Part shown: one piece after another, positions 1 to 64,000 of the stretch | Layout of the letters: the number at the start of each line of letters is the position of its first letter | Numbering within the stretch: position 1 is the first letter of the stretch | DNA from: Candidatus Falkowbacteria bacterium | Lineage (GTDB): Bacteria > Patescibacteriota > Patescibacteriia > UBA11705 > JABHMO01 | Length of the DNA stretch: 64,000 nt | NCBI GenBank assembly: GCA_016214755.1 | Contig: JACRNX010000031.1 | Location: forward strand, 18,020-82,019 | Direction: 5' to 3' | Program-made: the position numbers and the translations under genes | The notes under the pieces: model-generated | Seen by the model: only the letters and a program-made list of their open reading frames with translations | What the model was told of the DNA's origin: nothing | Database searches by the model: none

Positions 1-589
1 CTGATTTTTGAATTTGCTTAATTAAACGTTTTGTAAAATGCAAACTGGCTGTTGGCGCCGCGGAAGAACCAGTAAATTTAGCGAAGACACTCTGATATTG
101 TCTTTTTAGTTTTATCTGTTTTTCCCTTGATAGGATATATGGGGGTAAGGGCACAAGACCAATTTTGTCTAAAATTGAATAAAAAGACAACTGTTTGCCG
201 TTAAATCGCAATAACCATGTTTTTGCTGACAACTTTCTTATCAGCATTGCTTCCAATTCCCTCTTAAAACGCAATTTTAGGCCTGATTTAGGGTTCCTGC
301 ATTTGAGTAAACTCTCCCAATTATTATCCTCGAATTTACGCAATAAGAGGATTTCCGCTTTACCGCCGCTTTCTTTTTGTCCAAGTAAACGCGCGGGAAA
401 TACTTTGCTGTTATTAAAAACCAGAACATCGTTCGGCGTCAGATATTTAGTCAGATGAAAGAATTTATCGTGGATAATTTTATTACTTTTTTTATCGAAA
501 ATCATCAGCCGCGAATGATCGCGCGGTTTGGTGGGCGTTTGGGCGATTGATGATTTTAACAGAGCGTAGTCAAAAAGGGATAATTTCAT
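1..589 (-). CDS. queA: S-adenosylmethionine:tRNA ribosyltransferase-isomerase QueA (N-terminal part; C-terminus runs off the window start)
   Basis: Minus-strand ORF starts at ATG 589..587 (MKLSLFDYALLKSSIAQTPTKPRDHSRLMIF...) and stays open to position 1, so it is absent from the complete-ORF track. It contains QueA hallmark motifs: RDxSRL near the N-terminus, VFNNSKVFPARL, GLVPLPPYI, and YQSVFAKFTGSSAAPTASLHFT. Confidence 0.85.
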   Translation of the reverse strand, partial: MKLSLFDYALLKSSIAQTPTKPRDHSRLMIFDKKSNKIIHDKFFHLTKYLTPNDVLVFNNSKVFPARLLGQKESGGKAEILLLRKFEDNNWESLLKCRNPKSGLKLRFKRELEAMLIRKLSAKTWLLRFNGKQLSFYSILDKIGLVPLPPYILSREKQIKLKRQYQSVFAKFTGSSAAPTASLHFTKRLIKQIQKS

Positions 590-635
590 AATTTGTCTAA
601 ACGTAGGGACAGGGCATTGCCCTGTCCTATTGTTA

Positions 636-1118
636 TTACAATTCGTTAATTGTCTTTATGATATTTTTCGCTGACAGACGATCATCGTATTTTTTTCCGA
701 CATAAGAATAAAGTAATTTTTGCCGTTTGTCTATCATGAAAATTGAAGGTTTGGCAACGATTTTATTTTTATATTTGGTCTTTATGTTAAAGTATTTAAT
801 CAGCTCCATTTTTTCGTCCGCGATAACGGGAAAATTTAATTTTAAAAAACTCTTCAACAGGCTAGACTTTAGTTTATCGTCATTTGACACGGCCATAACG
901 CAAAAACTCGCTGTTTGAATTTTTTTTAAATAGCGCTGAACGTCAGCTAATTGTTTTTTGCAATGCTGGCACCAGGCGCCGCGGAAAAAAATCAACAGGA
1001 GATTTTTATTTTTTTGAAAATCTGTCAGCTTGAATTTTTCTCCGTTATTATTTTCAAGAATAAAATTTTTAATTGCTTTCATATCAACAGCATTTATCCC
1101 AGTTAATAATGGTGCCAA
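636..1118 (-). CDS. thioredoxin-fold redoxin, AhpC/TSA family (peroxiredoxin or thiol-disulfide oxidoreductase)
   Basis: FFRGAWCQHC carries the CxxC redox motif typical of AhpC/TSA/redoxin proteins. The true start is probably the internal Met at 1082..1080 (MKAIKNF...), which sits 1 nt after the stop of an upstream small ORF (TGA-N-ATG coupling). Confidence 0.6.
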   Translation of the reverse strand: MAPLLTGINAVDMKAIKNFILENNNGEKFKLTDFQKNKNLLLIFFRGAWCQHCKKQLADVQRYLKKIQTASFCVMAVSNDDKLKSSLLKSFLKLNFPVIADEKMELIKYFNIKTKYKNKIVAKPSIFMIDKRQKLLYSYVGKKYDDRLSAKNIIKTINEL

Positions 1119-1242
1119 GTTTTTCTATCTTCTCTTCGTATAATTTAACGCATTTTTCAGAACAAAAATGCACCTCGTATTTTTCAACTAATTCAATGTT
1201 GGTTATCTTTTGTTCACAGATTATGCATTTTTTTATTTTCAT
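1084..1242 (-). CDS. small Cys-rich TRASH/YHS-like zinc-ribbon protein (52 aa), not in the ORF track
   Basis: Own translation of the minus strand: MKIKKCIICEQKITNIELVEKYEVHFCSEKCVKLYEEKIEKLGTIINWDKCC. It has a C-x2-C ... HFCS-x2-C spacing like TRASH/YHS metal-binding domains. Its stop is 1 nt before the internal ATG of the redoxin gene. Confidence 0.35.
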   Translation of the reverse strand: MKIKKCIICEQKITNIELVEKYEVHFCSEKCVKLYEEKIEKLGTIINWDKCC

Positions 1243-1360
1243 AAGATTCAGGATTAAAGTTATAATACAAGATGTACAGATTTATACTGATTTACGGATG
1301 AGGGCGAGAAGATAAGGGATATACTAATATAAAAATAAAAATTTAAATTCGTTTGTGTTT

Positions 1361-1388
1361 ATTATAGCAGATTTGATGGAATTTTCAA
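1361..1388 (-). promoter_or_regulatory. candidate sigma70-type promoter (minus strand): -35 TTGAAA (1388..1383), 16-nt spacer, -10 TATAAT (1366..1361)
   Basis: Read directly from the reverse complement. Lies just downstream of the terminator hairpin and upstream of the small ORF and redoxin pair. Confidence 0.3.
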
Positions 1389-1395
1389 GCATAAC

Positions 1396-1434
1396 AAAAG
1401 AGTCCCGTTTCCGCGGGACTCTTTTTATCTTTTT
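1396..1434. terminator. bidirectional rho-independent terminator
   Basis: Perfect 12-bp stem aaaagagtcccg / cgggactctttt with a 6-nt loop. T-runs follow on the plus strand and a U-rich tail follows on the minus strand. It lies directly 3' of the stop of the minus-strand gene 1438..2580. Confidence 0.65.
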
Positions 1435-1437
1435 CAA

Positions 1438-2580
1438 CTATTTCTTGACTCCTGAATACGCGATTGCTCTCACGATCGCCCATTGATTCGAAGTACTTGG
1501 GTTCTTGCCATAGGTGGCTTTGAATTTGGATATGCCTGCTTTTTCTTTCGTTAAGTCTCTACTTACCGCTCTCAACTTATAAGCAATATAAGCGACACCA
1601 AGTTCATCTGCCGCGTTCTTCAGATTCGCCGATCTCTTAAAGACCTTAGTGAAGTCTTTAAGCGCGGCTGCTTCAGCTTTCGCGGATTTTTCAGCCGGCT
1701 TCTTACTGGACAAGATAGAATTCAATGTTGTCCAATCTTTTTCTGTCTTTGGCACGCCGCCATAAATTTCTTTATAATCCGCTAACACGCCTTTTCTATC
1801 ATTTACCGACAGCTTTCCAGACGCGCTTGTTCCATAGGCCACAAAATGTACTACTTTCCATCCATCACTGCTTGGCAGTGATTGAGTCAATTTCATGTAA
1901 GTTGTTAGGCCTTCTTTTTCTTTCGATACGTCTTTTACTGCTGGCGCGACTGGCACAACTTGTGCCGGAGCAACCGTAGTCGTAGTTGTCGTCGTCGTGG
2001 TCGTCGTGGTCGTCGTGGTTGCCGTCGGAGTTGTCGCCGGCGACGTTGTTGATGTGCCGCCGCCACTGCCGCCCGTGCCGCCGCCGCTTGATGACGCGAT
2101 TGTGAACGTCGCGTTGCTTGGCGTTGGCGTGTAACCTTCGCCGCCTAATGTTCGAACAGATACTGTCGCTGTCGCCGCCGCTGAGCCAGTAGTATAAGCG
2201 TATGTCCACGTTGTTCCACTACCACTCATATATGTAAAGTCGAGCGCGGTAGTAGACCCTTCAACAACTTTTAATTCTGGTGTTGCCGCTGGCGCTGAAC
2301 CGAATGTGGCAGTAATCGTCATGGCGGTAGATGGCGTAACTGAACAGCTTGACGTACAACTGCTATACATTAGCGCGACCGTCGGGCTTGCTTCTGTCCA
2401 ATAGCCGTATCCGTAGCCATATGCGCCGGTTGAATCATAACCATAACCATAACCATCGTTTTGTGTCGCGTACGCTGTTATGTCTGATAGCAAGACAGTT
2501 GATAATACTAAAATTAGGACAAATAATAGTTTGCTTAATTTTTGATTATCTCGTAAAAACAATTTAATCATTTTTTTCAT
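1438..2580 (-). CDS. secreted or cell-surface repeat protein (signal peptide, GYGYGY repeats, long poly-Thr linker, C-terminal globular domain); function unknown
   Basis: N-terminus is Lys-rich followed by a hydrophobic core and an AYA-TQ signal-peptidase-like site. Then YGYGY repeats and a beta-rich Ser/Thr/Ala domain. A tract of about 15 consecutive Thr is flanked by TSTTSPATTPTA. RBS-like aaagga lies about 10 nt upstream of the ATG. Confidence 0.55.
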   Translation of the reverse strand: MKKMIKLFLRDNQKLSKLLFVLILVLSTVLLSDITAYATQNDGYGYGYDSTGAYGYGYGYWTEASPTVALMYSSCTSSCSVTPSTAMTITATFGSAPAATPELKVVEGSTTALDFTYMSGSGTTWTYAYTTGSAAATATVSVRTLGGEGYTPTPSNATFTIASSSGGGTGGSGGGTSTTSPATTPTATTTTTTTTTTTTTTTVAPAQVVPVAPAVKDVSKEKEGLTTYMKLTQSLPSSDGWKVVHFVAYGTSASGKLSVNDRKGVLADYKEIYGGVPKTEKDWTTLNSILSSKKPAEKSAKAEAAALKDFTKVFKRSANLKNAADELGVAYIAYKLRAVSRDLTKEKAGISKFKATYGKNPSTSNQWAIVRAIAYSGVKK

Positions 2581-2726
2581 CTTAATATTCCTTTCACGAT
2601 ATTTCCCAACTTTATACCAGCCGACCTTTGTTTAACTGGTTATGATTTTATGAACTAATCTATTTTCTTAAGAATTTGGCCCAAACAGATTAATTCATTA
2701 CAGTTGGTTTAATTATTTATGTTTTA

Positions 2727-2735
2727 ATTATAGCA
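2727..2735 (-). promoter_or_regulatory. candidate extended -10 promoter (TGcTATAAT on minus strand) for the surface-protein gene
   Basis: The reverse complement reads tgcTATAAT about 145 nt upstream of the ATG at 2580. The -35 is weak. Purely sequence-based. Confidence 0.25.
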
Positions 2736-2802
2736 CAATTTTTTGTTTCGCGCTCCTGCGTTAACCATTCGCCTGTGGATAAAGTTAAAATTAAATTTTT
2801 AG

Positions 2803-2841
2803 AACTTAAAAATCGTTATATGCAATAACGATTTTTAAGTT
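2803..2841. repeat. 17-bp perfect inverted repeat with 5-nt spacer (aacttaaaaatcgttat-atgca-ataacgatttttaagtt); candidate terminator of the glycan locus or an operator site
   Basis: Seen directly. Located 24 nt 3' of the stop of the last locus gene (2865) and upstream of the promoter-like region for the surface-protein gene. Confidence 0.4.
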
Positions 2842-2864
2842 ATTCGACAAAATTCACTCGTCAA

Positions 2865-3851
2865 TCAGGCGTTTTTCAGTTTATGTTTGTATTTTTGGAA
2901 ATATTCAACGGCAAAAGCAGTTAAAAGTCCAAGAATGACGGCTAAACTAAAAGCGGCGATTACATTTCTTCGGCGGTTCGGCGCGATTTTCGCTTTCGGA
3001 GCGATTGGCGCGATTTCTATTTTTGTCTGATTTGTTTCATATTGCTTTTCAAATTCTTTTTGCTGCAACGCTTGATCATTGAGCGAAAGGGCCAGGTTTA
3101 ATTTTGAAATCTCAAATAAAATGCCTTCTTTTTCGGTTTTTAAGGAGGCGACTAGATTAATGTAGCTCTCCACTATTCGGCCCTGCGCTTCTGATTGGGC
3201 GTTGTCTTTTTCTTGAATTTTTGTTTCGTATTTAATAATATCTTTTTCAATTCGTTTTATCACCTCGTTAAGAGCTTTAATGTCAGCTAATGTTTTTTCC
3301 CTGTCTTCCTTTATTAAAATTATTTCGGTTTCAAAAGTTTTTTTGGCGGTGGAAAACAGCTTATCGTGCCGGTCAAAAAGGATTCCGATTATGGCGTTAG
3401 TGTTCTTAACGGCGATTTCCGGCGTCTTGCCTCGGCCTTTTATCATAAGGAAATCCGCGCCTTTGTCTTTTTCAATAGTAAAAAAATTCTTTGCCGTCGA
3501 GTAATCAGATCCTTCCAGCAGTGAGAGCGCCGACGCGATCTGTTTTAAGTATTCATCGCTGTTAAATATTGAAGTAATTTCATTAAAGGTCTCAATAGGT
3601 TTGTTTTTATAGCGTCCAATATAAATTAACGCCCGAGCTTCATAAGTCGAGGGCAGAAGCAGATTAAAAATTATCGCGGCAACCGTGATGATTAGGACGA
3701 TAGAGCCAATAATTATTTTTCTTTTGAGAATTATTTTAATGTAATCCATCAAAATTATGTTATCACTCTCTACCTTTTCTTGATTTTTGATTATTAGCTT
3801 GTCCGCTTCCGGCGACAGCGCTGGTTGATTTGATTCATTTAGGTTTTCCAT
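2865..3851 (-). CDS. polysaccharide co-polymerase / chain-length determinant (Wzz-like)
   Basis: N-terminal TM helix (IIIGSIVLIITVAAIIF), a long coiled-coil-rich soluble region and a C-terminal TM helix (VIAAFSLAVILGLLTAFAV). This is the classic PCP/Wzz topology. It is the last gene of the glycan locus. Confidence 0.55.
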   Translation of the reverse strand: MENLNESNQPALSPEADKLIIKNQEKVESDNIILMDYIKIILKRKIIIGSIVLIITVAAIIFNLLLPSTYEARALIYIGRYKNKPIETFNEITSIFNSDEYLKQIASALSLLEGSDYSTAKNFFTIEKDKGADFLMIKGRGKTPEIAVKNTNAIIGILFDRHDKLFSTAKKTFETEIILIKEDREKTLADIKALNEVIKRIEKDIIKYETKIQEKDNAQSEAQGRIVESYINLVASLKTEKEGILFEISKLNLALSLNDQALQQKEFEKQYETNQTKIEIAPIAPKAKIAPNRRRNVIAAFSLAVILGLLTAFAVEYFQKYKHKLKNA

Positions 3852-3859
3852 AAGCCGTT

Positions 3860-4591
3860 TTAATTAAATAATTTAATTTTATAATAAATAATTCCAATAT
3901 ATTCATGAATGGCAATGGCTGATATTTCAAGATTTTCTGCCGACGGAATTAAATCTAAGACGTTGAATCCGCTTTTTGTTTTATAATCAGAGACCGCGGC
4001 TATTGGTTGAGTATTGAAAGCTCGAAAGGCCATCATCGCTCGGGGCATGTGATAAGCAGAGGTTAACAAAAAAAACGGGTTTTGTCCAATCGCTGGCGCC
4101 AGGTTCCGCGCGCTCTCAAAAGTATTCCTTGATTGTTCGTCCAGTTGAATATACTCAGGTTCTATGCCCACCATTTTAAGCCAGTCGCAGAACTCCGTCA
4201 ATTCATCGTTTTCAGTATCGAACGGGCTTACTCCTGAAATAATGATTTGCACTGTTTGATTGTTTTTTTTATAAAAATTATATAAGCTTAATAATTTTTC
4301 CGCTCGCAATAAATCATTCTCATAGCCGCCGGTCAGAAAGACAATAGTTATTTTATCCTGACTAATATTTTCCTCGCTGATTGGTGGATAATATTTTTCC
4401 AAGGGTGAGATGATGGCCATGGCTATAGGCGTCGTGCTGAACAGATAATATAAAATGGCAACGATTATCAACAAGATTTTTCCTCGCCCGCGCGTTTTTT
4501 CCTTAAAGTTAAGAATTATCGCAATTATCAGGAAAACAAATATAAAAACAATCGGATTCAAAATTTGTTGGATGAGTTTTATGGCCGTCAT
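3860..4591 (-). CDS. DUF218 (YdcF/ElyC/SanA-like) membrane-anchored protein
   Basis: N-terminal TM helices plus the LTSAYHMPRA motif characteristic of DUF218. Confidence 0.55.
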   Translation of the reverse strand: MTAIKLIQQILNPIVFIFVFLIIAIILNFKEKTRGRGKILLIIVAILYYLFSTTPIAMAIISPLEKYYPPISEENISQDKITIVFLTGGYENDLLRAEKLLSLYNFYKKNNQTVQIIISGVSPFDTENDELTEFCDWLKMVGIEPEYIQLDEQSRNTFESARNLAPAIGQNPFFLLTSAYHMPRAMMAFRAFNTQPIAAVSDYKTKSGFNVLDLIPSAENLEISAIAIHEYIGIIYYKIKLFN

Positions 4592-6459
4592 TTTATCATG
4601 CTTAAGTTTGCGTTTGGTATGATTTCCTGAATCAGCTGGATTATCTTATTTTTTTCATTGGCCTCGGCCGCGTTTTTTAATTCGAAAAGTTGTCTCATGA
4701 ACATGTCATCGCCGACTGATTCAAATTTAGAAATGTAAATGCGGTTGTGTTTTGTCGGGCATTCTTCTTTAGTTAAAATTTCTTCAAATAATTTTTCGCC
4801 CGGCCGAATACCGGTAAAAACAATAGGAATGTCAATGTCTGGCTGGTATCCGGCGAGGCGAATCATCTCTTTCGCCAAATCAACAATTTTTATCGGCTCT
4901 CCCATATCCAAAACGAAAATTTCTCCGCCCTCGCCGAGAGCGCTGGCTTGCATTACCAAAAGGCAGGCCTCTTCGGTTACCATGAAGTATCTTTTCATTT
5001 CAGGATGGGTGATTTCAACAGGACCGCCCTTTTTTATTTGATTTTTAAAAATTCCAACGACATTGCCTTGGCTGTCAAGGACATTGCCGAATCGAACGGC
5101 GCAAAATTTCGTTATCCCCTTTTTATCAAGCGAAGTACAAACCATTTCCGCTACTCTTTTACTCGCGCCCATCATTGAAGTCGGATTAATCGCTTTATCG
5201 GTTGATATAAAAACAAATTTTTCCACATTGCTCTTTATCGCCTCCTCGGCCAAAATTAACGTACCAAAAATATTATTCTTTACCGCCTCATCCGGATGAT
5301 CTTCCATCAAGGGAACGTGCTTGTAAGCGGCCGCGTGAAAAACCACCTGCGGTTTATATTGATTTAAAATTGACGCCACTTTATTTCTGTCACCAATATC
5401 GCCGACGATAAATTTTTTATTGATATCCGGATATTGGGTTTTTAGTTCTGTCCAAAGATAAAAGCTTCCGGTTTCGTTATTATCAAGTGAAATTATAAAG
5501 TTTGGTTTAAATTTTAATAATTGCCGATAAAGATGCGAACCAATGGAGCCGGCGCCACCGGTGATAAGGACGTTCTTTCCTTTAATGAAATTATTTATCA
5601 TTTCAGTGTCAATTTCAACTTTGTCGCGGCCTAACAAATCATCAATTTGTATGTCGCGCAAATTGCTAAGCGTGACTTTATCATTCAGCAACTCGTCCGT
5701 GCCGGGAAGGATTTTTATGCTTTTTATTCCCGCTTCGCGCGCGATTTCAACCGCTCGGCAGATAATTTCTTTCGGCGCGGAAGGAGCGGCGATGATAAAT
5801 TCGTTAATGTTATATTTTTGATTGATTTTCGGCACTAAAGATAAATTTCCGATGACTTTTATCCCATGAATCAAAACCCCGCGTTTCATCGGGTTATCGT
5901 CAATTAGCCCGATTAGCTGATGACTGTTATGGCTTAACATGTAGCGAACAAGCTGCTCGCCGGCTTCGCCGGCGCCGAAAATAAGCGCTTTGTTTTTATC
6001 GCCGTTAAGCGGAACATGCTTCAATCCATGAATGTAAATTCTTTTGGCAAAACGCAAGCCACTAAGCATGATCAACGCCAGCAAACCGCTGATAAAAATA
6101 ATTGACCTTGGAAAACCGATGAACGTTTGATAATCTCGCAAAAGAAAAAGCGCGGCGCCAATTATCAGAAATCCAAGTGTTACCGCCCGCAATAAACGCA
6201 ATAATTCCTTCACGCTGACAAACGACCATGATATGTAATACAACCGCTCTCGCCATAGCAGAAAAATTATTATCGGAGCGGATAATAAAATAAAATATCC
6301 AATCATCGGATAATATTTTGGGATTATCTTGCCGTCAAAACGCAAAATAAAACCAAACAAGCAAGAAGCTGATATTATAAAAAAATCAGCTAACAAGAAA
6401 AACGCGGTTCTCTTCGCGGTTGTTCTTTGAAAAAGCCATTTCAGTGCCTTTTTTAACAT
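4588..6459 (-). CDS. membrane-anchored nucleotide-sugar 4,6-dehydratase, CapD/PglF/WbpM family (Polysacc_synt_2)
   Basis: Four N-terminal TM helices, then a Rossmann domain with LITGGAGSIGSHL and a second NAD-binding-like region. 623 aa, typical of the PglF/WbpM/CapD family. Confidence 0.8.
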   Translation of the reverse strand: MLKKALKWLFQRTTAKRTAFFLLADFFIISASCLFGFILRFDGKIIPKYYPMIGYFILLSAPIIIFLLWRERLYYISWSFVSVKELLRLLRAVTLGFLIIGAALFLLRDYQTFIGFPRSIIFISGLLALIMLSGLRFAKRIYIHGLKHVPLNGDKNKALIFGAGEAGEQLVRYMLSHNSHQLIGLIDDNPMKRGVLIHGIKVIGNLSLVPKINQKYNINEFIIAAPSAPKEIICRAVEIAREAGIKSIKILPGTDELLNDKVTLSNLRDIQIDDLLGRDKVEIDTEMINNFIKGKNVLITGGAGSIGSHLYRQLLKFKPNFIISLDNNETGSFYLWTELKTQYPDINKKFIVGDIGDRNKVASILNQYKPQVVFHAAAYKHVPLMEDHPDEAVKNNIFGTLILAEEAIKSNVEKFVFISTDKAINPTSMMGASKRVAEMVCTSLDKKGITKFCAVRFGNVLDSQGNVVGIFKNQIKKGGPVEITHPEMKRYFMVTEEACLLVMQASALGEGGEIFVLDMGEPIKIVDLAKEMIRLAGYQPDIDIPIVFTGIRPGEKLFEEILTKEECPTKHNRIYISKFESVGDDMFMRQLFELKNAAEANEKNKIIQLIQEIIPNANLSMIK

Positions 6460-6480
6460 AATGAAATGAATCTGTATAAA

Positions 6481-6924
6481 TTAATTGCTTTTTATCTTGA
6501 GTTTATAACTAAAAATATTTCCAATTATCGTTAAAATATTGATAATAGCAATGATTATAATTACTCTAGTAGCGCTTAGCTCTATTTTGAGGAAACGAAG
6601 AATAACCAAAGAAAGGACAACAACGCAAATTGACAGAAAAAGGCTAAATATTTGCCGCTCCATCGAATCAAGAGAGGTTATTTTGAAATCAGATTGGCCA
6701 TCACGAGCGAAAGAACGCGTCTCCGGAAAAAACATGAAACTGACGTTCAGTCCTGGAAAATATAAAGTAAAAAAGCCGCCGATGGCAATCGTTAAGGCGA
6801 CGACAAAATCGTACCAAGCCATAAGAAATATGACCATTGTTATGATAGATAATAAAATTATTATTATTTGACTTTGAAATTTATGCCAATCCAATTTTAT
6901 CATAATGATGGCGTGAATTTCCAA
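6481..6924 (-). CDS. small 4-TM membrane protein (possibly GtrA-like)
   Basis: 147 aa with four predicted hydrophobic helices. Overlaps the upstream gene by 25 nt. The GtrA assignment is only from size, topology and context, next to a GT-C-like protein. Confidence 0.3.
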   Translation of the reverse strand: MEIHAIIMIKLDWHKFQSQIIIILLSIITMVIFLMAWYDFVVALTIAIGGFFTLYFPGLNVSFMFFPETRSFARDGQSDFKITSLDSMERQIFSLFLSICVVVLSLVILRFLKIELSATRVIIIIAIINILTIIGNIFSYKLKIKSN

Positions 6925-8549
6925 ACATGCGGGCTGATATTAATGAATTTTTCGTTTTTTTCAATAAAAATTTGGAAAGGAAACCCTTGTTGCTGTTTTG
7001 CGCCGATAAAAAAATAGGTGGGGCTTGCAAAGGTTGAATTTATCATTTCCATTTTTGCTTCTTCATCACTGCCCCTCCAAAATTCCATCCAGCTATCATA
7101 TCCCCAAGGGTCTGGTCCCCAGCCAGGTCCATAGCTTTTCCGTCCGCCGAAGCCGTAAATCCAGGGAGTATAAAAGCTATTTGTCGCGATAATGAACGCG
7201 TCGGATTCCGCCGTCATTGATAAACTTTTTATTTCCTGAAGTTCTTCCGGCGGAATTTGCGGTTGTTTTTTCCAGGCCATAGCGCCAACGTTATAAAAAG
7301 CGCACGCAAGAAAAAGGAACATAATAATTTTTATAATTTTATCATTGGCGAAGCGGCTTATCAACAAATATAAAACAGGCGTGGCGAATATAATAATGAA
7401 TAAATCTAAAATAATCATGAAACGCTGTTGATAGATAACGGGGAAAATTACTAAGGGAAGCAAAATAAAAAACGAAACGTAAAGGAAAATAATGAACGAA
7501 CGCGAAACGTTGTCAGTGTTAAACGCCAATTTCCACAAAGACGGTTTAAGAAGTCCATAGACCGTGAAAGGCAATAGAACGATACTGGTAACGCTTAACG
7601 TTGAAACAGATAGAAACGCGCCCTTAAAGCGCACGATTTCCCAAAATGGAAACGTATTATATAATCCTTTGTGTTCAATAATATATTCATTGAAATATTG
7701 CCACAAAAGTGCGCCCTTAAAAACGATAATAATGATTGACAGGCAGGCGCCGATTATAAAAAGTTTAATCAGATAGCTATTGATTTCTTTTTTACGCGCG
7801 AAACAGTAGACGATATTTATCAACGAAAAAACGAAAAAGGACAACGCGAATAAGCCGAAAGTCGGCAAATGAAAAAGAAATCCGGCCGCGCCGGTAAAAA
7901 TAGCCAAAAGCGGATGGCGAAAGAGCAAAGCGATAGTGATTAACAGGAAAGCCGTGGCGATCATTTGTTGCCCTAACATCCACCAATAAGCGTAAAATTG
8001 CAGAGCGGAAATTGAAAACAGAAAAATCGCGATTGCCGCCAGCGCCGAGCTGTCTTTGGTTTTTGTCGAACGAAACAATATGTAAAGTCCGCCAGCGATA
8101 AGCAGTTGCGAAATCACATAAATGAAAGAAATAGCGTGTAGCGGCGAAAGTCCGAATATGTGCAATGGCACTAGATTTAAATAATAAGCGGATGAGGAGA
8201 GGAACGAGGAGTCGTTCACGTAAAAATTACGGAGATAAAATCCCGTGTCATAACCGAGCGGCGCTTCTCCAAACTGATAGAATGGAATTAATCGCGTAAT
8301 CAAAATGAAAATAAATGAGAATAACATCAAATATCCCCAGAGCGCCGTCTGTTTGTTTTCCGTTCGATTTTTATTGTCCGTCCGCCGGAGCAAAAAGTTA
8401 ATCGTAAAGAAAAGCAACAGAAAATACGCGAAGAACAATAGTTGCCTATTCCAAGCGAGTTCGCTCGGCCGTAAAAGCACGCCGATAAACACGTATATTA
8501 TAAACTGCCATTGTTGTCGGATCGCGGTTAGCCATTGGCGCAAACGCAT
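6900..8549 (-). CDS. large polytopic membrane protein with C-terminal soluble domain (GT-C-like glycosyltransferase candidate)
   Basis: About 12 hydrophobic helices followed by a 110-aa Trp/Gly-rich soluble tail. The architecture resembles ArnT/PMT-type GT-C enzymes. No motif could be confirmed by eye. Confidence 0.35.
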   Translation of the reverse strand: MRLRQWLTAIRQQWQFIIYVFIGVLLRPSELAWNRQLLFFAYFLLLFFTINFLLRRTDNKNRTENKQTALWGYLMLFSFIFILITRLIPFYQFGEAPLGYDTGFYLRNFYVNDSSFLSSSAYYLNLVPLHIFGLSPLHAISFIYVISQLLIAGGLYILFRSTKTKDSSALAAIAIFLFSISALQFYAYWWMLGQQMIATAFLLITIALLFRHPLLAIFTGAAGFLFHLPTFGLFALSFFVFSLINIVYCFARKKEINSYLIKLFIIGACLSIIIIVFKGALLWQYFNEYIIEHKGLYNTFPFWEIVRFKGAFLSVSTLSVTSIVLLPFTVYGLLKPSLWKLAFNTDNVSRSFIIFLYVSFFILLPLVIFPVIYQQRFMIILDLFIIIFATPVLYLLISRFANDKIIKIIMFLFLACAFYNVGAMAWKKQPQIPPEELQEIKSLSMTAESDAFIIATNSFYTPWIYGFGGRKSYGPGWGPDPWGYDSWMEFWRGSDEEAKMEMINSTFASPTYFFIGAKQQQGFPFQIFIEKNEKFINISPHVWKFTPSL

Positions 8550-8562
8550 ATAGTAGAATTTT

Positions 8563-9567
8563 TTAATTTTTCGTCGGCGGATAAACTTGAACCTTCGTGA
8601 TTTTATAAATTAAATACGCAATAAAAAATATTAATAAGAAAACGCCGCCCCAGAAAAAAATCATGTTTTGGCGAAAAAGTGAGACCGCCGTCGCTCCGCC
8701 GAGAATACTTAATAAATCTAATAACAGCACTGGTTTTTTTTCCGATTTTGTGATGACGGCCAGACGATGTGACGTGTGATCTCTTCCGCCCACGCTAATT
8801 TTTTGGTGATTTAATTTCCGCATTACTACAACGAAAGTCATGTCCAACAGCGGGATAAGAAATATAAGTAACGCGACGAATAACATTTTAAGCGGTGTTT
8901 CATTTGTCTGATTAATTGCGCTGATGGCGGCGGTTGCCAAATAAAATCCGATGAAAAGACTGCCAGCGTCGCCCATAAAAATTTTTGCCGGATTAGAATT
9001 GTAAAATAAAAAACCAATCATGGTGGAGAGGAAAATGGCATTGATTATAAAGGGATTTATTTGATTAAAATGAAAGTTTATGATTAGCAGAAATAAACTT
9101 GTGAGCGCGGCGATGCCGGCTGATAGTCCGTCCATGTTATCAATGAGATTAAACGCGTTCGTGATTCCGACAATCCATAAAATCATTATTATCGCGACAA
9201 GCAGAGATATCGGCGCCGAAAAATTAACGCTTAAAATAACAATTATCGCCGCGATTAATATTTGACCGATAAGCTTCGCCCGAGCGCTTATTTTAAATAA
9301 ATCATCAACCAGGCCTAACAAAAAAATTAATGCCAAGCAAAATAATAACGCCTTATTTTGTCCCGTCTGAAGCGCGAAAATGAAGCTTGGAACGATGAAG
9401 GCGATAAAAATTCCAAGCCCGCCCAACAGCGCGGTTTCTTTTTGATGCCATCGGTCAATTCGCGGTTTCGCCGTGAACCCGCTCTTGACCGTCATTTTTA
9501 TGATAACCGGCGTTAAAATCATTATTAACGCGAATGCCAGCGCTGAATAATAAATAGCATTCAACAT
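8563..9567 (-). CDS. UDP-HexNAc:undecaprenyl-phosphate HexNAc-1-phosphate transferase (WecA/TagO/WbpL family, GT4 MraY-like)
   Basis: VDDLFKISARAKLIGQ and NAFNLIDNMDGLSAG motifs with about 10 TM helices. These are the hallmark polyprenyl-phosphate N-acetylhexosamine-1-P transferase motifs. Confidence 0.8.
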   Translation of the reverse strand: MLNAIYYSALAFALIMILTPVIIKMTVKSGFTAKPRIDRWHQKETALLGGLGIFIAFIVPSFIFALQTGQNKALLFCLALIFLLGLVDDLFKISARAKLIGQILIAAIIVILSVNFSAPISLLVAIIMILWIVGITNAFNLIDNMDGLSAGIAALTSLFLLIINFHFNQINPFIINAIFLSTMIGFLFYNSNPAKIFMGDAGSLFIGFYLATAAISAINQTNETPLKMLFVALLIFLIPLLDMTFVVVMRKLNHQKISVGGRDHTSHRLAVITKSEKKPVLLLDLLSILGGATAVSLFRQNMIFFWGGVFLLIFFIAYLIYKITKVQVYPPTKN

Positions 9568-9580
9568 AATAGCTGATGCT

Positions 9581-10540
9581 TTAAGTTATCTGGGATTCTA
9601 TCAACTTATTTATTATATCATTGATTTTCATTGTTGGGGCATAACCAATCGCCGACGCGATTTTCTCGATTGATGGCAGTCGTCGCGCCATATCCTCATA
9701 TCCTTCCGCGTAAGCGTTTTGATATGGAATAAACACGATTTTAGAACTGCAGCCGGTCGCCTTGATCACGCGTTCAGCCAATTCTTTAATGCTAATTTCT
9801 TCTTGACTGCCGATATTATAAACATTGCCGACAGCCATTGGACAATTTATTAATTCAATTAACGCGTTCACGACGTCTTTAACGTAAGTGAAACAGCGCG
9901 TCTGCGTTCCGTCGCCGTAAATCGTAATGTCTTCGTTATTTAAAGCTTGCTTGATAAATCTGGGCAGAACCATGCCGTAGGCGCCGGTTTGGCGCGGACC
10001 GACGGTATTGAATAATCTGACTATTATTGTCGGAATTTTTTTTTCTTTCCAATACAAATACGCCATCACCTCGTCAACGGCCTTGGCGGTCGAATAACTC
10101 CAACGAATTTTTTGCGGGCAGCCCAGAACTCGGTCGCCATCTTCTTTTAATGGAAAATCTTGGCACTTTCCGTAAATTTCCGAGGTGGAAGTCAATAACA
10201 CTTTTTTGCCGAATTGGTTCGCGCTGTTTAACACGTTTTCAGTGCCGTGAATGTTTGTCTTTAACGATTCAAGCGGTTTCTCCATTATTAAATTAACGCC
10301 GACCGCCGCCGCCAGATGAAAAATAAAATCAGCGTCAGCCACGGCTTCATTTACCAATCTTTCATCAAGCACCGAACCTTGAATGAATTGAAAATCTTTG
10401 TTGTCCCGATGATGGGCGATATTTCGCAATGAACCAGTTGATAAATCGTCCAGCGCGACGATTTGGTTTCCTCTTAAAAGCAATTCATCCGCCAAATGAG
10501 AGCCGATAAAACCAGCTCCGCCGGTAATTAAAAATTTCAT
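9581..10540 (-). CDS. NAD-dependent nucleotide-sugar epimerase/dehydratase (UXS/ArnA-C-terminal-like SDR)
   Basis: MKFLITGGAGFIGSHL glycine motif; LLTSTSEIYG and YSTAKAVDE catalytic region resembling UDP-glucuronate decarboxylase family members. Confidence 0.7.
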   Translation of the reverse strand: MKFLITGGAGFIGSHLADELLLRGNQIVALDDLSTGSLRNIAHHRDNKDFQFIQGSVLDERLVNEAVADADFIFHLAAAVGVNLIMEKPLESLKTNIHGTENVLNSANQFGKKVLLTSTSEIYGKCQDFPLKEDGDRVLGCPQKIRWSYSTAKAVDEVMAYLYWKEKKIPTIIVRLFNTVGPRQTGAYGMVLPRFIKQALNNEDITIYGDGTQTRCFTYVKDVVNALIELINCPMAVGNVYNIGSQEEISIKELAERVIKATGCSSKIVFIPYQNAYAEGYEDMARRLPSIEKIASAIGYAPTMKINDIINKLIESQIT

Positions 10541-11682
10541 AATTTATAAAATAATGTTTTTTGATTAAATAGCGATTGATAGAGCGACAGCGTTTGTTCG
10601 TTTATCCGGCGCAGATCAAAGTTTTCGCGGATATGTTTGACGCCGCATTCGCCCATTTTTCTTCGCCGCTCTTTGTCAAACAATTTTATGGTCGCTTCAA
10701 CGAATTGAACGACGCTGTTTGGCGGGAACAGGAAACCAGAACAATTATCGGAAACGACTTCGTCTAATGGCGCGATTTTGCTGGAAATAACCGGAATACC
10801 GCAGGCTTGCGCTTCGGCGAAAACCACGCCAAAACCCTCTCGCCATGTCGGTAAAAAGAAAATATCAAACGCTTGCAAATATGGCAATACGTCGTTTATG
10901 TATCCAAGCAGATGAATTTTTTCATTCAGTCCGCGCGCGGTTATCATTTTTTCAAATTTTTCCCGCTGTTCGCCTTCGCCAAGAATCAAAAATTCCACGT
11001 TAAAATTAGTTTTAAGCGCGTCCGCGCATTCAATTATTGTTTCAATCCCCTTGTCGTTGACCAGTCTTGAAATCGCGCCGACGATGATTTTCTCAATCGG
11101 AATGTTGAGACGCCGGCGAAATTCCACTTTCTGCTCGTCGCCGCATGGCTTGAAGCGTTCAAGATCAATTCCCATGTAAATTTGATGAACCTTGCTTTCA
11201 GGCGCGACCTTGAACGATTGACCGTAACGTTTAACTTCCTTACTGTCAACGATTATCGCGTCGCATAGTTTCCCCGCCAGTTTTTCTAAATATAAATAGT
11301 ACTTTTTTTTCCAAAACGATAAAAATGGATGAAACGGCCAGGCGTGGGCGGTATGGATTATAATAGGCACCTTTTCCGTCCAGGCCGCTATGCGGCCGAT
11401 AAATCCAGCTTTCGCGGTTTGAGTGTGGACCAAATCAAAATTTCCATCCTGAATTATTTTTTTTATTTTGAAAAGAGAAATGATGTCTTTGATCGGATTG
11501 ATTCCGCGCGCGATTTCGATTTCATGGCATTTAAAACCTTGTTGCCGCACGAATTCAGCCTGGCTGCCAATCCCCGCGATTGCTTCAACATAAAATCCCC
11601 GATTCCTTATGAATCGCATGAAATCCAAACTAAATTCTTTTATGCTTGACGGAATAGTCGCGATGAAAAGCACTTTTTTCAT
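10537..11682 (-). CDS. glycosyltransferase family 4 (GT-B)
   Basis: C-terminal EGFGVVFAEAQACGIPVISS (E-x7-E) motif, 381 aa. 4-nt overlap with neighbours. Confidence 0.8.
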   Translation of the reverse strand: MKKVLFIATIPSSIKEFSLDFMRFIRNRGFYVEAIAGIGSQAEFVRQQGFKCHEIEIARGINPIKDIISLFKIKKIIQDGNFDLVHTQTAKAGFIGRIAAWTEKVPIIIHTAHAWPFHPFLSFWKKKYYLYLEKLAGKLCDAIIVDSKEVKRYGQSFKVAPESKVHQIYMGIDLERFKPCGDEQKVEFRRRLNIPIEKIIVGAISRLVNDKGIETIIECADALKTNFNVEFLILGEGEQREKFEKMITARGLNEKIHLLGYINDVLPYLQAFDIFFLPTWREGFGVVFAEAQACGIPVISSKIAPLDEVVSDNCSGFLFPPNSVVQFVEATIKLFDKERRRKMGECGVKHIRENFDLRRINEQTLSLYQSLFNQKTLFYKL

Positions 11683-12671
11683 ATAATTCCTGCGGACTTC
11701 ATGTAATTTATTGTTTCCGCGATACCGCGTTCGTGGCCAATTTTTTCAATTCCGCTTAATTGAAATTCCGCGTTTTTGGTACCGTAAACGCTTGGACATG
11801 TTAAAATTTTGTACGCGACATATGTTATTGGCGACGGCAATTTCAAATAACGAAATCCGCTGCCAACAATGGAAAGCGGCCAGGCGATTGCTTTCGGTAT
11901 AGTGTGAATCTTATTGCTTAATCCAAGCTGTTTTTGCACTAAAACGCAAAACTCACGCCATTCAATGGGCTCATTGATCGAGAATATTTTGTTGTTTTCC
12001 GAATTTTCAGTTTGGGCAAGGGCAAGAAGAGCGCGAATTACGTCGTGAATGTATATTATATTATAGAATGATTTTTGCTCGCCGACAAAACAAAAGTAGC
12101 CACGTTTAATCGCCTTGACGATTCTGAAAAAATTATTATTTTCTTTGGCGCCAGGGCCGTAAATAATGCTCGGTCTAATTATAACAGCCGGAAATCCCAG
12201 TGAAATTTGGTTTCTAATAAAAATCTCGGCCTCGTATTTTGTCTTTTCGTATTGATTTCGAGGGAGGCAAATTGCTTCTTCGCTAATAACTTTTTCTTTG
12301 TGCCTATTTCCAAAAACGCAAATGCTTGAAAGGAAGATGAATTTTTTTATTTTTGCGGAGTCCTTTAGACGCTCAACGATCTTTTTAGTGCCTATTACAT
12401 TAATTTGCGTCATTAGTTTTTTATTGAAATTTTCCACGGCCAAATGAAAGACATAATCGCTGTTTTGCCCAAAATTATTTAAACTAAAAAGGTCGCCATG
12501 GACAATGGTTGTTCTCGTTTGCCAATTAGAAGGCAACGAAGACATTGATTGGCGGGTAAGAATTTCAACGTTGGTGCCGGCGTCAATAAGAAGTTCCGTC
12601 AAGTGTTTACCGACGAAACCAGTCGCTCCGGTAATGGACACGGTTTTATTTTTAAATATTTGATTTAACAT
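11679..12671 (-). CDS. NAD-dependent epimerase/dehydratase family protein (SDR)
   Basis: VSITGATGFVGKHL Rossmann motif and a YxxxK region (YEKTKYEAE). Confidence 0.65.
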   Translation of the reverse strand: MLNQIFKNKTVSITGATGFVGKHLTELLIDAGTNVEILTRQSMSSLPSNWQTRTTIVHGDLFSLNNFGQNSDYVFHLAVENFNKKLMTQINVIGTKKIVERLKDSAKIKKFIFLSSICVFGNRHKEKVISEEAICLPRNQYEKTKYEAEIFIRNQISLGFPAVIIRPSIIYGPGAKENNNFFRIVKAIKRGYFCFVGEQKSFYNIIYIHDVIRALLALAQTENSENNKIFSINEPIEWREFCVLVQKQLGLSNKIHTIPKAIAWPLSIVGSGFRYLKLPSPITYVAYKILTCPSVYGTKNAEFQLSGIEKIGHERGIAETINYMKSAGII

Positions 12672-13955
12672 TTAAATGATTGAAATGTTTATTGTTTTTT
12701 TCTTTGTTAAAAAAGCGGCGTACGCCAAAAGAACAAAAAATATGAACGACGATTCAAGTTGTGGCGCGCTTGAAGTGCTGATAATATAAGACAAAAAACT
12801 TAATAATAAATAATATGGCAACATCTCTGTTTTGTGTTTTTCGTGGAATCGCCATAGCGACACGAGAAGAGAATAGATTAAACCTAAAAACGCTAGAAAA
12901 CCGAATACGCCGCTTTCAATGTAAAAAGCTATTGCCAACGGCAAATCTGAACGGAGTTCGAATTTTGATATTTGGGACATATGTTTCACCACGGCGCCCG
13001 TTCCGTATCCAAGAATTGGTTTTTTCGCGATGTCTTCCAATGTAATTTTCAACCCATCAACGCGTTTGAAAAATGTGCTTTGTTCGCGCTGGATTTTCGT
13101 TACGCTTTCTGAAAATGTGTATTGCCAAAATCCCGCCGGCACGGCCCGGTTGATTATTATGATGGAAACCAAAATTATTGTGGATGACAGTAAAATGTTT
13201 TTAATTTGCTGGCGGGAGAGTTTTTGCAGAAACAATGATATAACGAAAGAAACAGAAACCGCGATAATCGCCGCTCTGACTTGTGTGGTCAGTAACGCAA
13301 GCGCGACCATGATTGTCTCCATCAATTTATAAACTTTCGCTGATTTTTTTTTCTCGCGCAAAAAATCGTAAAGCACTAGAAAAAAAATAATCGAGAAAAA
13401 GAATCCAAATGATTGAGACCCTCCATACGGTCCCTTGCTGACCATAAGCCCTTCTATACGCCATAATTCAAAGTTCAAATTTAAACTCGGATTCGCCAGC
13501 CAAGCGAACCTGAACTGGTCGTAAATTCCGCGCTGTAAAATAAATTCTATTATGGCGACGATGGCCATGCCAACGCCGAGAAAAGTAATCGTCTTAAAGA
13601 TTTTTCGCCATTCTTCGTCTGTTTTAATTTGGTCGCTTAAAATGAAGAAGATTACATAATAATACAGTAAATATCCAATCCAAACAACGGTTGATTGAAT
13701 TAATTTATCCGCCGCGAAAATTGAAATGAATTGAGCGATGATTAATAACAGTAAAAAATTAGTGATGTTGCCTTTATATAAATGAAAGCATTCTCCATGC
13801 ACTGCTTTTTTTATAAGCCAGCTGAATATAAGGAGAATCATTAAAATTCGAGGCAAATCCAACGTGGGCACGCCGTGTCCGAAATAAAAACCTGTTCCTT
13901 GCGGCAAGAAAGGTATGGCAAATATGCAAAAATATAAAAAATATTTAAAAGACAT
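12672..13955 (-). CDS. O-antigen polymerase/ligase-family membrane protein (Wzy or WaaL/O-oligosaccharyltransferase-like)
   Basis: 427 aa, 10-12 TM helices with a larger extracytoplasmic loop in the C-terminal half. Assigned from topology and locus context together with Wzx, Wzz and WecA. Confidence 0.4.
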   Translation of the reverse strand: MSFKYFLYFCIFAIPFLPQGTGFYFGHGVPTLDLPRILMILLIFSWLIKKAVHGECFHLYKGNITNFLLLLIIAQFISIFAADKLIQSTVVWIGYLLYYYVIFFILSDQIKTDEEWRKIFKTITFLGVGMAIVAIIEFILQRGIYDQFRFAWLANPSLNLNFELWRIEGLMVSKGPYGGSQSFGFFFSIIFFLVLYDFLREKKKSAKVYKLMETIMVALALLTTQVRAAIIAVSVSFVISLFLQKLSRQQIKNILLSSTIILVSIIIINRAVPAGFWQYTFSESVTKIQREQSTFFKRVDGLKITLEDIAKKPILGYGTGAVVKHMSQISKFELRSDLPLAIAFYIESGVFGFLAFLGLIYSLLVSLWRFHEKHKTEMLPYYLLLSFLSYIISTSSAPQLESSFIFFVLLAYAAFLTKKKTINISII

Positions 13956-13956
13956 A

Positions 13957-15933
13957 TTATTGTTTCATCAATTTTTCCCAACGCGTCATCGCTTCGTCTA
14001 AATGCCAATACTGCTTGACGAAATACTGAATTTTCTCTCGGTTATTTTGTGACGATTTTAATACCAATTCATTAATTTTCTCTCTTAATTCATCAACGCT
14101 ATATGTTTTCGCATAAAATTCTTCGTGTCCTTTCAGCGGCGACATAAACATCCAAGCGCTTAATACTGGAATCACGACATAACAGCCGAGCGCCAGCGCT
14201 TCCAGCGCCACGGCTGAATCGCCGACTATAAGGATTTTCGCGTTTTGAAGCAATTCATTTATTGGCCTTTGTCTAATGCAAAAATTATTTTCAATGGACT
14301 CGATTTCTAATTTTTTAAAGACGCCATCGAGCGGAAGCGTTGGATGTCCTTTAAACCATATTTTAAATGAATTCGTACCATAAAACGCGCTTTTGACGAG
14401 CGAAATTATTTCTTCTGTCTCCGCGCGGCTGGCTGAAGTCGCGACAACGATTAAGTTATCTTTTGGAGGAAGAATTTGTCTCAACTTTTCATTAAGATAT
14501 AAAAACCGCGTCGCTTCGATTTCTTCCACGCGCGGATAATACGATTGCCTCAATAACGAAGCAGTAATTCCGCCATTGGCCGCGACAACATCATCGACAG
14601 GATAATCATATTTATTTTTTGAAATTTCAACTTGATCGCGGAAATAGAAAAAATAATTCGACGAAACGGAAGTGTGGACATAGCCGATTGTCTCCATCGT
14701 TGGCACGAACATCCGCTTGGCCGCGTTAAGAGCGATTTCCCACGTGTGCATTTCCGCGAAATGCAAGCATTTGCCAGAAAGGGGTAGTCGTTTAAAAGCG
14801 TTGCAAAATAATTCAAGATAGATCAAACTTTCCAATCCCTGCCAACCAACGAAAGAACGGTCGTTCATTTTTTTTATTATCACCGAATAGTCGTTTTGAC
14901 CGAATAACCGCGTGATTTCAGCGTTTAATTTTGTTTTAACCCTTAAATATCTATGTGCCAGCGATGCCCATTGTCGGCAAACGCGCAAAACGCCGGCAAT
15001 AGTTAAAAATTGTTCGAGCAAATAACCATTTTCACCTTTGCTTCGCAGTTGTTTCGCCAGATGAACCGCGTCGCCGTAAGTTCGATTATCAACATAAACG
15101 AACAGCCACAACCAAATAATTTTTTCTTTTATGCTTTTTATCAAGGGTTCGAGTTTCCCCAAAAATTTATTTTCTAATTGTCCATTCTTGACTTTAGCTG
15201 GATCCGCGCACGGAAAATAACTGCAGATTAATAACCCATTATCCTGACTGCCAGCGAATATGGGAATTCGGCCGAGAGCGATTCTTACCTGGATTGCCCG
15301 AATCATCCGGCAGACAAACGTTAAAAAAGCTCTGGCAAAAATTATCGGCAGTCGGTTAGATTGATGCAAGTATCGTTTGATAAGTTTCGATCTTGAAATG
15401 TTTTTCCGCTGTTTACTTTTTAACGCTATGTATTTAATTTTCCGTTGTTGACAAATCGCGCTGATCGCTTGTTTTAATTCCCTATCTTCAACAACGATAC
15501 AGCAATGACTAATATCATAAATGTCAATCGCGCTGGCGATTGCTTCCAGCTGGGCGATCTTAAATAATCCCGAGTTTTTTATCGTATTCTTTTCCGCCAA
15601 TTGCGAGAACCACCAGGCGGAAACATCTCTCCGCGCGATATAAAAATATTGTTTAACATTAACGCCATTGACTATAATTTCACCAGCCGCGCCGATTAAC
15701 TTGGCTATCCTTTCGCGCAGTTTATCAACTTCTCGGTCAATGCTGGCCGCTGTCGGCAGGACTTCCGGATTTATATTGTTTTTTTTAAATAACGCGGATT
15801 TAACAGAGTTAATTATGTCCGGATTCGAAGTCAACGGGAAAAGGAGGCCTTTGCTCTTTGGACAATCCGCTGATTTAATTTTCAATATTGACGACGCGTC
15901 AATCGCATTGTCAAAAATAAATAAATTTTTCAT
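13957..15933 (-). CDS. large soluble protein, possible GT-B-fold glycosyltransferase-like or surface-carbohydrate biosynthesis protein
   Basis: 658 aa. The C-terminal KILIVGDSAVALEALALGCYVVIP resembles the GT-B C-terminal EX7E-like region. No firm family assignment from sequence alone. Confidence 0.3.
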   Translation of the reverse strand: MKNLFIFDNAIDASSILKIKSADCPKSKGLLFPLTSNPDIINSVKSALFKKNNINPEVLPTAASIDREVDKLRERIAKLIGAAGEIIVNGVNVKQYFYIARRDVSAWWFSQLAEKNTIKNSGLFKIAQLEAIASAIDIYDISHCCIVVEDRELKQAISAICQQRKIKYIALKSKQRKNISRSKLIKRYLHQSNRLPIIFARAFLTFVCRMIRAIQVRIALGRIPIFAGSQDNGLLICSYFPCADPAKVKNGQLENKFLGKLEPLIKSIKEKIIWLWLFVYVDNRTYGDAVHLAKQLRSKGENGYLLEQFLTIAGVLRVCRQWASLAHRYLRVKTKLNAEITRLFGQNDYSVIIKKMNDRSFVGWQGLESLIYLELFCNAFKRLPLSGKCLHFAEMHTWEIALNAAKRMFVPTMETIGYVHTSVSSNYFFYFRDQVEISKNKYDYPVDDVVAANGGITASLLRQSYYPRVEEIEATRFLYLNEKLRQILPPKDNLIVVATSASRAETEEIISLVKSAFYGTNSFKIWFKGHPTLPLDGVFKKLEIESIENNFCIRQRPINELLQNAKILIVGDSAVALEALALGCYVVIPVLSAWMFMSPLKGHEEFYAKTYSVDELREKINELVLKSSQNNREKIQYFVKQYWHLDEAMTRWEKLMKQ

Positions 15934-16895
15934 CGGGTAAATAGTTTGTTCAATCGGAAACGAAAATATATTTTTTCTAAAAAATTTATAAAATTTTGCG
16001 GAAAAAATGAAATGACATAGGCGAGAAAAAATTTTATGCTCTTCTTGACATGGGGGCGAAGTGTCCGCCTCGCTTCATGACCGCGGCCTTCAAACCACAG
16101 ACCGAGCCCTTGATAATAGATAGCGACGTCTTCCAGCGCCCGCAATTCATCGCTATATTCAAGACCGATTCTAGAGTCAAGATTTTTTAGGATATCGATT
16201 ATCATTTTCGTTTCCGCGGAATAAAGCAAAAATTTTTTATGCGTCATGCTGTTCGGATTTATGCGCCATTTCGTCAGCGGCTCGGGGACGTATCCAGCGG
16301 AAAAATAATAACACAAACGCAACCACAGCTCCCAGTCCTCGCCAACATGGAAAAGCGGATTAAAGATTGAATTCAGCGAGAGCAAATGTTTTTTCCGGCA
16401 CATGGCCGAAGACAAGGTGATAAAATCTTTTTTTAATAAATGCTCAAAAATTCGTCCGCTTGGCGGCGGTTCATCGTTTTCGCGAAAATCAACGACTTCA
16501 TAATTGTTCTGAAATTTTACTGTGTTAGTGTAAACGAGCGCCAGGTTGTCGTCAGTGCTAAAAATTTGCAGCTGCTTTTCAAGCTTTTCAGGCAGCCAAA
16601 TATCGTCGCAATCAAGGAAGGCGATGAATTCGCCTCGCGCTTCGGCGACCGCTTTATTTCTCGCTTCGCCAAGCGGCAAGTTGATCGCGCCATGAAAATA
16701 TCGCAACCGGCTATCGTAATTTTTCGCAATGCCGGCGCTCGCGTCCGTTGACGCGTTATCCCAAAAAATAATTTCCCAGCCGCTGATTGTCTGCCGGTAA
16801 ACCGAATCAATCGCCTCTTTTAAAAATTCGGCGGAATTGTAGCAATTCATTATTACGCTGACTCTTGGCTGTGTCGCTTGTTTGATTGTTTCCAT
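15930..16895 (-). CDS. glycosyltransferase family 2
   Basis: VSVIMNCYNSAEFL ... WDNASTDAS ... AFLDCDDIW, the classic GT2 DxD-containing N-terminal domain. Confidence 0.85.
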   Translation of the reverse strand: METIKQATQPRVSVIMNCYNSAEFLKEAIDSVYRQTISGWEIIFWDNASTDASAGIAKNYDSRLRYFHGAINLPLGEARNKAVAEARGEFIAFLDCDDIWLPEKLEKQLQIFSTDDNLALVYTNTVKFQNNYEVVDFRENDEPPPSGRIFEHLLKKDFITLSSAMCRKKHLLSLNSIFNPLFHVGEDWELWLRLCYYFSAGYVPEPLTKWRINPNSMTHKKFLLYSAETKMIIDILKNLDSRIGLEYSDELRALEDVAIYYQGLGLWFEGRGHEARRTLRPHVKKSIKFFLAYVISFFPQNFINFLEKIYFRFRLNKLFTR

Positions 16896-16896
16896 G

Positions 16897-17337
16897 TTAT
16901 TTCCATTGATAAGGAATTATTGAGTTGTTGTTTATTTCCGAGGAAATCGCCTCGGTCGGATCATGGGGTTCGTTAATCAAGCTGGCAATCATGGCTGGAA
17001 ACTCGCTAAGACATTTCCATGAATACCAAACGCCAGCCGGCATTTTGATTAAATTGTAAGCGCTTTCCCCACATCCAATTTCCTGGATTTGGCCTTTAGT
17101 CAACGAATCAACACGATCATCAAAGACAACAAATTTAATCGCTCCGATCGGCACACTGAAAAGTTGCGTCGAGCGCGAATGTTTTTTCCATCCTTTGATA
17201 ACACCTGGGTTGATGAAAGAAAAATAAATTTCGCCAAAACGTTCAAAAAACGGCGTGTTTACGTCAGCCATCTTCATTACTTTGCCGCGATTGTCCGCCA
17301 TGATTCTGAGCGGCGCGATTTCAAGACCTTGAATCAT
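16897..17337 (-). CDS. cupin-fold sugar ketoisomerase/epimerase (FdtA/WxcM-like)
   Basis: 146 aa. The pattern D-RG-x-PF-xR-YxxF-GxxxG-H-H...DD parallels FdtA/WxcM-type NDP-4-keto-6-deoxyhexose 3,4-ketoisomerases. Located directly between rfbG and the aminotransferases. Confidence 0.55.
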   Translation of the reverse strand: MIQGLEIAPLRIMADNRGKVMKMADVNTPFFERFGEIYFSFINPGVIKGWKKHSRSTQLFSVPIGAIKFVVFDDRVDSLTKGQIQEIGCGESAYNLIKMPAGVWYSWKCLSEFPAMIASLINEPHDPTEAISSEINNNSIIPYQWK

Positions 17338-17369
17338 AAAAAAGTATTTAATTAAAAATCATTGAAAAA

Positions 17370-18488
17370 TTATTTCGTCCATTCAAGATTTTCGACAGCC
17401 GCCTTGTCAACATAATGGCTAATTTGCGAATTAGCGAAATCGAACATATTTACGCCGCCGAAATAAAAACGCCGATACCAATCCACTGTCAATTTGATTG
17501 TCTCTTCAAAGCCAAGAATCGCGCGCCAATGCAGTTCATTAAGCGCTTTGTCGCAATTTAATTTTAATAAAGTGCATTCTTTCTGTTCTAGGTTTTCCGT
17601 CTCTTGCCGAAAATTTCCTTGACCCCAATGCTTGATGATTTCTTTGACCATTTCAGAAACAGGTTGGATAACCTTATTGTCTGGTCCGAAATTATATGCT
17701 TGCCCGTCATGGCGCGTCGGCTCAATAATTAATTGACGTCCAAGCCATAAATAACCGCTAAGCGGTTCGAGAACATGTTGCCACGGCCGCGTCGCTCTCG
17801 GCGATCGAATGTTAATGATTTCATTCCGACTTAACGAACGTATGCAATCCGGCACGATGCGATCCTCCGCCCAATCGCCGCCGCCAATGACATTGCCGGC
17901 GCGCGTGGTAGCGATGTTCAAGTTCGGATTATTTTTAAAAAATGAGAATTGATACGAACGGCAAGCGATCTCAACGCACGCCTTTGACGCGCTGTACGGG
18001 TCGTCGCCGCCGAGCTCATCGTCTTCGCGATAGCCCCACGCCCATTCTTTATTACGATAGCTTTTGTCGCTCGTAATCACGACCACGGCTTTGATGCAGG
18101 GAGCGTCTTTAACGCATTCAAGCAAATTGACCGCTCCCATTAAATTTGATTCAAATGTCAAACGCGGTTCTTTGAAGGATTTTTTGACAATGGGCTGGGC
18201 CGCCAGATGGAAAATTATTTCCGGTTGGAATTCCATGATCGCGCGCCGTAAAGCGGCCAAATCGCGAGTGTCGTTTTCGTAATGTTTGATTTTATTTTGC
18301 AAATCTAAAACTTGGAAATTGCACGGCGACGACGGCAGGTAAGCCGAATAACCGGCTACCTTGGCGCCAAGCCCCAGCAACCATAAAGCCAACCACGAAC
18401 CTTTAAATCCAGTGTGGCCGGTGATCAGCACGCGCTTGTTTTGATAAATGCCGCCGAATAAATTCAATTGATTTACCATATTTTCCAT
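17370..18488 (-). CDS. rfbG: CDP-glucose 4,6-dehydratase
   Basis: VLITGHTGFKGSWLALWL, ITSDKSYRNKEWAWGYRE, AGNVIGGGDWAEDRIVPD and RPWQHVLEPLSGY are near-identical to RfbG/DdhB signatures. Confidence 0.9.
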   Translation of the reverse strand: MENMVNQLNLFGGIYQNKRVLITGHTGFKGSWLALWLLGLGAKVAGYSAYLPSSPCNFQVLDLQNKIKHYENDTRDLAALRRAIMEFQPEIIFHLAAQPIVKKSFKEPRLTFESNLMGAVNLLECVKDAPCIKAVVVITSDKSYRNKEWAWGYREDDELGGDDPYSASKACVEIACRSYQFSFFKNNPNLNIATTRAGNVIGGGDWAEDRIVPDCIRSLSRNEIINIRSPRATRPWQHVLEPLSGYLWLGRQLIIEPTRHDGQAYNFGPDNKVIQPVSEMVKEIIKHWGQGNFRQETENLEQKECTLLKLNCDKALNELHWRAILGFEETIKLTVDWYRRFYFGGVNMFDFANSQISHYVDKAAVENLEWTK

Positions 18489-19237
18489 TTGGCTTGATTA
18501 TTGTTCCAAAGGTCGTTTAAAAATTTATAGTCACGGTACGTATCCATGCATTGCCAAAATCCATCGTGTTTGTACATTGCCACTTGTTTTTCCGCGGCTA
18601 TTTTCTGCATCGGCTCAACTTCCCATTCGCAATCGCCGTCTATGTAATTTAACGCGTCGCGATTTATGACAAAAAATCCGCCGTTGATATATGATTCCAG
18701 TTGTTTTTTCTCGCTCCAGCCCACGATTTCGCCGTTGATGTCAGTTTCAATCGTAGCGAAACGGGAAATTGGATGAATGCCCGTGAAAGTTACTTTTTTC
18801 CCGTGCGCGTTGTGGAAATCAACTAGATTTTTAATGTTTATGTCAGCAACGCCGTCGCCATATGTCAGCATAAACTTATCAGTAGTAATGTGCGGAGCGA
18901 CGATTTTTAGCCGGCCGCCTTTTTTTGTTTCTTGTCCGGTGTTAACTAACGTTACATTCCAATTTTCCGAATGATTATCGTGATAATACAGCCCTTGCTG
19001 ATTCAGGTTAATCGTGAAACTGGAATTCAAATGCGCGTAACGCATAAAATAATCCTTGATAATTTCTTGCTTGTAGCCGAGGCATAAAATGAAATCATTA
19101 TAGCCATAATGGGCGTATAGTTTCATTATATGCCAGACAATCGGCCGATCGCCGATTTTAATCATTGGTTTCGGCTTGTCATCGGTTTCTTCGCGAATGC
19201 GCATTCCTTGGCCGCCGCATAAAATTACGACCTTCAT
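18473..19237 (-). CDS. rfbF: glucose-1-phosphate cytidylyltransferase
   Basis: MKVVILCGGQGMRIREETDDKPKPM, LTYGDGVADINI, INGGFFV and DGFWQCMDTYRD closely match RfbF/DdhA. Confidence 0.9.
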   Translation of the reverse strand: MKVVILCGGQGMRIREETDDKPKPMIKIGDRPIVWHIMKLYAHYGYNDFILCLGYKQEIIKDYFMRYAHLNSSFTINLNQQGLYYHDNHSENWNVTLVNTGQETKKGGRLKIVAPHITTDKFMLTYGDGVADINIKNLVDFHNAHGKKVTFTGIHPISRFATIETDINGEIVGWSEKKQLESYINGGFFVINRDALNYIDGDCEWEVEPMQKIAAEKQVAMYKHDGFWQCMDTYRDYKFLNDLWNNNQAKWKIW

Positions 19238-19238
19238 A

Positions 19239-20378
19239 TTAGTTTTGATTAAAAAATAATTTTATTTTCTCAATTATATAATTTTGCTGATCGTCTGAAA
19301 TGCCGGGATGAAGCGGAATACTTAAAAGTTCAGAGTAAATCTGTTCGGTCGCAGGCAATTTAGTGGCGCCAGCGCCGTAATATGTCAACAAATGATTGGG
19401 CAAATAATGGACGCCGCATTCAATGTTACAATCAATTAAGTATTGACGCAAATTATCTCGCTGACTATTTAAAATTCGTATTGGAAAAATGTGCGGGACA
19501 ATGGCGTCAAAATCGTTTTGGAATAATTTCACGCCGGGAATTTCTTTAAACGCATTAAAATAATTTTTTGCCAAAACTTGTCTCTTCGGTTTAAATTCAA
19601 GCTCCAGCCGTTCAAGCTGAACTAGTCCAATAGCGGCGAACAAATTGCTCATGTGATAACGGAATCCTTGATTTTTCACGTCAAATTCCCAACTGCGTTG
19701 GCCGGAATATCTTTTTTCCGTGTCTTTTTGCACGCCCAACAAGCGCGCGTCCTTGATGTATCGCAATACATTCCCGTCGTCGGTTACGATCGCGCCGCCT
19801 TCGCCGGACGTGATATTTTTTATGCCGTCAAAGCTGAAACAAATTATATCGCCGAATGAAGCGATTTTTTTATTGTTATAAATGGAGCCAAAAGCGTGCG
19901 CCGCGTCTTCCACCACGCGTAATTTATGTTTTTCCGCGAACTTATATATAACGTCGAGGTCGCCCGGCCGGCTGGCGTAGTGAACGGGCAAAATAACTTT
20001 GGTTTTTTCCGTTATCCTTTTTTCCGCGTCCGCTAAATCAATAGTGCACGTTTCTGGAACAATTTCACACGCGACTGGTTTGAGTCCGGCCGCGGTAATC
20101 GCCTGAAATGTCGCCACGAATGTCAATGACTGCACCAGCACTTCGCTATCAGGCGCCAATCCAAGCGCGGCCAGTCCCAAATGAATGGCGGCGGTGCCGG
20201 AATTAACGCAAACAACTTCTTTTTTTGTTTCAAGATATTCTTGAATTTTTCGTTCAAAGGACTGGACGTGCTTGCCCATGCCGAGATAGCCGTCTTCAAT
20301 TATAACACGCCTCACCGCCTCTGCTTCCTGTTCGCCGACAATAGATTTTGACAAACGGATTTTATCTGCTTCGTTCAT
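19239..20378 (-). CDS. DegT/DnrJ/EryC1/StrS-family PLP-dependent sugar aminotransferase
   Basis: Fold-type I aminotransferase with SFDGIKNITSGEGGAIV (PLP lysine present), 379 aa. Confidence 0.85.
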   Translation of the reverse strand: MNEADKIRLSKSIVGEQEAEAVRRVIIEDGYLGMGKHVQSFERKIQEYLETKKEVVCVNSGTAAIHLGLAALGLAPDSEVLVQSLTFVATFQAITAAGLKPVACEIVPETCTIDLADAEKRITEKTKVILPVHYASRPGDLDVIYKFAEKHKLRVVEDAAHAFGSIYNNKKIASFGDIICFSFDGIKNITSGEGGAIVTDDGNVLRYIKDARLLGVQKDTEKRYSGQRSWEFDVKNQGFRYHMSNLFAAIGLVQLERLELEFKPKRQVLAKNYFNAFKEIPGVKLFQNDFDAIVPHIFPIRILNSQRDNLRQYLIDCNIECGVHYLPNHLLTYYGAGATKLPATEQIYSELLSIPLHPGISDDQQNYIIEKIKLFFNQN

Positions 20379-21669
20379 ATATATATGTTCCTCGCGAGGT
20401 TTTATTAAGCCGCTGTAAAGCGTTAAGCAAAATATGTTTTGGCTTTACGCGGCTATGGGTTGGGATGCTGACAATTTGTTTAGTAATTCTTTCGGCATTT
20501 GGACAGGAGCCAACAGTATAGCCGATGTCTGCAAAATTTGATGAGCGACAGCCGGCGACCGTGGTGAACCAAATACCAAAATCATAGTATTTCTCCAAGT
20601 CGCGGATAAAATCGTCACGATTTTCAACTAATATCGGATAGCGGAGCCAAACACAGTCAAGCTCTTCGTTTTTGAATAATTTTTCATTGACTTCGGTTAT
20701 ATTTTCAAACTCATTGGCGATTCTTTTTCGATCAGCGAGATTTTCAGTTAAGCTGTCCAATTGAGAAATTCCAATTTGACTATGAACATTGGATAAACGC
20801 GCTGGAAACGGATAAGCCGTTGGTTTGGTCAATTTTAAATAATCCGTAATGAACATCGCTATTTTGGTTTTTACCAAAAGAGACAAAAACGACTTACTTA
20901 ACCAATAAACTCGCGGGTGCGTTAAACAATGAAAAATCGCGTATGTGAGAATTTGTCGTCTAATTTGCCAAGAAGATAAAAATTTTGATTCATTATATAT
21001 AATTTCTAATTTTTGCGTTAATGCCGCATCATTACTGACGGCCAGGCCGCCGATGCCAGTGGAGATTACTTTAGTATGGTCGGTGGAAAAGAATGAGGCG
21101 TATCCAAGCGTCCCAACCGGACGGCCTTTTTCTTTCCCGCCGAGCGCGTGCGCACAATCTTCAATTACGGGAATGCCATATTTTTTCCCGATTTCAATTA
21201 TTTCATCAATTAGACACGGAACGCCAAAAGTATGTTGCGCGATGACGGCTCTGGTTCTGGGCGATATTTTCGCCTCCAAATCCTTGGGCTCGGGTCCGAA
21301 CCGTTCCGACTCAATATCGCAGTAAATCGGTTTAGCGCCGGCGTAAATAATCGCGTTCGGAACCACCACGCAGGTGAACGCGGGAATAATGACTTCATCG
21401 CCTGGTCCAATGTTTAGCACTTTCAAAATCGCGTAAAGCGCCATTCGGCCGGTGGAAAAGCTAAAGCATTTTCGAACACCAAGATATTCGGCAAATTTTC
21501 TTTCGTAAACGTCAATTTCAGGGCCGATAGTTAAGCGTTTGCTGAACACGGCGCGCAAGGCGTCGCGAATTTCTCTGTTTGACGTGGTGCCGGAGAAAAT
21601 ATTTGTTTGGAAAAAGCGCTTACGAATAAAAATTTCATTTAATAAATTCAAGGTCGTTTTTACGAACAT
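20362..21669 (-). CDS. DegT/DnrJ/EryC1/StrS-family PLP-dependent aminotransferase with C-terminal extension
   Basis: FFSTDHTKVISTGIGGLAV lysine motif. The ORF track extends to 21753, but the internal ATG at 21669..21667 (MFVKTT...) is preceded by GAGGAAG about 5 nt upstream and leaves a 16-nt gap to the upstream stop. It is therefore preferred. Confidence 0.8.
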   Translation of the reverse strand: MFVKTTLNLLNEIFIRKRFFQTNIFSGTTSNREIRDALRAVFSKRLTIGPEIDVYERKFAEYLGVRKCFSFSTGRMALYAILKVLNIGPGDEVIIPAFTCVVVPNAIIYAGAKPIYCDIESERFGPEPKDLEAKISPRTRAVIAQHTFGVPCLIDEIIEIGKKYGIPVIEDCAHALGGKEKGRPVGTLGYASFFSTDHTKVISTGIGGLAVSNDAALTQKLEIIYNESKFLSSWQIRRQILTYAIFHCLTHPRVYWLSKSFLSLLVKTKIAMFITDYLKLTKPTAYPFPARLSNVHSQIGISQLDSLTENLADRKRIANEFENITEVNEKLFKNEELDCVWLRYPILVENRDDFIRDLEKYYDFGIWFTTVAGCRSSNFADIGYTVGSCPNAERITKQIVSIPTHSRVKPKHILLNALQRLNKTSRGTYIYERSR

Positions 21670-21685
21670 AATATCTTCCTCGTCA

Positions 21686-24109
21686 TTATTGAAAAAACAG
21701 TTCTCGGTAGCGCGCTTGGTATTCGACAAACACCCTGTTACCTTTCTCGTCAAATTTTTCAGCGCGTTTTATGTTTTCCCATTCATCCCTGGAAAATTTA
21801 ACATATAACGGAAATGTTCGCTGAAGACCTTTTAACTCTTCGTAGCTTAACGGTTGATTTCTTAACGGCACGCTGTCAAGCAGTTGATAAACTTTGTCTT
21901 GCGGCGTTAAATAACCTTTCTCAAGACAAAATTTATGTATTTGCGTCCCTTTGTACGGCGTCATTAAATAGCAATTCATCGTACGCGGATTGATTAAACG
22001 GTTGAATTCTATGGTGTCAAATATCAGCTCGCGCGTCTCTTCAGGAAATCCAATGATATTATTAACAGTGTATGATAGGCCGAATTTTTCGACGATTTTC
22101 AGCGCGTTTAGCATTAATTCGTTCGTGCAATGCCGATTAAGCATTCTGGCGCGAAATTGTTCATTGCCGTGCTCAACGCCAAATTGCATGCTGTCGCAAC
22201 CCATCTCCTTCAATATTTTTATTTTTTCTTCGGTGACCGTCTCTGGTCTTGATTGGCACCAAAATGGAATTTTGATTTCTTGATATAAATCAGAAATTTC
22301 TTTCAATTCTTCAACTGTCCTGGCGAGAAAAGATTCAGCGTTGAAATTAACATAGTCCGGATTATATTTGTGTACGAGATGTTTCATCTCGTCAATAATT
22401 TTTTTAGCGGATTTTTTGCGGTAGTATGCGCCGCATTGATTTTGTTGAAATAATTCTCTTAAACGCGGCGCTTCGCAATAAGTGCACGCGTACGGACAGC
22501 CGCGATCAAGTTCAAGATGGACCATGGTGTAGATTTTCCCGAACATCGGCCGGTAAAGCCGCTCTTTGCCGAATATATCAAAATCAATGACTGCGAGTTT
22601 GTCTAAATCAACAAGCGGCCGCAGCGGATTCTTTATAATTTCGCCGTCTGGCCGTTTTATCCATAAATTTTTAATATCGCAATAATTTTGCCCTCGCGCC
22701 ATTCGTTCGCAAAGTTCAACCAGCGCCTCCTCGCCCTCGCCGAGGCAGACGATATTAACAGAGTCGAGATTTATCACCTCTTCCGGCGAAAAGGTGGCAT
22801 AAACGCCGCCGGCGATAACAGGGACATGAAAATCTTTGATGGAATTGAGCAGCGCGCGGCCAAGTTCAAAAGTATCTTCAACTAACGTAATAGCGATTAA
22901 ATCTGGTTTATAATTTTCAACTTTCTGTTTCAAATCATCGCTGATATTCGTCTCTTTTAATTTTATGCCTGTCTTTTCATAGCTAAACGGTTTGACCTGC
23001 AACAACTCAACTTTTTTTAATTCAAAATTGATATTCTCGGTTTTATAAAAAGTGGTGTCAAAGACATCGGTCTCGATTCCCTTTTCTCTAAGGCAGGCGG
23101 ATAATTGACTGATATGCAGTGGAATTAGCGTCGCCATCATTGTGTTTGGATAAATAAACAAAACTTTGAATTTTTTTGAAGCTAAATTTGACTCGTTAAT
23201 ATTTACTGGCTGACTGGTTTTTATCAGCGGTTCTTGACAGCCAGATAATTCATGATGTATCTCTTCAAAACATTGGAGCAATCCCTGTCCCATATCCAAA
23301 TAAAACGAACTGATGTATTTTCGTCCAATCTTCGGATTGTATGAATACGGCGTCACCTGATAATGGTCTTCAGGGTTTTCCTGTCTGAACTCCATCGGGA
23401 ATTTATTGCCCAGCGCTTCATTAATCATGGTCAACATTTCTTTTGATTTTATCGGATGATGGCCGGACAAAATCACATGCTGGTTGATAAAGTTTTGTTC
23501 CAAAATTTCCACCGAGCACCTAGCCGCGTCTTCGACATGAATATATTCCCTCGTTTCTTCACCGCTGCCCCAGTATGAAATTTTTTGTTCTTGAATTATC
23601 TGCTTCAGCAAACGATAAATCGGATTGCTGTCGTCCGCGCGCGGACCGTACAATGAACCATAGCGCACGATCGTGTAAGGGATATTATATTTTTTTGAAT
23701 ATTCCTCAATATACGCCTCGCAGGCCTGTTTGCTGCTTTTATAAAATGAGCCGGCTTTACTATAAACGTAAACCGAAGAAGCAAAAATATAGCGCTCGAT
23801 TTCTTCGTCTTTTATGGATTCAAGAATATGAGCGTTTCCCAAAATATTGCTTTTTATCGTTTCGAGCGGCAAATTTGAAGCCCTGTCTAAATCGGCCAGT
23901 CCGGCGAAATTATAAACAGCCTTGGCTCCGCTGACAGTTTGCTTCACTTTTTCCAAATCCAAAATGTCGCCGATTATCATTGCTTGCCCTGATTTTAAAT
24001 ATTTTGATTCTTTTAAATCGAAAATCACTACCTGATGACCTTTATCGGTCAGCGCATCGGCGACATGGCTGCCGAGAAATCCAGAACCGCCGAAAACAAT
24101 CGCTTTCAT
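21686..24109 (-). CDS. fusion protein: NAD-dependent epimerase/dehydratase (SDR) domain + cobalamin-binding radical SAM domain
   Basis: N-terminal MKAIVFGGSGFLGSHV ... YKSSK is an SDR. The centre has a B12-binding-like Rossmann domain (KVLFIYPN...DLIAITLVEDT). Downstream is ELDRGCPYACTYCEAP, a CxxxCxxC radical SAM cluster motif. The track ORF begins at a TTG (24154); the ATG at 24109 is used here. Confidence 0.75.
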   Translation of the reverse strand: MKAIVFGGSGFLGSHVADALTDKGHQVVIFDLKESKYLKSGQAMIIGDILDLEKVKQTVSGAKAVYNFAGLADLDRASNLPLETIKSNILGNAHILESIKDEEIERYIFASSVYVYSKAGSFYKSSKQACEAYIEEYSKKYNIPYTIVRYGSLYGPRADDSNPIYRLLKQIIQEQKISYWGSGEETREYIHVEDAARCSVEILEQNFINQHVILSGHHPIKSKEMLTMINEALGNKFPMEFRQENPEDHYQVTPYSYNPKIGRKYISSFYLDMGQGLLQCFEEIHHELSGCQEPLIKTSQPVNINESNLASKKFKVLFIYPNTMMATLIPLHISQLSACLREKGIETDVFDTTFYKTENINFELKKVELLQVKPFSYEKTGIKLKETNISDDLKQKVENYKPDLIAITLVEDTFELGRALLNSIKDFHVPVIAGGVYATFSPEEVINLDSVNIVCLGEGEEALVELCERMARGQNYCDIKNLWIKRPDGEIIKNPLRPLVDLDKLAVIDFDIFGKERLYRPMFGKIYTMVHLELDRGCPYACTYCEAPRLRELFQQNQCGAYYRKKSAKKIIDEMKHLVHKYNPDYVNFNAESFLARTVEELKEISDLYQEIKIPFWCQSRPETVTEEKIKILKEMGCDSMQFGVEHGNEQFRARMLNRHCTNELMLNALKIVEKFGLSYTVNNIIGFPEETRELIFDTIEFNRLINPRTMNCYLMTPYKGTQIHKFCLEKGYLTPQDKVYQLLDSVPLRNQPLSYEELKGLQRTFPLYVKFSRDEWENIKRAEKFDEKGNRVFVEYQARYRELFFQ

Positions 24110-24160
24110 ATTAATGATTTTAAAATATTTTCCGAAGGATATAGTCCTGCCCAATTGTTT

Positions 24161-26086
24161 CTATCGTTCGCGTAATACTTTTAATAACTCATCGCTATCA
24201 TTTATTAATCCGCCGCCTGTCGGATTGCCAAGCGTTTGCTTCAACGCGTTAATAAATATTTTCATCTGCTCGACATTGCCAATGCTGACGCGAATGCAAT
24301 CGCTGAGTGGGCAGTTCGCGACGCCGGATTTTATCAGGATTTTTTGTTCGCGCATTTTTTGTTCTAGCTGAACGCTTTTTTCATGACTGCCAACCTTGAT
24401 ATTGATAAAATTCGCGTAGCTTTTATGAAACGGCAGATTCATTTCCGCGAGCGACTTTTCCAAATATTCTTTTCCGGCGGCTGTCTCGCGCAAATTATTT
24501 TCGACGATCCGCGGATGATCAATAATATATTCCGCGAAACGGACGCCGAATGCGTTCGCTTCGTACATTGGCCGGACTTTGTGCAAGCATTCAATTATTT
24601 TTTCATTGCTGACGACAAAACCCAAACGGCCGGCGGCCAGCCCTTGAGCTTTGGAAAATGTTCTAGTTATCATTAAATTCGGATACTTCTTTATTAAATG
24701 AATCGCGGTTTGACTATAATATGGATAATACGCTTCATCTATTAAAACAATTACTCTGTTTGCGGCCGCGCGATTAATAATTTTTTCAAGCTCGGCCGGA
24801 GACAGGACCGTCCCGGTCGGACTGTTCGGATTCGCCAGACAAATTAATTTTGGCTTTTGAATTTCAATTTGATTGATGATTTTTTCCGTGTTAATGCACA
24901 ATCCGTCTTCATAATTAATCAAAATCGCTTTCGCCTGAAACATTTTTGTGTAAACGTCGTACATCGCGTATGTCGGCCAAAGCGTCATTACTTTATCATC
25001 CGGTTCCACAAAAATTTCAAAAGCCGCCTTTATTCCCGCGTCCGAGCCGGCCGTGATATATAAATATTCTTGGGCGACGCCTAAACTCTTGGCTGTCTTT
25101 TTATACAGCGCGTCTAGCTCGGGATAGGCGGAAATAAATTCCGGACTGATTAATCGTTTTATTTCGTCTAAAAATTCAGACGACATTGGTATTAAATTTT
25201 CGTTTTTGTCTAATCTTAAGTATTCTAAACGGCTTTGTTGAGGGTTTCCAACCCGAGTTAAATCCAGCAAATGTTTTTTTGTCGGCAATTTAAAATTTTT
25301 AAAATCGTATGGCGTCGCGCGTTCCGTAAAACCATGTTTATTCAACCAATAAACCACGCCCGGGATTTGCCATTCAAAATCAACATCGCAGCCACCCCAT
25401 TGTTTGAGAGGATAAATTTTTTGCCCCATCCATTTTTGCGGCAATAATCCGCTCGCGAGATTTTCCAAACAACGCGGCCGAACGATGGACACGCCCATAT
25501 CCGCGAACCAAACATCGCCTTGCGAATCGCGGTCGCAATTCAATGTTCTGGGGTCGCCGAATGTTTCAAACGCCACGAACGGCTCCAGCAATCCCTGGGA
25601 ATTTTCCCGGCGCGCGCGCAATGGGCTCCACATGTTGTATGGCGAAACCGTGACCGCTGAATCAAAATCCGGACGTTCCTTTAATACTGCGATCCCCTGG
25701 TCAATTGTTTCTGATAAAATTGTCGCTGCATTGCAAAAAAACAAAACAAGCAATTCAACTTCTTTGCCTTGTTGCCGATAAAATTCCTTGATGATTTGAT
25801 ACCCGTGCGCGAACGCGTCTTCGCCCAGCGCCTGCTTAGTCGCTAATTCAGCCGGCCGATTGATTATTTCCAGCCCATATTTTCGTCCAATCTCTTTGTA
25901 TTCCTCTGAATCAGTGGAAAAAAATATTTTGTCAACGTATTTTGAATTTAATCCAGCTATCATTGGATAAACCATAAGCGGCCGGCCTAACACTTGATAG
26001 GTATTTTTCCCGGGAAACCCGACACTGCCGGCTCTTCCGAGTAAAAGTCCGGCAATAATTCTATTGTTTTCTTTACTGTCCGACAT
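24161..26086 (-). CDS. fusion protein: NeuA/KdsB-like CMP-sugar cytidylyltransferase domain + class I/II (HisC/CobD-like) PLP-dependent aminotransferase/decarboxylase domain
   Basis: N-terminal LLLGRAGSVGFPGKN ... FFSTDSEE matches the acylneuraminate cytidylyltransferase family. The C-terminal half has LRLDKNENLIP and ITRTFSKAQGLAAGRLGFVV, the HisC/CobD-type PLP lysine motif. Confidence 0.7.
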   Translation of the reverse strand: MSDSKENNRIIAGLLLGRAGSVGFPGKNTYQVLGRPLMVYPMIAGLNSKYVDKIFFSTDSEEYKEIGRKYGLEIINRPAELATKQALGEDAFAHGYQIIKEFYRQQGKEVELLVLFFCNAATILSETIDQGIAVLKERPDFDSAVTVSPYNMWSPLRARRENSQGLLEPFVAFETFGDPRTLNCDRDSQGDVWFADMGVSIVRPRCLENLASGLLPQKWMGQKIYPLKQWGGCDVDFEWQIPGVVYWLNKHGFTERATPYDFKNFKLPTKKHLLDLTRVGNPQQSRLEYLRLDKNENLIPMSSEFLDEIKRLISPEFISAYPELDALYKKTAKSLGVAQEYLYITAGSDAGIKAAFEIFVEPDDKVMTLWPTYAMYDVYTKMFQAKAILINYEDGLCINTEKIINQIEIQKPKLICLANPNSPTGTVLSPAELEKIINRAAANRVIVLIDEAYYPYYSQTAIHLIKKYPNLMITRTFSKAQGLAAGRLGFVVSNEKIIECLHKVRPMYEANAFGVRFAEYIIDHPRIVENNLRETAAGKEYLEKSLAEMNLPFHKSYANFINIKVGSHEKSVQLEQKMREQKILIKSGVANCPLSDCIRVSIGNVEQMKIFINALKQTLGNPTGGGLINDSDELLKVLRER

Positions 26087-26148
26087 AACTTTTTATTATC
26101 TAATCTTACACCTTTTTGCTTTTTTTCAAAAATAATTATCAACAGGCG

Positions 26149-28044
26149 TTATTTAATGGATTTTGACCCCGCTGAACTAATTTTCCCAGCGTAAAAATAG
26201 ACAAAACGGTTTTTCATTGGAATCAAAACTTTTTCAAAATATTCAATCATTATTTGTCCATCTTTCGGCCTCCTCGGCATATAATACACGCCGATTTCTC
26301 TGGATGGAATTTCGTTTAATGAGACAACCTTTCCGATTGAAAATAAATTGGCCAATTCTGACGCTTTTTCAGACGGCATATCCGCGGAAATGCCAATTAT
26401 CATCGTATTAGCCGAGCCATAAGTTTCATCGTAATCCCAATGATTTTTCAAATTAGGAAAAGCGTATTCGCGAAGTGGCATTGGGCCGTCAATAATGACT
26501 TTTGCCGGCAAATAGTAATAATCGCTGAAATCGAAATATAAAGCACGATTCTTCGCATTTTGTTGCGACCATTCAATTAAATTGCGATAGGCGCCATATT
26601 CAGGCCGGCGCGCCGGCGTGATAATTTCGCGATTAACTTGGAAAGAAACAGACAACAACGCGAAGATAGTCAAATAAATTAAGACGCTGATTTTTCTTCT
26701 GTCGCTTATCAAATGATTATCTGCGATAAACATGCCAATGATGGCGAAAAACGGCGCCATCAGGCCATAACGCGCGTATGGTTCGCATTCAATTCTAAAA
26801 AAAACAAATAAATACATTAAAAAATATATGGCTAACAATTTTAAAACGAATCGTTTAGCTTCAGTTTGCTCGCGATACCACTGTCGTATTTTCGCGAAAC
26901 GAAACGCGCTCCAACTTTTACGCGAAAAAACATTCAATCCGACGAAAACAAATGATAATAGCAAAAGTAATGCCACTTGAGTAATAAAACCAACGGCCGC
27001 TAATTGATAGCGGTACCAATTATTGTCGCCGTGCAAGGTTGACCAGCGCGTCCATTTTAACCCTAATGCCTCGCGCGCCTTGACAAAATTTTCAGGCAAC
27101 GGAGGAACAACGCTGGTGGTTAAATCGCTTAACATGTTCGGGACGAGACCATGCAAATTCAAATGAAATTGCGTTTTCCCCAGCGAAGCGAGCGTAATTA
27201 TTTGCCACGTTTTAAACCAAGTTTTCGTGTAACGAATTATATGTGAAAATCCTGTTTCTGTCGTTCGAAGTTTGTCATATTCTTTTGAGTAATAATAGAC
27301 CTGCGCCATCTGCAAGAAACCGCCGACGATCGCCAATAAGAGCAGCAGAGCGACAACCTTCTTCCGCTGCCAGCGGGAAATAAGCAAGATAAAACTTACG
27401 GCCAAAGCGAAAACAATGCCGAAGAAATGAATCGCGGACAATAAAAACAACGCGACAGCGGCCATAATTAAATTAAAAATCTGGAAACCGGCTAATAATT
27501 TTGAGGCGTGATACAAAGAGACGCAAAATAATAAAATCAAAAGCGGCATCCAGCGGCTGACTTCGAGATAACTGAAAATCGGCCAAGATAAAAAGAATAA
27601 AAGGCAAATTACGCGCGCGCTGGATTTTTTTTCCGGGAAAATTAAAATTAATAGACGATAGAGAGAATAAAAAGCCAAGCAATTAATTAATATCATCAGT
27701 AATTTTGAGCAAACGAGAAACACGAAAGTGTTATTTAAATTTAAAAACCAAGAAATGCATTTTAATGGCGCGAGATAAAAAAATTGAAAAAGATTACTGA
27801 CGGAAGTGTAAATATAATCATAGCCGTTGACTGGCGCCGATGCCAACGGCGCGGCCAGATTTGACAAATCATTTAAACGCAGAAAAGTCGAGCGCAAGGT
27901 TAAATCAAACCAATGATAATCCGGCGCGTACTCTTCATAATTAAATGGGTGGGGAAATCGGAAAGCAAGCGAAACGGAAATCGCGATTATTATAATGATA
28001 ATCGTCGCCAGCCAAATTTTTTCTAATTTCAAAAACTTATTCAT
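26149..28044 (-). CDS. large polytopic membrane protein with C-terminal soluble domain (GT-C-like or unknown function)
   Basis: 631 aa, about 13 hydrophobic helices, then a 150-aa soluble tail. No recognisable motif. Confidence 0.3.
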   Translation of the reverse strand: MNKFLKLEKIWLATIIIIIIAISVSLAFRFPHPFNYEEYAPDYHWFDLTLRSTFLRLNDLSNLAAPLASAPVNGYDYIYTSVSNLFQFFYLAPLKCISWFLNLNNTFVFLVCSKLLMILINCLAFYSLYRLLILIFPEKKSSARVICLLFFLSWPIFSYLEVSRWMPLLILLFCVSLYHASKLLAGFQIFNLIMAAVALFLLSAIHFFGIVFALAVSFILLISRWQRKKVVALLLLLAIVGGFLQMAQVYYYSKEYDKLRTTETGFSHIIRYTKTWFKTWQIITLASLGKTQFHLNLHGLVPNMLSDLTTSVVPPLPENFVKAREALGLKWTRWSTLHGDNNWYRYQLAAVGFITQVALLLLLSFVFVGLNVFSRKSWSAFRFAKIRQWYREQTEAKRFVLKLLAIYFLMYLFVFFRIECEPYARYGLMAPFFAIIGMFIADNHLISDRRKISVLIYLTIFALLSVSFQVNREIITPARRPEYGAYRNLIEWSQQNAKNRALYFDFSDYYYLPAKVIIDGPMPLREYAFPNLKNHWDYDETYGSANTMIIGISADMPSEKASELANLFSIGKVVSLNEIPSREIGVYYMPRRPKDGQIMIEYFEKVLIPMKNRFVYFYAGKISSAGSKSIK

Positions 28045-28765
28045 ATTCGTCGTCCTTTTTCCCTTTGGACAAATTTAGTTTAGATATAAAATGTAAATTT
28101 TTGTTAAAAAGAAAGCTTGTCAATCGCGGATAAATATTTAACTGATTGATTGTTTCTTGATTGACAAGATTATTTTTTTGAAATAGTAATTTCCATCTCT
28201 GACGCGACAAATAGTTAAAAGGCAGCGGTATATTGTAAAAATAATTGCCAATCCAGTCCATAAGACGGAGCCGGACAATGTCCCAGTGCGTTTCCGCGAA
28301 ATGATCCTTGATTAATAAAAATTGACGCGCGACTCGGCTACATTCAGCTAATAATTTTTCAGGCGATTCAACGTGATGAAGAACATCAACCAGCATAACA
28401 AAATCAAAAGAATCATTCGAGAACGGCAGGTTTTGTCCGTTAAATTCAACTACTTCTATTAACGTGCCTTTTCGGAGATTAATTTCCGCGCCTATTATAT
28501 TGACTGGCGGTTTTTGCGTTCGCATGCGATGGCTGATCTCGCCGGTGCCGCAGCCAACGTCCAGCCCGCTCATTCGCTGATTGTCCGGCAATAATCGGCA
28601 AAGATATCGCGAAATCGAGCGGACGCGGTACTGGTTGATAAAGCGTTGATGCAGTTTTTGACTGATTTTATTTATCATCTTAAATAGTTTATTATCAAGC
28701 GAGTGAGTGAAATGTCCCGCTTTGGCGGGATCATTTCCGAGCGAGCGCAGATAATACAGGTTCAA
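28037..28765 (-). CDS. class I SAM-dependent methyltransferase
   Basis: LDVGCGTGEIS motif I and downstream acidic motif II (VMLVDVLHHV). Confidence 0.75.
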   Translation of the reverse strand: MNLYYLRSLGNDPAKAGHFTHSLDNKLFKMINKISQKLHQRFINQYRVRSISRYLCRLLPDNQRMSGLDVGCGTGEISHRMRTQKPPVNIIGAEINLRKGTLIEVVEFNGQNLPFSNDSFDFVMLVDVLHHVESPEKLLAECSRVARQFLLIKDHFAETHWDIVRLRLMDWIGNYFYNIPLPFNYLSRQRWKLLFQKNNLVNQETINQLNIYPRLTSFLFNKNLHFISKLNLSKGKKDDEYE

Positions 28766-28844
28766 TACCGCGTAGCCTTGCTACGAAATAAAATGGACGA
28801 AGCGAGTTCCTACAAATACCTCGGAACTCTGCTCCGAGGAACCT

Positions 28845-29996
28845 TTATTTTTTCATTGACATGGCGGAAATAAACAACGAAGCGAAAACAACATTGCATC
28901 CAATGATAACGAGTGTCGCGGCGAAAGAAACCCATTCAGGATGCGGTAAAGGCATAAAGGACAATTTAATCCATTGGCTCACGCTCCAAGCGATTATCAC
29001 GGCGCCGCTTAAAAATAAACCGCTGCCACACATGATGCCTGTTTCCAGTTTAAAATATTTATAAAATTTTTCTAGAAACGTATTTTCTTTTTCAAAGCGT
29101 ATGCTCCACGAATAACTTTTCGCGTATAATCCAAGCAAAATGATTTGAAATCCAATAACGCTGAAAATCGTGGCGAAGATTGCCGTCACCGCGCCAAGAA
29201 ACGGGCCACGATAGAGAAACGGCACAATGATTAGACCAAGATGAATTAACAAGCCAGCGGCCAATAAAAATAAGCCGGGCAGGAAAAATACTTTATTCGG
29301 CAAATAAACAAGCATCAATCGCAAACTCCGCCAACCATCGCGAATTGTTCGTAATTTTGAATTCCCTTTTCTTAGCCCAAGCGAAATCGGAATTTCGATT
29401 ATTTTTAGGCCTGATTTCCAAGCATTGATCGCCAGTTCAAGATTAAATTCCATCCCTGGACTAATCGGAACGATTTGTTCGTAAGCTTTTCTGGTGAAAG
29501 CGCGATAGCCGCAATAAACATCAGTGTATTTAACGCCGAAAAAATAGTTTAACATCGTCGTAATCAGCGGATTACCTATAATTCTATGTGAAAACGTAAT
29601 ATTTTTCTTATCGTTCAAAGACAAATATCGGCTGCCGGTCACGAAATCATAACCATCCCGCAGTTTCGTTAGAAAAATCGGGATTTGCGTAAGGTCATAA
29701 GTGTCATCAGAATCAGCCATGATGATAAAATCACCTTTAGCGTTATTAAAACCGATTTTATAAGCATTGCCATAGCCGCGGCAGGGTTCGCGAACAACGC
29801 GCGCGCCCAACGATTCAGCGATTTCCACCGATTTATCTGTTGAACCATTATCGCAAACAACAATTTCTCCATTGAGATTTAATTTCTCGAAAGAAATTTT
29901 AATTTTTCTGATGCACTCGCCAATCGTCTCTTCTTCATTTAAGCACGGCATGACGACCGAGAGAAGCGGTTTTGAAGTTATGTTTTCTTCCGGCAT
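28845..29996 (-). CDS. polyprenyl-phosphate glycosyltransferase (GT2, GtrB/DPM1/ArnC-like) with C-terminal TM helices
   Basis: LSVVMPCLNEEETI ... VVCDNGSTDKS ... IIMADSDDTYD GT2 domain followed by 3-4 TM helices. This is the architecture of Und-P-sugar synthases. Confidence 0.75.
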   Translation of the reverse strand: MPEENITSKPLLSVVMPCLNEEETIGECIRKIKISFEKLNLNGEIVVCDNGSTDKSVEIAESLGARVVREPCRGYGNAYKIGFNNAKGDFIIMADSDDTYDLTQIPIFLTKLRDGYDFVTGSRYLSLNDKKNITFSHRIIGNPLITTMLNYFFGVKYTDVYCGYRAFTRKAYEQIVPISPGMEFNLELAINAWKSGLKIIEIPISLGLRKGNSKLRTIRDGWRSLRLMLVYLPNKVFFLPGLFLLAAGLLIHLGLIIVPFLYRGPFLGAVTAIFATIFSVIGFQIILLGLYAKSYSWSIRFEKENTFLEKFYKYFKLETGIMCGSGLFLSGAVIIAWSVSQWIKLSFMPLPHPEWVSFAATLVIIGCNVVFASLFISAMSMKK

Positions 29997-29997
29997 T

Positions 29998-30903
29998 TTA
30001 TTTTTTTATTATGAAATTTATTATGCCTGTTTTTTTAAATATTTTCGCGATAAAGTTTATTGGAATGAAAACAATCAAAAGTAGATTGTAATATTTCGTT
30101 CTTCCATAGCGCAGTTTGCTCTTGAATAATTTAGTTGACTGAAAATAATTTTGCGCGGACAGCGCCCAGTGTGAAGTATTTAAATTATAAGTTATTTGAC
30201 AATTGTCAAAACCAGCTTGCTGAACTGTTAAGCTCAAAGACGCGGGCGTGAAATCGTACAAATGGCGGGGCGCGTGAAGTCCGCCCCAATATTTTTTAGA
30301 TAAAATAAAATCCCACGACGCGATGTTTGGCAGTTCGCCGATGACGTAACCGCCGGGCTTTAATTTTCTTTTCGCTTTTTTTAATAGTTCGACGGGCGAA
30401 GACACATGTTCAAGCAAATGGTCCATTATCACGAGATCGAAATAATCATCGGGGAAATCAGCGTTCTCAAAAGTGCCAATGTAAATACTTCGCCCTTCGC
30501 TAATGCCGACGTTCGCGATTTCACTGTTAAATTCAACGCCGACGAAATGCCAATTTGTCCTTTTCGCGAAATAATCCATGTAATGTCCGTCTCCACAGCC
30601 GATATCAAGTATCCGGGCATTGTCGCCAATCAACGATTTATAAAAAGCCAATCGTTTTTTTAATCGGAGACGCTGTAATGTATTAAAAATTTTTGATTTT
30701 ACGCGCGCGTAATTATAACCATGATATTCCTTCGGATAAGCTCTAAGTAATTCACCGGTCATGAGTTTCGGCTCGAGTTCGCCTAAGCCGCAGCGCGGGC
30801 ATTGGTAAAGCGAAAAAAATCCCGGGTATTCATATTCGAAATCCTGACAGTTGCTTTCAAGGCGAACCTGTTCATGATTACAGACAGGACAATTATTATT
30901 CAT
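29998..30903 (-). CDS. SAM-dependent methyltransferase with N-terminal zinc-ribbon
   Basis: CPVCNHE...CPRCG four-Cys ribbon followed by ILDIGCGDGHYMDYF (class I MTase motif I). Confidence 0.7.
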   Translation of the reverse strand: MNNNCPVCNHEQVRLESNCQDFEYEYPGFFSLYQCPRCGLGELEPKLMTGELLRAYPKEYHGYNYARVKSKIFNTLQRLRLKKRLAFYKSLIGDNARILDIGCGDGHYMDYFAKRTNWHFVGVEFNSEIANVGISEGRSIYIGTFENADFPDDYFDLVIMDHLLEHVSSPVELLKKAKRKLKPGGYVIGELPNIASWDFILSKKYWGGLHAPRHLYDFTPASLSLTVQQAGFDNCQITYNLNTSHWALSAQNYFQSTKLFKSKLRYGRTKYYNLLLIVFIPINFIAKIFKKTGIINFIIKK

Positions 30904-30914
30904 AAAAAAGACGG

Positions 30915-31943
30915 CTATAAATTTCTATAATAAACCGGCGATTCGTTTGCTTGGTTTATTTTTTTTGTCACGCCATTTATGTAAGCGGCTTCTCCAGCCG
31001 GACGGCAGTATTTATAAGAAGTTTGAAAATATGAAAAGCGAGTCATCTCGCGCCATATATCCTTTATCTCTTCTTGGCGGATATTGCCGAAACTGACATG
31101 ATTTAGGGAACAACCCATGACATCGCCGTACGGCGAAAGGCAAAATTTTTCTCGGCCGGCCGGACATTGCGACCGGCCTTCATAATTCAAAGAAAAACAT
31201 AATCTCATCCGCGGATATTTTTTTATCAAAGCGTCGAGCTGGCGCCAGTCCTCGTCGCTTAATAACACGTCTTCGTTATTTTCCCAATTCCCTACTGGCA
31301 CGGCTGGCGCCGGATTTAGCAGTAGTCCGTTTATCGAAGCGAACTCGCAAATGTCAGCGAGGCGGTTAATGTTTTTATGGGTTATGGTAAAAGAAATCGC
31401 CGTCAATAAAGAATATTTTTTCGCGTATCCAATTACATTCATGGCTTTGTCGAAATGGCCTTGGACGCCCCTTAGTTCATCATTTTCTTCGGCTGTTAAT
31501 CCATCTAAACTGACTTGCAGATAATCAATCATTGATTCTTTAAGCCGGTGAACATCATTTTCGTTGACTGACAAACAATTTGTCAGTAAGCCGATAATCG
31601 TCTTCCGCGGCTGAAGCGCGGCGATGATTTCAAACAAATCCGGCCTCATGAAAGGCTCGCCGCCCGTGATAACAGCGCAAAACGCGTCTAAGCGCAAGCA
31701 TTTTTCCCAGAATAATTTTACTTCCTCGGGCTGAATAAGCGTTTTGCCGCCGCATTTTAATTTGCTGGAAAAACACATTTCGCATTTTGAATTGCAATCC
31801 GGCGTGATTTGAATCTCCACGTTGCGAAGAGGTTTTCGCTTAAGAAATTTGCTTTTTATCACGCCATTAACTAAGCGCTTTGCGGCCAGAGGTTTGCGTC
31901 GCAATAATTCACAATAAGAAATGATTTTTTTTATCGGCAACAT
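30915..31943 (-). CDS. radical SAM enzyme with C-terminal SPASM/twitch-like Cys-rich domain
   Basis: ITPDCNSKCEMC (CxxxCxxC) near the N-terminus. The C-terminal auxiliary cluster region is SQCPAGREKFCLSPYGDVMGCS. Confidence 0.75.
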   Translation of the reverse strand: MLPIKKIISYCELLRRKPLAAKRLVNGVIKSKFLKRKPLRNVEIQITPDCNSKCEMCFSSKLKCGGKTLIQPEEVKLFWEKCLRLDAFCAVITGGEPFMRPDLFEIIAALQPRKTIIGLLTNCLSVNENDVHRLKESMIDYLQVSLDGLTAEENDELRGVQGHFDKAMNVIGYAKKYSLLTAISFTITHKNINRLADICEFASINGLLLNPAPAVPVGNWENNEDVLLSDEDWRQLDALIKKYPRMRLCFSLNYEGRSQCPAGREKFCLSPYGDVMGCSLNHVSFGNIRQEEIKDIWREMTRFSYFQTSYKYCRPAGEAAYINGVTKKINQANESPVYYRNL

Positions 31944-31962
31944 AATTCCGTAATCAGCTCTA

Positions 31963-32634
31963 TTATGTTTTTATAATCAGCATTAAATTACTCGTCATCG
32001 CGGCTAGTTTGAATTTTTTAACCGCTATGGACGCGCCAGCCGGGACTAAATTTAAAAATTTTTTCTTTGACAGCAGATTCAGATTTTCTTTATCGGCGAA
32101 AAAATTTTTTCCAAAAAGACGGCAAATAGCGCGGAACCAGGCGGACGGAAGCCAATGCGCGAGAGGAACCAGAGTGTGAAATTCCAAAGGAAACCAACGA
32201 TTTGGGGTTGAAACGCAAATGGTCTTTCCAACGCGGCACAACTCGCGCATGAACATTTTCTGATTTTCGTTATCGCCGACATGTTCAATGGTGGCAAAAC
32301 TGACTACCAGATCAAAACTATTATCCTTAAAAGGAAGCCGCCGGCCATCAGCTTGAATAAATTTCAACCCGGGAAAATCATGTTCCAAAAAACTCGCGTC
32401 TTGCGCGCCAACCGCGGTTATTTGATTGGCGAAAGGATATAATTTTTCAAAAAAATTACAATCAGCCCGCTCGTCAGAAGTCACGCCGACATCCAACACG
32501 GTCGCTCGCACTGAAGGATTCACGGTTGAAATTATCGTGTCAAACATCTGCCGGCGAACTTGCCATGAAATTTTTTCAATAATCCGATTAAGCCAAGGCT
32601 GGTACTGATGGTAATTGCTGTTGGTCTGGACCAT
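31963..32634 (-). CDS. class I SAM-dependent methyltransferase (Methyltransf_11-like)
   Basis: VLDVGV...DLVVSFATIEHV pattern; 223 aa. Confidence 0.5.
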   Translation of the reverse strand: MVQTNSNYHQYQPWLNRIIEKISWQVRRQMFDTIISTVNPSVRATVLDVGVTSDERADCNFFEKLYPFANQITAVGAQDASFLEHDFPGLKFIQADGRRLPFKDNSFDLVVSFATIEHVGDNENQKMFMRELCRVGKTICVSTPNRWFPLEFHTLVPLAHWLPSAWFRAICRLFGKNFFADKENLNLLSKKKFLNLVPAGASIAVKKFKLAAMTSNLMLIIKT

Positions 32635-32637
32635 AAT

Positions 32638-33606
32638 TTAGACAATGGACTTTTTTATTTCACTATCGCGCAAGAAACAGCCGTCGCAACCAGGAATCGT
32701 GTGCGCCAATCCGGCTTTATGTTTTTCGCGGATTTCGTTTAATCGCGTAGAATGCCACATATCAAAAATTGAAGCGTTTCTGACGTTGCCAAGCGCGATT
32801 AGTTTTTCCTCGTCATGATTGCACGGCAAAAAGGTCCCGTCCCACATCACGGCCGCTCTTTGCCATATTTGCGGGCAAGTCCAATCAGCGCTAATTCCAA
32901 GATGTTTATTTTTCATATCTTTAAAATCAAGGTAGGCGACCTCGTCAGCGCCGTTATCAAGCCAGAAATCCTTGTATTGCTCGTAAACGTCTTTCAATTC
33001 AGGCACGGCGACGGTTTGAATTCTTATTTTCGGATAATCAACTGACAGCGCTTTTTTTCTGGCGACAAGGTTACGTATATTTTGAACCACAATTTCAAAA
33101 TTTGAACCCACGCGATGCTTCTCATATATTTCCTTCGTGTATCCCTCGAAAGAAATTGAAATCCTGTCCAATCGAGCGTCAATCAATTTCCGCGCCATAT
33201 CGTCATTTAACAACAAACCATGCGAATTAAAATAAACATCAATTAATCCCCTGTCTTTCGCGTATCGAACAAATTCGTGAATTTGAGGATGAAGAAGCGG
33301 TTCGCCGCGGAAATTGAACTTAACGCCGCACAATCCTTTGTCCGCGCCTTCGTCAATAATTTTTTTAACTAAGTCGAAGGTTATAAATCCGCCGATGATT
33401 CTCTCTCTATTGTAGCAGAAAGTACACTTTAAGTTGCACGCGCTTGTTGATTCAATATCAATGAACAAAGGAAAACCCCCGACATAAAATGATTTTGGCC
33501 ACTCTTCCCAATGACGGCGATATTGCTTGAATTTTTCGTCATCCTTATCTAAAACGTTTTTTCCGCCCAAAGAATGAAAGTTCGAATTTACGCTGATTGT
33601 CGGCAT
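32638..33606 (-). CDS. radical SAM enzyme with C-terminal SPASM domain
   Basis: ESTSACNLKCTFCYN (CxxxCxxC). The C-terminus has CPQIW...CNHDEEKLIALGN...GCDGCF, a typical SPASM auxiliary-cluster Cys pattern. Confidence 0.75.
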   Translation of the reverse strand: MPTISVNSNFHSLGGKNVLDKDDEKFKQYRRHWEEWPKSFYVGGFPLFIDIESTSACNLKCTFCYNRERIIGGFITFDLVKKIIDEGADKGLCGVKFNFRGEPLLHPQIHEFVRYAKDRGLIDVYFNSHGLLLNDDMARKLIDARLDRISISFEGYTKEIYEKHRVGSNFEIVVQNIRNLVARKKALSVDYPKIRIQTVAVPELKDVYEQYKDFWLDNGADEVAYLDFKDMKNKHLGISADWTCPQIWQRAAVMWDGTFLPCNHDEEKLIALGNVRNASIFDMWHSTRLNEIREKHKAGLAHTIPGCDGCFLRDSEIKKSIV

Positions 33607-33615
33607 AATATTTTA

Positions 33616-35238
33616 TTACATATCTATTTTGTCTGATGAAACGCCGCTCGGCGCCAACGGCGGCTTTTGATAAATTGATTTAATTTTCGCGAGAAACATT
33701 CGAACATAAAAAAGCGTTCTCGGGCGGTCAAAACCAACGGTCAGCCGCGGAACGAAGAAAACAAGTACGACGACGAAAGCGCAGTATAAAATTCCGGAAG
33801 GAAAAATAATCCAAACGCCTAAATCCAGCCCGAACAATGAAAATACTGTTTTAATAATAGTTTTTCCGACTGACATCGAAGCAAGCAATATCAAAACAGA
33901 AATGACTTGATGCCAGACAAATTCCCGATATTTTAATTTTAAATATCGGCAATTGAATAACAGTTGAATGTTGGTAGAAAAAATCACGACCAACACTCCG
34001 GCCATCGCCGCCCCAACCGCGCCCAAACCTAAACCCGGCAAGAAAAAATTTCGAGGCGCCACAAAAAAATAATTCGCGATAATGCCGACTAAAATAAAAC
34101 CAATGCCGATATTCCTGTACAGTTTCGTCCTTTCAGTTGAATAATAAACGGCGCCGTTCATTTGCGCGTATGTCTGATACATCGGATAAAAAGCCATGAT
34201 GGCGATCGGCAATATCGCTCCGCTAAATTCATCGCCGGCGAATAATCGCGTTATCTCCGGCGTGTGAAAAACGAAAAAAATCGCGAGCACGCTGGCTAAA
34301 AAATAAAATAATTTAGCGTTGTCTCGAAAAAGTTTTCGCATGGTTTCAAAATCAGAATTGCCATGCGCTTTGGAAAATTCGCTCATGAAAATCGGCACCA
34401 TTGAAACAGTAAAAATTAAACTGATTGAACTGATTTTATCGGATAAGCCGAAAAAACCTTGCTCCGTTGATCCGCCGACGACCTGCAAAAACCAACGCCC
34501 CCAAAGACCGGCCAAAAGAACTACCACTGAATACAAAAAAAGAGGCGAACTATATTGATAAAAATATCGCGTAAGCGCGGTCGCACTTTTTTTAAATTCC
34601 GTCCAGGAATATTCCGAATGGTCTGCGTCCTTAGCGCAGTAAATAATCGTGTAAACAACAAAGCCAATAGTTTCAAGAATGCAAAAAATAAGAAAAGTGG
34701 TAAGGTCAAGGTATTGGAAGATAAAAAGCGCGACCAAAACCAAAGTGAAAAATACGCGCACTTTTAAGCGAACTATTTCAGAAACAACGGTCAATCCCTT
34801 GGCGTCGGAATAACCAAAAACAATGTTACTAAGCCAAAGCAGCCAACCGAATAACGCGGCCAAATACACGTATTGCATTCGCTGGTCGGGAAAAAAAGTT
34901 TGCTCATAACCAAAAATATTCACTGCAACGATAAAGATTATCAAAATTATCGGAATCGCTAATGAATAAAGTGTGTAAAAAATTACCGCCGCGCCTGATT
35001 TACGATTTTTCGCGCTGTAATTTAAAAAAGCGTTAGACGTGCCTAATTCAAAGAAATTCGTGATCGAAGTAAAAATGCCGGACAAAAACGTAAAATCGCC
35101 ATAATGAGTCGGACCCAGCGCCCGCGGCACCAAGCTTACTTTTGCCGCGTATAAAAACAAACTGACAATACGGACGAACAGCTTGTAAAAATATCTTTTT
35201 TTTATTGAATCACTTCTTTCCATGGCCGATTTTCTCAA
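33616..35238 (-). CDS. oligosaccharide flippase (Wzx-like, MOP/polysaccharide biosynthesis protein family)
   Basis: 540 aa, about 12-14 TM helices, N-terminal basic segment. Assignment from topology plus the Wzy/Wzz/WecA context. Confidence 0.5.
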   Translation of the reverse strand: MRKSAMERSDSIKKRYFYKLFVRIVSLFLYAAKVSLVPRALGPTHYGDFTFLSGIFTSITNFFELGTSNAFLNYSAKNRKSGAAVIFYTLYSLAIPIILIIFIVAVNIFGYEQTFFPDQRMQYVYLAALFGWLLWLSNIVFGYSDAKGLTVVSEIVRLKVRVFFTLVLVALFIFQYLDLTTFLIFCILETIGFVVYTIIYCAKDADHSEYSWTEFKKSATALTRYFYQYSSPLFLYSVVVLLAGLWGRWFLQVVGGSTEQGFFGLSDKISSISLIFTVSMVPIFMSEFSKAHGNSDFETMRKLFRDNAKLFYFLASVLAIFFVFHTPEITRLFAGDEFSGAILPIAIMAFYPMYQTYAQMNGAVYYSTERTKLYRNIGIGFILVGIIANYFFVAPRNFFLPGLGLGAVGAAMAGVLVVIFSTNIQLLFNCRYLKLKYREFVWHQVISVLILLASMSVGKTIIKTVFSLFGLDLGVWIIFPSGILYCAFVVVLVFFVPRLTVGFDRPRTLFYVRMFLAKIKSIYQKPPLAPSGVSSDKIDM

Positions 35239-36049
35239 AAATTAAATTGACGGCGGCGGCAATCGCCCCGCCGCTATTATACCGAGGAATGATATATTTC
35301 ATTAAATACTCTCTATTGTTTGACAATTTGTCTTGATTAACGGTGCAATATAGACGGATTATTTTCTTTAATTGTTTAGTTTTGGACACGATGTGAATTC
35401 TTTTTTTTAATAAATTAATATCTTGGGGCAGTGGTTTTAAATAATCATCGTATAAAATAATTGTTTTATCCGTCGCCATCGCCTCAAACATCGCGGTTGA
35501 ACCAAAATCAAAAATATAAGCGTCGGCGCGATTCATGATATTGATGAATTTTCCGCTTCGGACGTATTGACAATTAGAATATCCTTTATCGCGTATATAT
35601 TCCGGCAAAGGATTATAGGCCGCGTCAGACGCTTGCAATCCTTTGATAATAAACTTTATTTTGGGAAAGAATTTAAAAACATCCACTATTCTTTGTTGTA
35701 GTTTAAATGTTTGAATGTCAGTCCAATTGCTTCTGTGCGAATTCCCATAAAGCAAACTAACGACAAATATTATCGTTGAAAATCTTTTTCTCGGAGAATG
35801 AAGGCGTTGACTTTTTTTAAATAAAGATTCGATTTTCGCCGAACCGACGCTATAAGCGTTTTGCTTTGTTTGTCGTTTAGAATAAAAATTATTTGCTTTT
35901 TTCGCTAACTCTTTATCATATGTTAAAAAAATATCTGCCGTTTTCATGTCAGTTTGTTGCGGGATAGCGTCTTCGCATAATAACGACTTACATTCCTCCA
36001 TGTTCATAGATAACTGTTGGAATATTATTGCTTTTACAAACAGCGGCAA
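35210..36049 (-). CDS. C-terminal half of a GT-B/TagF-like glycosyl- or glycerophospho-transferase (apparently split from 35988..37070)
   Basis: Begins with TTG rather than ATG. Overlaps the upstream ORF by 62 nt in the +1 frame. IFDFGSTAMFEAMATDKTIILYDDY resembles the CDP-glycerol glycerophosphotransferase / GT-B C-terminal region. Confidence 0.4.
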   Translation of the reverse strand: MPLFVKAIIFQQLSMNMEECKSLLCEDAIPQQTDMKTADIFLTYDKELAKKANNFYSKRQTKQNAYSVGSAKIESLFKKSQRLHSPRKRFSTIIFVVSLLYGNSHRSNWTDIQTFKLQQRIVDVFKFFPKIKFIIKGLQASDAAYNPLPEYIRDKGYSNCQYVRSGKFINIMNRADAYIFDFGSTAMFEAMATDKTIILYDDYLKPLPQDINLLKKRIHIVSKTKQLKKIIRLYCTVNQDKLSNNREYLMKYIIPRYNSGGAIAAAVNLIFEKIGHGKK

Positions 36050-37070
36050 TCGCCTGGCTGTTAATATTATAAACGCCGGTGGTTAATAAAATGCGGAAAT
36101 TGAATTTTGCGATTAGCTCTTTCGCTTGCGCGTGAATTTCCAACGCGCGCGGGACTGATTTAATCAGATGTTCTTTGAACGCATTTGCCACTATCGGCCA
36201 GAAATTAACAGCGCAATATGAAAATTGGTTTATGAAATTGTCATCGCGCGTTAACTTTTGCCAGACCTGTTCCCATTCCTCTTGTCGAAACGGGTTTATC
36301 GTTTTGAGTTTAATTGTCCTAAACATATTTGATAAATAAAACGGATATCGCCAATTGGCCGTATCCCAAACAATCAGTTGCTTATTTTGTTTCAAAAGAT
36401 CATTAAGAACGTATTTAAGGTCAAATGTGTAATTTAATGCCAATATTTGCGGTTTTCGCCAGCCGGACAATATGTTTTTTATTGACAAAAATTGTCGCTG
36501 AAAATAAATTTTTCTGACGATTTTATTTTGTTTCATTCTGGAAATTAGATCAGGCAACAAATTTTTTTTTCTCCGACGCGCTTTTTGCGTAATTACCGTC
36601 GGCATGGATAAACTATATTTTTTCGCAATCAACGGAACAAGGGCGCAATCATTGGTTTCTCCATTTGAAAAAAGATATATTTTTTTGATTTGGCCGCGCT
36701 TGTTGGCGAGATAGTTGTCCAATAATTTTATTCTTGTCATGACGCAAGCCAGATTTGAATAGAAATGGACGAATTCGCTTTTGTACGGGGAAAGATTCGT
36801 ATCTTTTAATGAACTTATATTGTCAATTAAATAATTATCAATGTACTCGATAATTCCCTGAAACTTTAAATAATAAAACGCTTTTTCTTTGTCAGTTAAA
36901 ATGATTTGGGAATAATTTTCAAGCGTTTCATATTTAATTTTATGGCGCTCGAGAAAATGACAGGCCTCGGCCGTTAGCGCTATCATTTGGTAACGATCTG
37001 AATCTTCGTCGTTCATTATTTTTACGGCCGATTGAATCTGTTGTTCGTTCTCGACAAAAAATATATTCAT
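35988..37070 (-). CDS. N-terminal half of the same putative GT-B/TagF-like protein (frameshifted relative to 35210..36049)
   Basis: 360-aa ORF ending ...IPTVIYEHGGM at 35988. No independent motif recognised. Paired with the downstream TTG-initiated ORF. Confidence 0.35.
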   Translation of the reverse strand: MNIFFVENEQQIQSAVKIMNDEDSDRYQMIALTAEACHFLERHKIKYETLENYSQIILTDKEKAFYYLKFQGIIEYIDNYLIDNISSLKDTNLSPYKSEFVHFYSNLACVMTRIKLLDNYLANKRGQIKKIYLFSNGETNDCALVPLIAKKYSLSMPTVITQKARRRKKNLLPDLISRMKQNKIVRKIYFQRQFLSIKNILSGWRKPQILALNYTFDLKYVLNDLLKQNKQLIVWDTANWRYPFYLSNMFRTIKLKTINPFRQEEWEQVWQKLTRDDNFINQFSYCAVNFWPIVANAFKEHLIKSVPRALEIHAQAKELIAKFNFRILLTTGVYNINSQAIAAVCKSNNIPTVIYEHGGM

Positions 37071-38971
37071 AAAGAATTTTTTCCTGCCTCTATCCGCAAG
37101 CCGAACCTTTTTTTAAAAACGTCCCGTTGCTTATAAGTGTCATCAACTTCCTGCAATGAGTGATACAGGCGAAACAAATACAGGTCATCAACATTATTAA
37201 ATTGAATCATCGGCGCGTTATAGCCTTCGCTTTTGTCTGAATATATTTTTATAAATTTATTTTTATCGCCGATTTCCATCCACTGCTCTGTCGCACCTGA
37301 ACAATGGCTGGACGTAATTAAGCTATTGGTTAAATTGTGGTGGTTTATTTCGCTTCTATTTATTTTGAATGTTTCAGCTCCGCCGCCGTTATTTGTTTTG
37401 TAATATAACGAACTTATGTCAAAACTTGTCGGAATAACTGTAATAATTCCCGAACGGATTGAACAGGGCTGATCGATAGTCAAATCAAAATCATAAATTA
37501 ATTCGATCATTGGCTCTTCCGAAGATATTCTGATTTCTTTTTTAATCCGGCCGAGCCGTGTCTTTATATCCGCTTGGATTGAATAATAGTTTATCCCGTT
37601 TATTTTAATTTGATTTGCTGTGGGAAAAATAATTTCCAAATCAGTAATCTTAGACGAGCCGAGTGGTTCAATTATCGTTCCGGCGCTGAAAAAATCCGCG
37701 GCGTATGAAATATCGTCGAAGTAGCCATGTTCTATTGTTCCAAATAGCGGTTCCTCGCTAATTTGTTTATAAATAATTTTTTCAATCGCCAGCCCCTTTC
37801 TCGCGTTCATAATCAGTTTAATAAAATCATTTTCAAATTCTAATCTGAACTTATTACGCGATAGGCGCGCGGAATTATCTTCAACGGGAATATATTTGGC
37901 GTTTTCAACTTTCGGCGTAAAAATATTTGCTGTTTTGTCCAGTTCTTCGTTAAATTGGTTCCAACGTCCTTCCTCTATGTGAGTTCTAAAATCGCTGCTC
38001 CAAAGCCAACATAATTTTCTCCAATATTCAGTGTCAACACTGTTCTTTTGCCGCAAATAATTATAAATTTTATAACATCGAGCGTTTATGTCAGCGTCAT
38101 TTCTGCCGCTTACCGCCCAGCGCGTGATATTATATTTGTCTTGTTTTTTAACCGGAATGGGAATACTTGCTGATTCTAGCGACAGGACATTATCGGCATT
38201 TAGATTTATACTCTTTTGCAAGACATCTGACGGCAGAACTAGATTAAAATTTTTAACAGAAAGAATTTGATTGAATAATTGGCTGATTCTATTCCATTCG
38301 CCGTCAGTGTGAATATTTAACTCTGTCATATATCTTCCCGGACGGAAATCAAATATCTCCGCGTCATTGCAGTACAAAGAGAAAAATCTATCTTCATCAC
38401 CCACGTTGCTTGTCAGATATTGAATATATTGGTCAAGCTCGATGTCTCCGTGCGCGTATCTTTGAAATTTTTGAAAAGCAATGCAATTATTCCAAATAAC
38501 GAGCATTGATTGTCCGGATTGATTCATTGCTCTCTGCGGATAATAGCGCCAATTTTTATCCCATTCTTTATGATTGCTATACGGATTATTCCACTCCATC
38601 ACAATCGCCTGATATCCTGTTTTAATATAATGCTCAATTAATCCGCTTGAATACGCCTGTTCGTTAACCAGCGCTGGTGCCGGAACAAGCGGCGCGATTA
38701 CCTGGGAATACCCGCTGCCAATAATTTCAACTAATCCCAAATTAACTAATTTTTTTATTTTTTCAACCAAAGTCGGCGCCAAGTTTAATAATAATTCCAA
38801 TGTTATACCGGAAAATTCGATCCCTGTCGGAATCTTGCTTTCTTCACAAAGATTGACCAGCGGCCAATAACAATTTTCAATAATCTTAATTCTGTCCTGC
38901 TCGGCAATTGACGAATACATTAAGTTCAGATGAAAAATTGTGTATAAATTTAAACGACTCATAAAGTTCAT
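37067..38971 (-). CDS. glycoside hydrolase family 57-like domain protein
   Basis: N-terminal IFHLNLMYSS...EFSGITLELL...GLVEIIGSGYSQVIAPLVP mirrors the GH57 pattern (HNHQP...HFSGPLLEW...GQLEIV..FYEPIL). The canonical HQP is replaced by LNL here. 634 aa. Confidence 0.45.
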   Translation of the reverse strand: MNFMSRLNLYTIFHLNLMYSSIAEQDRIKIIENCYWPLVNLCEESKIPTGIEFSGITLELLLNLAPTLVEKIKKLVNLGLVEIIGSGYSQVIAPLVPAPALVNEQAYSSGLIEHYIKTGYQAIVMEWNNPYSNHKEWDKNWRYYPQRAMNQSGQSMLVIWNNCIAFQKFQRYAHGDIELDQYIQYLTSNVGDEDRFFSLYCNDAEIFDFRPGRYMTELNIHTDGEWNRISQLFNQILSVKNFNLVLPSDVLQKSINLNADNVLSLESASIPIPVKKQDKYNITRWAVSGRNDADINARCYKIYNYLRQKNSVDTEYWRKLCWLWSSDFRTHIEEGRWNQFNEELDKTANIFTPKVENAKYIPVEDNSARLSRNKFRLEFENDFIKLIMNARKGLAIEKIIYKQISEEPLFGTIEHGYFDDISYAADFFSAGTIIEPLGSSKITDLEIIFPTANQIKINGINYYSIQADIKTRLGRIKKEIRISSEEPMIELIYDFDLTIDQPCSIRSGIITVIPTSFDISSLYYKTNNGGGAETFKINRSEINHHNLTNSLITSSHCSGATEQWMEIGDKNKFIKIYSDKSEGYNAPMIQFNNVDDLYLFRLYHSLQEVDDTYKQRDVFKKRFGLRIEAGKNSL

Positions 38972-40254
38972 TTGCTTGAATATTCAATCGGAGCGGCTGA
39001 AAAATATTTTCCGTTGATTTTAAATCGTATCGTGCTATAAATCTTGTCTACCAACGCTTGCGCCGCTTCACGATTCGCGCTAACGACGACAATCACGCCA
39101 GCGCGTTGGCCATGATTTTGAATCACCGGGATGTTGTCGCCAACTTTGTAAAAAAAATTCATTTTTACCACCTCCGGCATTTTTTCAATTTCCTCAACAC
39201 CAACGATTCCCTCCAACGCGCCGGCCGGAGGGAAAAAGTAACGGTTGGCCACTGCTAAATTTTTTGTTGGTTTTAATTTCTCAAAATCAACCGGTTCATC
39301 AAGCGCTATTCGCAATGCGGCTTCAACGTAATTTACGCCCGTGCCCAGCGGCACTAAACTTTCGCAAAAATCGCCGCCGCTAAGGCGCGCCGCCATTTCA
39401 ATCATCATCGGCCCTCGCGATGGATGCAGAACTACATCGCCCTTGGATACTCCTTTAACTATGCCAAACGCTCGAGCGGCTTTTTCCACTAAATCGTTCA
39501 CTTCGGCCCGCGCGCTGCTATTTAAAACGGTCGGCACCCAGCCGCCATTTTCCATAATTTGCGGCCAAAATGCTTGCATATTTTCATAAACCCTGTCGGC
39601 AAAACCCGGCGTGACGCATTTGTCTTTCGTTAAAATTGATTCTGTGCTGATTTGCAATCCGTCAAGATATTCTTCTAATTGCACTTGGCCGATTTTGGAA
39701 TTGCTTAGCGCGTATTGAAACGCTTCTTCAACTTCTTCCTGTTTTTCAATTAAGCGCACGCCGCGCGATCCCGCGCGATCAGTCGGTTTTATGATAACTT
39801 TTTTACAATTCCATTTTTGCCAGCGGTCTTTAATTTCTTGCGCTGAATTTACTAAACTAAATTGGGGAATCGGTATTCCTTTGTCGCGGAAGCGGCATTT
39901 CATTTCATATTTGTTAGTCGCAATCCGCCCCGTCTCTTCGCTCGGACCAACCCAATTAAATGCTTTCGCGATTTTCGCGATAATATGAGGAACGTCGCTT
40001 CCCATCGTCGTCACGCCGCAAACGTTGACCCCTTTATTTTTTAAATCATTGACAAATTCAATAACCTTAGGAATATCGCTAAAATTTATCGGCGCGCTGT
40101 AAGTGGCTAATTTTAAACCTGGCGCGTCGGGATTCGCGTCCAACACCGCTGTTTCGACGCCTAATTCATGCGCTGTTTTGATGATAAACAATTGATCATT
40201 GCTCGCTCCCAGCAATAAAACGCATTTGGGTTTGTTTAAAATAACTCCTGCCAT
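38968..40254 (-). CDS. ATP-grasp domain ligase (carboxylate-amine ligase-like)
   Basis: N-terminal pre-ATP-grasp Rossmann (VLLLGASNDQLFIIKTA). The central region has K/E-rich ATP-binding motifs (KVIIKPTDRAGSRGV). 428 aa. Confidence 0.6.
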   Translation of the reverse strand: MAGVILNKPKCVLLLGASNDQLFIIKTAHELGVETAVLDANPDAPGLKLATYSAPINFSDIPKVIEFVNDLKNKGVNVCGVTTMGSDVPHIIAKIAKAFNWVGPSEETGRIATNKYEMKCRFRDKGIPIPQFSLVNSAQEIKDRWQKWNCKKVIIKPTDRAGSRGVRLIEKQEEVEEAFQYALSNSKIGQVQLEEYLDGLQISTESILTKDKCVTPGFADRVYENMQAFWPQIMENGGWVPTVLNSSARAEVNDLVEKAARAFGIVKGVSKGDVVLHPSRGPMMIEMAARLSGGDFCESLVPLGTGVNYVEAALRIALDEPVDFEKLKPTKNLAVANRYFFPPAGALEGIVGVEEIEKMPEVVKMNFFYKVGDNIPVIQNHGQRAGVIVVVSANREAAQALVDKIYSTIRFKINGKYFSAAPIEYSSK

Positions 40255-42059
40255 ATTGATCTTATTTTGTTTAATGATGATTCAGCGTCAATTTTAGTAT
40301 AAAAACTTAAATAAGTTTTCGGACCAGGTTTGACAAATGCGTCAGGAATGGCAATCCTTATCAGCTTGCACGGATAATTATTGTCGCAAATCATTTCACT
40401 TATTATTGAACCGAATCCAGCGTCAATAACATTTTCTTCCATTGTAATGACATATTTTGTTTTTTGAAAAATGTTTCGCAAACTATTTTCCGGTATTGGT
40501 TTTAACCAACGGATATTAATTATGCCGAAGTTTAAATTATGAATTGCCAGCATTTTTTTTAATTCTATGGCAGTTTCCAAGCGGTTGCCAACTGCTAAAA
40601 TATAACCGACATCTCCTGGACAAATTTCTTGTAAGTCGTTTATATCCAGATTATTTGGACGATATTCATTTTCGCTTGCTGGAATATTTTCATACGGATA
40701 AAAAATAATCATCGGCCCTTGCGGATTTGTCGCTCGTTTTTCAAGAATATATTCCAAATCAAAGCTATGCCCAGGATAGAACATTTTTAAATTTGGAACG
40801 CACCTTAAATATGAAATATCATAAATACCATGGTGAGTGTGGCTGTCCAAACCGGCGAAACCCGACCGCGCCGCCAGAATGGTGACTGGCAGATTCATAA
40901 AACAAATATCATGGATAATTTGGTCAAAAGCTCTCTGCATGAAAGTTGATTGATAGCATACGAAAGGTTTGGCGCCGCTTAGCGCTAAACCGCAAGCCAT
41001 GCCGATGGCGTGCTGTTCGGCCATGCCAACGTCAATGGTTCGTTCAGAAAAATCGGCTAAGCAATTATCCAGGCCAGAAGCATAAGGCGTTGAAGGCGTT
41101 ATGACGATAATATCTTTATCTTGCCGCATCAATTTGCGCAGTTGGTCTGCCGCGACCGTCGCGTAGGTTTTTCCCGCTGGCACGGGCGAGCTGCCCTCAC
41201 CAGTCGCGGGATTAAAAGGCATAGAAAAATGCATTTTATATTTATGATTTTTGGCGATGGCCAATCCTTTTCCTTTTTCGGTTTTAACGTGAACCATGAC
41301 ACAGCCATTTTGAGACATGTCGGACGCTTGTTTAAAAGAAATTATTAAATCGCCAATATTATGGCCGTCGGGCACGGCAATATATTGATGGCCTAATCCT
41401 TCAAAATACGCGCGTGATTTTTCATGCCAGTCATCGCCTGAAAATAAATTCTTTATCCCGCCGACATTAGGCGGAATAGCCATGCCATTATCATTGATAA
41501 CCACAATCATCGACAGTTTGTCAGCTACCGTAAAATTTAGTCCTTCGGCTGACATGCCCTCGACTAATGCGCCGTCGCCGACTATCACCACTACCAGCTC
41601 CTTTTTTTGTTTTATCTTATTATTTAAAGCCATTCCGCTGGCGATTGATATGGCGGTACCGGCGTGCGAGGCGTCAATAATGTCATACTCGCTTTCTTCG
41701 CGGCAGAGAAAGCGCGACAAGCCGCCAGTTTGATTCAATGTTTTAAAAAGCTCCAGGCGGCCAGTTAACAATTTTTGAGTATATCCTTGATGCCCGGTGT
41801 CAAAAATAATTTTATCTTTTGGCGCGTCAAAAACATAATGCAAAGCAACGGTTAATTCGATTACGCCCAAATTCGCCCCGATATGGCCGCCGGTTTTAGA
41901 AATCGTTTCAATGAGAAAACAGCGAATCTCTCCGCAAAGCGCGATAAGTTCGTCAATCGCTAATTTTTTTAAATCAGCTGGATTTTGAATTTTTTCTAGA
42001 ATTGAATACATAAATAATCGCTTCAAATTTTTAGCCAAAATACATTCCTCCATTAACAT
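40236..42059 (-). CDS. 1-deoxy-D-xylulose-5-phosphate synthase-like thiamine-diphosphate-dependent enzyme (DXS/transketolase family)
   Basis: GGHIGANLGVIELTVALHYVFDAPKDKIIFDTGHQGYTQKLLTGR matches the DXS N-terminal signature almost residue for residue. ThDP-binding GDGAL...NDN motif present. ASHAGTAISIASGMA present. 607 aa. Confidence 0.8.
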   Translation of the reverse strand: MLMEECILAKNLKRLFMYSILEKIQNPADLKKLAIDELIALCGEIRCFLIETISKTGGHIGANLGVIELTVALHYVFDAPKDKIIFDTGHQGYTQKLLTGRLELFKTLNQTGGLSRFLCREESEYDIIDASHAGTAISIASGMALNNKIKQKKELVVVIVGDGALVEGMSAEGLNFTVADKLSMIVVINDNGMAIPPNVGGIKNLFSGDDWHEKSRAYFEGLGHQYIAVPDGHNIGDLIISFKQASDMSQNGCVMVHVKTEKGKGLAIAKNHKYKMHFSMPFNPATGEGSSPVPAGKTYATVAADQLRKLMRQDKDIIVITPSTPYASGLDNCLADFSERTIDVGMAEQHAIGMACGLALSGAKPFVCYQSTFMQRAFDQIIHDICFMNLPVTILAARSGFAGLDSHTHHGIYDISYLRCVPNLKMFYPGHSFDLEYILEKRATNPQGPMIIFYPYENIPASENEYRPNNLDINDLQEICPGDVGYILAVGNRLETAIELKKMLAIHNLNFGIINIRWLKPIPENSLRNIFQKTKYVITMEENVIDAGFGSIISEMICDNNYPCKLIRIAIPDAFVKPGPKTYLSFYTKIDAESSLNKIRSIWQELF

Positions 42060-42801
42060 TCAAAGTGTGTCCCGTGATAAAAGAAGCGTCGTCAGAAAGT
42101 AAAAATAACACAGCATCCGCCACTTCCTCCGGTCTGCCCATTCTACCTAACGGAATTTTTGTTTTAGCTTCCAGTTTCAATTCTTCAATCCTTTTATCAT
42201 TGAAAATTGGTGTTTCAATCCAGCCGGGCGCCACCGCGTTAGAGCGAACGCCTTGTTTGCTGGCGATCCGAGCGAGTGAACGCGTCAGACTAATAAGTGC
42301 GGCTTTGCTGGCTGCGTAATCTGACGCCAAATCGCCGCCAGTTTGTCCGCCAACGGACGAAATATTAACAATCGCATCGCCGAATTGCATTTTTGGCAAG
42401 CATTCTTGCGCCAAAATGAAAGCGCTTTTTAAATTCACCGCCAAAGTGCGATCCCATTGTTCATCCGACAGCTCAAAAAAATTACCTTGCTTTAATATGC
42501 CGGCGTTGTTGATCAAATAAGCCACCTGTTGATGCCATTTATCTTCAATCGCGCGCAACAATTCCCGAACCTGTCCGCGCGAGGAAATGTCTTTTTGCAA
42601 AATCAAAAAATCAAATAGCCCTTGTTCTTTAAGCGACTGCTCCATGTCTTTAGCCGCGAACGTGTCTTGGTTAAAACAAACAACCACTTTGGCGTTGTTT
42701 TTTAAAAGCGCGATGGCGATGGCGCGGCCGATTCCCTTGATGCCGCCGGTAACCAAGGCCACTTTGGCATTGAAATTATATTGTTTCATAGTTTTTATCA
42801 A
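42031..42801 (-). CDS. short-chain dehydrogenase/reductase (FabG-like ketoreductase)
   Basis: KVALVTGGIKGIGRAIA glycine motif, NNAG, and the YAASKAAL catalytic motif. Confidence 0.85.
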   Translation of the reverse strand: MIKTMKQYNFNAKVALVTGGIKGIGRAIAIALLKNNAKVVVCFNQDTFAAKDMEQSLKEQGLFDFLILQKDISSRGQVRELLRAIEDKWHQQVAYLINNAGILKQGNFFELSDEQWDRTLAVNLKSAFILAQECLPKMQFGDAIVNISSVGGQTGGDLASDYAASKAALISLTRSLARIASKQGVRSNAVAPGWIETPIFNDKRIEELKLEAKTKIPLGRMGRPEEVADAVLFLLSDDASFITGHTLNVNGGMYFG

Positions 42802-43957
42802 TGTTCAAAATTTTATCTGTTTGTTCTCGGCTGGCACCGTACGCCCAGGCCAAACCGGCGATCTCATCGTTGTTTTTGACAATAGAGTTCTTTTGTTCAT
42901 TATTTTTAACGAATACGCCTTCTACCGCGGCGCTTTTTAATCCGAGTAGTTCAGCCGGATTAAAAATCGTTTTCCAAGCGCCGACTTTTTCGGCTGAATA
43001 AATTTTATATTCGGCATTTGACATGTCGGCACTCACCCATTTGAAAAACTGACGCAGCGGATTAAATTCTCCGAGAAACCCCATTGTACGAACAGTAAAA
43101 ATATCACCGTGAAACCGATTAGTAATTTCATAAACGTAACATTCATTGTCGCGAATGACACAATCGGCCTTGACCGGCCCGTGCGTAATGCCTATGGCGC
43201 GCGCGCCTTGTTCAAGCAGATTATACAACGTCTGCCAGACCGCCAGCGCTAATTGCGAGGGAAAATAACCGTGATGCGGCACAAAGTATGGGAGTTGTGT
43301 AAAAAATCTGTCTCCGATGCCAGCGGGGAAAAATTTTCCCTGCCAAAAAATTCCGTTTACATCATGATGCGTGCCGCGAATATATTGTTCAACGATAACT
43401 TTTCCGTCTCTGGCATAATTGCTAGCTTGATTGAATGCCGCCTCAATTTCAAACGACTCTTTTGCCAACCCGACGCCTTGACTGCCTGAAGCGGCCGTCG
43501 GCTTGATAATGATCGGCCAACCAAAATTGACAGCAAACTTTCTGGCCTCATCTGGTTTTTGGATCACGGCCGAACGCGGACAATTGATTTTATCTAACCA
43601 TCTCTGCTTCATGAGTGCCTTATCAAGACTGCCAAGCACAGCTTCAATTGGTGAATGAAGCAAACCGAGCGCGTCAGATACGATAGCCGCTGTCAACAAG
43701 CCAAAATCACTACCGCAATGGCAGAGGCGGATATTATATTTGACATTATTTTGCAATGCCCAAGTGGTTATTCCACGAACATTCGTCGCATCAAAACTTA
43801 ACGTCAAATCAGCTTTTGCTTTACCGGGCGCATCCGCTTTTTTATCGCTGACAATAACGTGAAAACCAAGTTGTTTGGCCCAGTCAATCGCGGGCATTCC
43901 CAATTCCCCGCCGCCTAAAAACAAAATTGATTTTATGTTTTGCATGCTGATAGCCAA
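42776..43957 (-). CDS. ATP-grasp domain ligase (second paralogue)
   Basis: ILFLGGGELGMPAIDWAKQLGFHVIVSD pre-ATP-grasp domain; 393 aa. Confidence 0.6.
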   Translation of the reverse strand: MAISMQNIKSILFLGGGELGMPAIDWAKQLGFHVIVSDKKADAPGKAKADLTLSFDATNVRGITTWALQNNVKYNIRLCHCGSDFGLLTAAIVSDALGLLHSPIEAVLGSLDKALMKQRWLDKINCPRSAVIQKPDEARKFAVNFGWPIIIKPTAASGSQGVGLAKESFEIEAAFNQASNYARDGKVIVEQYIRGTHHDVNGIFWQGKFFPAGIGDRFFTQLPYFVPHHGYFPSQLALAVWQTLYNLLEQGARAIGITHGPVKADCVIRDNECYVYEITNRFHGDIFTVRTMGFLGEFNPLRQFFKWVSADMSNAEYKIYSAEKVGAWKTIFNPAELLGLKSAAVEGVFVKNNEQKNSIVKNNDEIAGLAWAYGASREQTDKILNIDKNYETI

Positions 43958-45066
43958 TGTTTGTGTAATGGATTTATCTTCAATCTTTGTTTGGCGATGA
44001 ACTTCTCCGCCGCGCGCAGATTAGCCGTGACCGTGGCGCGTTGAAAAATTTTATTTTTGGGTTGAGCGTAAATCAAAGTTGTTGGTTTGAATTTCAACGC
44101 GGTTCGTCTCAGCCTACCTTCAACGGCAAAATCAACAGCCAACTGGAAAAAATTAAATTGCGTATTTGCTTTTGGCCAGAGAACATCGGCGATCAAATCG
44201 CCGCCTAAGTCGGAGTGCAATTCAATAATATATGGTCGGCCGTCTTGATTAACGCGAAACGATAAAATTAAAATGGCGGACAGGCACGGGAATAATTTTC
44301 CAAATCGCTCGACGATTTCTATTATATCTTGCTTGACCTTAGTCTTCTCAATTATTGAAGGCACACTGACGCCAACGCCCTTGATTAAATCGTCACGAGT
44401 TACTCCCACCAGCTCATCGCAAAAACCAATGATTCGCACGCGCCCTTTTCGTACGGTAAAAAAGCAAGAAACATCAAAGCCCTCAATGTATTCTTCTATC
44501 TCAACGAAATGATTGCCAGATGCCTTTGCCGCGGCGGTAAAAGCGGCGGCTAATTGAGTTTGATTGTAAACAATCTTAACTGACTTTTTACCGACCACTG
44601 GAAAGTCCGGTTTGACGATTAACGGAAACTTTAAGGTCGTCAGATGTTCGGGATATCGTTTTGTCCTTATGTTACCGGGCATGCGCAGGCCATGCCGGCG
44701 ACAAAATATTTTCAACTTCGATTTTTCCGTGGCGAGCGGGACTATTTCCGGCGACAGGCCAACCAATTTGTATTGTTTTGCGATCCGCGCGGCTGTTTTC
44801 AAAGCAAAACCAGAGGTGCGTGCGCTCAAACCGACAAGCTGATATTTTTTCCGTAATTTTTCCAATTCTTTAATTATGCCAACGGCGTCGCGAGTGCTTT
44901 TGACGATTTTCTCAGAGGCAAAAGCGAATCCTTGCGCTTCAGGATTGCGATCAATGGCGATAACTTTATATTTCTTCGCGGCTGTTTTGACAAAAGGCAA
45001 CTGTCCGCGCCCGGCGCCAAGACAAATTATTGTTTTAGGCAATTTTTTAGTATCCGACATTCTCAT
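43933..45066 (-). CDS. ATP-grasp domain ligase (third paralogue)
   Basis: IICLGAGRGQLPFVKTAAKKYKVIAIDRN pre-ATP-grasp domain; 377 aa. Confidence 0.55.
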   Translation of the reverse strand: MRMSDTKKLPKTIICLGAGRGQLPFVKTAAKKYKVIAIDRNPEAQGFAFASEKIVKSTRDAVGIIKELEKLRKKYQLVGLSARTSGFALKTAARIAKQYKLVGLSPEIVPLATEKSKLKIFCRRHGLRMPGNIRTKRYPEHLTTLKFPLIVKPDFPVVGKKSVKIVYNQTQLAAAFTAAAKASGNHFVEIEEYIEGFDVSCFFTVRKGRVRIIGFCDELVGVTRDDLIKGVGVSVPSIIEKTKVKQDIIEIVERFGKLFPCLSAILILSFRVNQDGRPYIIELHSDLGGDLIADVLWPKANTQFNFFQLAVDFAVEGRLRRTALKFKPTTLIYAQPKNKIFQRATVTANLRAAEKFIAKQRLKINPLHKHWLSACKT

Positions 45067-46285
45067 AAATTGAAATTATTCTATCTTGCGCAACGCCTAA
45101 ATTGATTAAGGTTTTTCGCATGTCATTTTCAAACGATTGAGACGAAAGTAAAATTTTTCCGAACTCTAAACTTGATATTTGCGCTGGCGAATACACGAGA
45201 TAGCCCATTCTTTTTTTGCCATGATAATATGAATTTTTATCAATTAAGCCGCAAATAACATTTTCAAAATCAATCTGACATAACAATTCCTGCGTGTGGC
45301 AACCAGCGCCGAATATAATTAACTTTTTGCCTTTTCGTTTAAGTTCCGCCACTTCTTTTTCAATCAACAAAATTATTTTTCCCCTGACATCGTTGTTTTT
45401 TCTAAATTGACGACCGATTAACTCATTGACTTTAGATTTTGCGGAAATTATGTCTAACTTTACAGAATCATCGCCTGTTCTTTTCGGGCGGATTAAGCAG
45501 GTCAGCCATTTGCCATAATCATACCTCAGAAGATGAAAACCGGATTGATCAATTAACCAATTAAAATTTTCTAATAGATAATTGCTGGGATGGCCGGCGA
45601 ACATATCAACGAAGCCAGTTGGCGTTAAAAGAATATTGGGAATGGCAATATAGATTTGGCCATCCATTGTTAATATCTGCTTTAATCTGTTTAACTCCTC
45701 GCGCGGAAAGTCAAAATGTTCAAAAACATTATCAAGAATTATAAAATCGTATTTTCTTGACAAATCCAATTGGTCAAAGCGAATATTTTCAAATTCAAAA
45801 TAATTGTTTCCAGACAACGCTCTACCAAGCGGAAGCGAAGGGTCAATTCCTTTGGCTTGTTTAATTTTATCATGATAACAGACACAAATTTCTTTTAACA
45901 TCTTGCCGTTGCCGCAGCCTATTTCTAAAACAGAAATCGGTTCTTGCGATTCAGAAAAAAATTCATTCGCCAATTTGATAAAGGCGTTAAAATGCTGCGC
46001 CGCGCGGGCATCATTTTCTTCGGCGGATGTCTCGGCGGCGTCTATCATCGCCGAGCGATATAATTCATTAAACTGCTCGGAATCTGGATTCGGATTTTTG
46101 TAAATATGCGCGCAATCATCGCAAACAACATAATGCAGTGGCGCGCGATAAATTTCCCCGTTCGCGTCAATATATTTATAGTCAGAGTTAGAATAAAGAG
46201 ATTTAGATTTTAATGAATCGCAAACCGGGCAGTTTCGCTGGTTCATTGTGAATGTGATTTCATTATTTAATACTCTATTACTCAT
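45047..46285 (-). CDS. NDP-hexose C-methyltransferase-like (TylCIII-type three-domain architecture: Zn-ribbon + class I MTase + C-terminal domain)
   Basis: CPVCDS...CDDCAHIY zinc ribbon, VLEIGCGNGKMLKEI motif I, and a C-terminal LIIFGAGCHTQELL Rossmann-like domain. 412 aa, matching the size and organisation of sugar C-3 methyltransferases. Confidence 0.55.
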   Translation of the reverse strand: MSNRVLNNEITFTMNQRNCPVCDSLKSKSLYSNSDYKYIDANGEIYRAPLHYVVCDDCAHIYKNPNPDSEQFNELYRSAMIDAAETSAEENDARAAQHFNAFIKLANEFFSESQEPISVLEIGCGNGKMLKEICVCYHDKIKQAKGIDPSLPLGRALSGNNYFEFENIRFDQLDLSRKYDFIILDNVFEHFDFPREELNRLKQILTMDGQIYIAIPNILLTPTGFVDMFAGHPSNYLLENFNWLIDQSGFHLLRYDYGKWLTCLIRPKRTGDDSVKLDIISAKSKVNELIGRQFRKNNDVRGKIILLIEKEVAELKRKGKKLIIFGAGCHTQELLCQIDFENVICGLIDKNSYYHGKKRMGYLVYSPAQISSLEFGKILLSSQSFENDMRKTLINLGVAQDRIISIYENVGY

Positions 46286-46833
46286 ATTTGATCTTTCACT
46301 CGGATGTCTTCAAGGCCGCATTTCCACGGCTGGCCAGCGGTTTGTTTGATTTTAAATATTTTTTCAGTCGCGAATAAATATACAAATGCGCACAAAACAA
46401 GCGGCAATAAAGTTAAAAATAATGGGAGTGCTAATGCTTGTACGAGACCGATTTTAAACAAATAAAATTTGCTAATACGCTTCAGTTTCCAATCAATCGT
46501 GCAATGAAGCCAATTTTTTATGCCGAAGAATGTTAATAATAAAATTACGTTTTCAAATCCATTAATGTCAAATTGTTTATGCGGAATAATGGCGCTGTCA
46601 TAATGTTGACGTCGTATTTCCAAAATTGTCTTAATACTGATATTGCCAAAGCCGTAATCATCCTTTTCCTTGGTGCAATAAATCCGGCGGATGTTCTTTT
46701 GCGCCTGCAAAAAAGATGTTTGTTTTTTATTGTCCAACAAACAGATATCTGCTTGCGGAAATTCATTCGGCAAACTGCGCAAAAGTAGACCAAGTAAATC
46801 GCATTGAATTGTTCGAATAATCAAAATTTTCAT
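46282..46833 (-). CDS. GT9 (heptosyltransferase)-like N-terminal domain protein, truncated
   Basis: MKILIIRTIQCDLLGLLLRSLPNEFPQADICLL resembles the MKILIIRxxxxGDxxLxxP...FPxAxIdxL start of ADP-heptose:LPS heptosyltransferases. Only 183 aa with a hydrophobic C-terminus. Confidence 0.35.
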   Translation of the reverse strand: MKILIIRTIQCDLLGLLLRSLPNEFPQADICLLDNKKQTSFLQAQKNIRRIYCTKEKDDYGFGNISIKTILEIRRQHYDSAIIPHKQFDINGFENVILLLTFFGIKNWLHCTIDWKLKRISKFYLFKIGLVQALALPLFLTLLPLVLCAFVYLFATEKIFKIKQTAGQPWKCGLEDIRVKDQI

Positions 46834-47787
46834 TTATTTGCCTTTAAAATTAAAGCCAATCGTAATTTTTTCTGCTTGTTCTGGCGTTAGAGCAATTCTC
46901 TCGTTGTATAATCTTGGCGTTTTGGCGAGGCCACTCAACAGCGCCTTTAACAAAACGCTTCGCCGCCGCGAAACGCAATCAACCGCAACGCACCAAGAAT
47001 ATTTTATCAACCAGATTAAGGTTTTTATGTTAAGCGGATAATATTTTAAAACGAACATTAAGCTGCTTCTGGCGGAAGTAAAATTTGCGATTGGATTGCC
47101 GGTTCTATAATTAAACGAGCTGTCAACCGCAAAGCCCCATTTGTTGTCATTTTTTTCAGTGTCGTCCGAGGCAAACGCATGAAAGACATAAAGGTCGCTA
47201 AAATTTTTTGCGATCATGCCCGCTTTCATTACTTTTGCCGAAATTCCCAATTCATACGGCGAAGTGTGCCCCCATTCCTCCCAATAGCCGTATTGTTCTA
47301 CGATTTCCTGGCGATATCCGCCGCCGCAACCAGACCAATAGTAATTTTCTGATTCGCTTTTTGATTCGGCCAAGTGAGCCTCGTCGTAATAATTGGCAAT
47401 AAACGCTTTCTGGTTATAGACATTGAATGCAATCAAGCCAAGCCGCGGATCGCATTCAAATTCCTTTACCATTCGGGTAACGCACTCCCTGCCTGGGAAA
47501 GAATCATCATCCAGCGATACCAAATATTTTCCAGTTGCTTCTCGGCAGGCCATGTTTCTCGCCGCGACTCCGCCGATATTTTCCATCGTTCTTAGACATT
47601 TCACTTGGGAAAATTTTTCTTTAATCGCTTCACTGCTTCCGTCCGAAGAACAATTATCAACGACAATTACTTCAATTGGCCGATAAGATTGTTCGTATAT
47701 TTTTCCCAGAGTTTTTAGTATTTCATCCTTTCGATTGTAGGTCGAGAGAAAGAAGCTGACTAGGGGATTATTCATCGTTGCCACCAT
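46834..47787 (-). CDS. glycosyltransferase family 2
   Basis: LVSFFLSTYNRKDEI ... VVDNCSSDGS ... SLDDDS motifs. Confidence 0.85.
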   Translation of the reverse strand: MVATMNNPLVSFFLSTYNRKDEILKTLGKIYEQSYRPIEVIVVDNCSSDGSSEAIKEKFSQVKCLRTMENIGGVAARNMACREATGKYLVSLDDDSFPGRECVTRMVKEFECDPRLGLIAFNVYNQKAFIANYYDEAHLAESKSESENYYWSGCGGGYRQEIVEQYGYWEEWGHTSPYELGISAKVMKAGMIAKNFSDLYVFHAFASDDTEKNDNKWGFAVDSSFNYRTGNPIANFTSARSSLMFVLKYYPLNIKTLIWLIKYSWCVAVDCVSRRRSVLLKALLSGLAKTPRLYNERIALTPEQAEKITIGFNFKGK

Positions 47788-48367
47788 AAAAATATTTATT
47801 TATCTCTGTTTGTCGCAGATATTTGGCGCGGAACAGCTCCTTAACCATATGCACGATAATCAAATGAGCGTCCTCAATTCGCTCCATGGATTGCGTGTTC
47901 ACCACAATCGCCAAATCAGCTAGTTGCGAAAGTTTTCCGCCCATCTGTCCTTTATAATTGCCAGTTAATCCGATTGTAAAAACTCCTTTGCTTTTGGCGT
48001 ATTCTATGCCGCGTAAAACATTTTCCGAGTTACCGCTGCCGCTAAATCCGATTACTAAATCACTTTCATTCAAGAAAATTTTGAGTTGTCCCTCAAAAAT
48101 ATGTCCATAAGAATCATCGTTGGCGAATGCGGTCACGGCGGCGATATTATCAGTCAAGCAAAGCGTTTTTACTTCCAGGGACTTTGACCAATCGCCAGCG
48201 GCATGCACAGGCGTCGCGGCCGAACCGCCGTTGCCGATGACATAAACGGTTTTCTGCTTTTGCTTAATCTCAAACAATTTCGTGGCGATCGTGTCAATGT
48301 CATTATGACGCAAATTCGTGATCGCTGAAATTAAATCAAGTTGATATTCTTTAGTGTGCGCCTCCAT
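47768..48367 (-). CDS. gmhA: D-sedoheptulose-7-phosphate isomerase (SIS domain)
   Basis: VYVIGNGGSAATPVHAAGDW and IGFSGSGNSENVLRGIEYAKSKGVFTIGLTG match the GmhA SIS-domain signatures. Confidence 0.8.
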   Translation of the reverse strand: MEAHTKEYQLDLISAITNLRHNDIDTIATKLFEIKQKQKTVYVIGNGGSAATPVHAAGDWSKSLEVKTLCLTDNIAAVTAFANDDSYGHIFEGQLKIFLNESDLVIGFSGSGNSENVLRGIEYAKSKGVFTIGLTGNYKGQMGGKLSQLADLAIVVNTQSMERIEDAHLIIVHMVKELFRAKYLRQTEINKYFYGGNDE

Positions 48368-48381
48368 ATGATTTTAGTTTA

Positions 48382-51024
48382 CTAATTTAAATTCCCGTGA
48401 AATTCATTTAAGAAATTTGCTACCATGAGCGGTATCCTTTTACCGTTAAAGAAGGAATATTCCAAACTGTCTTGTTCGCTCTGCGTTGTTCTTGGATGTT
48501 TATAATATCTCATTGCCCACCAAAGGTCATTCAAGCGCGGGAGGTCATCTTCCGTGTACGTCCAAATTTTCTTTTTTAATTCTGGAATTATAAACGGCCA
48601 TTCTACTGCCATAGAAAAAATTTTATGGAGATAGTTTATTTGTCTTGCGTGAGGCACATTAAGAACAGTTCGATCGTGAAAACTAGGCGCCATTGAATCA
48701 AGAAAATCATCAGGGAGCTCTCCCGCCTCCCTCGCGATAGTATTTAAATGCGTTCCAGGATAAGGTGTGCAAATGCCAACCCAGGCAAAATGTGGCTGAA
48801 TTTCCGCATTTAATTCAATAGAATCAAAATCATTTTCCAGCTTTGTTGTAGGAATGCCAACCATGCTATGGGTAGTCAAATTAATTCCGTATTTCATTGC
48901 CGAGCGGCATCCCTGAATAATTCTATCATTTGATATTATCCGGCATAAGACATTTTTTCTAACATTTTCATTGCCGCTTTCCAAACCAACAAAAATCGCT
49001 TCGCAGCCATGCTTTGCCATTTGCTCAAAACTTTCATCATCGCGCGTTTCGAGTCGGCATGAACAGATGAAAGGTTTCGTGATTTTTCTTTTATATTCAT
49101 CAAGAAATAAATAGAGGGTTTCCTTGTTAGGAAAAAATAAATCATCGTGAAAATTAAATTTAGGCGGATCATATTTATCATTAAGATACTGAAGCTCTTC
49201 AATTGTATTTTTAATGCTTACATTCCATTGCTTGCCCTTGCCGGCATAAATTTCATTGTATTTCGAATTAAAACAATATGAACAATGATACAGACAGCCG
49301 CGCGATGCCATAATATTCATCGGCCCGGTTTTATCTTCGTGACGAATGAATAATTCGCGATCAGCCCAAGGAATTTGTTCAGATGGAATTTTATTGCCGA
49401 CAGGATTTTTTACTATTCTCCCGTTGTTTTTTATATGAAGGTTGGGAATGTCATTAAAATCCATTCCCTTTTGAACTCGCTTAGCAAGCTCGGCCATGGC
49501 AATTTCACCTTCGCCAATACAAATAATATCAATTCCGTCCTGTTCAAGTTCTTCGGGGAAAAAGGTTGGATGAGAGCCGCCAACAACGCAAAGGAAATTA
49601 AATTTCTCTTTTAATTTTTTAATAAGACGCCGACACTGAATATGTTCGTGAGCCGTGATATTAAATCCAACGATGTCAGGTTTAAAAGCCATCATTATTT
49701 TTTCTATGTCGTCTCCTAGATTAATCAACGCTCCTTCAACAATATGCCCGTCTTTCTTCAATACAGTTGATAAAATTTGCAATCCTAAGGGAATTTCCTT
49801 TGAAGCGCTTGCAAGCAATATTTTTACAGGGCCTTTTTCCTGCATGCTAAATTGCACTGTCGCTGGTACCTTTTTTTGTTTTGATTGTTTTAATGAGTCA
49901 ACCACATAATGCACTTGAGTTTCATCTAAATATAGGTGTAATGGCAATGACAAAATTTTTTCGTAGGCGTTTTCTGCAATTGGAAAATCGCCCATCCTGT
50001 AGCCCAACGTTTGATACGGCGCAAAATAATGCAGCGGCGTGTAATGAACGCTCGTTTGCACTCCGAGTTCGTTTAATTTATGATAGACGGCATCGCGCGC
50101 TAAACCAAAATCTTTTTCGATCTTTATCACGTAGAAATGCCAAGATGATTTGGCGTAATCTTTTTCATTCGGAATAGTGATGCCCTCAATGTTTTTTAAT
50201 AACTCAGAATATAGTCCGGCCAATTTTTTCCTAATCGCATTGAATCTTTCAACTTTTTTTAATTGAGTGATGCCGACGGCCGCTTGTCCTTCGCTCATTC
50301 GGCAATTATAGCCGACTTGAACGCAATCCCTGAACCATGGTTTCTCCAAAACTGCTGAACCGGCGTAATTGCTCAAATATTTGATTCCATGATTTTGAAA
50401 AAGTTTAATTTTCTCCATCGCCTCGACGGTTGAAGCAGTGACTATGCCGCCTTCGCCCAGCGTTGAAATGTTTTTTTGAGTGTAAAAACTATAGGCCGCG
50501 AAATGCTCAAACGAACCGATTCGTCGAGATTTATGCTCGGCGCCGATTGCGTGGGCCGCGTCGCTGATTACAGGCAAATTGTAATGAGCGGCTAAGTCCA
50601 TTATTTTATCCATATTAGCTGGATGACCTGAATAATGAACTGGCAAAATCGCTTTTGTTTTAGCGGTTATTTTTTCTTCTATCTTATCAGCGTCAATATT
50701 TAAAGTGTCAGGTTCGACATCAACAAAAATTGGTATCGCCTTTTCCAGCATAATGACATTGGCGGTTGCCACCCAGGTGATCGGCGTGGTGATAATTTCG
50801 TCTCCGGGTTGAATGTCAATTCCTTTCAAAGCAAGGTGGAGCGCGGTCGTACAACTGGAAGTTGAAAGCGCGTATTTAGCGCCTGCAAACGCGCTAAACT
50901 CGCGTTCGAATTGCTTAATCACGTCCCATTTATTGTATTCGATCGGTTTTTCCAATAGATCAATGATCGCTTTCTTATCATCATCTTCGTAAATGTTACC
51001 TCGCTGAGCAAAATAAACTTTCAT
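48382..51024 (-). CDS. fusion protein: DegT/DnrJ/EryC1-family aminotransferase domain + cobalamin-binding radical SAM domain
   Basis: N-terminal 390 aa are a fold-type I sugar aminotransferase (ITTPITWVATAN..., SFYTQKNISTLGEGG). Next is a B12-binding-like domain (VKILLASASKEIPLGLQILST...DIVGFNITAHE). Then IMASRGCLYHCSYCFNS (CxxxCxxC). 880 aa. Confidence 0.75.
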   Translation of the reverse strand: MKVYFAQRGNIYEDDDKKAIIDLLEKPIEYNKWDVIKQFEREFSAFAGAKYALSTSSCTTALHLALKGIDIQPGDEIITTPITWVATANVIMLEKAIPIFVDVEPDTLNIDADKIEEKITAKTKAILPVHYSGHPANMDKIMDLAAHYNLPVISDAAHAIGAEHKSRRIGSFEHFAAYSFYTQKNISTLGEGGIVTASTVEAMEKIKLFQNHGIKYLSNYAGSAVLEKPWFRDCVQVGYNCRMSEGQAAVGITQLKKVERFNAIRKKLAGLYSELLKNIEGITIPNEKDYAKSSWHFYVIKIEKDFGLARDAVYHKLNELGVQTSVHYTPLHYFAPYQTLGYRMGDFPIAENAYEKILSLPLHLYLDETQVHYVVDSLKQSKQKKVPATVQFSMQEKGPVKILLASASKEIPLGLQILSTVLKKDGHIVEGALINLGDDIEKIMMAFKPDIVGFNITAHEHIQCRRLIKKLKEKFNFLCVVGGSHPTFFPEELEQDGIDIICIGEGEIAMAELAKRVQKGMDFNDIPNLHIKNNGRIVKNPVGNKIPSEQIPWADRELFIRHEDKTGPMNIMASRGCLYHCSYCFNSKYNEIYAGKGKQWNVSIKNTIEELQYLNDKYDPPKFNFHDDLFFPNKETLYLFLDEYKRKITKPFICSCRLETRDDESFEQMAKHGCEAIFVGLESGNENVRKNVLCRIISNDRIIQGCRSAMKYGINLTTHSMVGIPTTKLENDFDSIELNAEIQPHFAWVGICTPYPGTHLNTIAREAGELPDDFLDSMAPSFHDRTVLNVPHARQINYLHKIFSMAVEWPFIIPELKKKIWTYTEDDLPRLNDLWWAMRYYKHPRTTQSEQDSLEYSFFNGKRIPLMVANFLNEFHGNLN

Positions 51025-53087
51025 AAATTAATTTTATTTAAATTTCGCACTTGATAAAATAAATTTTCTGGTGCGATTTGTTCCGACATCTTTCGGAGCG
51101 ATAGATTTTTCGAGTGGGATTTATATTGGTCGAATAAACTTTTAATTAAACTTTCCTGCGTGTCTGATAAATAGAATTCATATTGAAAGTTTCCGCAAGG
51201 CAAATCGTCTTTATGGCCAGATAAGCGCCAGGTTAAAATATCAAATTCAAACATTTTGATTTTTGAACGAATAAAATCATCGTTTGTTAAGTTAATTTGT
51301 AAGTTATTTGAAAAATCCAAGACATTTTGGCATTGTTTTAAAAATAAATCCGATTGTTTTGTCGCGGCTTCGCTAAAAATTTTCTTAGCGACTTGATAAA
51401 GGAAATCATTAAAAGCGGGTTGTTTTTCCAATAAAATCTTGTAAGTGTACAAATAATTTAATTTGCCGTAATCGCCGCTTCGGAGCCGCGCGAAATTTTC
51501 CTCACGCCGCCAATAATCAAAAAGTTCTTCTTTGGTATCAAACAATTCCAAATTATGATCGCGCGAAAAATCTTTATATAATTCGTTTATTTCATGCTCT
51601 GGCGATGTAATTATCTGACTGGCTCTTAGAATTACTTCTAGCGGATGAACATTTATTTTTTTAAATAAATTCAGGAAATCATAATACCATTTTTTTGACC
51701 ACATAAATTGAATCAAAAAATGGATGAAACGAAATGAACGTAAATCAGCCATTGACATGGTGCTTGTTTCCATAACATTCTCTTCGGCGTCGAACACTTT
51801 TCTGCCCTCATAAATGCCAAAGCTCATATCAAACAATCTCCAAGCCGTGCGGCGAACAAATCTATTTCTTGACTCCTGACTGTCTAAAACCGTTCCTGGC
51901 AGTAAATGCAAATTGTAATTGAAAATTTCCGTTTCCAAATCCATCATCCTTTTGTTTGTCTCAATATGGCTCTCTTTAGTTTCCAAAGGCAGTCCCAAAA
52001 TCAGTTCCGTGGACATACCCAGTTCAGCTTTCTTAAGTTCTTGATGCAGTTTAAGTAGCTCCGACCAAGAAATATTTTTCCTTTTGACCACATCTAGCGT
52101 CGGCTGATGCAGTGTTTGCATTGAGGCGCAATATTTTGTCAATTTGCCGAATTTTTTAATAATTTTCAAAAGCAATTCTGGATTTGATTTATTCCAACAT
52201 ATGTCCACATATCCTGGATAGCTGTATTTTTGACTGCATTCATAAATCTTGTCCGCGATATCAGCGTCTCTTGGGAAAAGACCAAAATTTGCGTCTGCTA
52301 ATTCCAATATTTTGGTTTTTGTGCAACGTTGGCCAATGTATTCAATCTCCAAAATAACGCGTTCCTTACTGAAAGTCGTCACCCTTTTTGATTTTTTCCC
52401 CCAAGCGCAAAAGGCGCATTCATAAGGACAGGAACGATTTGTTTCAATAATCGGAATGTACGGCTGATTGAAAAATTCATCCAACAATCCGGAAAGATAC
52501 GGTGAAGGAATGGAATCAAGATTAACGAATCCGTCAATCAATCCGCCAATCTGAACCGCATTTTCATTAAAGATGTTGTTGACAAGACATCCTGCAATCG
52601 TCTGCTGTCTAAATTTGTTCAAATCTAAATCACATTTTAAGAATTTATCAATAATATTCTTAAATCCAATTTCGCCGGAATCAACCACAAAAGCGTCGCA
52701 ATCTTGATGTTTAGAGAAAAATTTTTTTGCTCCTTCTTCGTTGGCGTTCAGGGAGCTAAATTCTGGACCGCCGCCGACAGTGAGCGTGTCCGGAGAATAT
52801 TGTTTGGTTATTTCAAAAATTCTTTTATTTAATTGATTGACCCAGCAGTAATAAGAGAGTCCGACAACTGTCGGTTTTTCGGCTTTGATGGCGCTGATAA
52901 TTTCAGCCGGACTTTTGAAAAGTTTAATTTCTGTTTTCGGATAAAATTTAAACAAATACGCCGCCACGCTCGCCACGCCCAGCGGGAAAGCCCAGGTGCC
53001 GACTTTTTCCCAATCATGTTCCAAACTGCCTAAAAATATTTTCATCTTTAATATTATTTTATTTGTCAGTCCACCGCAAAAAATCAT
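51021..53087 (-). CDS. cobalamin-binding radical SAM enzyme with about 400-aa C-terminal extension
   Basis: N-terminal B12-binding-like domain (KIFLGSLEHDW...TVVGLSYYCWVNQ), ETNRSCPYECAFCAWG rSAM motif. 688 aa. Confidence 0.7.
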   Translation of the reverse strand: MIFCGGLTNKIILKMKIFLGSLEHDWEKVGTWAFPLGVASVAAYLFKFYPKTEIKLFKSPAEIISAIKAEKPTVVGLSYYCWVNQLNKRIFEITKQYSPDTLTVGGGPEFSSLNANEEGAKKFFSKHQDCDAFVVDSGEIGFKNIIDKFLKCDLDLNKFRQQTIAGCLVNNIFNENAVQIGGLIDGFVNLDSIPSPYLSGLLDEFFNQPYIPIIETNRSCPYECAFCAWGKKSKRVTTFSKERVILEIEYIGQRCTKTKILELADANFGLFPRDADIADKIYECSQKYSYPGYVDICWNKSNPELLLKIIKKFGKLTKYCASMQTLHQPTLDVVKRKNISWSELLKLHQELKKAELGMSTELILGLPLETKESHIETNKRMMDLETEIFNYNLHLLPGTVLDSQESRNRFVRRTAWRLFDMSFGIYEGRKVFDAEENVMETSTMSMADLRSFRFIHFLIQFMWSKKWYYDFLNLFKKINVHPLEVILRASQIITSPEHEINELYKDFSRDHNLELFDTKEELFDYWRREENFARLRSGDYGKLNYLYTYKILLEKQPAFNDFLYQVAKKIFSEAATKQSDLFLKQCQNVLDFSNNLQINLTNDDFIRSKIKMFEFDILTWRLSGHKDDLPCGNFQYEFYLSDTQESLIKSLFDQYKSHSKNLSLRKMSEQIAPENLFYQVRNLNKINL

Positions 53088-54099
53088 CTAAACGCTTATC
53101 GCTTTGCAGCCGCTTTAATTGCAACAAGCGGTGGCAATGATAATCGCGAAACATTTGTTCGCTAAAATTTACTTCTCGAAAAAAATTAACCAGTTCTTCT
53201 CCACCTCGTTCCAAATTCCAAGCCGGTTTATAATAATCTTTTAACTGGTTTAAAATTTTTTTGAAACTGACGCGGTATGTTCGTGAATCGCGGCCGTGCT
53301 CACCGGTAAAAACCAATTCGCTCCCTTTAACAGCCTTTTGAGCAGCTTCAGCCAAATCGCGGACAGTGTAATTGCCATTTTCAATTCCCACATTAAATGA
53401 TTGTCCGGATATTAGCTCTCGCGGCGCCGTTAATCCGGCGATAAACGCGTTGCTCACATCTTGGACGTGAACAACCGGCCGCCATGGCGTGCCGTCGCTT
53501 TTGATTTCAATCTTATGAGTGGTATAGGCGCAAGCAACTAAATTATTAAACACAATGTCGCAACGGAGCCGCGGACTGGCGCCAAAAACCGTTGATGGTC
53601 TCATGCAGACGACAGTAAAATTTTCTGAACAGATTCCTTTTATTGCGCACTCTGCCTGCCATTTTGTTTTCGCGTACGCCGTCAAAGGATTTTTTTCACT
53701 ATTATCCTCATCCAGTTCCTCGCCGCTGTTTGCTATCCCGTACATACTTTGAGAAGACGAATAAACAAATCTTTTAATCCCATTTGCTTTTGCCAATTCG
53801 GCCAGTTTGACTGTTGCTCGAAAATTTATTTCTTCGGTTAATGCGGGATTTAATTCTCCGAGAGGATCGTTAGACAGAGCGGCGAGATGAATAATCGCGT
53901 CAATGCCCCGCAAATCTTCGGCGCAAACATCGCGAATATCTTTGATAATTTGTTTTACCGGATAATCAATTTTTTTCAATCCGCAATCCTGATAAAAATC
54001 CGAGTCATAGCCGATTACATTAAAACCGCCTTCTAAAAGTTTTTTAGACAAGATCGAACCAATATAACCAAGATTGCCAGTGAGCAAGATGTTTTTCAT
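53059..54099 (-). CDS. NAD-dependent nucleotide-sugar epimerase/dehydratase (candidate GDP-heptose dehydratase/epimerase)
   Basis: MKNILLTGNLGYIGSIL Rossmann motif and YAKTKWQAE (YxxxK). It sits immediately next to the heptose activation genes. Confidence 0.7.
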   Translation of the reverse strand: MKNILLTGNLGYIGSILSKKLLEGGFNVIGYDSDFYQDCGLKKIDYPVKQIIKDIRDVCAEDLRGIDAIIHLAALSNDPLGELNPALTEEINFRATVKLAELAKANGIKRFVYSSSQSMYGIANSGEELDEDNSEKNPLTAYAKTKWQAECAIKGICSENFTVVCMRPSTVFGASPRLRCDIVFNNLVACAYTTHKIEIKSDGTPWRPVVHVQDVSNAFIAGLTAPRELISGQSFNVGIENGNYTVRDLAEAAQKAVKGSELVFTGEHGRDSRTYRVSFKKILNQLKDYYKPAWNLERGGEELVNFFREVNFSEQMFRDYHCHRLLQLKRLQSDKRLDDFLRWTDK

Positions 54100-54109
54100 A
54101 AAATTAATT

Positions 54110-55303
54110 TTATTTGATTATCTCGACGGCTATTTGCCATAAATCCTTATCTGACGACACCAAAAAGGTTTTTACCTCGGCCGCTTCACCTGCCTGCCGG
54201 TCGGTTTCATCGTCACCGATATAAATCGCCTCGCTTAAATTAAGATGATGCTCTCGCGCTGCTTGGAAAAACATTCCTGGTTTTGGTTTCCGGCATTCGC
54301 AGTCATCGTCGCTTGAGTGGGGACAATAATAAATGGCGTTTACCTCGATATTGTTTTTCATCAGTTCCTCGTTCATGCGGCGATGAATGTCGTTCAAATC
54401 CTCTATGGTCATCAAGCCACGGCTGATACCCCGCTGATTTGTGACAATGTAAAAAACATATCCGTTTGATTTGAGCAGTTTTAACGCCGGGATAACCGAC
54501 GGCAAAAACTCAAACTCTTCCCATTTTTTGACATAATCATGGCTGGGCATTTTTTTATTAATTACGCCATCGCGGTCGAGAAAAATTACTTTTTTATGAG
54601 CTAAAAAGCTTTCCGCTCTCTTCAGATATTCAATGTTTGTTATCGGATAATAGGGATGGTCCGTTCGATAGCCGATTAATTGATTCTGTTCTATCAATTT
54701 TGGGAAGATAACAGTTTGAAACGAAAAGTTATCAGCCGGCATCATCTCCAGCACTTTCTTGTTTAGGATAAAAAAACCGATTTCCGTTCCGTTTAATCTT
54801 TCGTCTTGACGCGTTTGGTCATAAAAAATAACGCGTCCATCAGCGCCAACCGCAATATTGTTTTCAAATCCGTACTCTCCCGCGCCGTCTTTGTTATTAT
54901 AAACAGTTGTCATCGCCAACACGTTTTTTGAACGATAAAAATTCAGCATCTTCGGCAGATTCATCGGCCAATAATTATCGCCGTACATCACGAGAAACTC
55001 GTCGTGAAGCATGTCAGCAGCATTGTGTATCCGAGCGCCGGTTTCATCTTCAACCGTTCCAATGGAGTATTTTATTAGCAAGCCGAATTTGCTGCCGTCG
55101 CCAAAATATTCAGTGATTTTTTCCGCCAAATATCCCGACAAAATTACGACTTCTTCAATGCCATTTTTTTTAAGCAACTCAATTAAATACTCCAAAAAAG
55201 GTCTTCCGTTTATTGGAATCATCGGCTTCGGAATTGTCTCAGTTAGCGGCCTTAATCTTGCGCCTAATCCGCCAGCTAAAATCACTGCCTGTTTAACGCT
55301 CAT
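54110..55303 (-). CDS. bifunctional D-glycero-D-manno-heptose-1-phosphate nucleotidyltransferase (HddC-like) / D,D-heptose 1,7-bisphosphate phosphatase (GmhB-like HAD)
   Basis: N-terminal AVILAGGLGARLRPLTETIPKPM (sugar-phosphate nucleotidyltransferase). C-terminal VIFLDRDGVINKK ... YYCPHSSDDDCECRKPKPGM ... YIGDDETD are GmhB HAD motifs. The start is placed at the internal ATG 55303 (MSVKQAVILAGG), which leaves a 7-nt gap to the upstream stop; the track ORF begins at 55363. Confidence 0.75.
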   Translation of the reverse strand: MSVKQAVILAGGLGARLRPLTETIPKPMIPINGRPFLEYLIELLKKNGIEEVVILSGYLAEKITEYFGDGSKFGLLIKYSIGTVEDETGARIHNAADMLHDEFLVMYGDNYWPMNLPKMLNFYRSKNVLAMTTVYNNKDGAGEYGFENNIAVGADGRVIFYDQTRQDERLNGTEIGFFILNKKVLEMMPADNFSFQTVIFPKLIEQNQLIGYRTDHPYYPITNIEYLKRAESFLAHKKVIFLDRDGVINKKMPSHDYVKKWEEFEFLPSVIPALKLLKSNGYVFYIVTNQRGISRGLMTIEDLNDIHRRMNEELMKNNIEVNAIYYCPHSSDDDCECRKPKPGMFFQAAREHHLNLSEAIYIGDDETDRQAGEAAEVKTFLVSSDKDLWQIAVEIIK

Positions 55304-55310
55304 ACATGAA

Positions 55311-56309
55311 TTAAAAATGTCTGGAATTATAAATAATTTCACTGCCGTGAGACGAGAGTTCAACTTGCAATTCCTTTAAATCCGCTAATGCTTTCCTCAC
55401 ATTTTCATGATTTTCTGGCTTGCAATAGAAAAGTAAAAAACCGCCGCCGCCTGAACCAAGCAATTTCCCGCCTATCGCGCCCGCCTTGATTGCTCTTTCG
55501 TAATAATCATTAATTGCGTCATTGCTTATTTTACTCGCCAATTCTCTTTTTGCCAGCCAGCCCTGATGCAGAGTATTGCCGATATTATCTAAATTATTTT
55601 GCTTTAATTCTGAACGCAATTGTTCGGCATATCCAACCATTCTGATTAATTTATTTCTAGTTTCTTCTTTAGTTAAAGTATTGGCTTTCTGCTCGCTTAA
55701 AACTGCTTTTGAGTCAGAGTTCATGTTTGTATTGAAAAGAAGCAAATTTTGATTTAAATAGCGCCTGCTTTTATCATCAAGATGAATTGGTTCGGCGATT
55801 ACATTGTCGTCGGCATTGAAACGAAAATAATTCAGTCCGCCAAAAGCGGCCGCGTATTGGTCTTGTTTACCAATCGGCTGGTCCAGCAACTCAATCTCTA
55901 TTTTGCAAGCTTGTTCAGCCAGCATCTCCGGCGAAACTTGAACACCTTTGTACGCGTAAAGAGCGTTTAACACGCCAACGGCAATACTGCTGGAAGAACC
56001 CAACCCTGTTCCCCAATCGTACGGCTGAACATCAGCCATATAAACAATATCTATTCCCTTATTAATGCCGCCAACAAGTTTGAGCGCTTCTCTGATTATA
56101 TTGTGCTGAATTTTTTCTATATCGTAAACCAATTCTGTTTGCGAATAGCTGACGCGGATGTAATCATCAAATTTTTTATTGACAATCACATAAACATATT
56201 TATTAATCGTCGTGCTGACCACGGCGCCGTATCCTGTTTGATAAAAGGCCTTAAGGTCAGAGCCGCCGCCGCTAAAACTCATTCTAAGGGGTGTGCGCGA
56301 AATAATCAT
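55311..56309 (-). CDS. GHMP-family sugar kinase (D-glycero-D-manno-heptose 7-phosphate kinase HddA-like)
   Basis: MIISRTPLRMSFSGGGSDL N-terminus, PxGxGLGSSSS ATP-binding motif (DWGTGLGSSSSIAV), and the GHMP C-terminal GAIGGKLLGSGGGGFLLFY. Confidence 0.8.
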   Translation of the reverse strand: MIISRTPLRMSFSGGGSDLKAFYQTGYGAVVSTTINKYVYVIVNKKFDDYIRVSYSQTELVYDIEKIQHNIIREALKLVGGINKGIDIVYMADVQPYDWGTGLGSSSSIAVGVLNALYAYKGVQVSPEMLAEQACKIEIELLDQPIGKQDQYAAAFGGLNYFRFNADDNVIAEPIHLDDKSRRYLNQNLLLFNTNMNSDSKAVLSEQKANTLTKEETRNKLIRMVGYAEQLRSELKQNNLDNIGNTLHQGWLAKRELASKISNDAINDYYERAIKAGAIGGKLLGSGGGGFLLFYCKPENHENVRKALADLKELQVELSSHGSEIIYNSRHF

Positions 56310-56322
56310 ATTTAATAAATTT

Positions 56323-57075
56323 TCAATTTAAATTTGGCCGATTGTTGACGCAGATAGCAATAAAAGAATAAGCGTCGCGCAGTTCTGTCGTAATTGGGTA
56401 ATTATCGGGCGATAACTCGTTTTGACCTGGAATGTAAAAAATTTTTCTCGTTAAACTGCAAATTGTTTTTGGCAAGTAATTCCTAATTTTAAATGGGTCA
56501 AAATGCCAAAGAAACCGCAGCCGCGCCGAACCGTCATTTTTTAACAAGCCTAGGACATTCAAGACCTTAAATTGCCTGGATAATTCTTCAACCAGCGTGA
56601 TTTTGTCATATTCGCGATAATGAACGGGATTTGTGTTTTTCGTTTTGGCAATGTTCGGCGTAATTACAATCAATGCGCCATTTTCTTTAAGGTGTTTTTT
56701 TATTGTTATTAAATATCTCTGGGGGTCAACCATTTGCTGAATCACGTCCACGGAAATTGCCGCCTCAAAATTTTTATCCGCCAAATCAAAATCATGCAAA
56801 TCCGTCAAAACGAACGAAGTATTGGCGATATTCAAACTATGCGCGATTTCAATCGCTTTTGCGTTTCCGTCTAATCCAACCGCTGACTGAAAATAGGGCT
56901 CTAACAATTTTATTGACCAGCCCGCGCCGCAGCCAGCATCTAATATTTTTTTTCCAAAGACAAACGGTATCAAAAAATTATGCTTTGCTTTATGGATATT
57001 AATTACAACGCTGTCGGTTGTTGCTTTGCCAACGCGCGTTTGTTCGTCTGATTTGGGGTCAATGATTTTCTTCAT
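56323..57075 (-). CDS. class I SAM-dependent methyltransferase
   Basis: ILDAGCGAGWSI motif I; 250 aa. Confidence 0.75.
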   Translation of the reverse strand: MKKIIDPKSDEQTRVGKATTDSVVINIHKAKHNFLIPFVFGKKILDAGCGAGWSIKLLEPYFQSAVGLDGNAKAIEIAHSLNIANTSFVLTDLHDFDLADKNFEAAISVDVIQQMVDPQRYLITIKKHLKENGALIVITPNIAKTKNTNPVHYREYDKITLVEELSRQFKVLNVLGLLKNDGSARLRFLWHFDPFKIRNYLPKTICSLTRKIFYIPGQNELSPDNYPITTELRDAYSFIAICVNNRPNLN

Positions 57076-57151
57076 GGGTTAATGTGGAATAATTATTGAC
57101 TTTTCACAATTAGATTGACAAGATTATCTCTTGGCGAGATAATGGAAGCAT

Positions 57152-57652
57152 ATGAACCATGCTCATACTCTTTCATTATCCCATCGGGATAGAACGGCCA
57201 TGGAGCGCCGGCGGCTTAAAGCCGCGAAGCTCTTCGCCAAAGGTCGTAGACAGGCTGATGTGGCCAGAACCCTCGGAGTTAGCCGTGAGGCGGTTCGCCA
57301 GTGGCATGATATCTGGAAAAAGAAGGGGAAGATTGCTTTGCAAAGCGCCGGCAAACCAGGTCCCAAGTCTCAACTAACGCCCGAAAAATTAAGATTAGTG
57401 AAGAAAGCATTGTTAAGAGGTCCGACGGCCCATGGATTTGCCACTCAGCTGTGGACACTTGAACGGATCGCGGCCATGATCAGGAAAGTGGCCGACGTTT
57501 CTCACGGTACGACGCGGGTGTGGCAGGTGTTACAATCTCTTAATTGGTCGTGCCAAAGGCCTGAAACACGCGCCCATGAACGAAATGAGGCGGCCATCCG
57601 CCGCTGGCAAAACACCGCCTGGCCGCGCATTAAAAAAAAGCAATGCGAATAG
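57152..57652 (+). CDS. IS630-family transposase OrfA (HTH DNA-binding part)
   Basis: RRRLKAAKLFAKGRRQADVARTLGVSREAVRQW helix-turn-helix. Ends just after the A8G slippery run at 57632..57640. Confidence 0.8.
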   Translation: MNHAHTLSLSHRDRTAMERRRLKAAKLFAKGRRQADVARTLGVSREAVRQWHDIWKKKGKIALQSAGKPGPKSQLTPEKLRLVKKALLRGPTAHGFATQLWTLERIAAMIRKVADVSHGTTRVWQVLQSLNWSCQRPETRAHERNEAAIRRWQNTAWPRIKKKQCE

Positions 57653-58206
57653 GCGCAAAATTGGTCTTCTGGGACGAATCCGGCATTTCGCAAAAAGCGA
57701 GCGTCCGGCGAACATGGTCTCCCAAAGGGCGCACGCCGGTTATTGTTTCGACCGGCTCATGGCGGTCGCGGTCGGTTATCGGCATTATTACCTGCACACC
57801 GCGCGGCAGAAAGCCGAAACTGTTTCTAAGGATTTTCAAACACGCCATCAAATATCCGGATATCATTCGATGCCTCAAAGAGCTGCACCGTCATGTCAAA
57901 GAACGAATAATTTTAATGTGGGACGGTTTGCCCGGTCATCGGGCACGCGCTACTCGTTTGTTTCTGATAACGCAGAGACACTGGCTCGAAACGCATCGTT
58001 TCCCCGCCTATGCGCCGGAGTTAAATCCGCCGGAATATCTGTTTTCCGCACTAAAATCCCGCAATCTTACCGGCCTACATGTGGCCACCATCGATGAAAT
58101 TGATGCCCACATTAAAATCGGCAAGCGTCGTCTCCAAAGGCGACCGGATATTCTGAATGGTTTTTTAAAAGAGTCGAGATTGTTTGATAAAGAGTTGTCA
58201 ATCTAA
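57643..58206 (+). CDS. IS630-family transposase OrfB (DDE catalytic part; probably expressed as OrfAB via -1 frameshift)
   Basis: VFWDESGIS ... LMWDGLPGHRA ... PAYAPELNPPEYLFSALK, the DDE/D motifs of the IS630/Tc1 superfamily. This frame is open from 57634, inside the A-run. Confidence 0.8.
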   Translation: MRIGAKLVFWDESGISQKASVRRTWSPKGRTPVIVSTGSWRSRSVIGIITCTPRGRKPKLFLRIFKHAIKYPDIIRCLKELHRHVKERIILMWDGLPGHRARATRLFLITQRHWLETHRFPAYAPELNPPEYLFSALKSRNLTGLHVATIDEIDAHIKIGKRRLQRRPDILNGFLKESRLFDKELSI

Positions 58207-59241
58207 TTGTGAAAAGTCAATAGAGCCGGGCAAATTCTGGTTGACAAGTTCTAATATGCGTTTTTCAATCAGCTCATCAATGGCCTTAACTTCGCCCGGC
58301 CAGCCCTGGCTGTAATCATGAAATATGATCGGCGCGCCATTATTTAAGTGCGGTTGAATATGCTGAAAAATTTCCATGATTTCATCGTAAGTGTGAAATA
58401 AATCAATAAAGGCAAAATCATATATTTCCTTGTTATCCCGCAGAAAATCTTGATATAACATTTTTTGAGGAATTATTACGGCCTTATATTCAGAATTAAA
58501 AGAAATATTCTTAATGAATTCGTCGTAAAAGCTCTCTCCGTATGTTTGCGCAAATTTTTCTTCTATGGCGATGCCTTCCCAACCAAAGGTATCAACTGAA
58601 GTGACTGAACCGCCGTTGTTTTTTAGTACGCCTTTGGCTAAAAAATGTGTGCTTTTGCCACAGGCCGGACCAAGCTCAAGAATTTTTTTGCCTTTTGTCG
58701 CCATAACAGCTTTTTCCAAATATTTTCCCTCTTCTAAAATAAATTGCCCCCGCCGGCTGGAAAAATAATCATACAACGCCAGCTCGCCCAAATCGTTGAC
58801 AGTCGCCATACCGTTTTTGCGGATCGGTTTGAATGCGTTGTAATAATAATTGTCAAAATACCAATCAAATTCAATCGGCGAGTACGACTCGCAATATAAA
58901 CCAATCTCGATAAAATCCTGTGGCTCGCTTAACCCGGAAGCGATCAATGCCTGCGATATTTCTTCCCAATGTCTGGAGGCGATGACAATCAGACATTGAT
59001 TTGACCTGTTGACGCTTTCTTTACGAAATTCTTCAAAGCGAACAATTTTGATTTTGTCAAGATGACAATTTTGGGCATTCTGGTCAATAAATCCTTGAAT
59101 TTGAACATTTAATTCACTTTGCAGAGCTGACTGCAATCGTCCACCCATAAACCCGGCGCCGTAGATCCAAATCGGTCTTTTATTCAAATCAAAAAATGAA
59201 TTTAAAATTTTTAATACACTATCACCGTTTTCGTTTGTCAT
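58198..59241 (-). CDS. SAM-dependent methyltransferase (class I, O-methyltransferase-like C-terminal domain)
   Basis: KKILELGPACGKSTHFLAKG motif I and acidic motif II region (IDLFHTYDEI). The last six codons plus the stop (DFSQLD*) are encoded inside the IS right inverted repeat. Confidence 0.6.
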   Translation of the reverse strand: MTNENGDSVLKILNSFFDLNKRPIWIYGAGFMGGRLQSALQSELNVQIQGFIDQNAQNCHLDKIKIVRFEEFRKESVNRSNQCLIVIASRHWEEISQALIASGLSEPQDFIEIGLYCESYSPIEFDWYFDNYYYNAFKPIRKNGMATVNDLGELALYDYFSSRRGQFILEEGKYLEKAVMATKGKKILELGPACGKSTHFLAKGVLKNNGGSVTSVDTFGWEGIAIEEKFAQTYGESFYDEFIKNISFNSEYKAVIIPQKMLYQDFLRDNKEIYDFAFIDLFHTYDEIMEIFQHIQPHLNNGAPIIFHDYSQGWPGEVKAIDELIEKRILELVNQNLPGSIDFSQLD

Positions 59242-59249
59242 AATTTACT

Positions 59250-61016
59250 TTATGTTATGGCTGAAATAATTCTCTCGGCTACTCTGGTCGCGCCGTTCGC
59301 ATCTATGGCGCCAACTAAACCTTTTTCAATTTGAGACATTTTTGCAAACGCGTTAAAGGTTTTGTGAAATTGTTCTTGGTCAATCTCGCCAATCAGGCCA
59401 AAATATTTAAAATTTTTTGTCTTCAAAAAATTTTTATTTAGTTTTTCTTCGTGTTGCGCTATCGCCAAAACCGGAACCTGCAAATAAAACGCTTCGTAGA
59501 TTGATTGGCCGAATCCCAATATCACGAAATGACAGCCAGCCAGCGCTTCGGCGAACGATTTGTTGTCGCCGAGAACAAAGGTATTCAGATTTAATTTATT
59601 GATTTGCCTTTTCACCTGCGATCTTTTTTTATTAAACGGGCCCAGATATACGCCGAATGGCTGTTTGAATCCCCCGTTATCCAAAAACTTTAGAATTTTC
59701 CAAGTTATGTTTTTAGGGTCAGCGCCGCCACCGCAAATTAAAACATATTTCCCCTTTTTTCTTTTTTGCCTTTTAATCTCGTTTCGGATGATCGCGTATT
59801 GCGCGCCGAAAATTATATTTTTCCATTTAAATGGAATCACGCTGTGGCCATTGGGAATAATGTACAAATCCGCGCCATTTACTTTTTTGTCTAGCCGATC
59901 AATGACAATAACCTTTCTCGCGCCACGCCTGATTTGTTTAATGCTGACATCAAACAGCGTATCAATTATTACTCCAGTAGCGTTGTTTGACTTCAAAAAA
60001 TTATAAAAATCATTTTCTGAATCTATGACAAAATAATTAAAATTATTTTCAGACAATGTCTTTTCCGTCTGTTTGTTTCGTCGGGCGACAAAAGTTATTC
60101 CGCAAAAATATTTGTCTTGCAATTCCTTGGCCAGCGCCATCATTCTTTGCAAATGGCCCAGCCCGATTTTTTCAGAAGCGTCAGTTCTGATTATAAATTT
60201 ATGACTAACGTCTATTTTTGATTTTTGCTTTACTTCCGCGTTGATCAACCACAATTTTTTGTCCTTTTTATAAAGCGCGATTACTTTATTCAGATTAATA
60301 AGCTCTTTTCGATTTTTCCATAAACGATTGTAAATTTCCCTCATAAATCGCAAGTCGGAAATTGTATCAACCGAGAGTCGGAGCATATGTTTATTAAAAG
60401 GAGCGCGCAAATTCACTTCAAACCATTTGAATTTCTCAGAATTTTCTTTTAAATAAATATTCAAATGTTCTTTATGATAGGGCTGACTCGCATTCTGATA
60501 CTGGACTTCAAGCGCGGACATCTTGCAGACATCAAGCCCTTCGTGCTGGCATTGCTGGCCACTTTTTAATTTGGCTGAATCAGCTTTTGTCTTTATCATT
60601 CCCGTGACTACATCGTCAACAAATTTTGGGTCAATCAGCGGACAATCGCCGCAAATGCCGGCAATGATGTCCGCCTTTACCCATTTCGCCGCGGCCAGAA
60701 CGCGACCGACGACATCGTTGATATCGCCGTGATAACGAAAAACTCTGTAACCTATATTTTTGACATATTTTGCCAGCGGATTATCGGTTTTATCGCTCGA
60801 AGTAGCTAAAATTATTTCATCAATCGTTTTAGTTCTTTTTAAACGATCAAAAATATGCCAAATCATCGGTCGGCCGTTGATATCAATTAATGCTTTGCCC
60901 GGCAAGCGCGAGGATGACATTCTCGCCCTGACGATAGCTACAACCCGTGTTCTTTTTTCCATATGTCTCTTGTTTTTAACAATGGCCGCAATCCATCGCT
61001 CGGGTCTGCCCGCCAT
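59250..61016 (-). CDS. fusion: SpsF/PseF-like cytidylyltransferase + PseG-like UDP-sugar hydrolase (UDP-2,4-diacetamido-2,4,6-trideoxy-L-altropyranose hydrolase family)
   Basis: N-terminal VVAIVRARMSSSRLPGKALIDINGRPMIWH (CTP_transf_3 family). Central-to-C-terminal IIRTDASEKIGLGHLQRMMALAKEL resembles the PseG signature (IRADAS..G.GH..RC..LA). Overlaps the upstream NeuB-like gene by 79 nt; the alternative internal Met at 60962 reduces this to 25 nt. Confidence 0.65.
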   Translation of the reverse strand: MAGRPERWIAAIVKNKRHMEKRTRVVAIVRARMSSSRLPGKALIDINGRPMIWHIFDRLKRTKTIDEIILATSSDKTDNPLAKYVKNIGYRVFRYHGDINDVVGRVLAAAKWVKADIIAGICGDCPLIDPKFVDDVVTGMIKTKADSAKLKSGQQCQHEGLDVCKMSALEVQYQNASQPYHKEHLNIYLKENSEKFKWFEVNLRAPFNKHMLRLSVDTISDLRFMREIYNRLWKNRKELINLNKVIALYKKDKKLWLINAEVKQKSKIDVSHKFIIRTDASEKIGLGHLQRMMALAKELQDKYFCGITFVARRNKQTEKTLSENNFNYFVIDSENDFYNFLKSNNATGVIIDTLFDVSIKQIRRGARKVIVIDRLDKKVNGADLYIIPNGHSVIPFKWKNIIFGAQYAIIRNEIKRQKRKKGKYVLICGGGADPKNITWKILKFLDNGGFKQPFGVYLGPFNKKRSQVKRQINKLNLNTFVLGDNKSFAEALAGCHFVILGFGQSIYEAFYLQVPVLAIAQHEEKLNKNFLKTKNFKYFGLIGEIDQEQFHKTFNAFAKMSQIEKGLVGAIDANGATRVAERIISAIT

Positions 61017-61828
61017 TCACGGTCAATTGATTCGCTTTCCTTGCAACGTTTCACTCCGTCGCCGTCGCTAAGGGTGTAATCAGCTGTCAAATTAACATCT
61101 GCCTTGATGTCTCGGATAACTTTTTCAATTTGTTCCGGAAGCCAATTATATCCGCGCGCGAATTCTTCCCCTTTTCCGTCCAAATCCAAATGGAATTCTA
61201 TGCTTGAGGCCTGCCATCTAAACGCGGCGCGCGACAAAACTTTTTCATCAACGCTGTGATCTGACCAGCCGGCCAAACAGTTAAACATTTTTCTGTATGT
61301 TTCCAAGACCGACAAATTGCATTCAGCCGCCGGCGCGGGATAACTGGACACGCAATGGTACAAGGTGATTTCTTTGGCGTCGGATTTTTTTAAAATATTA
61401 ACTGCCTTAGCCACTTCTTCAGTATTGGCCATTCCTGTCGCGAGTTTAATCGGTTTTCCTGTCCACGCGCATTTTTTCAACAATCCCTCCCAAAGAATTT
61501 CGTATGACGCGATTTTAAAATAATCAACATAAGGCGCGAGAATATCCACTGCTTTCTGATAAAACGGCGTGCAGGCGAATTTCAATCCCAACCCGTGGCA
61601 TTCATCAGCCAATTTTGGAATAAATTCAACGGGCAATTCCCATTTTTTCCGGCTGCGATGCTCCTCGCTTGTGGCCAATATCTCGGACGCGAAAAGTTCG
61701 TCAATTTTAAATAATTGGAATTTAACGCCGTCGCAGCCGATTTTTTTCGCGATTTGGATAAATTCCAGACAGCGGCCGAGATTCTGGCTGTGATTGCTTG
61801 AAACTTCGGCGATGAATTCAACATTCAT
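60938..61828 (-). CDS. NeuB-family nonulosonic acid synthase (pseudaminic acid synthase PseI-like), lacking an obvious C-terminal SAF domain
   Basis: IAEVSSNHSQNLGRCLEFIQIAKKIGCDGVKFQ matches the NeuB/PseI/SpsE N-terminal TIM-barrel signature (AE.S.NH.G....A..MI..A...GADAVKFQ). Confidence 0.7.
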   Translation of the reverse strand: MNVEFIAEVSSNHSQNLGRCLEFIQIAKKIGCDGVKFQLFKIDELFASEILATSEEHRSRKKWELPVEFIPKLADECHGLGLKFACTPFYQKAVDILAPYVDYFKIASYEILWEGLLKKCAWTGKPIKLATGMANTEEVAKAVNILKKSDAKEITLYHCVSSYPAPAAECNLSVLETYRKMFNCLAGWSDHSVDEKVLSRAAFRWQASSIEFHLDLDGKGEEFARGYNWLPEQIEKVIRDIKADVNLTADYTLSDGDGVKRCKESESIDREWRADPSDGLRPLLKTRDIWKKEHGL

Positions 61829-61832
61829 AAAA

Positions 61833-63002
61833 TTAACAAAACTTTTTTATTATTGATTTCACATTCTCAATCAAATAACCTTGCTCATCGTCAGTCAATG
61901 AATAATAAATCGGCAAGCTAACGCATTCAGAATAATATCGGTCGGCGTTAATATATTTTTCAGCGTCATAACCTAATTTTTGGTAATACGAATTGCGATT
62001 GATCGGACGATAATGAATTTGCACTTTTATATTTTTCTCATGCAATTCGTCAAAAATTTGGCGGCGCTTGCTGATTAAATAATCATCGGCCAAACGCAAT
62101 ATATAAAGATGCCAAGCCGGATTGTATTTGCCTAAATCATAAAACGGCAATTTTATTCTAGGCTGTAATTCTGCAAAGGCCTCATTATATCGTTCGGCTA
62201 TCATCCGCCGTCTATTTAAAAACAATCCGACTTTTTTTAATTGGGAAATGCCCAGCGCGCACTGAAAATCAGTTAACCGATAATTGAATCCCAATTCGCG
62301 CATATCATAGCACCAAGCGCCTTCAGCCGCTGTCTCCTCATCTTTATAAATACCGTGACTGCGCAGCGCGCATAATTTTTCATATAATTTTTCACCATTG
62401 GTTGTAATCATTCCACCCTCACCGGTTGTCATGAGTTTCACCGGATGAAAACTAAACACCGCCATGTCTGAATGTTCGCAACTGCCGACTTTATGCCATT
62501 TCCCGTCCGCGAAATAATCCGCGCCCAGCGCGTGGCAAGCGTCTTCAATCACGATTAATTTATTCTTTTGGGCGGTTTCATAAATGCTGGGCAAATCAGC
62601 GGGCAATCCAGCAAAATGGACAGGAATAACCGCTTTGGTTTTTTCAGTGATTTTGTTTTGAATCTGCTTCGGGTCAATATTTATATTATTATAATCAATA
62701 TCAGCGAATATCGGCTTAGCGCCGACGTATAAAAGGCAATTCGCGGTCGCGACAAAACTGATCGGCGTGGTAATCGCTTCGTCGCCATACTCGAAACCAG
62801 CGGCTAACGCGGCGAGATGGAGCGCCGCCGTGCCCGATGAGACCGCAATCGCGAATTTTACGCCGCAATATTCAGCGAACGCGTTTTCAAATTCTTTAAC
62901 CCTTGGCCCTTGGGTCAGCCAATCTGAACGGATAACTTCAATCGCGAAATTAACATCCGAATTATCAATAAATTGTTTGCCGTACGGTATTATTTTGTCC
63001 AT
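61833..63002 (-). CDS. pseC: UDP-4-amino-4,6-dideoxy-N-acetyl-beta-L-altrosamine transaminase (PseC-type DegT aminotransferase)
   Basis: IPYGKQFIDNSDVNFAIEVIRSDWLTQGPRVKEFE near the N-terminus is the PseC-type signature. Fold-type I aminotransferase, 389 aa. Overlaps pseB by 38 nt. Confidence 0.8.
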   Translation of the reverse strand: MDKIIPYGKQFIDNSDVNFAIEVIRSDWLTQGPRVKEFENAFAEYCGVKFAIAVSSGTAALHLAALAAGFEYGDEAITTPISFVATANCLLYVGAKPIFADIDYNNINIDPKQIQNKITEKTKAVIPVHFAGLPADLPSIYETAQKNKLIVIEDACHALGADYFADGKWHKVGSCEHSDMAVFSFHPVKLMTTGEGGMITTNGEKLYEKLCALRSHGIYKDEETAAEGAWCYDMRELGFNYRLTDFQCALGISQLKKVGLFLNRRRMIAERYNEAFAELQPRIKLPFYDLGKYNPAWHLYILRLADDYLISKRRQIFDELHEKNIKVQIHYRPINRNSYYQKLGYDAEKYINADRYYSECVSLPIYYSLTDDEQGYLIENVKSIIKKFC

Positions 63003-63972
63003 TTTCGTATTTGTAAATAATATGCCTCAATTCTTCATCAGAAAGCCAGCGATCGTTATTGTTGCTGTGATATCCCTCAAAATCTTCGGGCAAAGATTTT
63101 TCATCATTGGCAACCGGACCGAAATGAGCCGCCAACGGCCTCATAACGAACCGATCTGCTTTTTCAAACGTGTATCTCGCGTCATCCGCGGTCACAAGCG
63201 TCTCGTGCAATTTCTCGCCCGGTCTTATGCCCGTGATTTTAATTTCCGAATTAGGCGCGATCGCTTTGGCGAGATCAACGACGCGCATGCTCGACAATTT
63301 AGGCACGAAAACCTCTCCTCCGCTCATCATGCCCAAACAATTAATCACAAATTCAACTCCTTGCTCCAATTGTATCCAAAATCGCGTCATTCTAACGTCA
63401 GTCACGGGAATGGGCAATCCTTGCATTTTACATTCGTGAAAAAATGGAATCACGCTGCCGCGCGAACCGAACACATTGCCATAGCGTACGACGCTGAACA
63501 TCGTTCTGTTTGGACAAAATTTATTGGCCGCGATGAATATCTTTTCAGCGCACAATTTCGTCGCGCCATACAAATTCACCGGACTCGCCGCTTTGTCAGT
63601 GCTGATGGCGATAACCTTTTCAACATTTTTATCAATGGCGGCGTTAATTACATTTTGCGTGCCGATTATATTTGTCCTAACCGCTTCAAACGGATTATAT
63701 TCCGCGGTTGGAACTATTTTAAAAGCCGCCGCGTGAATCACAATGTCAACATCATCAAAGGCGCGATGCAATCTTTCCGGATCGCGGATGTCGCCGATGA
63801 AAAATCTCACGTCAGCGTGTTTGAATTTTTCCGCCATTTCATACTGTTTCATTTCGTCGCGGCTGAAGATAATGAGTTTCTTCGGGCGATACTTGGACAG
63901 GACAATTTCCGTGAATTTTTGTCCGAACGAACCGGTCCCGCCGGTTATTAGTACGACCTTATGGTCAAGCAT
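62965..63972 (-). CDS. pseB: UDP-N-acetylglucosamine 4,6-dehydratase (inverting), PseB/FlaA1
   Basis: VLITGGTGSFGQKF, RFFIGDIRD, HAAAFKIVPTAEYNPFEAVRTNIIGTQNVI and ISTDKAASPVNLYGATKLCAEK are near-canonical PseB/FlaA1 motifs. Confidence 0.9.
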   Translation of the reverse strand: MLDHKVVLITGGTGSFGQKFTEIVLSKYRPKKLIIFSRDEMKQYEMAEKFKHADVRFFIGDIRDPERLHRAFDDVDIVIHAAAFKIVPTAEYNPFEAVRTNIIGTQNVINAAIDKNVEKVIAISTDKAASPVNLYGATKLCAEKIFIAANKFCPNRTMFSVVRYGNVFGSRGSVIPFFHECKMQGLPIPVTDVRMTRFWIQLEQGVEFVINCLGMMSGGEVFVPKLSSMRVVDLAKAIAPNSEIKITGIRPGEKLHETLVTADDARYTFEKADRFVMRPLAAHFGPVANDEKSLPEDFEGYHSNNNDRWLSDEELRHIIYKYENGQNNTVRQTIY

Positions 63973-64000
63973 TTTTTTGTAATTATTTATTAAGTTTGGT

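Follow-up and report, generated by a model that had tools for sequence, protein, structure and literature searches.

The gene described here comes from a candidate-phyla bacterium, Candidatus Falkowbacteria, where it belongs to a giant gene cluster for surface sugars, within a stretch of 64,000 nucleotides that was analysed as a whole and is referred to as the window. It encodes a cytidylyltransferase (CTase) joined to a HisC-family, PLP-dependent aminotransferase (AT; Table 1) and is read in a single frame from an ATG start with zero internal stops. The four motifs quoted in a preliminary description of this DNA were all located in the protein (GSVGFPGKN at aa 20-28, STDSEE at aa 57-62, LDKNENL at aa 292-298, and TFSKAQGLAAGRLGF at aa 476-490), and its division into 240 and 380 aa was about right, refined here to ~260 aa, a linker of ~25 aa, ~335 aa, and a 20-aa tail. 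The AF2 model contains two well-folded domains, with pLDDT values mostly of 80-91 in the CTase domain and a disordered linker at aa 261-285 (pLDDT <50); at a pTM of 0.55, the packing of the domains carries no confidence. A search for orthologous fusions returned 15 further full-length CTase-AT clusters (42-73 % identity) from independent assemblies, with carriers including Kuenenbacteria, a Micrarchaeota archaeon, and a Nitrospirae bacterium, and NCBI furthermore holds an identical protein from a Candidatus Falkowbacteria MAG. A frameshift or stop codon between the two halves, which the preliminary description named as a refutation of the fusion, does not interrupt this ORF, and the recurrence in independent assemblies together with the identical NCBI protein therefore excludes an assembly or frameshift artefact. 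The best 150 representatives of an exhaustive representative search contained no full-length fusion, which is too rare to show there. When fused and free members were compared, the fused ATs fell into about six groups interleaved with free ATs; the fusion has arisen several times independently. The protein is thus a real two-enzyme fusion that retains the catalytic residues of both domains. In line with the preliminary description, it is not a characterised enzyme, and literature searches on CTase, HisC, and radical SAM gave irrelevant matches only, among them a cyanophage paper that treats TagD and KdsB.

Table 1. Positions of the CTase-AT fusion, its domains, and associated genes in the window.
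Feature	Position	Strand	Evidence
CTase + HisC-family AT fusion ORF, complete, 641 aa	24161..26086	-	ORF listing, HMMs, identical NCBI protein
NeuA/PseF-like CTase domain, N-terminal, aa 1-260	25307..26086	-	PF02348, PseF, NeuA structures, 56-member alignment vs 1EYR, AF2
Inter-domain linker, flexible, aa 261-285 (~25 aa)	25232..25306	-	AF2 pLDDT <50
HisC-family PLP AT domain, C-terminal, aa 286-620	24227..25231	-	PF00155, hisC model, HisC structures, 19 fused + 73 free members
Cassette SDR (epimerase/dehydratase type) fused to B12-binding radical SAM; directly downstream of fusion	21686..24154	-	
Radical SAM-SPASM, cassette member, candidate ketone maker	32638..33606	-	Radical_SAM + SPASM; family next to CTase in 53 loci
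Second radical SAM-SPASM, conserved in CPR cassette versions only	30915..31943	-	Domain scan; syntenic in Kuenenbacteria locus L001
Class I methyltransferase, family travelling with AT variant; candidate N-methylase of new amine	29998..30903	-	
TIGR04326-family GT-B; candidate transferase for activated product	13957..15933	-	
Canonical pseudaminic-acid module	59250..63972	-	Pfam, NCBIfam
PseB	62965-63972	-	473.5 > 407.75 cutoff
PseC	61833-63002	-	472.1 > 423.5 cutoff
PseI-like NeuB	60938-61828	-	PseI 156
CTP_transf_3 + PseG fusion	59250-61016	-	PseG 107.5

The assignment of the N-terminal half to NeuA/KdsB-type synthetases is borne out by the Pfam profile PF02348 (CTP_transf_3; E 1.8e-11, 44.7 bits, cutoff 22.6, aa 13-85), a match that spans only positions 2-74 of the 217 in the profile. 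The PseF model of NCBIfam scored about 62 bits (62.2; aa 15-169), below its equivalog cutoff of 205.7. Matches with solved structures or curated models are exclusively to CMP-Neu5Ac (NeuA), PseF, and KdsB enzymes, those found by sequence in the PDB being NeuA enzymes only, and none of the models for IspD, TarI, LicC, and TagD matched the domain in the Pfam, NCBIfam, and structure searches. By these scores, the domain belongs to a distinct, unnamed subfamily that lacks a curated model and falls within neither the PseF nor the KdsB equivalog. The family comprises more than 5,500 clusters (60-76 % identical) across Bacteria and methanogenic Archaea, and its members are also found fused to radical SAM-SPASM, SDR plus radical SAM, 2-hydroxyacid dehydrogenase, methyltransferase, or PF01182 domains.

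For a residue-level comparison, 56 family members were aligned with NeuA (1EYR), whose active-site residues have been assigned roles (PMC2901514). The CTP site (R18, K27, N28, and R77 in fusion numbering; NeuA R12, K21, N22, and R71) and the Mg-binding D234/D236 (NeuA D209/D211) are preserved, with R18, K27, D234, and D236 conserved in 55-56 of the 56 members. All 56 furthermore carry R186 and R157 as equivalents of NeuA R165 and K142, the former of which salt-bridges the sugar carboxylate and is positioned by the latter (PMC2901514). As the region around R186 aligns divergently with NeuA, this equivalence is probable but not certain, and R186 is probably the carboxylate-binding Arg. The positions that read the N-acetyl and glycerol groups of Neu5Ac are occupied by other residues, which are invariant within the family. 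Also missing is the Gln of the Q-x-T-S-P / Q-G-D-E-P motif (NeuA Q104, KdsB Q98), to which F, M, or H is aligned; the family motif at this place is C118-N119-A-A/P, with an invariant N119 that may stand in for NeuA Gln104. Given this replacement of Q-x-T-S-P, the mode of sugar binding may differ considerably.

The C-terminal half had been described as a class I/II aminotransferase of the HisC type, which PF00155 (Aminotran_1_2; E 1e-47, 163.5 bits, aa 291-615) confirms, so that both proposed domain profiles matched, PF02348 above its cutoff, and the HMM searches did not place this half in a non-PLP family. With 251.9 bits, it stays under the equivalog cutoff of the hisC model (TIGR01141; 276.55), as does a free AT homologue (266.4 bits) in a split-gene version of the surrounding gene set, in which CTase and AT are separate (L005); the CobD model falls far short (124.8 bits, cutoff 290.55). 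In an alignment of 19 fused and 73 free members with E. coli HisC, the PLP-binding residues K479 (the Schiff-base Lys), D450, Y453, R487, S478, and Y321 (HisC K214, D184, Y187, R222, S213, and Y55) are conserved, R599 (HisC R335) is kept, and the N-terminal L-x-x-N-E-N motif is retained. Fold, subfamily, PLP ligands, the distal Arg (R335), and this motif are common to the fusion AT, HisC, and Cj1437, the latter two of which aminate ketones without an alpha-carboxylate. Unlike HisC, however, the fusion AT has a sub-cutoff hisC score, is fused to a CTase, lies in a glycan cluster, and carries S422 in place of the phosphate ligand N157 (Gln/Ala in some free members) and K586 in place of R322 (Lys in 58 of 92 members). 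In the loci examined, his genes were never found beside the AT, which always lies in polysaccharide clusters next to CTase, radical SAM, or SDR genes; many free homologues are annotated as 'histidinol-phosphate transaminase'. Small ketones that are phosphorylated or carboxylated are the usual substrates of enzymes of the HisC type, and the aminotransferases known for nucleotide sugars are of the DegT type, not the HisC type.

Among the neighbours of the fusion, the radical SAM-SPASM protein of the cassette has BtrN, a radical SAM alcohol dehydrogenase, as its best solved relative (4M7T; E 1.3e-8). The SDR encoded directly downstream has its counterpart in the Kuenenbacteria locus (L001) as a separate gene of 318 aa, and the TIGR04326 protein could, by its fold, be either a CMP-sugar glycosyltransferase or a CDP-alditol phosphotransferase of the TagF/TarL type. 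At the far end of the window, with its NeuB 35 kb from the fusion, the pseudaminic-acid module is predicted to supply a nonulosonic acid and has a CTase of its own, so that the CTase of the fusion would be a second, tailoring one. As in the known tailoring modules, there is an additional CTase that is joined to, or lies beside, enzymes for a keto intermediate: the window contains both the CTase-PseG and the CTase-AT fusion, and AT or FabG occupies the slot next to the CTase. Domain scans furthermore detected three ATP-grasp ligases in the window. A phosphonate (AEP) pathway, considered by analogy with known CTase-transaminase fusions, was discarded, since neither PEP mutase nor phosphonopyruvate decarboxylase domains turned up when the ORFs of the window and the listed related loci were scanned.

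The fusion is part of a larger pattern. Among 59 loci that offer 4 kb or more of flanking sequence to either side, SDRs were found within 10 kb of the CTase in 55, 2-hydroxyacid dehydrogenases in 45, HAD proteins in 41, radical SAM-SPASM proteins in 40 (31 adjacent), HisC-like ATs in 30, and B12-radical SAM proteins in 27. De novo clustering returned the same core, with TIGR04326-like proteins encoded in 54 of 88 loci and, next to the CTase, a radical SAM-SPASM family in 53 loci and an SDR family in 49; the TIGR04326 GT-B is the CTase family's most frequent neighbour. The CTase thus sits in a conserved cassette of BtrN-like radical SAM-SPASM, SDRs, 2-hydroxyacid dehydrogenase, HAD, methyltransferases, and TIGR04326 GT-B, which is large and widespread across many bacterial phyla and methanogenic archaea, yet without a name: no paper was found for TIGR04326, LIC13510, or PFTS, and the literature gave nothing on the cassette. 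Its sub-module of 2-hydroxyacid dehydrogenase and HAD (plus a cyclase) is highly conserved but does not occur in the CPR versions; accordingly, the window and the Kuenenbacteria locus keep CTase, AT, radical SAM, and SDR, while dehydrogenase and HAD are missing near the fusion. The dehydrogenase best matches models for phosphoglycerate dehydrogenase or glyoxylate reductase. A nonulosonate marker lies within 10 kb in 26 of 58 loci, and NeuB in only 16-19 of 58-59; with NeuB nearby in a minority of loci and distant in the window, the linkage to nonulosonic acids is therefore frequent but not necessarily universal.

The most telling feature of the cassette is a single slot beside CTase and radical SAM that is taken either by the AT or by a FabG-type ketoreductase ('rSAM CT AT 2HADH' vs 'rSAM CT FabG 2HADH'). 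Only the AT is present in 29 of 58 loci, only the FabG-type SDR in 19, neither in 10, and both in none (Fisher p = 4.2e-8). As they share one slot and never occur together, AT and ketoreductase look like alternative fates of a single keto intermediate. The presence of the AT is independent of the 2-hydroxyacid dehydrogenase (p = 1) and of the HAD (p = 0.4), and a methyltransferase family accompanies it (14 of 29 AT loci vs 3 of 29 non-AT loci, p = 0.003). The window itself contains a FabG-like gene, which was considered as a breach of this exclusivity and dismissed: it lies 16 kb from the fusion, beside DXS and ATP-grasp genes, and shares ~33 % identity with the cassette SDRs, compared to ~40 % among these.

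Several known systems resemble the fusion in part. In the butirosin pathway, a ketone is generated from a secondary alcohol by BtrN, a radical SAM enzyme with an auxiliary cluster, and then aminated by a PLP aminotransferase. This oxidise-then-aminate logic is the same as that proposed for the cassette, whereas the substrate is an aminocyclitol, the aminotransferase is of the DegT type, and no nucleotide activation is involved. In the biosynthesis of Kdo8N in Shewanella, KdnB and KdnA oxidise and transaminate the terminal hydroxyl of a 2-keto-3-deoxy acid prior to CMP activation by a KdsB-type enzyme; here, the genes are separate, the alcohol dehydrogenase is metal-dependent, and the substrate is an eight-carbon acid with a primary alcohol. 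A fusion of a LicC-type CTase with an AEP transaminase in Treponema denticola also yields an aminated product that is nucleotide-activated for glycan decoration, but its domains (NTP_transf_3 and a class V aminotransferase) are non-homologous to those described here and it needs PEP mutase. A similar architecture is that of EpaA (CTP_transf_3 plus aldo-keto reductase) and EpaB (adh_short_C2 SDR) from Acinetobacter baumannii prophages, which convert Pse into 8-epi-Pse (PMC12053666). As in our fusion, the CTase of EpaA is additional to the CMP-Pse synthetase of the pathway and bears a tailoring enzyme at its C-terminus, and the pairing of a CTase with a FabG-type SDR recurs in the FabG variant of the cassette, EpaAB remodelling pseudaminic acid at C8. 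The likeness is one of architecture. In contrast to EpaA, where the partner is an aldo-keto reductase and the outcome epimerisation, the HisC-family PLP aminotransferase that is the partner here should lead to amination, and the likely oxidant is a radical SAM-SPASM protein instead of an NAD(P) enzyme. Similarly, ElaABC, for which a role as CMP-Leg 8-epimerase with a CTase of its own has been described (PMC13656337), and AciABCD(E) (PMC5595891) are discrete, horizontally mobile sets that combine CTase, oxidant, and reductant at C8 of a 5,7-diamino nonulosonic acid (PMC13656337, PMC5595891). Exchange of AciE for AciB alters the C8 product (PMC5595891), a one-enzyme swap resembling that of AT and FabG in the cassette. 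These systems, however, rely on NAD(P)-dependent SDRs only, do not contain aminotransferase, radical SAM, 2-hydroxyacid dehydrogenase, or HAD, and have been described in Acinetobacter and Vibrio only, whereas the cassette extends over many phyla and methanogenic archaea.

Taken together, we propose, with a probability of about one half, that the fusion is a bifunctional tailoring enzyme for a nonulosonic acid on which a ketone is made, which is then aminated and activated with CMP. The sugar would come from the pseudaminic-acid pathway of the cluster, and one of its secondary alcohols, by analogy most likely that at C8, would be oxidised to the ketone, with the nearby BtrN-like radical SAM-SPASM protein as the most likely oxidant. 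Transamination by the HisC-like domain would give an amine, possibly methylated by the accompanying methyltransferases, while in the sister cassettes the FabG-type ketoreductase in the same slot would reduce the ketone instead. The CTase domain would join the sugar to CMP, either before or after tailoring, and the TIGR04326 GT-B probably moves the product onto the glycan. We infer the kind of sugar, the site of amination, the enzyme that makes the ketone, and the order of the steps, and the reading of the substrate as a sugar draws on genomic context and analogy. This model gives no role to the sub-module of 2-hydroxyacid dehydrogenase and HAD (and cyclase). Further points against it are the replaced Q-x-T-S-P motif, the divergent alignment around R186, the minority of loci with NeuB nearby, the usual substrates of HisC-type enzymes, and a TIGR04326 fold that would equally suit a CDP-alditol phosphotransferase. 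Dehydrogenase and HAD were also considered as the source of the N-glyceroyl group described in Tannerella forsythia, for which the respective paper names no genes.

Of the two options given in the preliminary description, the emphasised one was an aminopropanol-, ethanolamine-, or serinol-phosphate activated as its CDP derivative. In this scenario, the AT would aminate a small keto phosphate (e. g., DHAP to serinol phosphate, like Cj1437 of C. jejuni), the CTase would form a CDP-amino-alcohol, and a TagF-like GT-B would add a phosphodiester decoration, with glycerol phosphate and CDP-glycerol resulting in the FabG sister cassettes. That Cj1437 forms serinol phosphate is well established (cited in PMC11800397 and PMC12096443), the AT scores near HisC (251.9 vs 276.55 bits), which aminates a ketone next to CH2-O-phosphate, the exclusivity of AT and ketoreductase would equally fit a choice between serinol-P and glycerol-P, and structural comparison of the TIGR04326 protein places TagF and TarL among its neighbours. 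We nevertheless consider it unlikely, and the less supported of the two options, because all detectable relatives of the CTase are CMP-nonulosonate/Kdo synthetases while the IspD, TarI, LicC, and TagD models remain unmatched, because the probable carboxylate-binding Arg of NeuA is retained and invariant in the CTase family, because two of the three phosphate-holding residues of HisC are changed across the AT family (N157 to Ser, R322 to Lys), and because CobD-type decarboxylase models score far under their cutoff. Moreover, the HAD phosphatase of the core would destroy the very phosphate needed for CDP activation, and radical SAM-SPASM and epimerase-type SDR would be left without a role. The other option, an aminated keto-acid sugar that is subsequently CMP-activated, fits the pseudaminic-acid pathway, the second CTase, and the logic of EpaA/EpaB and ElaABC.

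The sugar acid could also be a different one, namely a 2-keto acid built by the cassette itself and not derived from NeuB: the 2-hydroxyacid dehydrogenase might, for example, oxidise C2 of an aldonic-acid phosphate and the HAD remove the phosphate, leaving a hex- or hept-2-ulosonic acid, which would then be CMP-activated and tailored by radical SAM, SDR, and AT or ketoreductase. Dehydrogenase and HAD (45 and 41 of 59 loci) are indeed commoner than NeuB (19 of 59), CTase fusions to 2-hydroxyacid dehydrogenase and to a 6-phosphogluconolactonase-like PF01182 domain occur, the sugar-reading residues of the CTase are unlike those of NeuA, and enzymes of the 2-hydroxyacid dehydrogenase family are known to interconvert gluconate and 2-ketogluconate (or their 6-phosphates). 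What makes this rather unlikely is that the window and the Kuenenbacteria locus manage without these two genes near the fusion and still have CTase, AT, radical SAM, and SDR, that the best model matches of the dehydrogenase are to phosphoglycerate dehydrogenase or glyoxylate reductase, and that we know of no CMP-hexulosonic acid of that kind. In another scheme, which we regard as improbable, the AT leaves the sugar untouched and forms, with a PGDH-like enzyme and the HAD, a small amino acid or alcohol in analogy to the serine pathway; the product would be attached later as a substituent, for example by the ATP-grasp ligases of the window, and the fusion to the CTase would serve co-expression only. 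PGDH-like enzyme, aminotransferase, and HAD phosphatase do constitute the logic of serine biosynthesis and are exactly the neighbours in the split-gene locus L005, the window has three ATP-grasp ligases, and CPR bacteria generally lack amino-acid biosynthesis. The AT is, however, independent of dehydrogenase and HAD (p = 1 and 0.4) and strictly exclusive with the ketoreductase of the same slot, its fusion to the CTase arose repeatedly, and the CPR fusion cassettes have no PGDH-like or HAD gene nearby. Finally, hisC as the best curated model and the annotation of free homologues could suggest an ordinary HisC of histidine biosynthesis fused by chance to a sialic-acid-type CTase, the halves being functionally unlinked; with its score under the equivalog cutoff, altered phosphate ligands, independent recurrence of the fusion, and consistent location in glycan clusters, never with his neighbours in the loci examined, this is effectively refuted by context.

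Nonulosonic acids cap surface glycans of bacteria and archaea and govern phage, immune, and cell-cell recognition. To our knowledge, the biosynthetic genes of natural 8-amino and C10 variants are not known, and knowledge of enzymes that modify nonulosonic acids has been called scarce (PMC5378307). If the proposed tailoring of a nonulosonic acid is correct, the fusion is a marker for one branch, the amino one, of a large mobile tailoring cassette, in which the choice of aminotransferase or ketoreductase in one slot acts as a simple genetic switch, and the combination of a HisC-type AT, a radical SAM dehydrogenase, and a dedicated CMP-sugar synthetase would represent new enzymology. More tentatively, and with considerable doubt, the cassette as a whole may represent a new and very widespread branch of sugar acids that are produced through radical SAM chemistry and activated with CMP; this branch would explain orphan sugars and have the fusion as its amino-branch enzyme. 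The SPASM enzyme might then oxidise or dehydrate the sugar, the B12-radical SAM proteins might C-methylate it and so extend the chain, a swap of one gene would set OH versus NH2 at a given position, and the unnamed CTase family with its >5,500 clusters would be the dedicated synthetase of such acids. Conceivable products of the fusion include 8-amino-8-deoxy or chain-extended amino nonulosonic acids. This would provide genes for two orphan structures: the 8-amino-8-deoxy nonulosonic acid in the O-antigen of Tenacibaculum maritimum (PMC3210612), where the paper on the O-antigen cluster makes no mention of nonulosonate genes, and the CMP-linked C10 ulosonic acids of Magnetospirillum, which are unassigned (bioRxiv 10.64898/2026.04.20.719630). 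The proposed tailoring of a nonulosonic acid also offers a testable assignment for a family of thousands of proteins that are now annotated as 'hypothetical' or, misleadingly, as 'histidinol-phosphate transaminase', and the cluster indicates that a CPR bacterium, episymbiotic and small in genome, devotes more than 55 kb to a single elaborate surface glycan.

The fusion is encoded by one uninterrupted ORF of 641 aa with an ATG start in the ORF listing, which contains all motifs quoted in the preliminary description. Its reading as a cytidylyltransferase (CTase) joined to a HisC-type PLP enzyme was borne out by Pfam matches to CTP_transf_3 (PF02348, aa 13-85, E = 1.8e-11, above the gathering score) and Aminotran_1_2 (PF00155, aa 291-615, E = 1e-47), the latter placing the C-terminal half in a PLP family. 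Among NCBIfam models, this half is nearest to HisC, just below the cutoff (TIGR01141, 251.9 vs. 276.55 bits), and far from CobD (124.8 vs. 290.55 bits), while the N-terminal half is nearest to PseF (62 bits over aa 15-169); the respective solved-structure matches are HisC entries (E about 1e-32) and exclusively CMP-Neu5Ac synthetases. NCBI holds an identical protein from a Candidatus Falkowbacteria assembly, and a search for orthologous fusions retrieved 15 more clusters of full-length fusions at 42-73% identity. As these stem from independent data sets, among them Kuenenbacteria, a Nitrospirae MAG and a Micrarchaeota archaeon, an assembly artefact is ruled out. The exact fusion is rare, with no full-length example among the best 150 representatives at 50% identity. 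AlphaFold2 modelling based on 14 fusions (mean pLDDT 79.5, pTM 0.55) gave two well-folded domains separated by a disordered linker (aa 261-285); CTase and aminotransferase (AT) look tethered, without a composite active site.

The genes of nearly the entire window form a single glycan cluster and run in one direction, on the minus strand; they encode Wzz, an initiating transferase, glycosyltransferases, Wzy and Wzx together with an NDP-aminodeoxyhexose module, a heptose-activation module and several B12-radical SAM enzymes. A canonical pseudaminic-acid (Pse) module occupies its upstream end, comprising PseB (score 473.5, cutoff 407.75), PseC (472.1, cutoff 423.5), a PseI-like NeuB and a separate CTP_transf_3-PseG fusion, so that the fusion studied here is the second CTase of the cluster. 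The PseI-like NeuB ORF is short (296 aa), lacks a SAF domain match and shares 79 nt with the following ORF. Surrounding the fusion are two radical SAM-SPASM (rSAM-SPASM) genes, three methyltransferases, a GT2, a polytopic membrane protein and an SDR fused to a B12-radical SAM domain, with a TIGR04326-family protein further downstream. The SDR stands alone, as a gene of 318 aa, in the syntenic locus L001 of Kuenenbacteria. The membrane protein is conserved only in CPR versions of the cassette (the window, L001 and L071), and its L001 orthologue shows weak likeness to PMT_2 (GT-C). Owing to the heptose-activation genes, the glycan probably also contains a nucleotide-activated heptose. The DXS-scoring gene has a FabG-like SDR and three ATP-grasp ligases as its neighbours; instead of serving isoprenoid synthesis, its product may act on a sugar, in a C2-branching or acyloin reaction. 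The DegT-B12-radical SAM fusion and the B12-radical SAM protein that follows it are architectures unusual for nucleotide-sugar tailoring.

Features of the glycan cluster around the fusion (window positions)
Feature	Position	Strand	Remark
TIGR04326 "surface carbohydrate biosynthesis protein"	13957-15933	-	also in loci L008-L087
SDR (NAD-dependent epimerase/dehydratase) fused to B12-binding radical SAM, 822 aa	21686-24154	-	directly downstream of fusion
CTase-AT fusion	24161-26086	-	
Polytopic membrane protein, 631 aa	26149-28044	-	no Pfam/NCBIfam family; immediately upstream of fusion
ATP-grasp ligases	38968-40254, 42776-43957, 43933-45066		
1-Deoxy-D-xylulose-5-phosphate synthase (DXS)-scoring gene	40236-42059	-	TIGR00204, 528 bits (cutoff 466)
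Heptose-activation module: SIS isomerase; NTP-transferase fused to HAD phosphatase; GHMP kinase	47768-48367, 54110-55363, 55311-56309	-	
DegT-type sugar aminotransferase fused to B12-binding radical SAM, 880 aa	48382-51024	-	
B12-radical SAM protein, 688 aa	51021-53087	-	after DegT fusion
Pse-pathway CTase fused to PseG, 588 aa, and adjoining PseI-like NeuB ORF	59250-61828	-	

With the N-terminal half alone as query, 5,536 clusters of the database scored E <= 1e-10; the majority are free proteins of about 253 aa that are 65-76% identical to it and nearly all unnamed. In GTDB genomes, the family extends over many phyla of Bacteria and also methanogenic archaea, at about 58-73% identity; archaeal carriers include Methanolobus psychrotolerans, Methanoregula, Methanoperedenaceae and Hadarchaeota (loci L012, L015, L019, L028, L042, L054, L056 and others). 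The 60-73% identity between bacterial and methanogen members implies that the cassette was transferred between Bacteria and Archaea or is under unusually strong constraint. Among 59 loci flanked by 4 kb or more in either direction, genes within 10 kb of the CTase comprise an SDR (55/59), a 2-hydroxyacid dehydrogenase (45/59), a HAD protein (41/59), an rSAM-SPASM enzyme (40/59, directly adjacent in 31), the HisC-like AT (30/59) and a B12-radical SAM enzyme (27/59); within this distance, NeuB lies in 16-19 of 58-59 loci and any nonulosonate marker in 26/58. De novo ORF clustering identified a TIGR04326-like protein of about 620 aa as the commonest partner (54/88 loci) and a 256-aa FabG-type SDR in 27 loci. 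For the TIGR04326 protein, a confident model shows a generic GT-B fold with a large N-terminal extension and structural neighbours that include TarL, TagF and WaaA; no description of its function was found in the literature that could be searched. Locus L005 represents a fully split version, in the order CTase, rSAM-SPASM, HisC-like AT, methyltransferase, 2-hydroxyacid dehydrogenase, HAD, SDR and cyclase. Ten loci (including L021-L024, L052, L056, L081, L082 and L085) carry a xylose-isomerase-like TIM-barrel (PF01261) between the rSAM and the AT or FabG gene.

Comparison of 58 loci revealed that AT and FabG-type SDR never co-occur (AT only in 29, SDR only in 19, neither in 10; Fisher p = 4.2e-8). 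The dehydrogenase, HAD, rSAM-SPASM, epimerase-type SDR and TIGR04326 protein are distributed independently of the AT (p > 0.2), and one methyltransferase family is enriched with it (14/29 AT loci vs. 3/29, p = 0.003). Both enzymes share one gene slot beside CTase and rSAM, as seen in gene orders such as "rSAM CT FabG 2HADH SDR HAD" versus "rSAM CT AT 2HADH SDR" (CT, CTase; 2HADH, 2-hydroxyacid dehydrogenase) or "CT rSAM FabG" versus "CT rSAM AT MT" (MT, methyltransferase), and both variants are found within the genus Methanoregula. Cultured carriers of the family include Methanolobus psychrotolerans YSF-03 (L012), which has the FabG variant, and Desulfovibrio sp. 7SRBS1. As AT and ketoreductase replace each other, the best explanation is that a single keto intermediate is either aminated or reduced. 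The FabG-like gene of the window was dismissed as an exception, being a peripheral cluster member that lies 16 kb away, beside the DXS-scoring and ATP-grasp genes, and shares about 33% identity with the SDRs of the cassette.

To assess the catalytic residues, 56 family members and 19 canonical CTP_transf_3 proteins were aligned; one of the latter was NeuA of N. meningitidis (sequence identical to 1EYR_A), whose residue roles were taken from PMC2901514. Equivalents of the NeuA CTP ligands R12, K21, N22 and R71 (R18, K27, N28 and R77 in the window protein), of the Mg ligands D209 and D211 (D234 and D236), and the probable equivalents of the carboxylate-binding R165 and the positioning residue K142 (R186 and R157) are invariant across the 56 members. 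Equally invariant are the replacements of the residues that read the N-acetyl and glycerol groups of Neu5Ac (Q166, R173, N175, Y179, F192 and F193 by D187, F194, D196, S200, L215 and P216), and C-N-A-A/P with an invariant Asn takes the place of the Q-x-T-S-P motif. With its CTP, Mg and carboxylate residues kept and its sugar readers replaced, the domain is therefore read as a putatively competent CMP-sugar-acid synthetase with a sugar specificity other than that of NeuA. Among 19 fused and 73 free ATs, all PLP ligands of E. coli HisC (K214, D184, Y187, R222, S213 and Y55) and its distal R335 (R599 in the window protein) are conserved, while two of three phosphate ligands for histidinol phosphate are altered (N157 to Ser, R322 mostly to Lys); the AT half belongs to the HisC family without being an orthologue of HisC.

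We propose, at about even odds (probability roughly 0.5), that the fusion aminates a nonulosonic-acid ketone and makes the CMP-sugar. A nonulosonic acid, Pse-derived in the window, would be oxidised to a ketone, which the HisC-like domain would aminate; the CTase domain would activate the sugar as its CMP derivative, the amine may be a target of methyltransferases, and the TIGR04326 GT-B protein would transfer the product. We infer the sugar as a nonulosonic acid and the order of activation and tailoring; candidate oxidants are the radical SAM enzyme of the cassette and its 2-hydroxyacid dehydrogenase, and the aminated position would, by analogy, be C8. The nearest solved relative of the cassette rSAM-SPASM is BtrN (E = 1.3e-8), which in butirosin biosynthesis turns a secondary alcohol into a ketone that is later transaminated.

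Of the two products envisaged in the preliminary description, the CMP-activated aminated keto-acid sugar matches this proposal, whereas a CDP-activated amino-alcohol is disfavoured and improbable: the CTase exclusively resembles CMP-ulosonate synthetases and invariably keeps the carboxylate-binding Arg, the AT phosphate ligands are changed, and a HAD phosphatase belongs to the cassette core. The AT/ketoreductase switch would be equally compatible with such a product, as serinol phosphate and glycerol phosphate would act alike, and so would the generic fold of the TIGR04326 protein. The strongly conserved sub-module of 2-hydroxyacid dehydrogenase and HAD (plus cyclase) is not accounted for by the nonulosonate model; it fits a cassette that makes its own 2-keto sugar acid, an unlikely but slightly better candidate than the amino-alcohol, and likewise a serine-like side group made by AT, dehydrogenase and HAD, which we consider about as improbable as the latter.

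The proposal takes its logic from published tailoring systems. A cassette that brings a CTase of its own, ElaABC, was described as a CMP-legionaminic acid 8-epimerase (PMC13656337), exchange of AciB for AciE changed the C8 configuration (PMC5595891), and the Tenacibaculum maritimum O-antigen contains an 8-amino-8-deoxy nonulosonic acid (PMC3210612). In EpaA, too, an additional CTase is joined to a tailoring enzyme, and the present fusion is thus of a kind already known. In line with the preliminary description, which did not recognise a characterised enzyme, the searchable literature held no description of a CTase fused to a HisC-family AT, nor of such a fusion in a radical SAM cassette with an AT/ketoreductase switch across Bacteria and Archaea. 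Through the fusion, a very large protein family without a name acquires a function that can be tested, and the cassette may provide the genes behind orphan ulosonic acids of the amino or chain-extended type; a published report describes C10 ulosonic acids linked to CMP without assignment (bioRxiv 10.64898/2026.04.20.719630).

In a rough NJ tree, fused ATs form about six groups interleaved with free ATs, the CPR clade of the window being nearer to free ATs (56%) than to other fused clades. Formation or splitting of the CTase fusion must therefore have happened several times, an indication that the two functions are coupled. The same CTase is also fused to rSAM-SPASM, SDR plus rSAM-SPASM, 2-hydroxyacid dehydrogenase, methyltransferase or a PF01182 domain. 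The HisC-like AT family, too, has other fusion partners, in proteins of 520-860 aa (P0278, P0318, P0333, P0372, P0380 and P0383).

Follow-up and report, generated by a model that had tools for sequence, protein, structure and literature searches.

Five ORFs, all on the minus strand, occupy positions 38968 to 45066 of the window, a 64,000-nucleotide stretch of a Candidatus Falkowbacteria contig. They encode a DXS-like protein, a FabG-like SDR and three ATP-grasp ligases, as the preliminary description had listed them. The DXS-like protein (DXSL; 40236..42011) is a DXS-fold ThDP enzyme of 591 aa, assigned with Pfam, TIGR00204, a clade alignment and an NJ tree. Its mechanical ORF runs from 40236 to 42059, and the comparison with homologues placed the start most likely at M17 (window position 42011). 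Three Pfam domains were matched (DXP_synthase_N, 1.4e-80; Transket_pyr, 2.9e-30; Transketolase_C, 3.3e-17), and the DXS motifs quoted earlier, TGGHIGANLGVIELTVALH, GDGAL and INDNGMA, were found in the 40236-42059 protein. The SDR (42031..42801) is of the classical FabG-like or acetoacetyl-reductase-like type (Pfam adh_short_C2, 4e-63; NCBIfam) with the motifs TGGIKGIG, NNAG and YAASK. It scored 219.6 bits against the NCBIfam FabG subfamily NF009466, just under the cut-off of 222, and 218.3 bits against TIGR01830, under the cut-off of 297.75. We propose that it is a 3-oxo reductase.

The core ATP-grasp carboxylate-amine ligase (AG_LAL; 38968..40254), whose start overlaps the stop of DXSL, contains LAL_C2 (Pfam, 1.1e-15) and ATP-grasp_3. 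An accessory ligase of 393 aa (42776..43957) was classified as ATP-grasp_4, and a divergent accessory ATP-grasp-like protein of 377 aa (43933..45066) as ATP-grasp_3 (9e-07; PDB 4DIM, 3.8e-10). The three are paralogues, as had been stated, but distant ones with about 25% pairwise identity. The best PDB match of all three is 4DIM, an uncharacterised structural-genomics protein, followed by L-amino-acid ligases; the matches of AG_LAL were 4DIM, 3VOT and 4WD3. AG_LAL shares the ATP-grasp fold and LAL_C2 with the L-amino-acid ligases BL00235 (3VOT), RizA (4WD3), BacD and DdaF, but it resembles such ligases and sugar amidoligases only weakly in sequence (E 1e-15 to 1e-9). In capsule loci, an ATP-grasp that forms amides on sugars has a precedent in Cj1438 of C. 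jejuni. Two more minus-strand genes border the five ORFs. One encodes a GH57-like protein of 634 aa (37067..38971) with a weak Pfam GH57 match and a profile match to 1K1W (E=2.5e-8). In the profile alignment, the nucleophile and the acid/base of 1K1W align to invariant residues, and both catalytic residues (E104, D203) are kept. The other, directly upstream of the cassette, encodes a SAM methyltransferase of 412 aa (45047..46285; Methyltransf_23, 3.4e-17).

Four genes related to pseudaminic acid (Pse) synthesis lie 15-20 kb from the DXSL cassette in the same window, also on the minus strand. PseB, the inverting UDP-GlcNAc 4,6-dehydratase (62965..63972), scored 473 bits against TIGR03589 (cut-off 408), and the PseC aminotransferase (61833..63002) scored 472 bits against TIGR03588 (cut-off 423). 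A short NeuB/PseI-like nonulosonate synthase of 296 aa (60938..61828) matched NeuB at 2.9e-54 and PseI with 156 bits, below the cut-off; the Pfam and PseI matches span only residues ~5-244. It is 54-58% identical to NeuB of the Shewanella cassette loci. The fourth gene (59250..61016) encodes a cytidylyltransferase (CTP_transf_3) with a PseG-like C-terminal domain, a PseF-PseG fusion. This domain reached 107 bits against TIGR03590 (PseG) over residues 273-520, below the cut-off, with a weak Glyco_trans_1_3 match; a large protein like this one (566-574 aa) is also encoded in the Shewanella loci. Compared with the canonical pathway PseB-C-H-G-I-F of Campylobacter and Helicobacter, the window shares the PseB and PseC equivalogs and the PseG-, PseI- and PseF-like functions. 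In contrast, its NeuB is short and under the PseI cut-off, its cytidylyltransferase is fused to a PseG-like domain, and no PseH was found in the window with NCBIfam and Pfam.

The preliminary description had counted five sugar aminotransferases and no acetyltransferase in the window, and both counts held. The aminotransferases are four DegT proteins and one class I/II fusion. The Pfam search recognised no GNAT or hexapeptide acetyltransferase among window ORFs of at least 150 aa, even at E<=1 for ORFs without other matches. A caveat to this outcome is an ORF of 183 aa (46282-46833), to which no family was assigned. In seven of the eight related loci described below, no PseH or GNAT was recorded, and an acetyltransferase gene of the Antibiotic_NAT family (AAC(3)-type) is present in one locus (L087).

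DXSL scored 528 bits against TIGR00204, the NCBI model of dxs, over the equivalog cut-off of 466, and all names given in the databases are DXS. It shares with canonical DXS the three-domain fold, the GDG...NDN ThDP motif, GGH, E370, R398, R420, D427 and H431, and every ThDP and pyruvate residue is present. The score, the names and the ThDP and pyruvate residues favour a genuine DXP synthase, either the housekeeping enzyme or an extra source of DXP dedicated to the locus, which could feed PLP or ThDP cofactors, for instance. However, the identity of DXSL is 50-66% with 120 members of its clade and 33-40% with 66 canonical DXS proteins, and the NJ tree separated this clade from bona fide DXS as a monophyletic paralogue clade. 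The clade signature N93, Q354 and Y440 of DXSL corresponds to R99, Y392 and R478 of E. coli. In E. coli numbering, R99→N, Y392→Q and R478→Y were found in 121 of 121 clade members and D419 is changed to V, A or S, while H49, H80, D152, N181, H299, E370, R398, R420, D427 and H431 are invariant. The same residue signature reaches more divergent DXSL representatives. The D-GAP pocket of DXPS is formed by R420, R478 and Y392, R99 is part of a gating network, and the R478A substitution alone raised the Km for GAP up to 1.4 mM (PMC11019550). The GAP-binding residues are therefore not all conserved, as two of the three pocket residues and R99 are replaced. The retention of R420, D427 and H431 makes an anionic acceptor possible, perhaps even a phosphorylated one.

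DXSL occurs as an extra copy in Shewanella and Campylobacterota, which are known to possess a canonical dxs already, and a clade member also occurs in a MAG labelled archaeal (L005). Its gene context was never that of canonical dxs: the AG_LAL orthologue and the GH57-like gene were found in none of 79 canonical dxs loci. A genuine DXP synthase is thus highly improbable. A distinct paralogue clade, replaced acceptor-site residues, an extra copy and the tie to glycan genes agree with the initial view that this is not the housekeeping enzyme.

The related loci are eight in number and come from Shewanella, Aliarcobacter, Sulfurimonas, Psychromonas and MAGs. In all of them DXSL adjoins an SDR and a LAL_C2 ATP-grasp. 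The GH57-like gene is present in seven, and also in the sfm-type locus. NeuB is present in six, usually with PseB and PseC, and the latter two occur together in five and in the window. Orthologues of the 393-aa ligase were found only in L087 (64% identity), the S. waksmanii locus L090 (32%) and L089, and those of the 377-aa protein in the same loci (66%, 34% and 31%, respectively). The methyltransferase is probably the O-methyltransferase of the cassette, although it is only weakly similar to its ~400-aa counterparts in related loci (20-23% identity to those in L089, in L090 and in the sfm-type locus). The unit is therefore not the DXSL and SDR pair flanked by three ligases, as first drawn, but SDR, DXSL and the LAL-type ATP-grasp, usually with the GH57-like protein and a methyltransferase. 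We infer that this unit works with PseB, PseC, NeuB and the PseF-PseG fusion of the same window.

One chromosomal slot of Shewanella holds either the DXSL cassette or an sfmBCDE-type cassette. The S. xiamenensis locus (L093) matches MR-1 sfmABCDE in its gene sizes, and its flanks are 69-85% identical to those of the S. baltica locus (L001). The centre of L093 encodes an ALS/POX-type ThDP enzyme (TPP_enzyme_N/M/C), an SDR, an ATP-grasp and a 395-aa methyltransferase. In S. baltica, this place is taken by DXSL, an SDR and an ATP-grasp, and the 395-aa methyltransferase is missing. Identities between the two loci are 41% for the SDR and 39% for the ATP-grasp, and those between the sfm-type locus and the window are 35% and 36% (AG_LAL), respectively. 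The sfm system and the window have in common a short NeuB, a ThDP enzyme, a FabG-like SDR, a SAM methyltransferase of ~400 aa, a LAL-type ATP-grasp, PseB, PseC, a large cytidylyltransferase, a GH57-like gene nearby and the lack of PseH. They differ in the ThDP enzyme, which is of the ALS/POX type in sfm and has the DXS fold in the window. They also differ in destination, as sfm acts on flagellin through Maf proteins and the window is a polysaccharide locus of the Wzx/Wzy type. In addition, the window has two extra ATP-grasps.

The sfmABCDE operon of S. oneidensis MR-1 modifies flagellin (Bubendorfer et al. 2013, PMC3765264). The flagellin glycan needs sfmB-E and consists of a Pse-like nonulosonic acid with two nitrogens but only one N-acetyl group, and of a nitrogen-free, oxygen-rich substituent, C9H16O7, with zero to two O-methyls (PMC3765264). 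This outer moiety is easily lost in-source, and the phenotype of the sfmE (ATP-grasp) mutant is slightly unlike that of the sfmA-D mutants (PMC3765264). The formula C9H16O7 corresponds to one C=O or one ring, which a saturated polyhydroxy-acyl group would fit. In 2023 the sfm product was still termed an atypical Pse derivative of 538/524 Da.

The preliminary description had compared DXSL and the SDR to YerE and YerF, which in the yersiniose glycan locus of Yersinia pseudotuberculosis carry out a ThDP-dependent transfer of the pyruvate C2 unit and then a ketoreduction. The pair would put an acetyl or hydroxyethyl C-branch on an NDP-4-keto-6-deoxyhexose. The logic of carboligase and ketoreductase is the same, the Shewanella analogue has an ALS/POX-type enzyme, the family of YerE, and the product of PseB is a 4-keto sugar. 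However, YerE is an ALS-type flavoenzyme acting on a CDP-4-keto-3,6-dideoxyhexose, whereas the window has a DXS scaffold, for which ketone acceptors are not known, and an obligatory ATP-grasp, to which the branching gives no role. The cassette is tied to the Pse pathway, where PseC beside PseB would aminate, and so use up, the 4-keto group. In addition, the analogue yields a core sugar with two nitrogens, one of them unacetylated, whose mass is that of mono-N-acetyl Pse and not of a C-branched sugar (PMC3765264). Such branching is accordingly quite improbable.

We give about an even chance to a variant Pse pathway, composed of genes 37067-46285 and the Pse genes 59250-63972, in which the PseH step is swapped for a custom acyl group. 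First, DXSL would decarboxylate pyruvate to hydroxyethylidene-ThDP, as its conserved residues suggest. Second, the C2 unit would be joined to an acceptor other than D-GAP, most plausibly a small carboxylate-bearing carbonyl compound such as glyoxylate or a 2-oxo acid, to give a 2-hydroxy-3-oxo acid. Third, the FabG-like SDR would convert the 3-oxo group to a hydroxyl, and the product may then be O-methylated by the methyltransferase(s). Next, the LAL-type ATP-grasp would turn the free carboxylate into an acyl phosphate and couple it in an amide bond to the 4-amino group of UDP-4-amino-4,6-dideoxy-L-AltNAc, which PseC makes, or to the equivalent amine at a later stage of the pathway. Because there is no ACP and no CoA ligase within the cassette, a free acid and an ATP-grasp would be an economical route. 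The PseG-like domain, NeuB and the cytidylyltransferase would finish and activate the modified nonulosonic acid, and in some lineages the two extra ATP-grasps may attach further units by amide bonds. The sugar of the window would enter a surface polysaccharide of the Wzx/Wzy type. The same cassette would serve Maf-dependent flagellin glycosylation in Shewanella, Aliarcobacter, Sulfurimonas and Psychromonas. The earlier suggestion that ATP-grasp ligases supply the N-acyl groups fits the PseB and PseC equivalogs and the missing PseH here and in the related loci.

Several points argue against the acyl group. By analogy with MR-1, the easy in-source loss would be better explained by a glycosidic or an ester bond than by an amide, a C9 substituent would exceed the C4-C5 acid expected from pyruvate and glyoxylate or pyruvate, and the slight difference of the sfmE mutant from the sfmA-D mutants may also count against it. 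The retained R420, D427 and H431 would leave room for an anionic, possibly phosphorylated acceptor, the scheme gives the conserved GH57-like protein no role, and the genome may encode a PseH outside the window. Alternatively, DXSL may add the C2 unit of pyruvate to an aldose or aldose phosphate (e.g. heptose 7-phosphate) at its aldehyde group, or to a keto-sugar. The SDR would reduce the new ketone, a 1-deoxy-ulose or C-(1-hydroxyethyl) higher sugar would be joined to the nonulosonic acid, and the ATP-grasps would serve another purpose. Aldose phosphates are natural for DXS/transketolase chemistry, in keeping with the three retained residues, and the easy loss is glycoside-like. Arithmetic on the published formula gives C9H16O7 as heptose plus C2H4O minus water. 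Moreover, the window has GmhA-, HddA- and HddC/GmhB-like heptose genes at a distance of 2-10 kb upstream of the cassette, and the GH57-like partner retains glycosidase catalytic residues. In contrast, the loci of Shewanella, Aliarcobacter, Sulfurimonas and Psychromonas have no heptose genes at up to 10 kb from the cassette, the invariant carboxylate-amine ligase is left without a substrate, and R478 and Y392 of the D-GAP pocket are lost. This chain extension is therefore considered unlikely.

Regarding the acyl group, the chances are evenly balanced that the cassette makes a hydroxy acid from pyruvate and a non-GAP acceptor and links it as an amide to the PseC-generated amine, replacing acetylation. 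From the sequence comparison, the proteins named "DXS" here probably constitute a mislabelled, widespread sister family and not an isoprenoid or vitamin enzyme. The enzyme most likely helps to build an unusual side group on pseudaminic acid, a sialic-acid-like surface sugar.

The window is a single long minus-strand glycan locus with a GC content of about 0.40. The preliminary description had placed a DXS-like enzyme, an SDR and three ATP-grasp ligases in it, and all five ORFs were confirmed by Pfam domains and motifs. Their ends overlap or almost abut. On the minus strand, they are an ATP-grasp protein at 43933-45066 (ATP-grasp_3, 9e-07), a second one at 42776-43957 (ATP-grasp_4, 1.5e-10), a classical SDR at 42031-42801 (adh_short_C2, 4e-63; motifs TGGIKGIG, NNAG and YAASK), the DXS-like ThDP enzyme at 40236-42059 (DXP_synthase_N, 1.4e-80; Transket_pyr; Transketolase_C) and a third ATP-grasp protein at 38968-40254 (ATP-grasp_3, 1.3e-11). 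The last of these carries an L-amino-acid-ligase (LAL) C-terminal domain (LAL_C2, 1.1e-15), while the other two possess the ATP-grasp domain only. The pairwise identity among the three is only about 25%, and their best PDB relatives are the same: 4DIM ranks first, ahead of two L-amino-acid ligases (3VOT and 4WD3). Comparison with homologues placed the start of the DXS-like protein (DXSL) at MYSILEK, window position 42011, which is 19 nt past the SDR stop and gives 591 aa.

DXSL is named DXS in every source because its score exceeds the curated family cut-offs. It reached 528.1 bits against TIGR00204 (cut-off 465.95) and 506 bits against NF003933 (cut-off 395). For the comparison, the best 120 database matches and the homologue from a MAG labelled Methanobacteriota (L005), together 121 clade members, were aligned with 66 canonical DXS sequences taken from loci of a contig scan with the DXSL protein and from E. 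coli dxs. Nearly all matches of that scan, L005 excepted, were canonical DXS at 34-40% identity. DXSL shares 50-66% identity with the members of its clade and 33-40% with canonical DXS. The phylogeny against bona fide DXS, which the preliminary description had called for, gave a monophyletic, separate DXSL clade in the neighbour-joining tree. When 1.84 billion representatives were searched exhaustively, the clade collapsed to one 50% cluster (718 bits), followed by about 12 more divergent DXS-like representatives with the Q392/Y478 signature and then by canonical DXS. A shortened "spoon-fork" loop (75 versus 111 residues) was dropped as a diagnostic of the clade because it occurs in some canonical DXS too.

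The active site was compared in E. coli numbering. H49 (of GGH), H80, D152, N181, H299, E370, R398, R420, D427 and H431 are invariant in DXSL and the 121 clade members, so the ThDP-binding motif and the ThDP/pyruvate catalytic residues of a functional DXPS are all present. The D-GAP pocket has been defined by the Freel Meyers laboratory as R420, R478 and Y392, with a Km for D-GAP of 1.4 mM in the R478A variant, and R99 has been assigned to a network gating decarboxylation (PMC11019550). In the clade this pocket is incomplete. R420 is kept, whereas R478 is replaced by Tyr and Y392 by Gln in 121/121 members; all 66 canonical sequences have R/K478 and Y392. The position of R99 is Asn in 121/121 members and Arg in 65/66 canonical DXS. 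In DXSL itself the three residues are Q354 (Y392 in E. coli; 40950-40952), Y440 (R478; 40692-40694) and N93 (R99; 41733-41735), on the minus strand. D419 is changed to Val, Ala or Ser in the clade, and positions 106, 124, 157, 288, 300, 346 and 475 are also switched. Full conservation of the GAP-binding residues would have spoken for a housekeeping enzyme; since R478, Y392 and R99, with their pocket and gating roles, are replaced, the earlier claim of a non-housekeeping function is supported. A genuine DXS, as suggested by the scores above both cut-offs and by the invariant ThDP/pyruvate residues, is thus scarcely credible, and a housekeeping role was rejected on the acceptor-site residues and the genomic context.

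As for that context, no MEP-pathway gene was found within the window, and the genera holding DXSL relatives are known to carry a canonical dxs as well. The DXS-like gene forms one contiguous unit with the SDR gene and the LAL-type ATP-grasp gene, both in the window (38968-42801) and in 8/8 related loci. These come from Shewanella baltica, S. waksmanii, Aliarcobacter cryaerophilus, Sulfurimonas, Psychromonas, a JGI contig, a metagenomic contig syntenic with window positions 35210-45066 including both extra ATP-grasps, and L005. The usual companions are a GH57-like gene of about 640 aa and methyltransferases of about 400 aa, and the loci are set within pseudaminic acid (Pse) gene sets comprising PseB, PseC, a short NeuB and a large cytidylyltransferase. 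The neighbours of 79 canonical dxs loci, drawn from the contig scan, served as a control for the eight paralogue loci. A LAL-type ATP-grasp was a neighbour in 0/79 control and 8/8 paralogue loci, a GH57-like gene in 0/79 and 7/8, NeuB in 1/79 and 6/8, and an SDR in 4/79 and 8/8. In S. baltica, S. waksmanii, Aliarcobacter, Sulfurimonas and Psychromonas, the locus forms a flagellin glycosylation island of the Maf type. The 64-kb window contains no flagellar or Maf genes, and Wzx-, Wzy- and Wzz-like genes are found there instead. The clade occurs in Gammaproteobacteria, Campylobacterota, Omnitrophota and MAGs labelled Falkowbacteria (CPR) and Methanobacteriota (archaeal). L005 (PBGS01000056.1), binned as a Methanobacteriota archaeon, has the same set of NeuB, DXS-like, SDR, ATP-grasp and GH57-like genes (52% identity); the explanation is horizontal transfer into archaea or else misbinning of the contig. 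A protein identical to DXSL is assigned by NCBI to an 87-kb contig of a Candidatus Falkowbacteria (CPR) MAG, yet the window holds a 60-kb Wzx/Wzy/Wzz-type polysaccharide locus of a kind typical of much larger genomes, and whether this is binning or biology deserves a check.

A comparable operon, sfmABCDE, is needed for flagellin modification in S. oneidensis MR-1 and encodes a NeuB-like protein, a 581-aa TPP enzyme ("ilvB"), a FabG-like SDR, a 395-aa methyltransferase and a 412-aa ATP-grasp (PMC3765264). In its glycan, a Pse-like nonulosonic acid of 274 Da with a single N-acetyl group bears a nitrogen-free C9H16O7 substituent with 0-2 O-methyls (PMC3765264). In a 2023 preprint the glycan is still an "atypical Pse derivative". 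An sfm-type locus with gene sizes identical to sfm was recovered from S. xiamenensis, and its ThDP enzyme, contiguous there too with the SDR and the LAL-type ATP-grasp, is of the ALS/POX type (TPP_enzyme_N/M/C domains). The flanks of the S. xiamenensis and S. baltica loci are 69-85% identical (NeuB 85%, two methyltransferases 77% and 83%, GH57-like 69%). The central cassette, however, consists of an ALS-type enzyme, SDR, the 395-aa-type methyltransferase and ATP-grasp in S. xiamenensis and of a DXS-type enzyme, SDR and ATP-grasp in S. baltica, with the SDRs 41% and the ATP-grasps 39% identical. Two ThDP folds therefore alternate at one chromosomal position of one genus, and their SDR and ATP-grasp partners have diverged along with them. 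No other observation argues as strongly that DXSL is a carboligase serving Pse tailoring, and the natural cassette swap probably creates strain-specific flagellin glycans. The window shares with sfm the contiguous ThDP enzyme, SDR and LAL-type ATP-grasp in a Pse locus without PseH. It differs in having a DXS-fold enzyme where SfmB is of the ALS/POX type, and in lacking the flagellin/Maf/GlfM association that its relatives in Shewanella, Aliarcobacter, Sulfurimonas and Psychromonas have.

The window has the same Pse setting of PseB, PseC, short NeuB, large cytidylyltransferase and GH57-like protein. PseB (473 bits) and PseC (472 bits) are above their equivalog cut-offs. NeuB is of the short type (PseI model, 156 bits; cut-off 340), and the cytidylyltransferase has best model matches of KdsB type and a PseG-like C-terminal domain (107 bits; cut-off 154). 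The preliminary description had recognised no N-acetyltransferase, and a profile search agreed in detecting no GNAT or hexapeptide acetyltransferase, including the PseH of the canonical pathway, among the window ORFs of at least 150 aa; one 183-aa ORF had no family assignment. In this ORF (46282-46833, minus strand) the secondary-structure pattern of the N-terminal part is Rossmann-like and the C-terminal part has a hydrophobic helix; no orthologues were found in the related loci. It was considered as a possible hidden PseH, and the single-sequence AlphaFold pLDDT was only 48. An IS630-type transposase, followed by a heptose and radical-SAM block, stands between the Pse genes and the cassette. 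It appears as two overlapping ORFs (HTH_33/HTH_23; DDE_3) at 57152-58206, the sole plus-strand genes here, and looks like a frameshift-split IS630-family transposase separating the Pse genes from the remaining locus.

The Pse setting bears on the earlier proposal that the enzyme and the SDR form a YerE/YerF-like pair branching an NDP-4-keto sugar. YerE is an ALS-type enzyme acting on an NDP-4-keto-dideoxyhexose, whereas here the scaffold is DXS and the neighbouring pathway is that of Pse, in which PseC consumes the 4-keto sugar. That proposal, which the ThDP enzyme and reductase pairing had inspired, is very unlikely. By contrast, it is highly likely that DXSL is a Pse-tailoring ThDP carboligase and not a MEP enzyme. 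Both ThDP folds would make hydroxyethylidene-ThDP from pyruvate. The acceptor of DXSL would not be D-GAP; a small carbonyl carboxylate, which would yield a 2-hydroxy-3-oxo acid, is favoured because R420 is retained and, with the clade-specific Arg at E. coli position 106, could bind an anion. The FabG family comprises 3-oxo reductases, and the FabG-like SDR may reduce this product to a hydroxy-acid. No ACP or CoA ligase was found in the cassette. Amino-acid-ligase-type ATP-grasps require a free carboxylate and an amine, and the 38968-40254 protein matches such amidoligases in its ATP-grasp and LAL C-terminal domains. It would join the free carboxylate of the hydroxy-acid to the PseC-made amine. 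This amine is acetylated by PseH in canonical Pse pathways, and with that step missing here it is the obvious target. Sugar chain extension or branching by DXSL, in place of acid synthesis, is unlikely. The whole scheme of a pyruvate-derived hydroxy-acid amide-linked to the PseC amine has an even chance of being right. It fits the MR-1 glycan, in which one nitrogen is not acetylated and the C9H16O7 formula allows one C=O (or one ring); several building-block combinations fit this formula, with no unique decomposition. It does not explain the C9 size of the substituent, its easy in-source loss or the role of the GH57-like protein.

The GH57-like protein (37067-38971, minus strand) aligns by profile to the T. 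litoralis GH57 4-α-glucanotransferase. Both catalytic residues, the nucleophile E104 and the acid/base D203 in a DxExF motif, are invariant in it and its orthologues. Its C-terminal 350 or so residues have no detectable homologue, and its single-sequence AlphaFold pLDDT was only 34. Directly upstream of the cassette lies a GDP-heptose-type set (47768-48367 and 53059-56309, minus strand) of a GmhA-like SIS protein, an HddA-like GHMP kinase, an HddC-GmhB fusion and an epimerase, with every heptose-specific equivalog match below cut-off. Three B12-binding radical-SAM proteins are encoded at 48382-51024, 51021-53087 and 21686-24154 (minus strand). Two are unusual fusions, with a DegT aminotransferase (880 aa) and with an NAD-epimerase/dehydratase (822 aa), which suggests that sugar nucleotides are C-methylated or rearranged. 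A 641-aa fusion of a CTP_transf_3 cytidylyltransferase to a HisC/CobD-like class I/II aminotransferase (24161-26086, minus strand) resembles enzymes making and activating amino-alcohol phosphate substituents. Two radical-SAM/SPASM proteins (30915-31943 and 32638-33606, minus strand) are interleaved with methyltransferases in the polysaccharide locus.

Literature searches turned up no description of a bacterial DXS paralogue encoded among glycan or flagellin genes, and nothing relevant on ATP-grasp N-acylation of Pse. The kind of cassette is already known genetically as sfm, but with the other ThDP fold and unsolved chemistry. A bolder reading is that the DXS fold was recruited repeatedly, and interchangeably with the ALS fold, to give a novel class of ThDP carboligases that would build an undescribed Pse substituent, in its boldest form by adding two carbons to an aldose such as a heptose to give a 1-deoxy-nonulose-type higher sugar. 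This is quite unlikely; the boldest form, if true, would at the same time account for the C9H16O7 group on the flagellin glycan of Shewanella, which is still unsolved. Mislabelling of the clade as DXS can corrupt MEP-pathway reconstructions and DXPS drug-target surveys. To our knowledge, acceptor-site changes in DXPS have so far been probed only by mutagenesis, and the DXSL family would be a natural case of a DXS scaffold with a non-GAP acceptor site. The natural cassette swaps between close Shewanella genomes are readily accessible to experiment. The results bear on the S. oneidensis flagellin glycan, unsolved since 2013, and provide a concrete hypothesis of how bacteria may diversify Pse without PseH.

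Follow-up and report, generated by a model that had tools for sequence, protein, structure and literature searches.

A candidate operon for a nucleotide-activated, further modified heptose in a glycan island of Candidatus Falkowbacteria

Which sugar is made by the heptose-type gene block found in the glycan island of Candidatus Falkowbacteria, an uncultured candidate-phyla-radiation bacterium? In a stretch of 64,000 nucleotides (the window), a first-pass annotation had described a GDP-heptose module with embedded aminotransferase and radical SAM genes. The genes and domains that it named are all present on the minus strand where it had placed them, with Pfam E-values from 1e-8 to 1e-112 (Table 1), and the aminotransferase and radical SAM genes are indeed nested within the heptose operon.

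The block forms one minus-strand operon, all of whose genes are separated by at most 14 nt or overlap. Start codons were taken from the NCBI models (ATG 55303 for the nucleotidyltransferase-phosphatase fusion and 53045 for the first radical SAM gene, rSAM674); with these starts the apparent overlaps vanish, leaving gaps of 7-14 nt or 4-nt overlaps, as is usual within an operon. At least the GT2 and methyltransferase genes also belong to the functional unit, which extends beyond the span given earlier. By the coordinates, the GT2 gene begins 20 nt before the SIS gene ends; the GT2 gene is translationally coupled to the SIS gene and its product is the probable transferase for the pathway product. 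Orthologues of the methyltransferase (50-56% identical) lie directly 5' of the GHMP kinase gene in two syntenic loci, L086 and L087, and the block of genes also occurs in an independent Logan assembly. Directly upstream of the heptose block lies a pseudaminic-acid (Pse) module, the genes PseB-PseC-NeuB-PseF/G being present in all three heptose-linked loci (the window, L086 and L087). It should also be noted that B12-radical SAM domains are joined to sugar enzymes twice within the island.

Table 1. Features of the heptose block, in window coordinates
Feature	Position	Strand	Length or residues	Domain matches and motifs
GT2 glycosyltransferase	46834..47787	(-)	317 aa	PF00535 at 6e-25
GmhA-like single-domain SIS isomerase	47768..48367	(-)	199 aa	PF13580/PF01380
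DegT + B12-binding + radical SAM protein	48382-51024	(-)	880 aa	
Second B12-binding/radical SAM domain	48382..49815	(-)	residues ~404-880	PF02310, PF04055, CLYHCSYC
A7 run at the DegT/radical SAM junction	49871..49877	(-)		reading frame across the fusion
DegT/PseC-like PLP sugar aminotransferase domain	49873..51024	(-)	residues 1-384	PF01041 7.8e-112
rSAM674, B12-binding + Radical_SAM enzyme (class B)	51021..53045 (ORF to 53087)	(-)	674 aa	CPYECAFC
Cj1427-like extended SDR	53059..54099	(-)	346 aa	SSSQSMYG...YAKTK
NTP_transferase + HAD-IIIA fusion gene	54110-55303 (ORF to 55363)	(-)	397 aa	
C-terminal GmhB-type HAD-IIIA domain (heptose-1,7-bisphosphate 7-phosphatase)	54140..54598	(-)		NCBIfam and PDB matches, motifs
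N-terminal sugar-1-phosphate nucleotidyltransferase domain	54647..55291	(-)		PF00483 3e-24, motif LAGGLGARLRPLT
HddA-like GHMP kinase	55311..56309	(-)	332 aa	GHMP_kinases_N + GHMP_kinases_C
Class I SAM methyltransferase, first gene of the heptose block	56323..57075	(-)	250 aa	Pfam Methyltransf_11/31/23

For the kinase, the isomerase and the phosphatase domain, the nearest solved relatives are exclusively heptose-pathway enzymes. Heptokinases take all the top places among the PDB matches of the kinase (3k85, 7e-39; WcbL 4usk/4usm; C. jejuni 4n3o, 5e-33), with fucokinase as the next family at 1e-10; it is predicted to be a D-glycero-D-manno-heptose-7-phosphate anomeric (C1) kinase. Similarly, the SIS protein matched GmhA structures best (5ltz, 2x3y and 1tk9, 1e-20 to 1e-22) and is predicted to be a sedoheptulose-7-phosphate isomerase. 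H55, D59, E165 and H173 are invariant among four cassette SIS proteins, and this clade differs from GmhA at two of the four Zn/catalytic positions (E to D and Q to E). The phosphatase motifs reported before are there, DxDGV as FLDRDGVIN and CxHxxxxxCxCRKP as YCPHSSDDDCECRKPKPG, so that the domain carries both the DRDGV nucleophile motif and the CPH...CEC Zn loop; it matched the GmhB structures 4pnh, 2gmw, 3l8e and 3l8h at 1e-26 to 1e-27. The NCBIfam equivalog cut-offs (HddA, HddC, GmhA and GmhB models) were reached by none of the four activation enzymes: the kinase scored 154 bits against HddA (cut-off 600), the SIS protein 93 against TIGR00441 (cut-off 209) and the GmhB domain 171.9 against PRK08942 (cut-off 178), the domain models TIGR01656 and TIGR01662 being passed. 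The GHMP-SIS-SDR-NTase/GmhB cassette recurs in Patescibacteria, Chloroflexota, Deltaproteobacteria, Planctomycetes, Pacearchaeota and one Hodarchaeales archaeon, and is widespread and horizontally mobile.

The fusion of nucleotidyltransferase (NTase) and GmhB domains had been singled out as notable in itself, a view that did not hold, as 7,558 of the 8,000 scored candidates are homologues. The best 120 are 55-66% identical, mostly about 400 aa long, and are spread over many bacterial and archaeal phyla; the fusion forms a strongly conserved family that numbers thousands of proteins across both domains. One member, P0015, is a triple SIS-NTase-GmhB fusion in a single polypeptide. Regarding the nucleotide, the NTase domain scored 123 bits with the NCBIfam mannose-1-phosphate guanylyltransferase model, 106 with MurU, 105 with archaeal GlmU and 103 with HddC (cut-off 300). 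Compared with the PDB, its family profile gave 131 bits for 8x7s, 101 for 7whr, 98 for HddC 6jq8/5xhw and 92 for MurU. The domain is thus equally or more similar to mannose-1-phosphate guanylyltransferase, MurU and the UTP-glucose-1-phosphate uridylyltransferase 8x7s than to Yersinia HddC. The GDP-heptose route proposed earlier is therefore upheld in part: the four activities of the HddA/GHMP (alpha-anomer) type are encoded and none of the scanned ORFs showed an HldE-type domain, but the NTase is not specifically HddC-like, and GDP is the activating nucleotide expected by analogy.

The SDR had been taken for a candidate heptose dehydratase. Its active site, however, reads S-Q-S in place of the T-D-E or T-S-E of 4,6-dehydratases (the RmlB counterpart motif is STDEVYG), so the Asp/Glu acid/base pair for water elimination is missing. 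Its best PDB match was 6vo6/6vo8 (114 bits, 33% identity over 300 positions), which we take, in line with the PDB molecule name, to be Cj1427, the GDP-heptose C4-dehydrogenase. A family profile of 17 cassette-linked orthologues gave 184 bits (3e-53) for 6vo6, 104 for the next structure and at most 75 for dTDP-glucose dehydratase structures; 6VO6/6VO8 is thus nearer to this family than any other structure, by 80 bits. The SDR has in common with that structure an [ST]-[NQ]-S active-site variant and an FGxSPRxRxDxxxN signature. The SDR is therefore predicted from its sequence to be an NDP-heptose C4 dehydrogenase of the Cj1427 subfamily rather than a 4,6-dehydratase. In both bacteria and archaea, orthologues 61-72% identical adjoin the NTase/GmhB gene. 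At 43-50% identity, homologues usually lie 3' of a short NTase gene, in Sneathiella that of a bona fide CDP-glucose synthase; since they follow other NTases, family membership reveals neither which nucleotide is used nor whether the keto-product is released, and the SDR might be an epimerase.

The gene following the SDR encodes rSAM674, whose only solved relatives are TokK (7kdx, 1e-35) and CysS (9n1b, 7.5e-34). It scored 176 bits with the NCBIfam KedN5 family (cut-off 700) and is predicted to be a C-methyltransferase of the TokK/CysS/KedN5 type. In L086 and L087, the two closest loci, orthologues 55-68% identical likewise follow the SDR, and the order SDR-rSAM674-DegT is kept. The DegT domain had NCBIfam PseC as its best family (329 bits, cut-off 423.5) and is 36% identical to the bona fide PseC of the island, the catalytic Lys being aligned (SFYTQK and SFHPVK). 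In the window it is fused to a second B12-radical SAM domain, whose best family matches are weak (HpnJ, HpnR, PhpK and AprD4). Homologues of this domain also exist as separate proteins (474-484 aa, 33-40% identity). No second protein covering both halves was found among 1.84e9 cluster representatives. The fusion is unique in that set, yet it hangs on one A7 run: one A less or more gives a DegT protein of 399 or 392 aa, the radical SAM ORF then starting from an in-frame ATG at 49845. In L087, DegT is a separate gene of 386 aa after rSAM674, with no second radical SAM gene. Genes for B12-radical SAM enzymes also lie recurrently beside DegT genes in other glycan loci (L002, L172).

Taken together, these results lead us to consider it slightly better than an even chance that the operon makes a nucleotide-activated, further modified D-glycero-D-manno-heptose by the following steps. 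Homology and context suggest that the GmhA-like SIS protein would convert sedoheptulose-7-phosphate to D-glycero-D-manno-heptose-7-phosphate, that the HddA-like kinase would form the alpha-1,7-bisphosphate and that the GmhB domain would remove the 7-phosphate, before nucleotide transfer, by analogy to yield a GDP-sugar. The Cj1427-like SDR would then oxidise C4 without dehydration to an NDP-4-keto-heptose hub, which the PseC-like DegT domain may convert to NDP-4-amino-4-deoxy-heptose. DegT needs a keto-sugar, and no extended (NDP-sugar-type) SDR other than that of the cassette is encoded between the methyltransferase and GT2 genes, which was counted in favour of the SDR-DegT pairing. rSAM674 and the fused B12-radical SAM domain may act on an unactivated carbon of this sugar, most likely by C-methylation, and GT2 would add the product to a surface glycan of the Wzx/Wzy type, in which a pseudaminic-acid-type sugar is also present. 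The likely product is NDP-4-amino-4-deoxy-heptose, possibly C-methylated. A 4-amino-heptose made by 4-oxidation then transamination has a precedent in septacidin (PMC9978623). What is unusual about the locus is a nested set of three genes, for the Cj1427-like SDR, the cobalamin radical SAM enzyme of TokK/CysS type and the PseC-like DegT.

Could the SDR act otherwise? As a GDP-heptose 4,6-dehydratase of the DmhA/WcbK type, it would yield 6-deoxy-4-keto-heptose, from which amination and methylation would lead to a 4-amino-4,6-dideoxy-heptose. It matches the Pfam Epimerase and GDP_Man_Dehyd families, classical pathways usually place an aminotransferase after a 4,6-dehydratase, and 6-deoxy-heptose pathways are known in Yersinia and Campylobacter. 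The missing acid/base pair, the low profile scores with dTDP-glucose dehydratases and the model scores (RmlB 46, CDP-glucose dehydratase 35.5 and LegB 69.5 bits against 89 for GalE) nevertheless make this quite unlikely. Alternatively, the SDR would only epimerise the NDP-heptose (at C4, C2 or C6), the keto form being a passing intermediate, and the keto group that DegT uses would be supplied by the radical SAM domain fused to it, working either as a dehydrogenase like BtrN or as a diol dehydratase like AprD4. Once 6VO6 is set aside, the SDR is closest to 4-epimerases (6wjb, WbgU, GalE), SSSQSMYG resembles the GalE motif SSSATVYG, the best solved match of the fused domain is AprD4 (6fd2, 3e-9; 43 bits with the NCBIfam model), and a radical SAM-aminotransferase fusion would fit channelling of a ketone substrate. 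The AprD4 match is weak, however, methylase families HpnJ, HpnR and PhpK scoring above it; one base separates the fusion from two genes, L087 has neither the fusion nor the second radical SAM gene, and the 80-bit preference for Cj1427 over epimerases speaks for the dehydrogenase subfamily. We regard this scheme as rather doubtful.

There is also a small chance that rSAM674, and perhaps the DegT-radical SAM protein, serve the pseudaminic-acid pathway (a nonulosonate precursor or N-acyl group), leaving the heptose unmodified or only oxidised or epimerised. Seven of seven rSAM674 homologues with 36-48% identity and usable context (L088, L089, L092, L093, L096, P0249 and P0251) lie in NeuB/CMP-transferase/LegB-LegC-type (legionaminic/pseudaminic-type) clusters without heptose genes, which, with the Pse module immediately upstream in all three heptose-linked loci, suggests that the enzyme might act on the nonulosonate branch; PseC is, moreover, the best family of the DegT domain. 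By contrast, orthologues at least 55% identical occur only beside the heptose cassette (3/3 cases), the radical SAM gene lies between the cassette SDR and DegT in the window, L086 and L087 (as far as the contigs reach), the cassette SIS gene lies downstream of rSAM674 and DegT in the window, and the Pse module already owns a PseC above the equivalog cut-off (472 against 423.5). Finally, the same isomerase-kinase-phosphatase-NTase logic could act on a hexulose or octulose phosphate, for example, as the missed cut-offs of all four proteins, the altered metal and catalytic residues of the SIS clade and the lack of a specifically HddC-like NTase would allow. This is very improbable: the nearest characterised relatives of three independent proteins are all heptose enzymes, with margins of at least 10 orders of magnitude for the kinase and SIS protein, the fourth linked enzyme, the SDR, is closest to GDP-heptose dehydrogenase, and the fusion-family member P0056 clears the GmhB cut-off (178.2 against 178).

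The modified-heptose pathway that we favour can be compared with several known systems. The C. jejuni HS:2 capsule pathway comprises GmhA2, HddA, GmhB and HddC/Cj1423, followed by the Cj1427 C4-dehydrogenase, the Cj1430 epimerase and the Cj1428 reductase (PMC10680097). Both have an isomerase, a GHMP anomeric kinase, a 7-phosphatase and a PF00483 NTase, then an SDR that would oxidise C4 without dehydration to a 4-keto hub; the SDR found here is specifically related to 6VO6/6VO8 and, like that of C. jejuni, is clustered with activation genes and a methyltransferase. By contrast, NTase and phosphatase are here in one polypeptide, all the proteins share no more than about 25-35% identity with the characterised enzymes, from Campylobacter or elsewhere, and tailoring involves an aminotransferase and two cobalamin radical SAM modules instead of epimerase and reductase. 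The heptose system of 2001 reportedly consists of four separate proteins and follows the alpha-anomer/GHMP route, not that of HldE (ADP, beta); the four activities and the route are the same, and SDR, aminotransferase and radical SAM tailoring are found only here. The 6-deoxy-heptose pathways of Yersinia pseudotuberculosis and C. jejuni (DmhA/WcbK dehydratase and DmhB reductase) likewise start from an NDP-heptose, and Yersinia HddC (5XHW/6JQ8) counts among the structures nearer to the NTase domain, at 72-98 bits, albeit not as the nearest, whereas the SDR lacks the dehydratase catalytic residues. In septacidin L-heptosamine synthesis (SepI 4'-oxidase, SepJ/SepA epimerases, SepG aminotransferase; PMC9978623), C4 oxidation is again followed by DegT-type transamination to a 4-amino-4-deoxy-heptose. 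There, however, the oxidase is an FAD-dependent GMC enzyme, no radical SAM enzyme takes part and the substrate, an N6-glycosylated adenine, comes from ADP-heptose and is not an NDP-sugar. Domain architecture and length (about 650-680 aa) of rSAM674 are those of TokK, CysS and KedN5, a type of enzyme that C-methylates unactivated sp3 carbons, in some cases iteratively. GenK is a cobalamin radical SAM C-methyltransferase acting on an aminoglycoside sugar carbon. Whereas these four enzymes belong to antibiotic biosynthesis (carbapenem, cystobactamid, enediyne and aminoglycoside), rSAM674 is encoded in a primary surface-glycan nucleotide-sugar operon.

All sizeable ORFs of the window lie on the minus strand, except one insertion-sequence transposase, and together they form one surface-glycan island of more than 64 kb. 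The span 47768-56309 brackets exactly six genes, which carry the domains that the first-pass annotation had ascribed to them, including both phosphatase motifs. Three of their products, the NTase-GmhB fusion protein (397 aa), the 880-aa aminotransferase/radical SAM protein and the 674-aa B12-binding/radical SAM protein (called here rSAM674), are each 100% identical to an NCBI protein of Candidatus Falkowbacteria (Patescibacteria/CPR), and the gene block recurs in the Logan assembly of SRR12113407. When the starts of the fusion and rSAM674 genes are shifted to the NCBI positions, neighbouring genes have gaps of 7-14 nt or share 4-20 nt, an arrangement that fits a single translationally coupled operon, which also takes in a methyltransferase gene and a GT2 gene. 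The island further holds several GT2/GT4 transferases, a Wzy-like protein, a flippase-like protein, an initiating GT4-family phosphotransferase, ATP-grasp ligases, methyltransferases and at least one further nucleotide-sugar module. Downstream of the operon, a 412-aa protein matched only a generic methyltransferase fold in Pfam, NCBIfam and the PDB, and a 183-aa protein received no assignment from these three collections.

Features of the island, in window coordinates
Feature	Position	Strand	Product or content
GDP_Man_Dehyd-like SDR	17370-18488		
NTase	18473-19237		254 aa
DegT aminotransferase	19239-20378		
DegT aminotransferase	20362-21753		
Extended SDR (Epimerase) + B12-binding + radical SAM	21686-24154	-	822 aa
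CTP_transf_3 + class I/II aminotransferase	24161-26086	-	641 aa
SPASM-domain radical SAM protein	30915-31943	-	
SPASM-domain radical SAM protein	32638-33606	-	
Dxs	40236-42059	-	1-deoxy-D-xylulose-5-phosphate synthase
Methyltransferase fold	45047-46285		412 aa
Unassigned protein	46282-46833		183 aa
GT2	46834-47787	-	
SIS	47768-48367	-	199 aa
DegT + B12-binding + radical SAM	48382-51024	-	880 aa
B12-binding + radical SAM (rSAM674)	51021-53087 (NCBI start 53045)	-	
Extended SDR	53059-54099	-	346 aa
NTP_transferase + HAD-IIIA	54110-55363 (NCBI start 55303)	-	
GHMP kinase	55311-56309	-	332 aa
Methyltransferase	56323-57075	-	
IS630-family insertion sequence	57094-58222	+	ORFs 57152-57652 (HTH) and 57643-58206 (DDE_3)
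Methyltransf_24	58198-59241		
Pse module	59250-63972	-	PseB, PseC, PseI-like NeuB, PseF-PseG fusion

The proposal that this block encodes a heptose route is borne out by the cassette of GHMP kinase, SIS, SDR and NTase-GmhB genes, which recurs elsewhere and in which the kinase, the isomerase and the phosphatase are nearest to heptose enzymes. The GHMP kinase contains PF00288 and PF08544, and its only strong solved relatives are the heptokinases 3k85 of Bacteroides (7e-39), 4usk/4usm (Burkholderia WcbL) and 4n3o (C. jejuni HddA), at 1e-33 to 1e-39, the next PDB family appearing at 1e-10. As GHMP kinases of the HddA type are established to yield the alpha anomer, its product would have this configuration. 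The SIS protein consists of a single SIS domain (the GmhA norm is about 190 aa), and its 13 best PDB matches are all phosphoheptose isomerases (GmhA; 1e-12 to 1e-22). The catalytic and zinc residues of the Burkholderia GmhA are H, E, Q and H. At these positions the SIS protein has H55, D59, E165 and H173, and all four cassette SIS proteins compared share these residues, pointing to conservative but real exchanges in this clade, E to D at a catalytic/zinc position and Q to E at a zinc position.

The GmhB domain presents both the nucleophile motif DRDGV and the zinc-loop motif CPHSSDDDCECRKP. It passes the HAD-IIIA models TIGR01662 (114.9 bits, cut-off 44.6) and TIGR01656 (141.5, cut-off 84.15) and falls slightly under PRK08942 (171.9, cut-off 178) and TIGR00213 (139, cut-off 149.6), the PRK08942 cut-off being cleared by its homologue P0056 with 178.2 bits. 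Its best PDB matches are all GmhB (about 1e-27), above HisB-N, and the alpha- and beta-specific GmhB models, at 136 and 172 bits, do not discriminate. It should be noted that none of the four activation enzymes reached its strict NCBIfam equivalog cut-off, the kinase scoring 153.9 bits against 600 for HddA and the SIS protein 93.4 against 209 for TIGR00441 (GmhA), and all four belong to divergent clades. Genomic context makes up for these weak scores, since the cassette recurs compactly in several lineages.

Regarding the nucleotide, the N-terminal domain of the fusion protein had been read as HddC. The assignment to the nucleotidyltransferases holds, with PF00483 at 3.3e-24 and LAGGLGARLRPLT as its N-terminal nucleotide-binding motif GxGxRLxPLT, as does its linkage to hddA-, gmhA- and gmhB-like genes, the domain being fused to GmhB, adjacent to the GHMP kinase and in one operon with the SIS gene. 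By contrast, HddC is not its nearest characterised relative. The domain scored 102.9 bits against an HddC equivalog cut-off of 300, below the mycobacterial Man-1-P guanylyltransferase (122.9), MurU (105.7) and archaeal GlmU (104.8) and above CDP-glucose synthase (90). The best solved match was the UTP-Glc-1-P uridylyltransferase 8x7s, with the Yersinia HddC third or fourth, both for the single sequence (8x7s 98, 4y7t 79.5, HddC 6jq8 72.7 bits) and for a 24-member family profile (8x7s 131, 7whr 101, HddC 98 bits); this kinship was judged from model scores and from the profile against the PDB. The order of these scores argues for a separate clade among the short PF00483 enzymes. The sugar substrate of the domain, unlike its nucleotide, is fixed by its context. 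By analogy, GDP would be the default nucleotide. Caution is called for by the CDP-glucose synthase found beside relatives of the SDR in Sneathiella and by the uridine-kinase-like domains carried by homologues of the fusion protein.

The GHMP-SIS-SDR-NTase/GmhB cassette is kept in more than 15 loci. It occurs in another Patescibacterium (locus L003), in a Hodarchaeales archaeon (L005) and in GTDB genomes of Desulfomonile, Desulfobacter, Nitrosomonadaceae, Planctomycetales, Saccharibacteria, Daviesbacteria, Pacearchaeota, Chloroflexota and others. The HddC-GmhB fusion had been singled out as notable in its own right, an opinion that its distribution does not support. Of 8,000 scored candidates, 7,558 were significant homologues of the fusion protein, and the best 120, drawn from Patescibacteria, Chloroflexota, Fusobacteriaceae, Babeliales, Thermoplasmata and Hodarchaeales, are 55-66% identical to it, mostly about 400 aa long and endowed with both domains. 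One homologue, P0015, joins an N-terminal GmhA-like SIS domain, the NTase and GmhB in one 624-aa chain. No description of an HddC-GmhB fusion was found in the literature searched; the fusion is thus common, apparently uncharacterised, and no distinguishing mark of this locus.

Variants of the NTase-GmhB family are seen in the proteins P0015, P0034, P0037, P0049, P0056, P0067, P0078, P0085, P0087, P0091 and P0096. About ten of the top 120 homologues (roughly one in twelve) carry a C-terminal uridine-kinase/PRK-like P-loop kinase domain, and in the Hodarchaeales cassette this kinase is a separate adjoining gene (L005, 9227-9805). The extra domain could serve nucleotide supply or act as an alternative kinase.

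The adjacent extended SDR had been put forward as a candidate heptose dehydratase. Its active-site stretch reads SSSQSMYG...YAKTK, and its family keeps S116, S118, Y142 and K146 without exception, has Q or C at position 117 and lacks an acidic residue here. The catalytic triplet is T-D-E in RmlB and T-S-E in GMD. Since S-Q/C-S replaces it here and the water-eliminating residues are absent, the SDR does not fit a 4,6-dehydratase of the RmlB/GMD/DmhA type, and the NCBIfam scores agree (GalE 89, LegB 69.5, RmlB 46 and CDP-glucose dehydratase 35.5 bits). The best solved relative of the single sequence is 6VO6/6VO8 (114 bits, 33% identity over 300 positions), which we take to be the C. jejuni protein Cj1427 (Huddleston et al. 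2020, as cited in PMC10680097) and whose PDB molecule name is "Putative sugar-nucleotide epimerase/dehydratease". The aligned motif of 6VO6 is T-N-S, a [ST]-[NQ]-S variant, and the signature FGxSPRxRxDxxxN is common to both proteins. A profile of 17 cassette-linked orthologues matched 6VO6 over its full length with 184 bits (E 3e-53), against 104 bits for the runner-up, a 4-epimerase, and at most 75 bits for dTDP-glucose dehydratase structures.

Cj1427 has been described to recycle its tightly bound NADH with alpha-ketoglutarate and to release a 4-keto product (PMC10680097). The most economical reading of the SDR would be a C4 oxidation with the 6-OH kept, as it is the only extended (NDP-sugar-type) SDR of the block and precedes the aminotransferase. 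Transamination by the DegT enzyme would turn glutamate back into alpha-ketoglutarate, which we infer would suit the Cj1427 mechanism well. The chemistry may nevertheless vary within the Cj1427-like family, since homologues of 43-50% identity occur with a CDP-glucose synthase. This wider family (loci L022-L085) was found in at least 594 GTDB species. Its SDR genes mostly follow directly a short NTase, which in Sneathiella chinensis (L030, 9228-11032) is a bona fide glucose-1-P cytidylyltransferase, and a homologue of the 412-aa methyltransferase of the window often comes after them. These loci apparently represent a CDP-hexose pathway, seemingly uncharacterised, with the SDR in the place of RfbG.

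The prediction of amino and methyl tailoring fared well, the operon containing DegT and cobalamin radical SAM genes. rSAM674 combines PF02310 and PF04055 with a CxxxCxxC motif, CPYECAFC. Its sole solved relatives are TokK (7kdx, 1e-35) and CysS (9n1b, 7.5e-34), and it misses the KedN5 subfamily cut-off (175.7 bits against 700). It may accordingly be described as a putative TokK/CysS-like class B cobalamin-dependent enzyme, with methyl transfer as its predicted reaction. The family has hundreds of full-length members. Scanning metagenomes with an rSAM674 profile yielded mainly distant B12-dependent radical SAM proteins and six loci close enough to use, the closest being L086 (68% identity) and L087 (55%). 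Both follow the order NeuB, PseF/G, methyltransferase(s), GHMP, NTase/GmhB, SDR and rSAM674; in L086 PseB and PseC also lie upstream, and in L087, whose contig starts inside NeuB, a separate 386-aa DegT follows rSAM674. More distant homologues (36-48% identical) adjoin LegB/LegC-like SDR-DegT pairs or other legionaminic/pseudaminic genes, without heptose genes. On these neighbours, the family as a whole is tied to amino-sugar/nonulosonate tailoring and its tie to heptose exists only in the sub-branch of at least 55% identity, which is the main uncertainty as to the substrate of rSAM674.

rSAM674 homologues of 36-48% identity are regular members of legionaminic/pseudaminic-type clusters (L088, L089, L092, L093, L096, L173 and the contig of P0249), along with NeuB, a NeuC-like epimerase, a PtmE-like CBS-NTase, LegB/LegC-like pairs and a PglD-like acetyltransferase. 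Their recurrence there implies a putative radical methylation, as yet undescribed, in nonulosonic-acid biosynthesis.

The DegT domain of the 880-aa protein matches PF01041 over its full length (374.5 bits) and is 36% identical to the bona fide PseC of the island, with the PLP-binding Lys aligned. Because it misses the PseC equivalog cut-off (329 against 423.5), it is a probable PseC paralogue of different specificity. The second B12-binding/radical SAM domain has weak matches to HpnJ, HpnR, PhpK and AprD4, and its stand-alone relatives have DegT genes as neighbours, both in polysaccharide loci and in an AglB locus of an archaeon. Other DegT-B12-radical SAM fusions were found neither by a word-indexed search nor by an exhaustive HMMER scan of 1.84 billion cluster representatives. 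The junction contains an A7 run (49871-49877), at which the gain or loss of a single base gives a DegT of 392 or 399 aa, with the radical SAM ORF then beginning at an in-frame ATG (49845); such homopolymers are common, the AT-rich operon having 16 A/T runs of at least 7 in about 10 kb. Since this change restores two separate ORFs of normal size, the fusion either arose very recently, reflects a polymorphism or phase variation, or stems from an assembly error, and the robust fact is the adjacency of the two genes.

A second enzyme-radical SAM fusion, the 822-aa protein with an N-terminal extended SDR, has two DegT aminotransferase genes next to it, with an NTase and a GDP_Man_Dehyd-like SDR also nearby. 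From its domains, this region is probably another nucleotide-sugar module with cobalamin radical SAM chemistry, so that such modules would be repeatedly coupled to nucleotide-sugar enzymes in this bacterium. Five radical SAM modules are present in the 64-kb window, and the two with SPASM domains have a methyltransferase in between. In the 641-aa fusion the cytidylyltransferase region is N-terminal.

Both PseB (473 bits) and PseC (472 bits) of the Pse module exceed their equivalog cut-offs; the NeuB, at 296 aa, is short and reaches neither the PseI nor the NeuB cut-off, CMP-sugar synthetase and PseG-like hydrolase domains are united in one 588-aa protein, and no PseH acetyltransferase was seen near the module. 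A heptose feeding NeuB to give a 10-carbon ulosonic acid was set aside, as nothing links NeuB to heptose and the island is fully equipped with a conventional PseB/PseC/PseG/PseI/PseF set. Between this module and the heptose block lies the intact IS630 element, missing from the syntenic locus L087, with perfect 28-bp terminal inverted repeats, a TA at each end and a transposase in two ORFs. It interrupts the operon and, with its right repeat extending over the Methyltransf_24 stop codon, probably changed the C-terminus of that protein. The Dxs is bona fide (TIGR00204, 528 bits against a cut-off of 466), and its gene lies between ATP-grasp ligases and a FabG-like SDR. Its glycan-island setting and the split transketolase-like genes that accompany the L003 cassette make isoprenoid synthesis a less likely role than a ThDP-dependent two-carbon branch or an acyl side chain.

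Taken together, these results lead us to a tentative reading, possible rather than probable, in which the SDR, rSAM674 and the DegT enzyme, with the second B12-dependent radical SAM domain, would C-methylate an NDP-heptose by radical chemistry, possibly in an iterative or chain-extending manner, to give a C-methyl-branched or octose-like 4-amino-4-deoxy surface sugar. No description of such chemistry on heptoses was found in the literature searched. If this reading of the trio were true, cobalamin radical SAM enzymes would belong to the standard equipment for primary nucleotide-sugar tailoring among CPR bacteria and archaea, beyond antibiotic pathways. On the explanation of the locus as a whole, amino and C-methyl heptoses, hitherto undescribed, would be predicted from the attached radical SAM and aminotransferase genes. 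The locus would offer a defined nucleotide-sugar substrate for an uncharacterised TokK/CysS branch, and this bacterium, despite its tiny genome, devotes more than 64 kb to surface glycan synthesis. It would also need to scavenge B12, since CPR bacteria are generally without B12 synthesis.

The cassette itself occurs in uncultured bacteria and archaea by the thousand, Asgard and DPANN lineages among them. Annotation pipelines label the fusion merely "HAD-IIIA hydrolase" or "beta-heptose bisphosphate phosphatase", and, if the explanation is right, treating the cassette as four genes that generate NDP-4-keto-heptose would set many annotations right and extend the Campylobacter C4-dehydrogenase paradigm far outside Campylobacter. 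The closest known system is the capsule heptose pathway of C. jejuni with Cj1427, from which the present locus differs by its tailoring genes for cobalamin radical SAM enzymes and an aminotransferase, and by an underlying cassette that is very widespread in uncultured bacteria and archaea.
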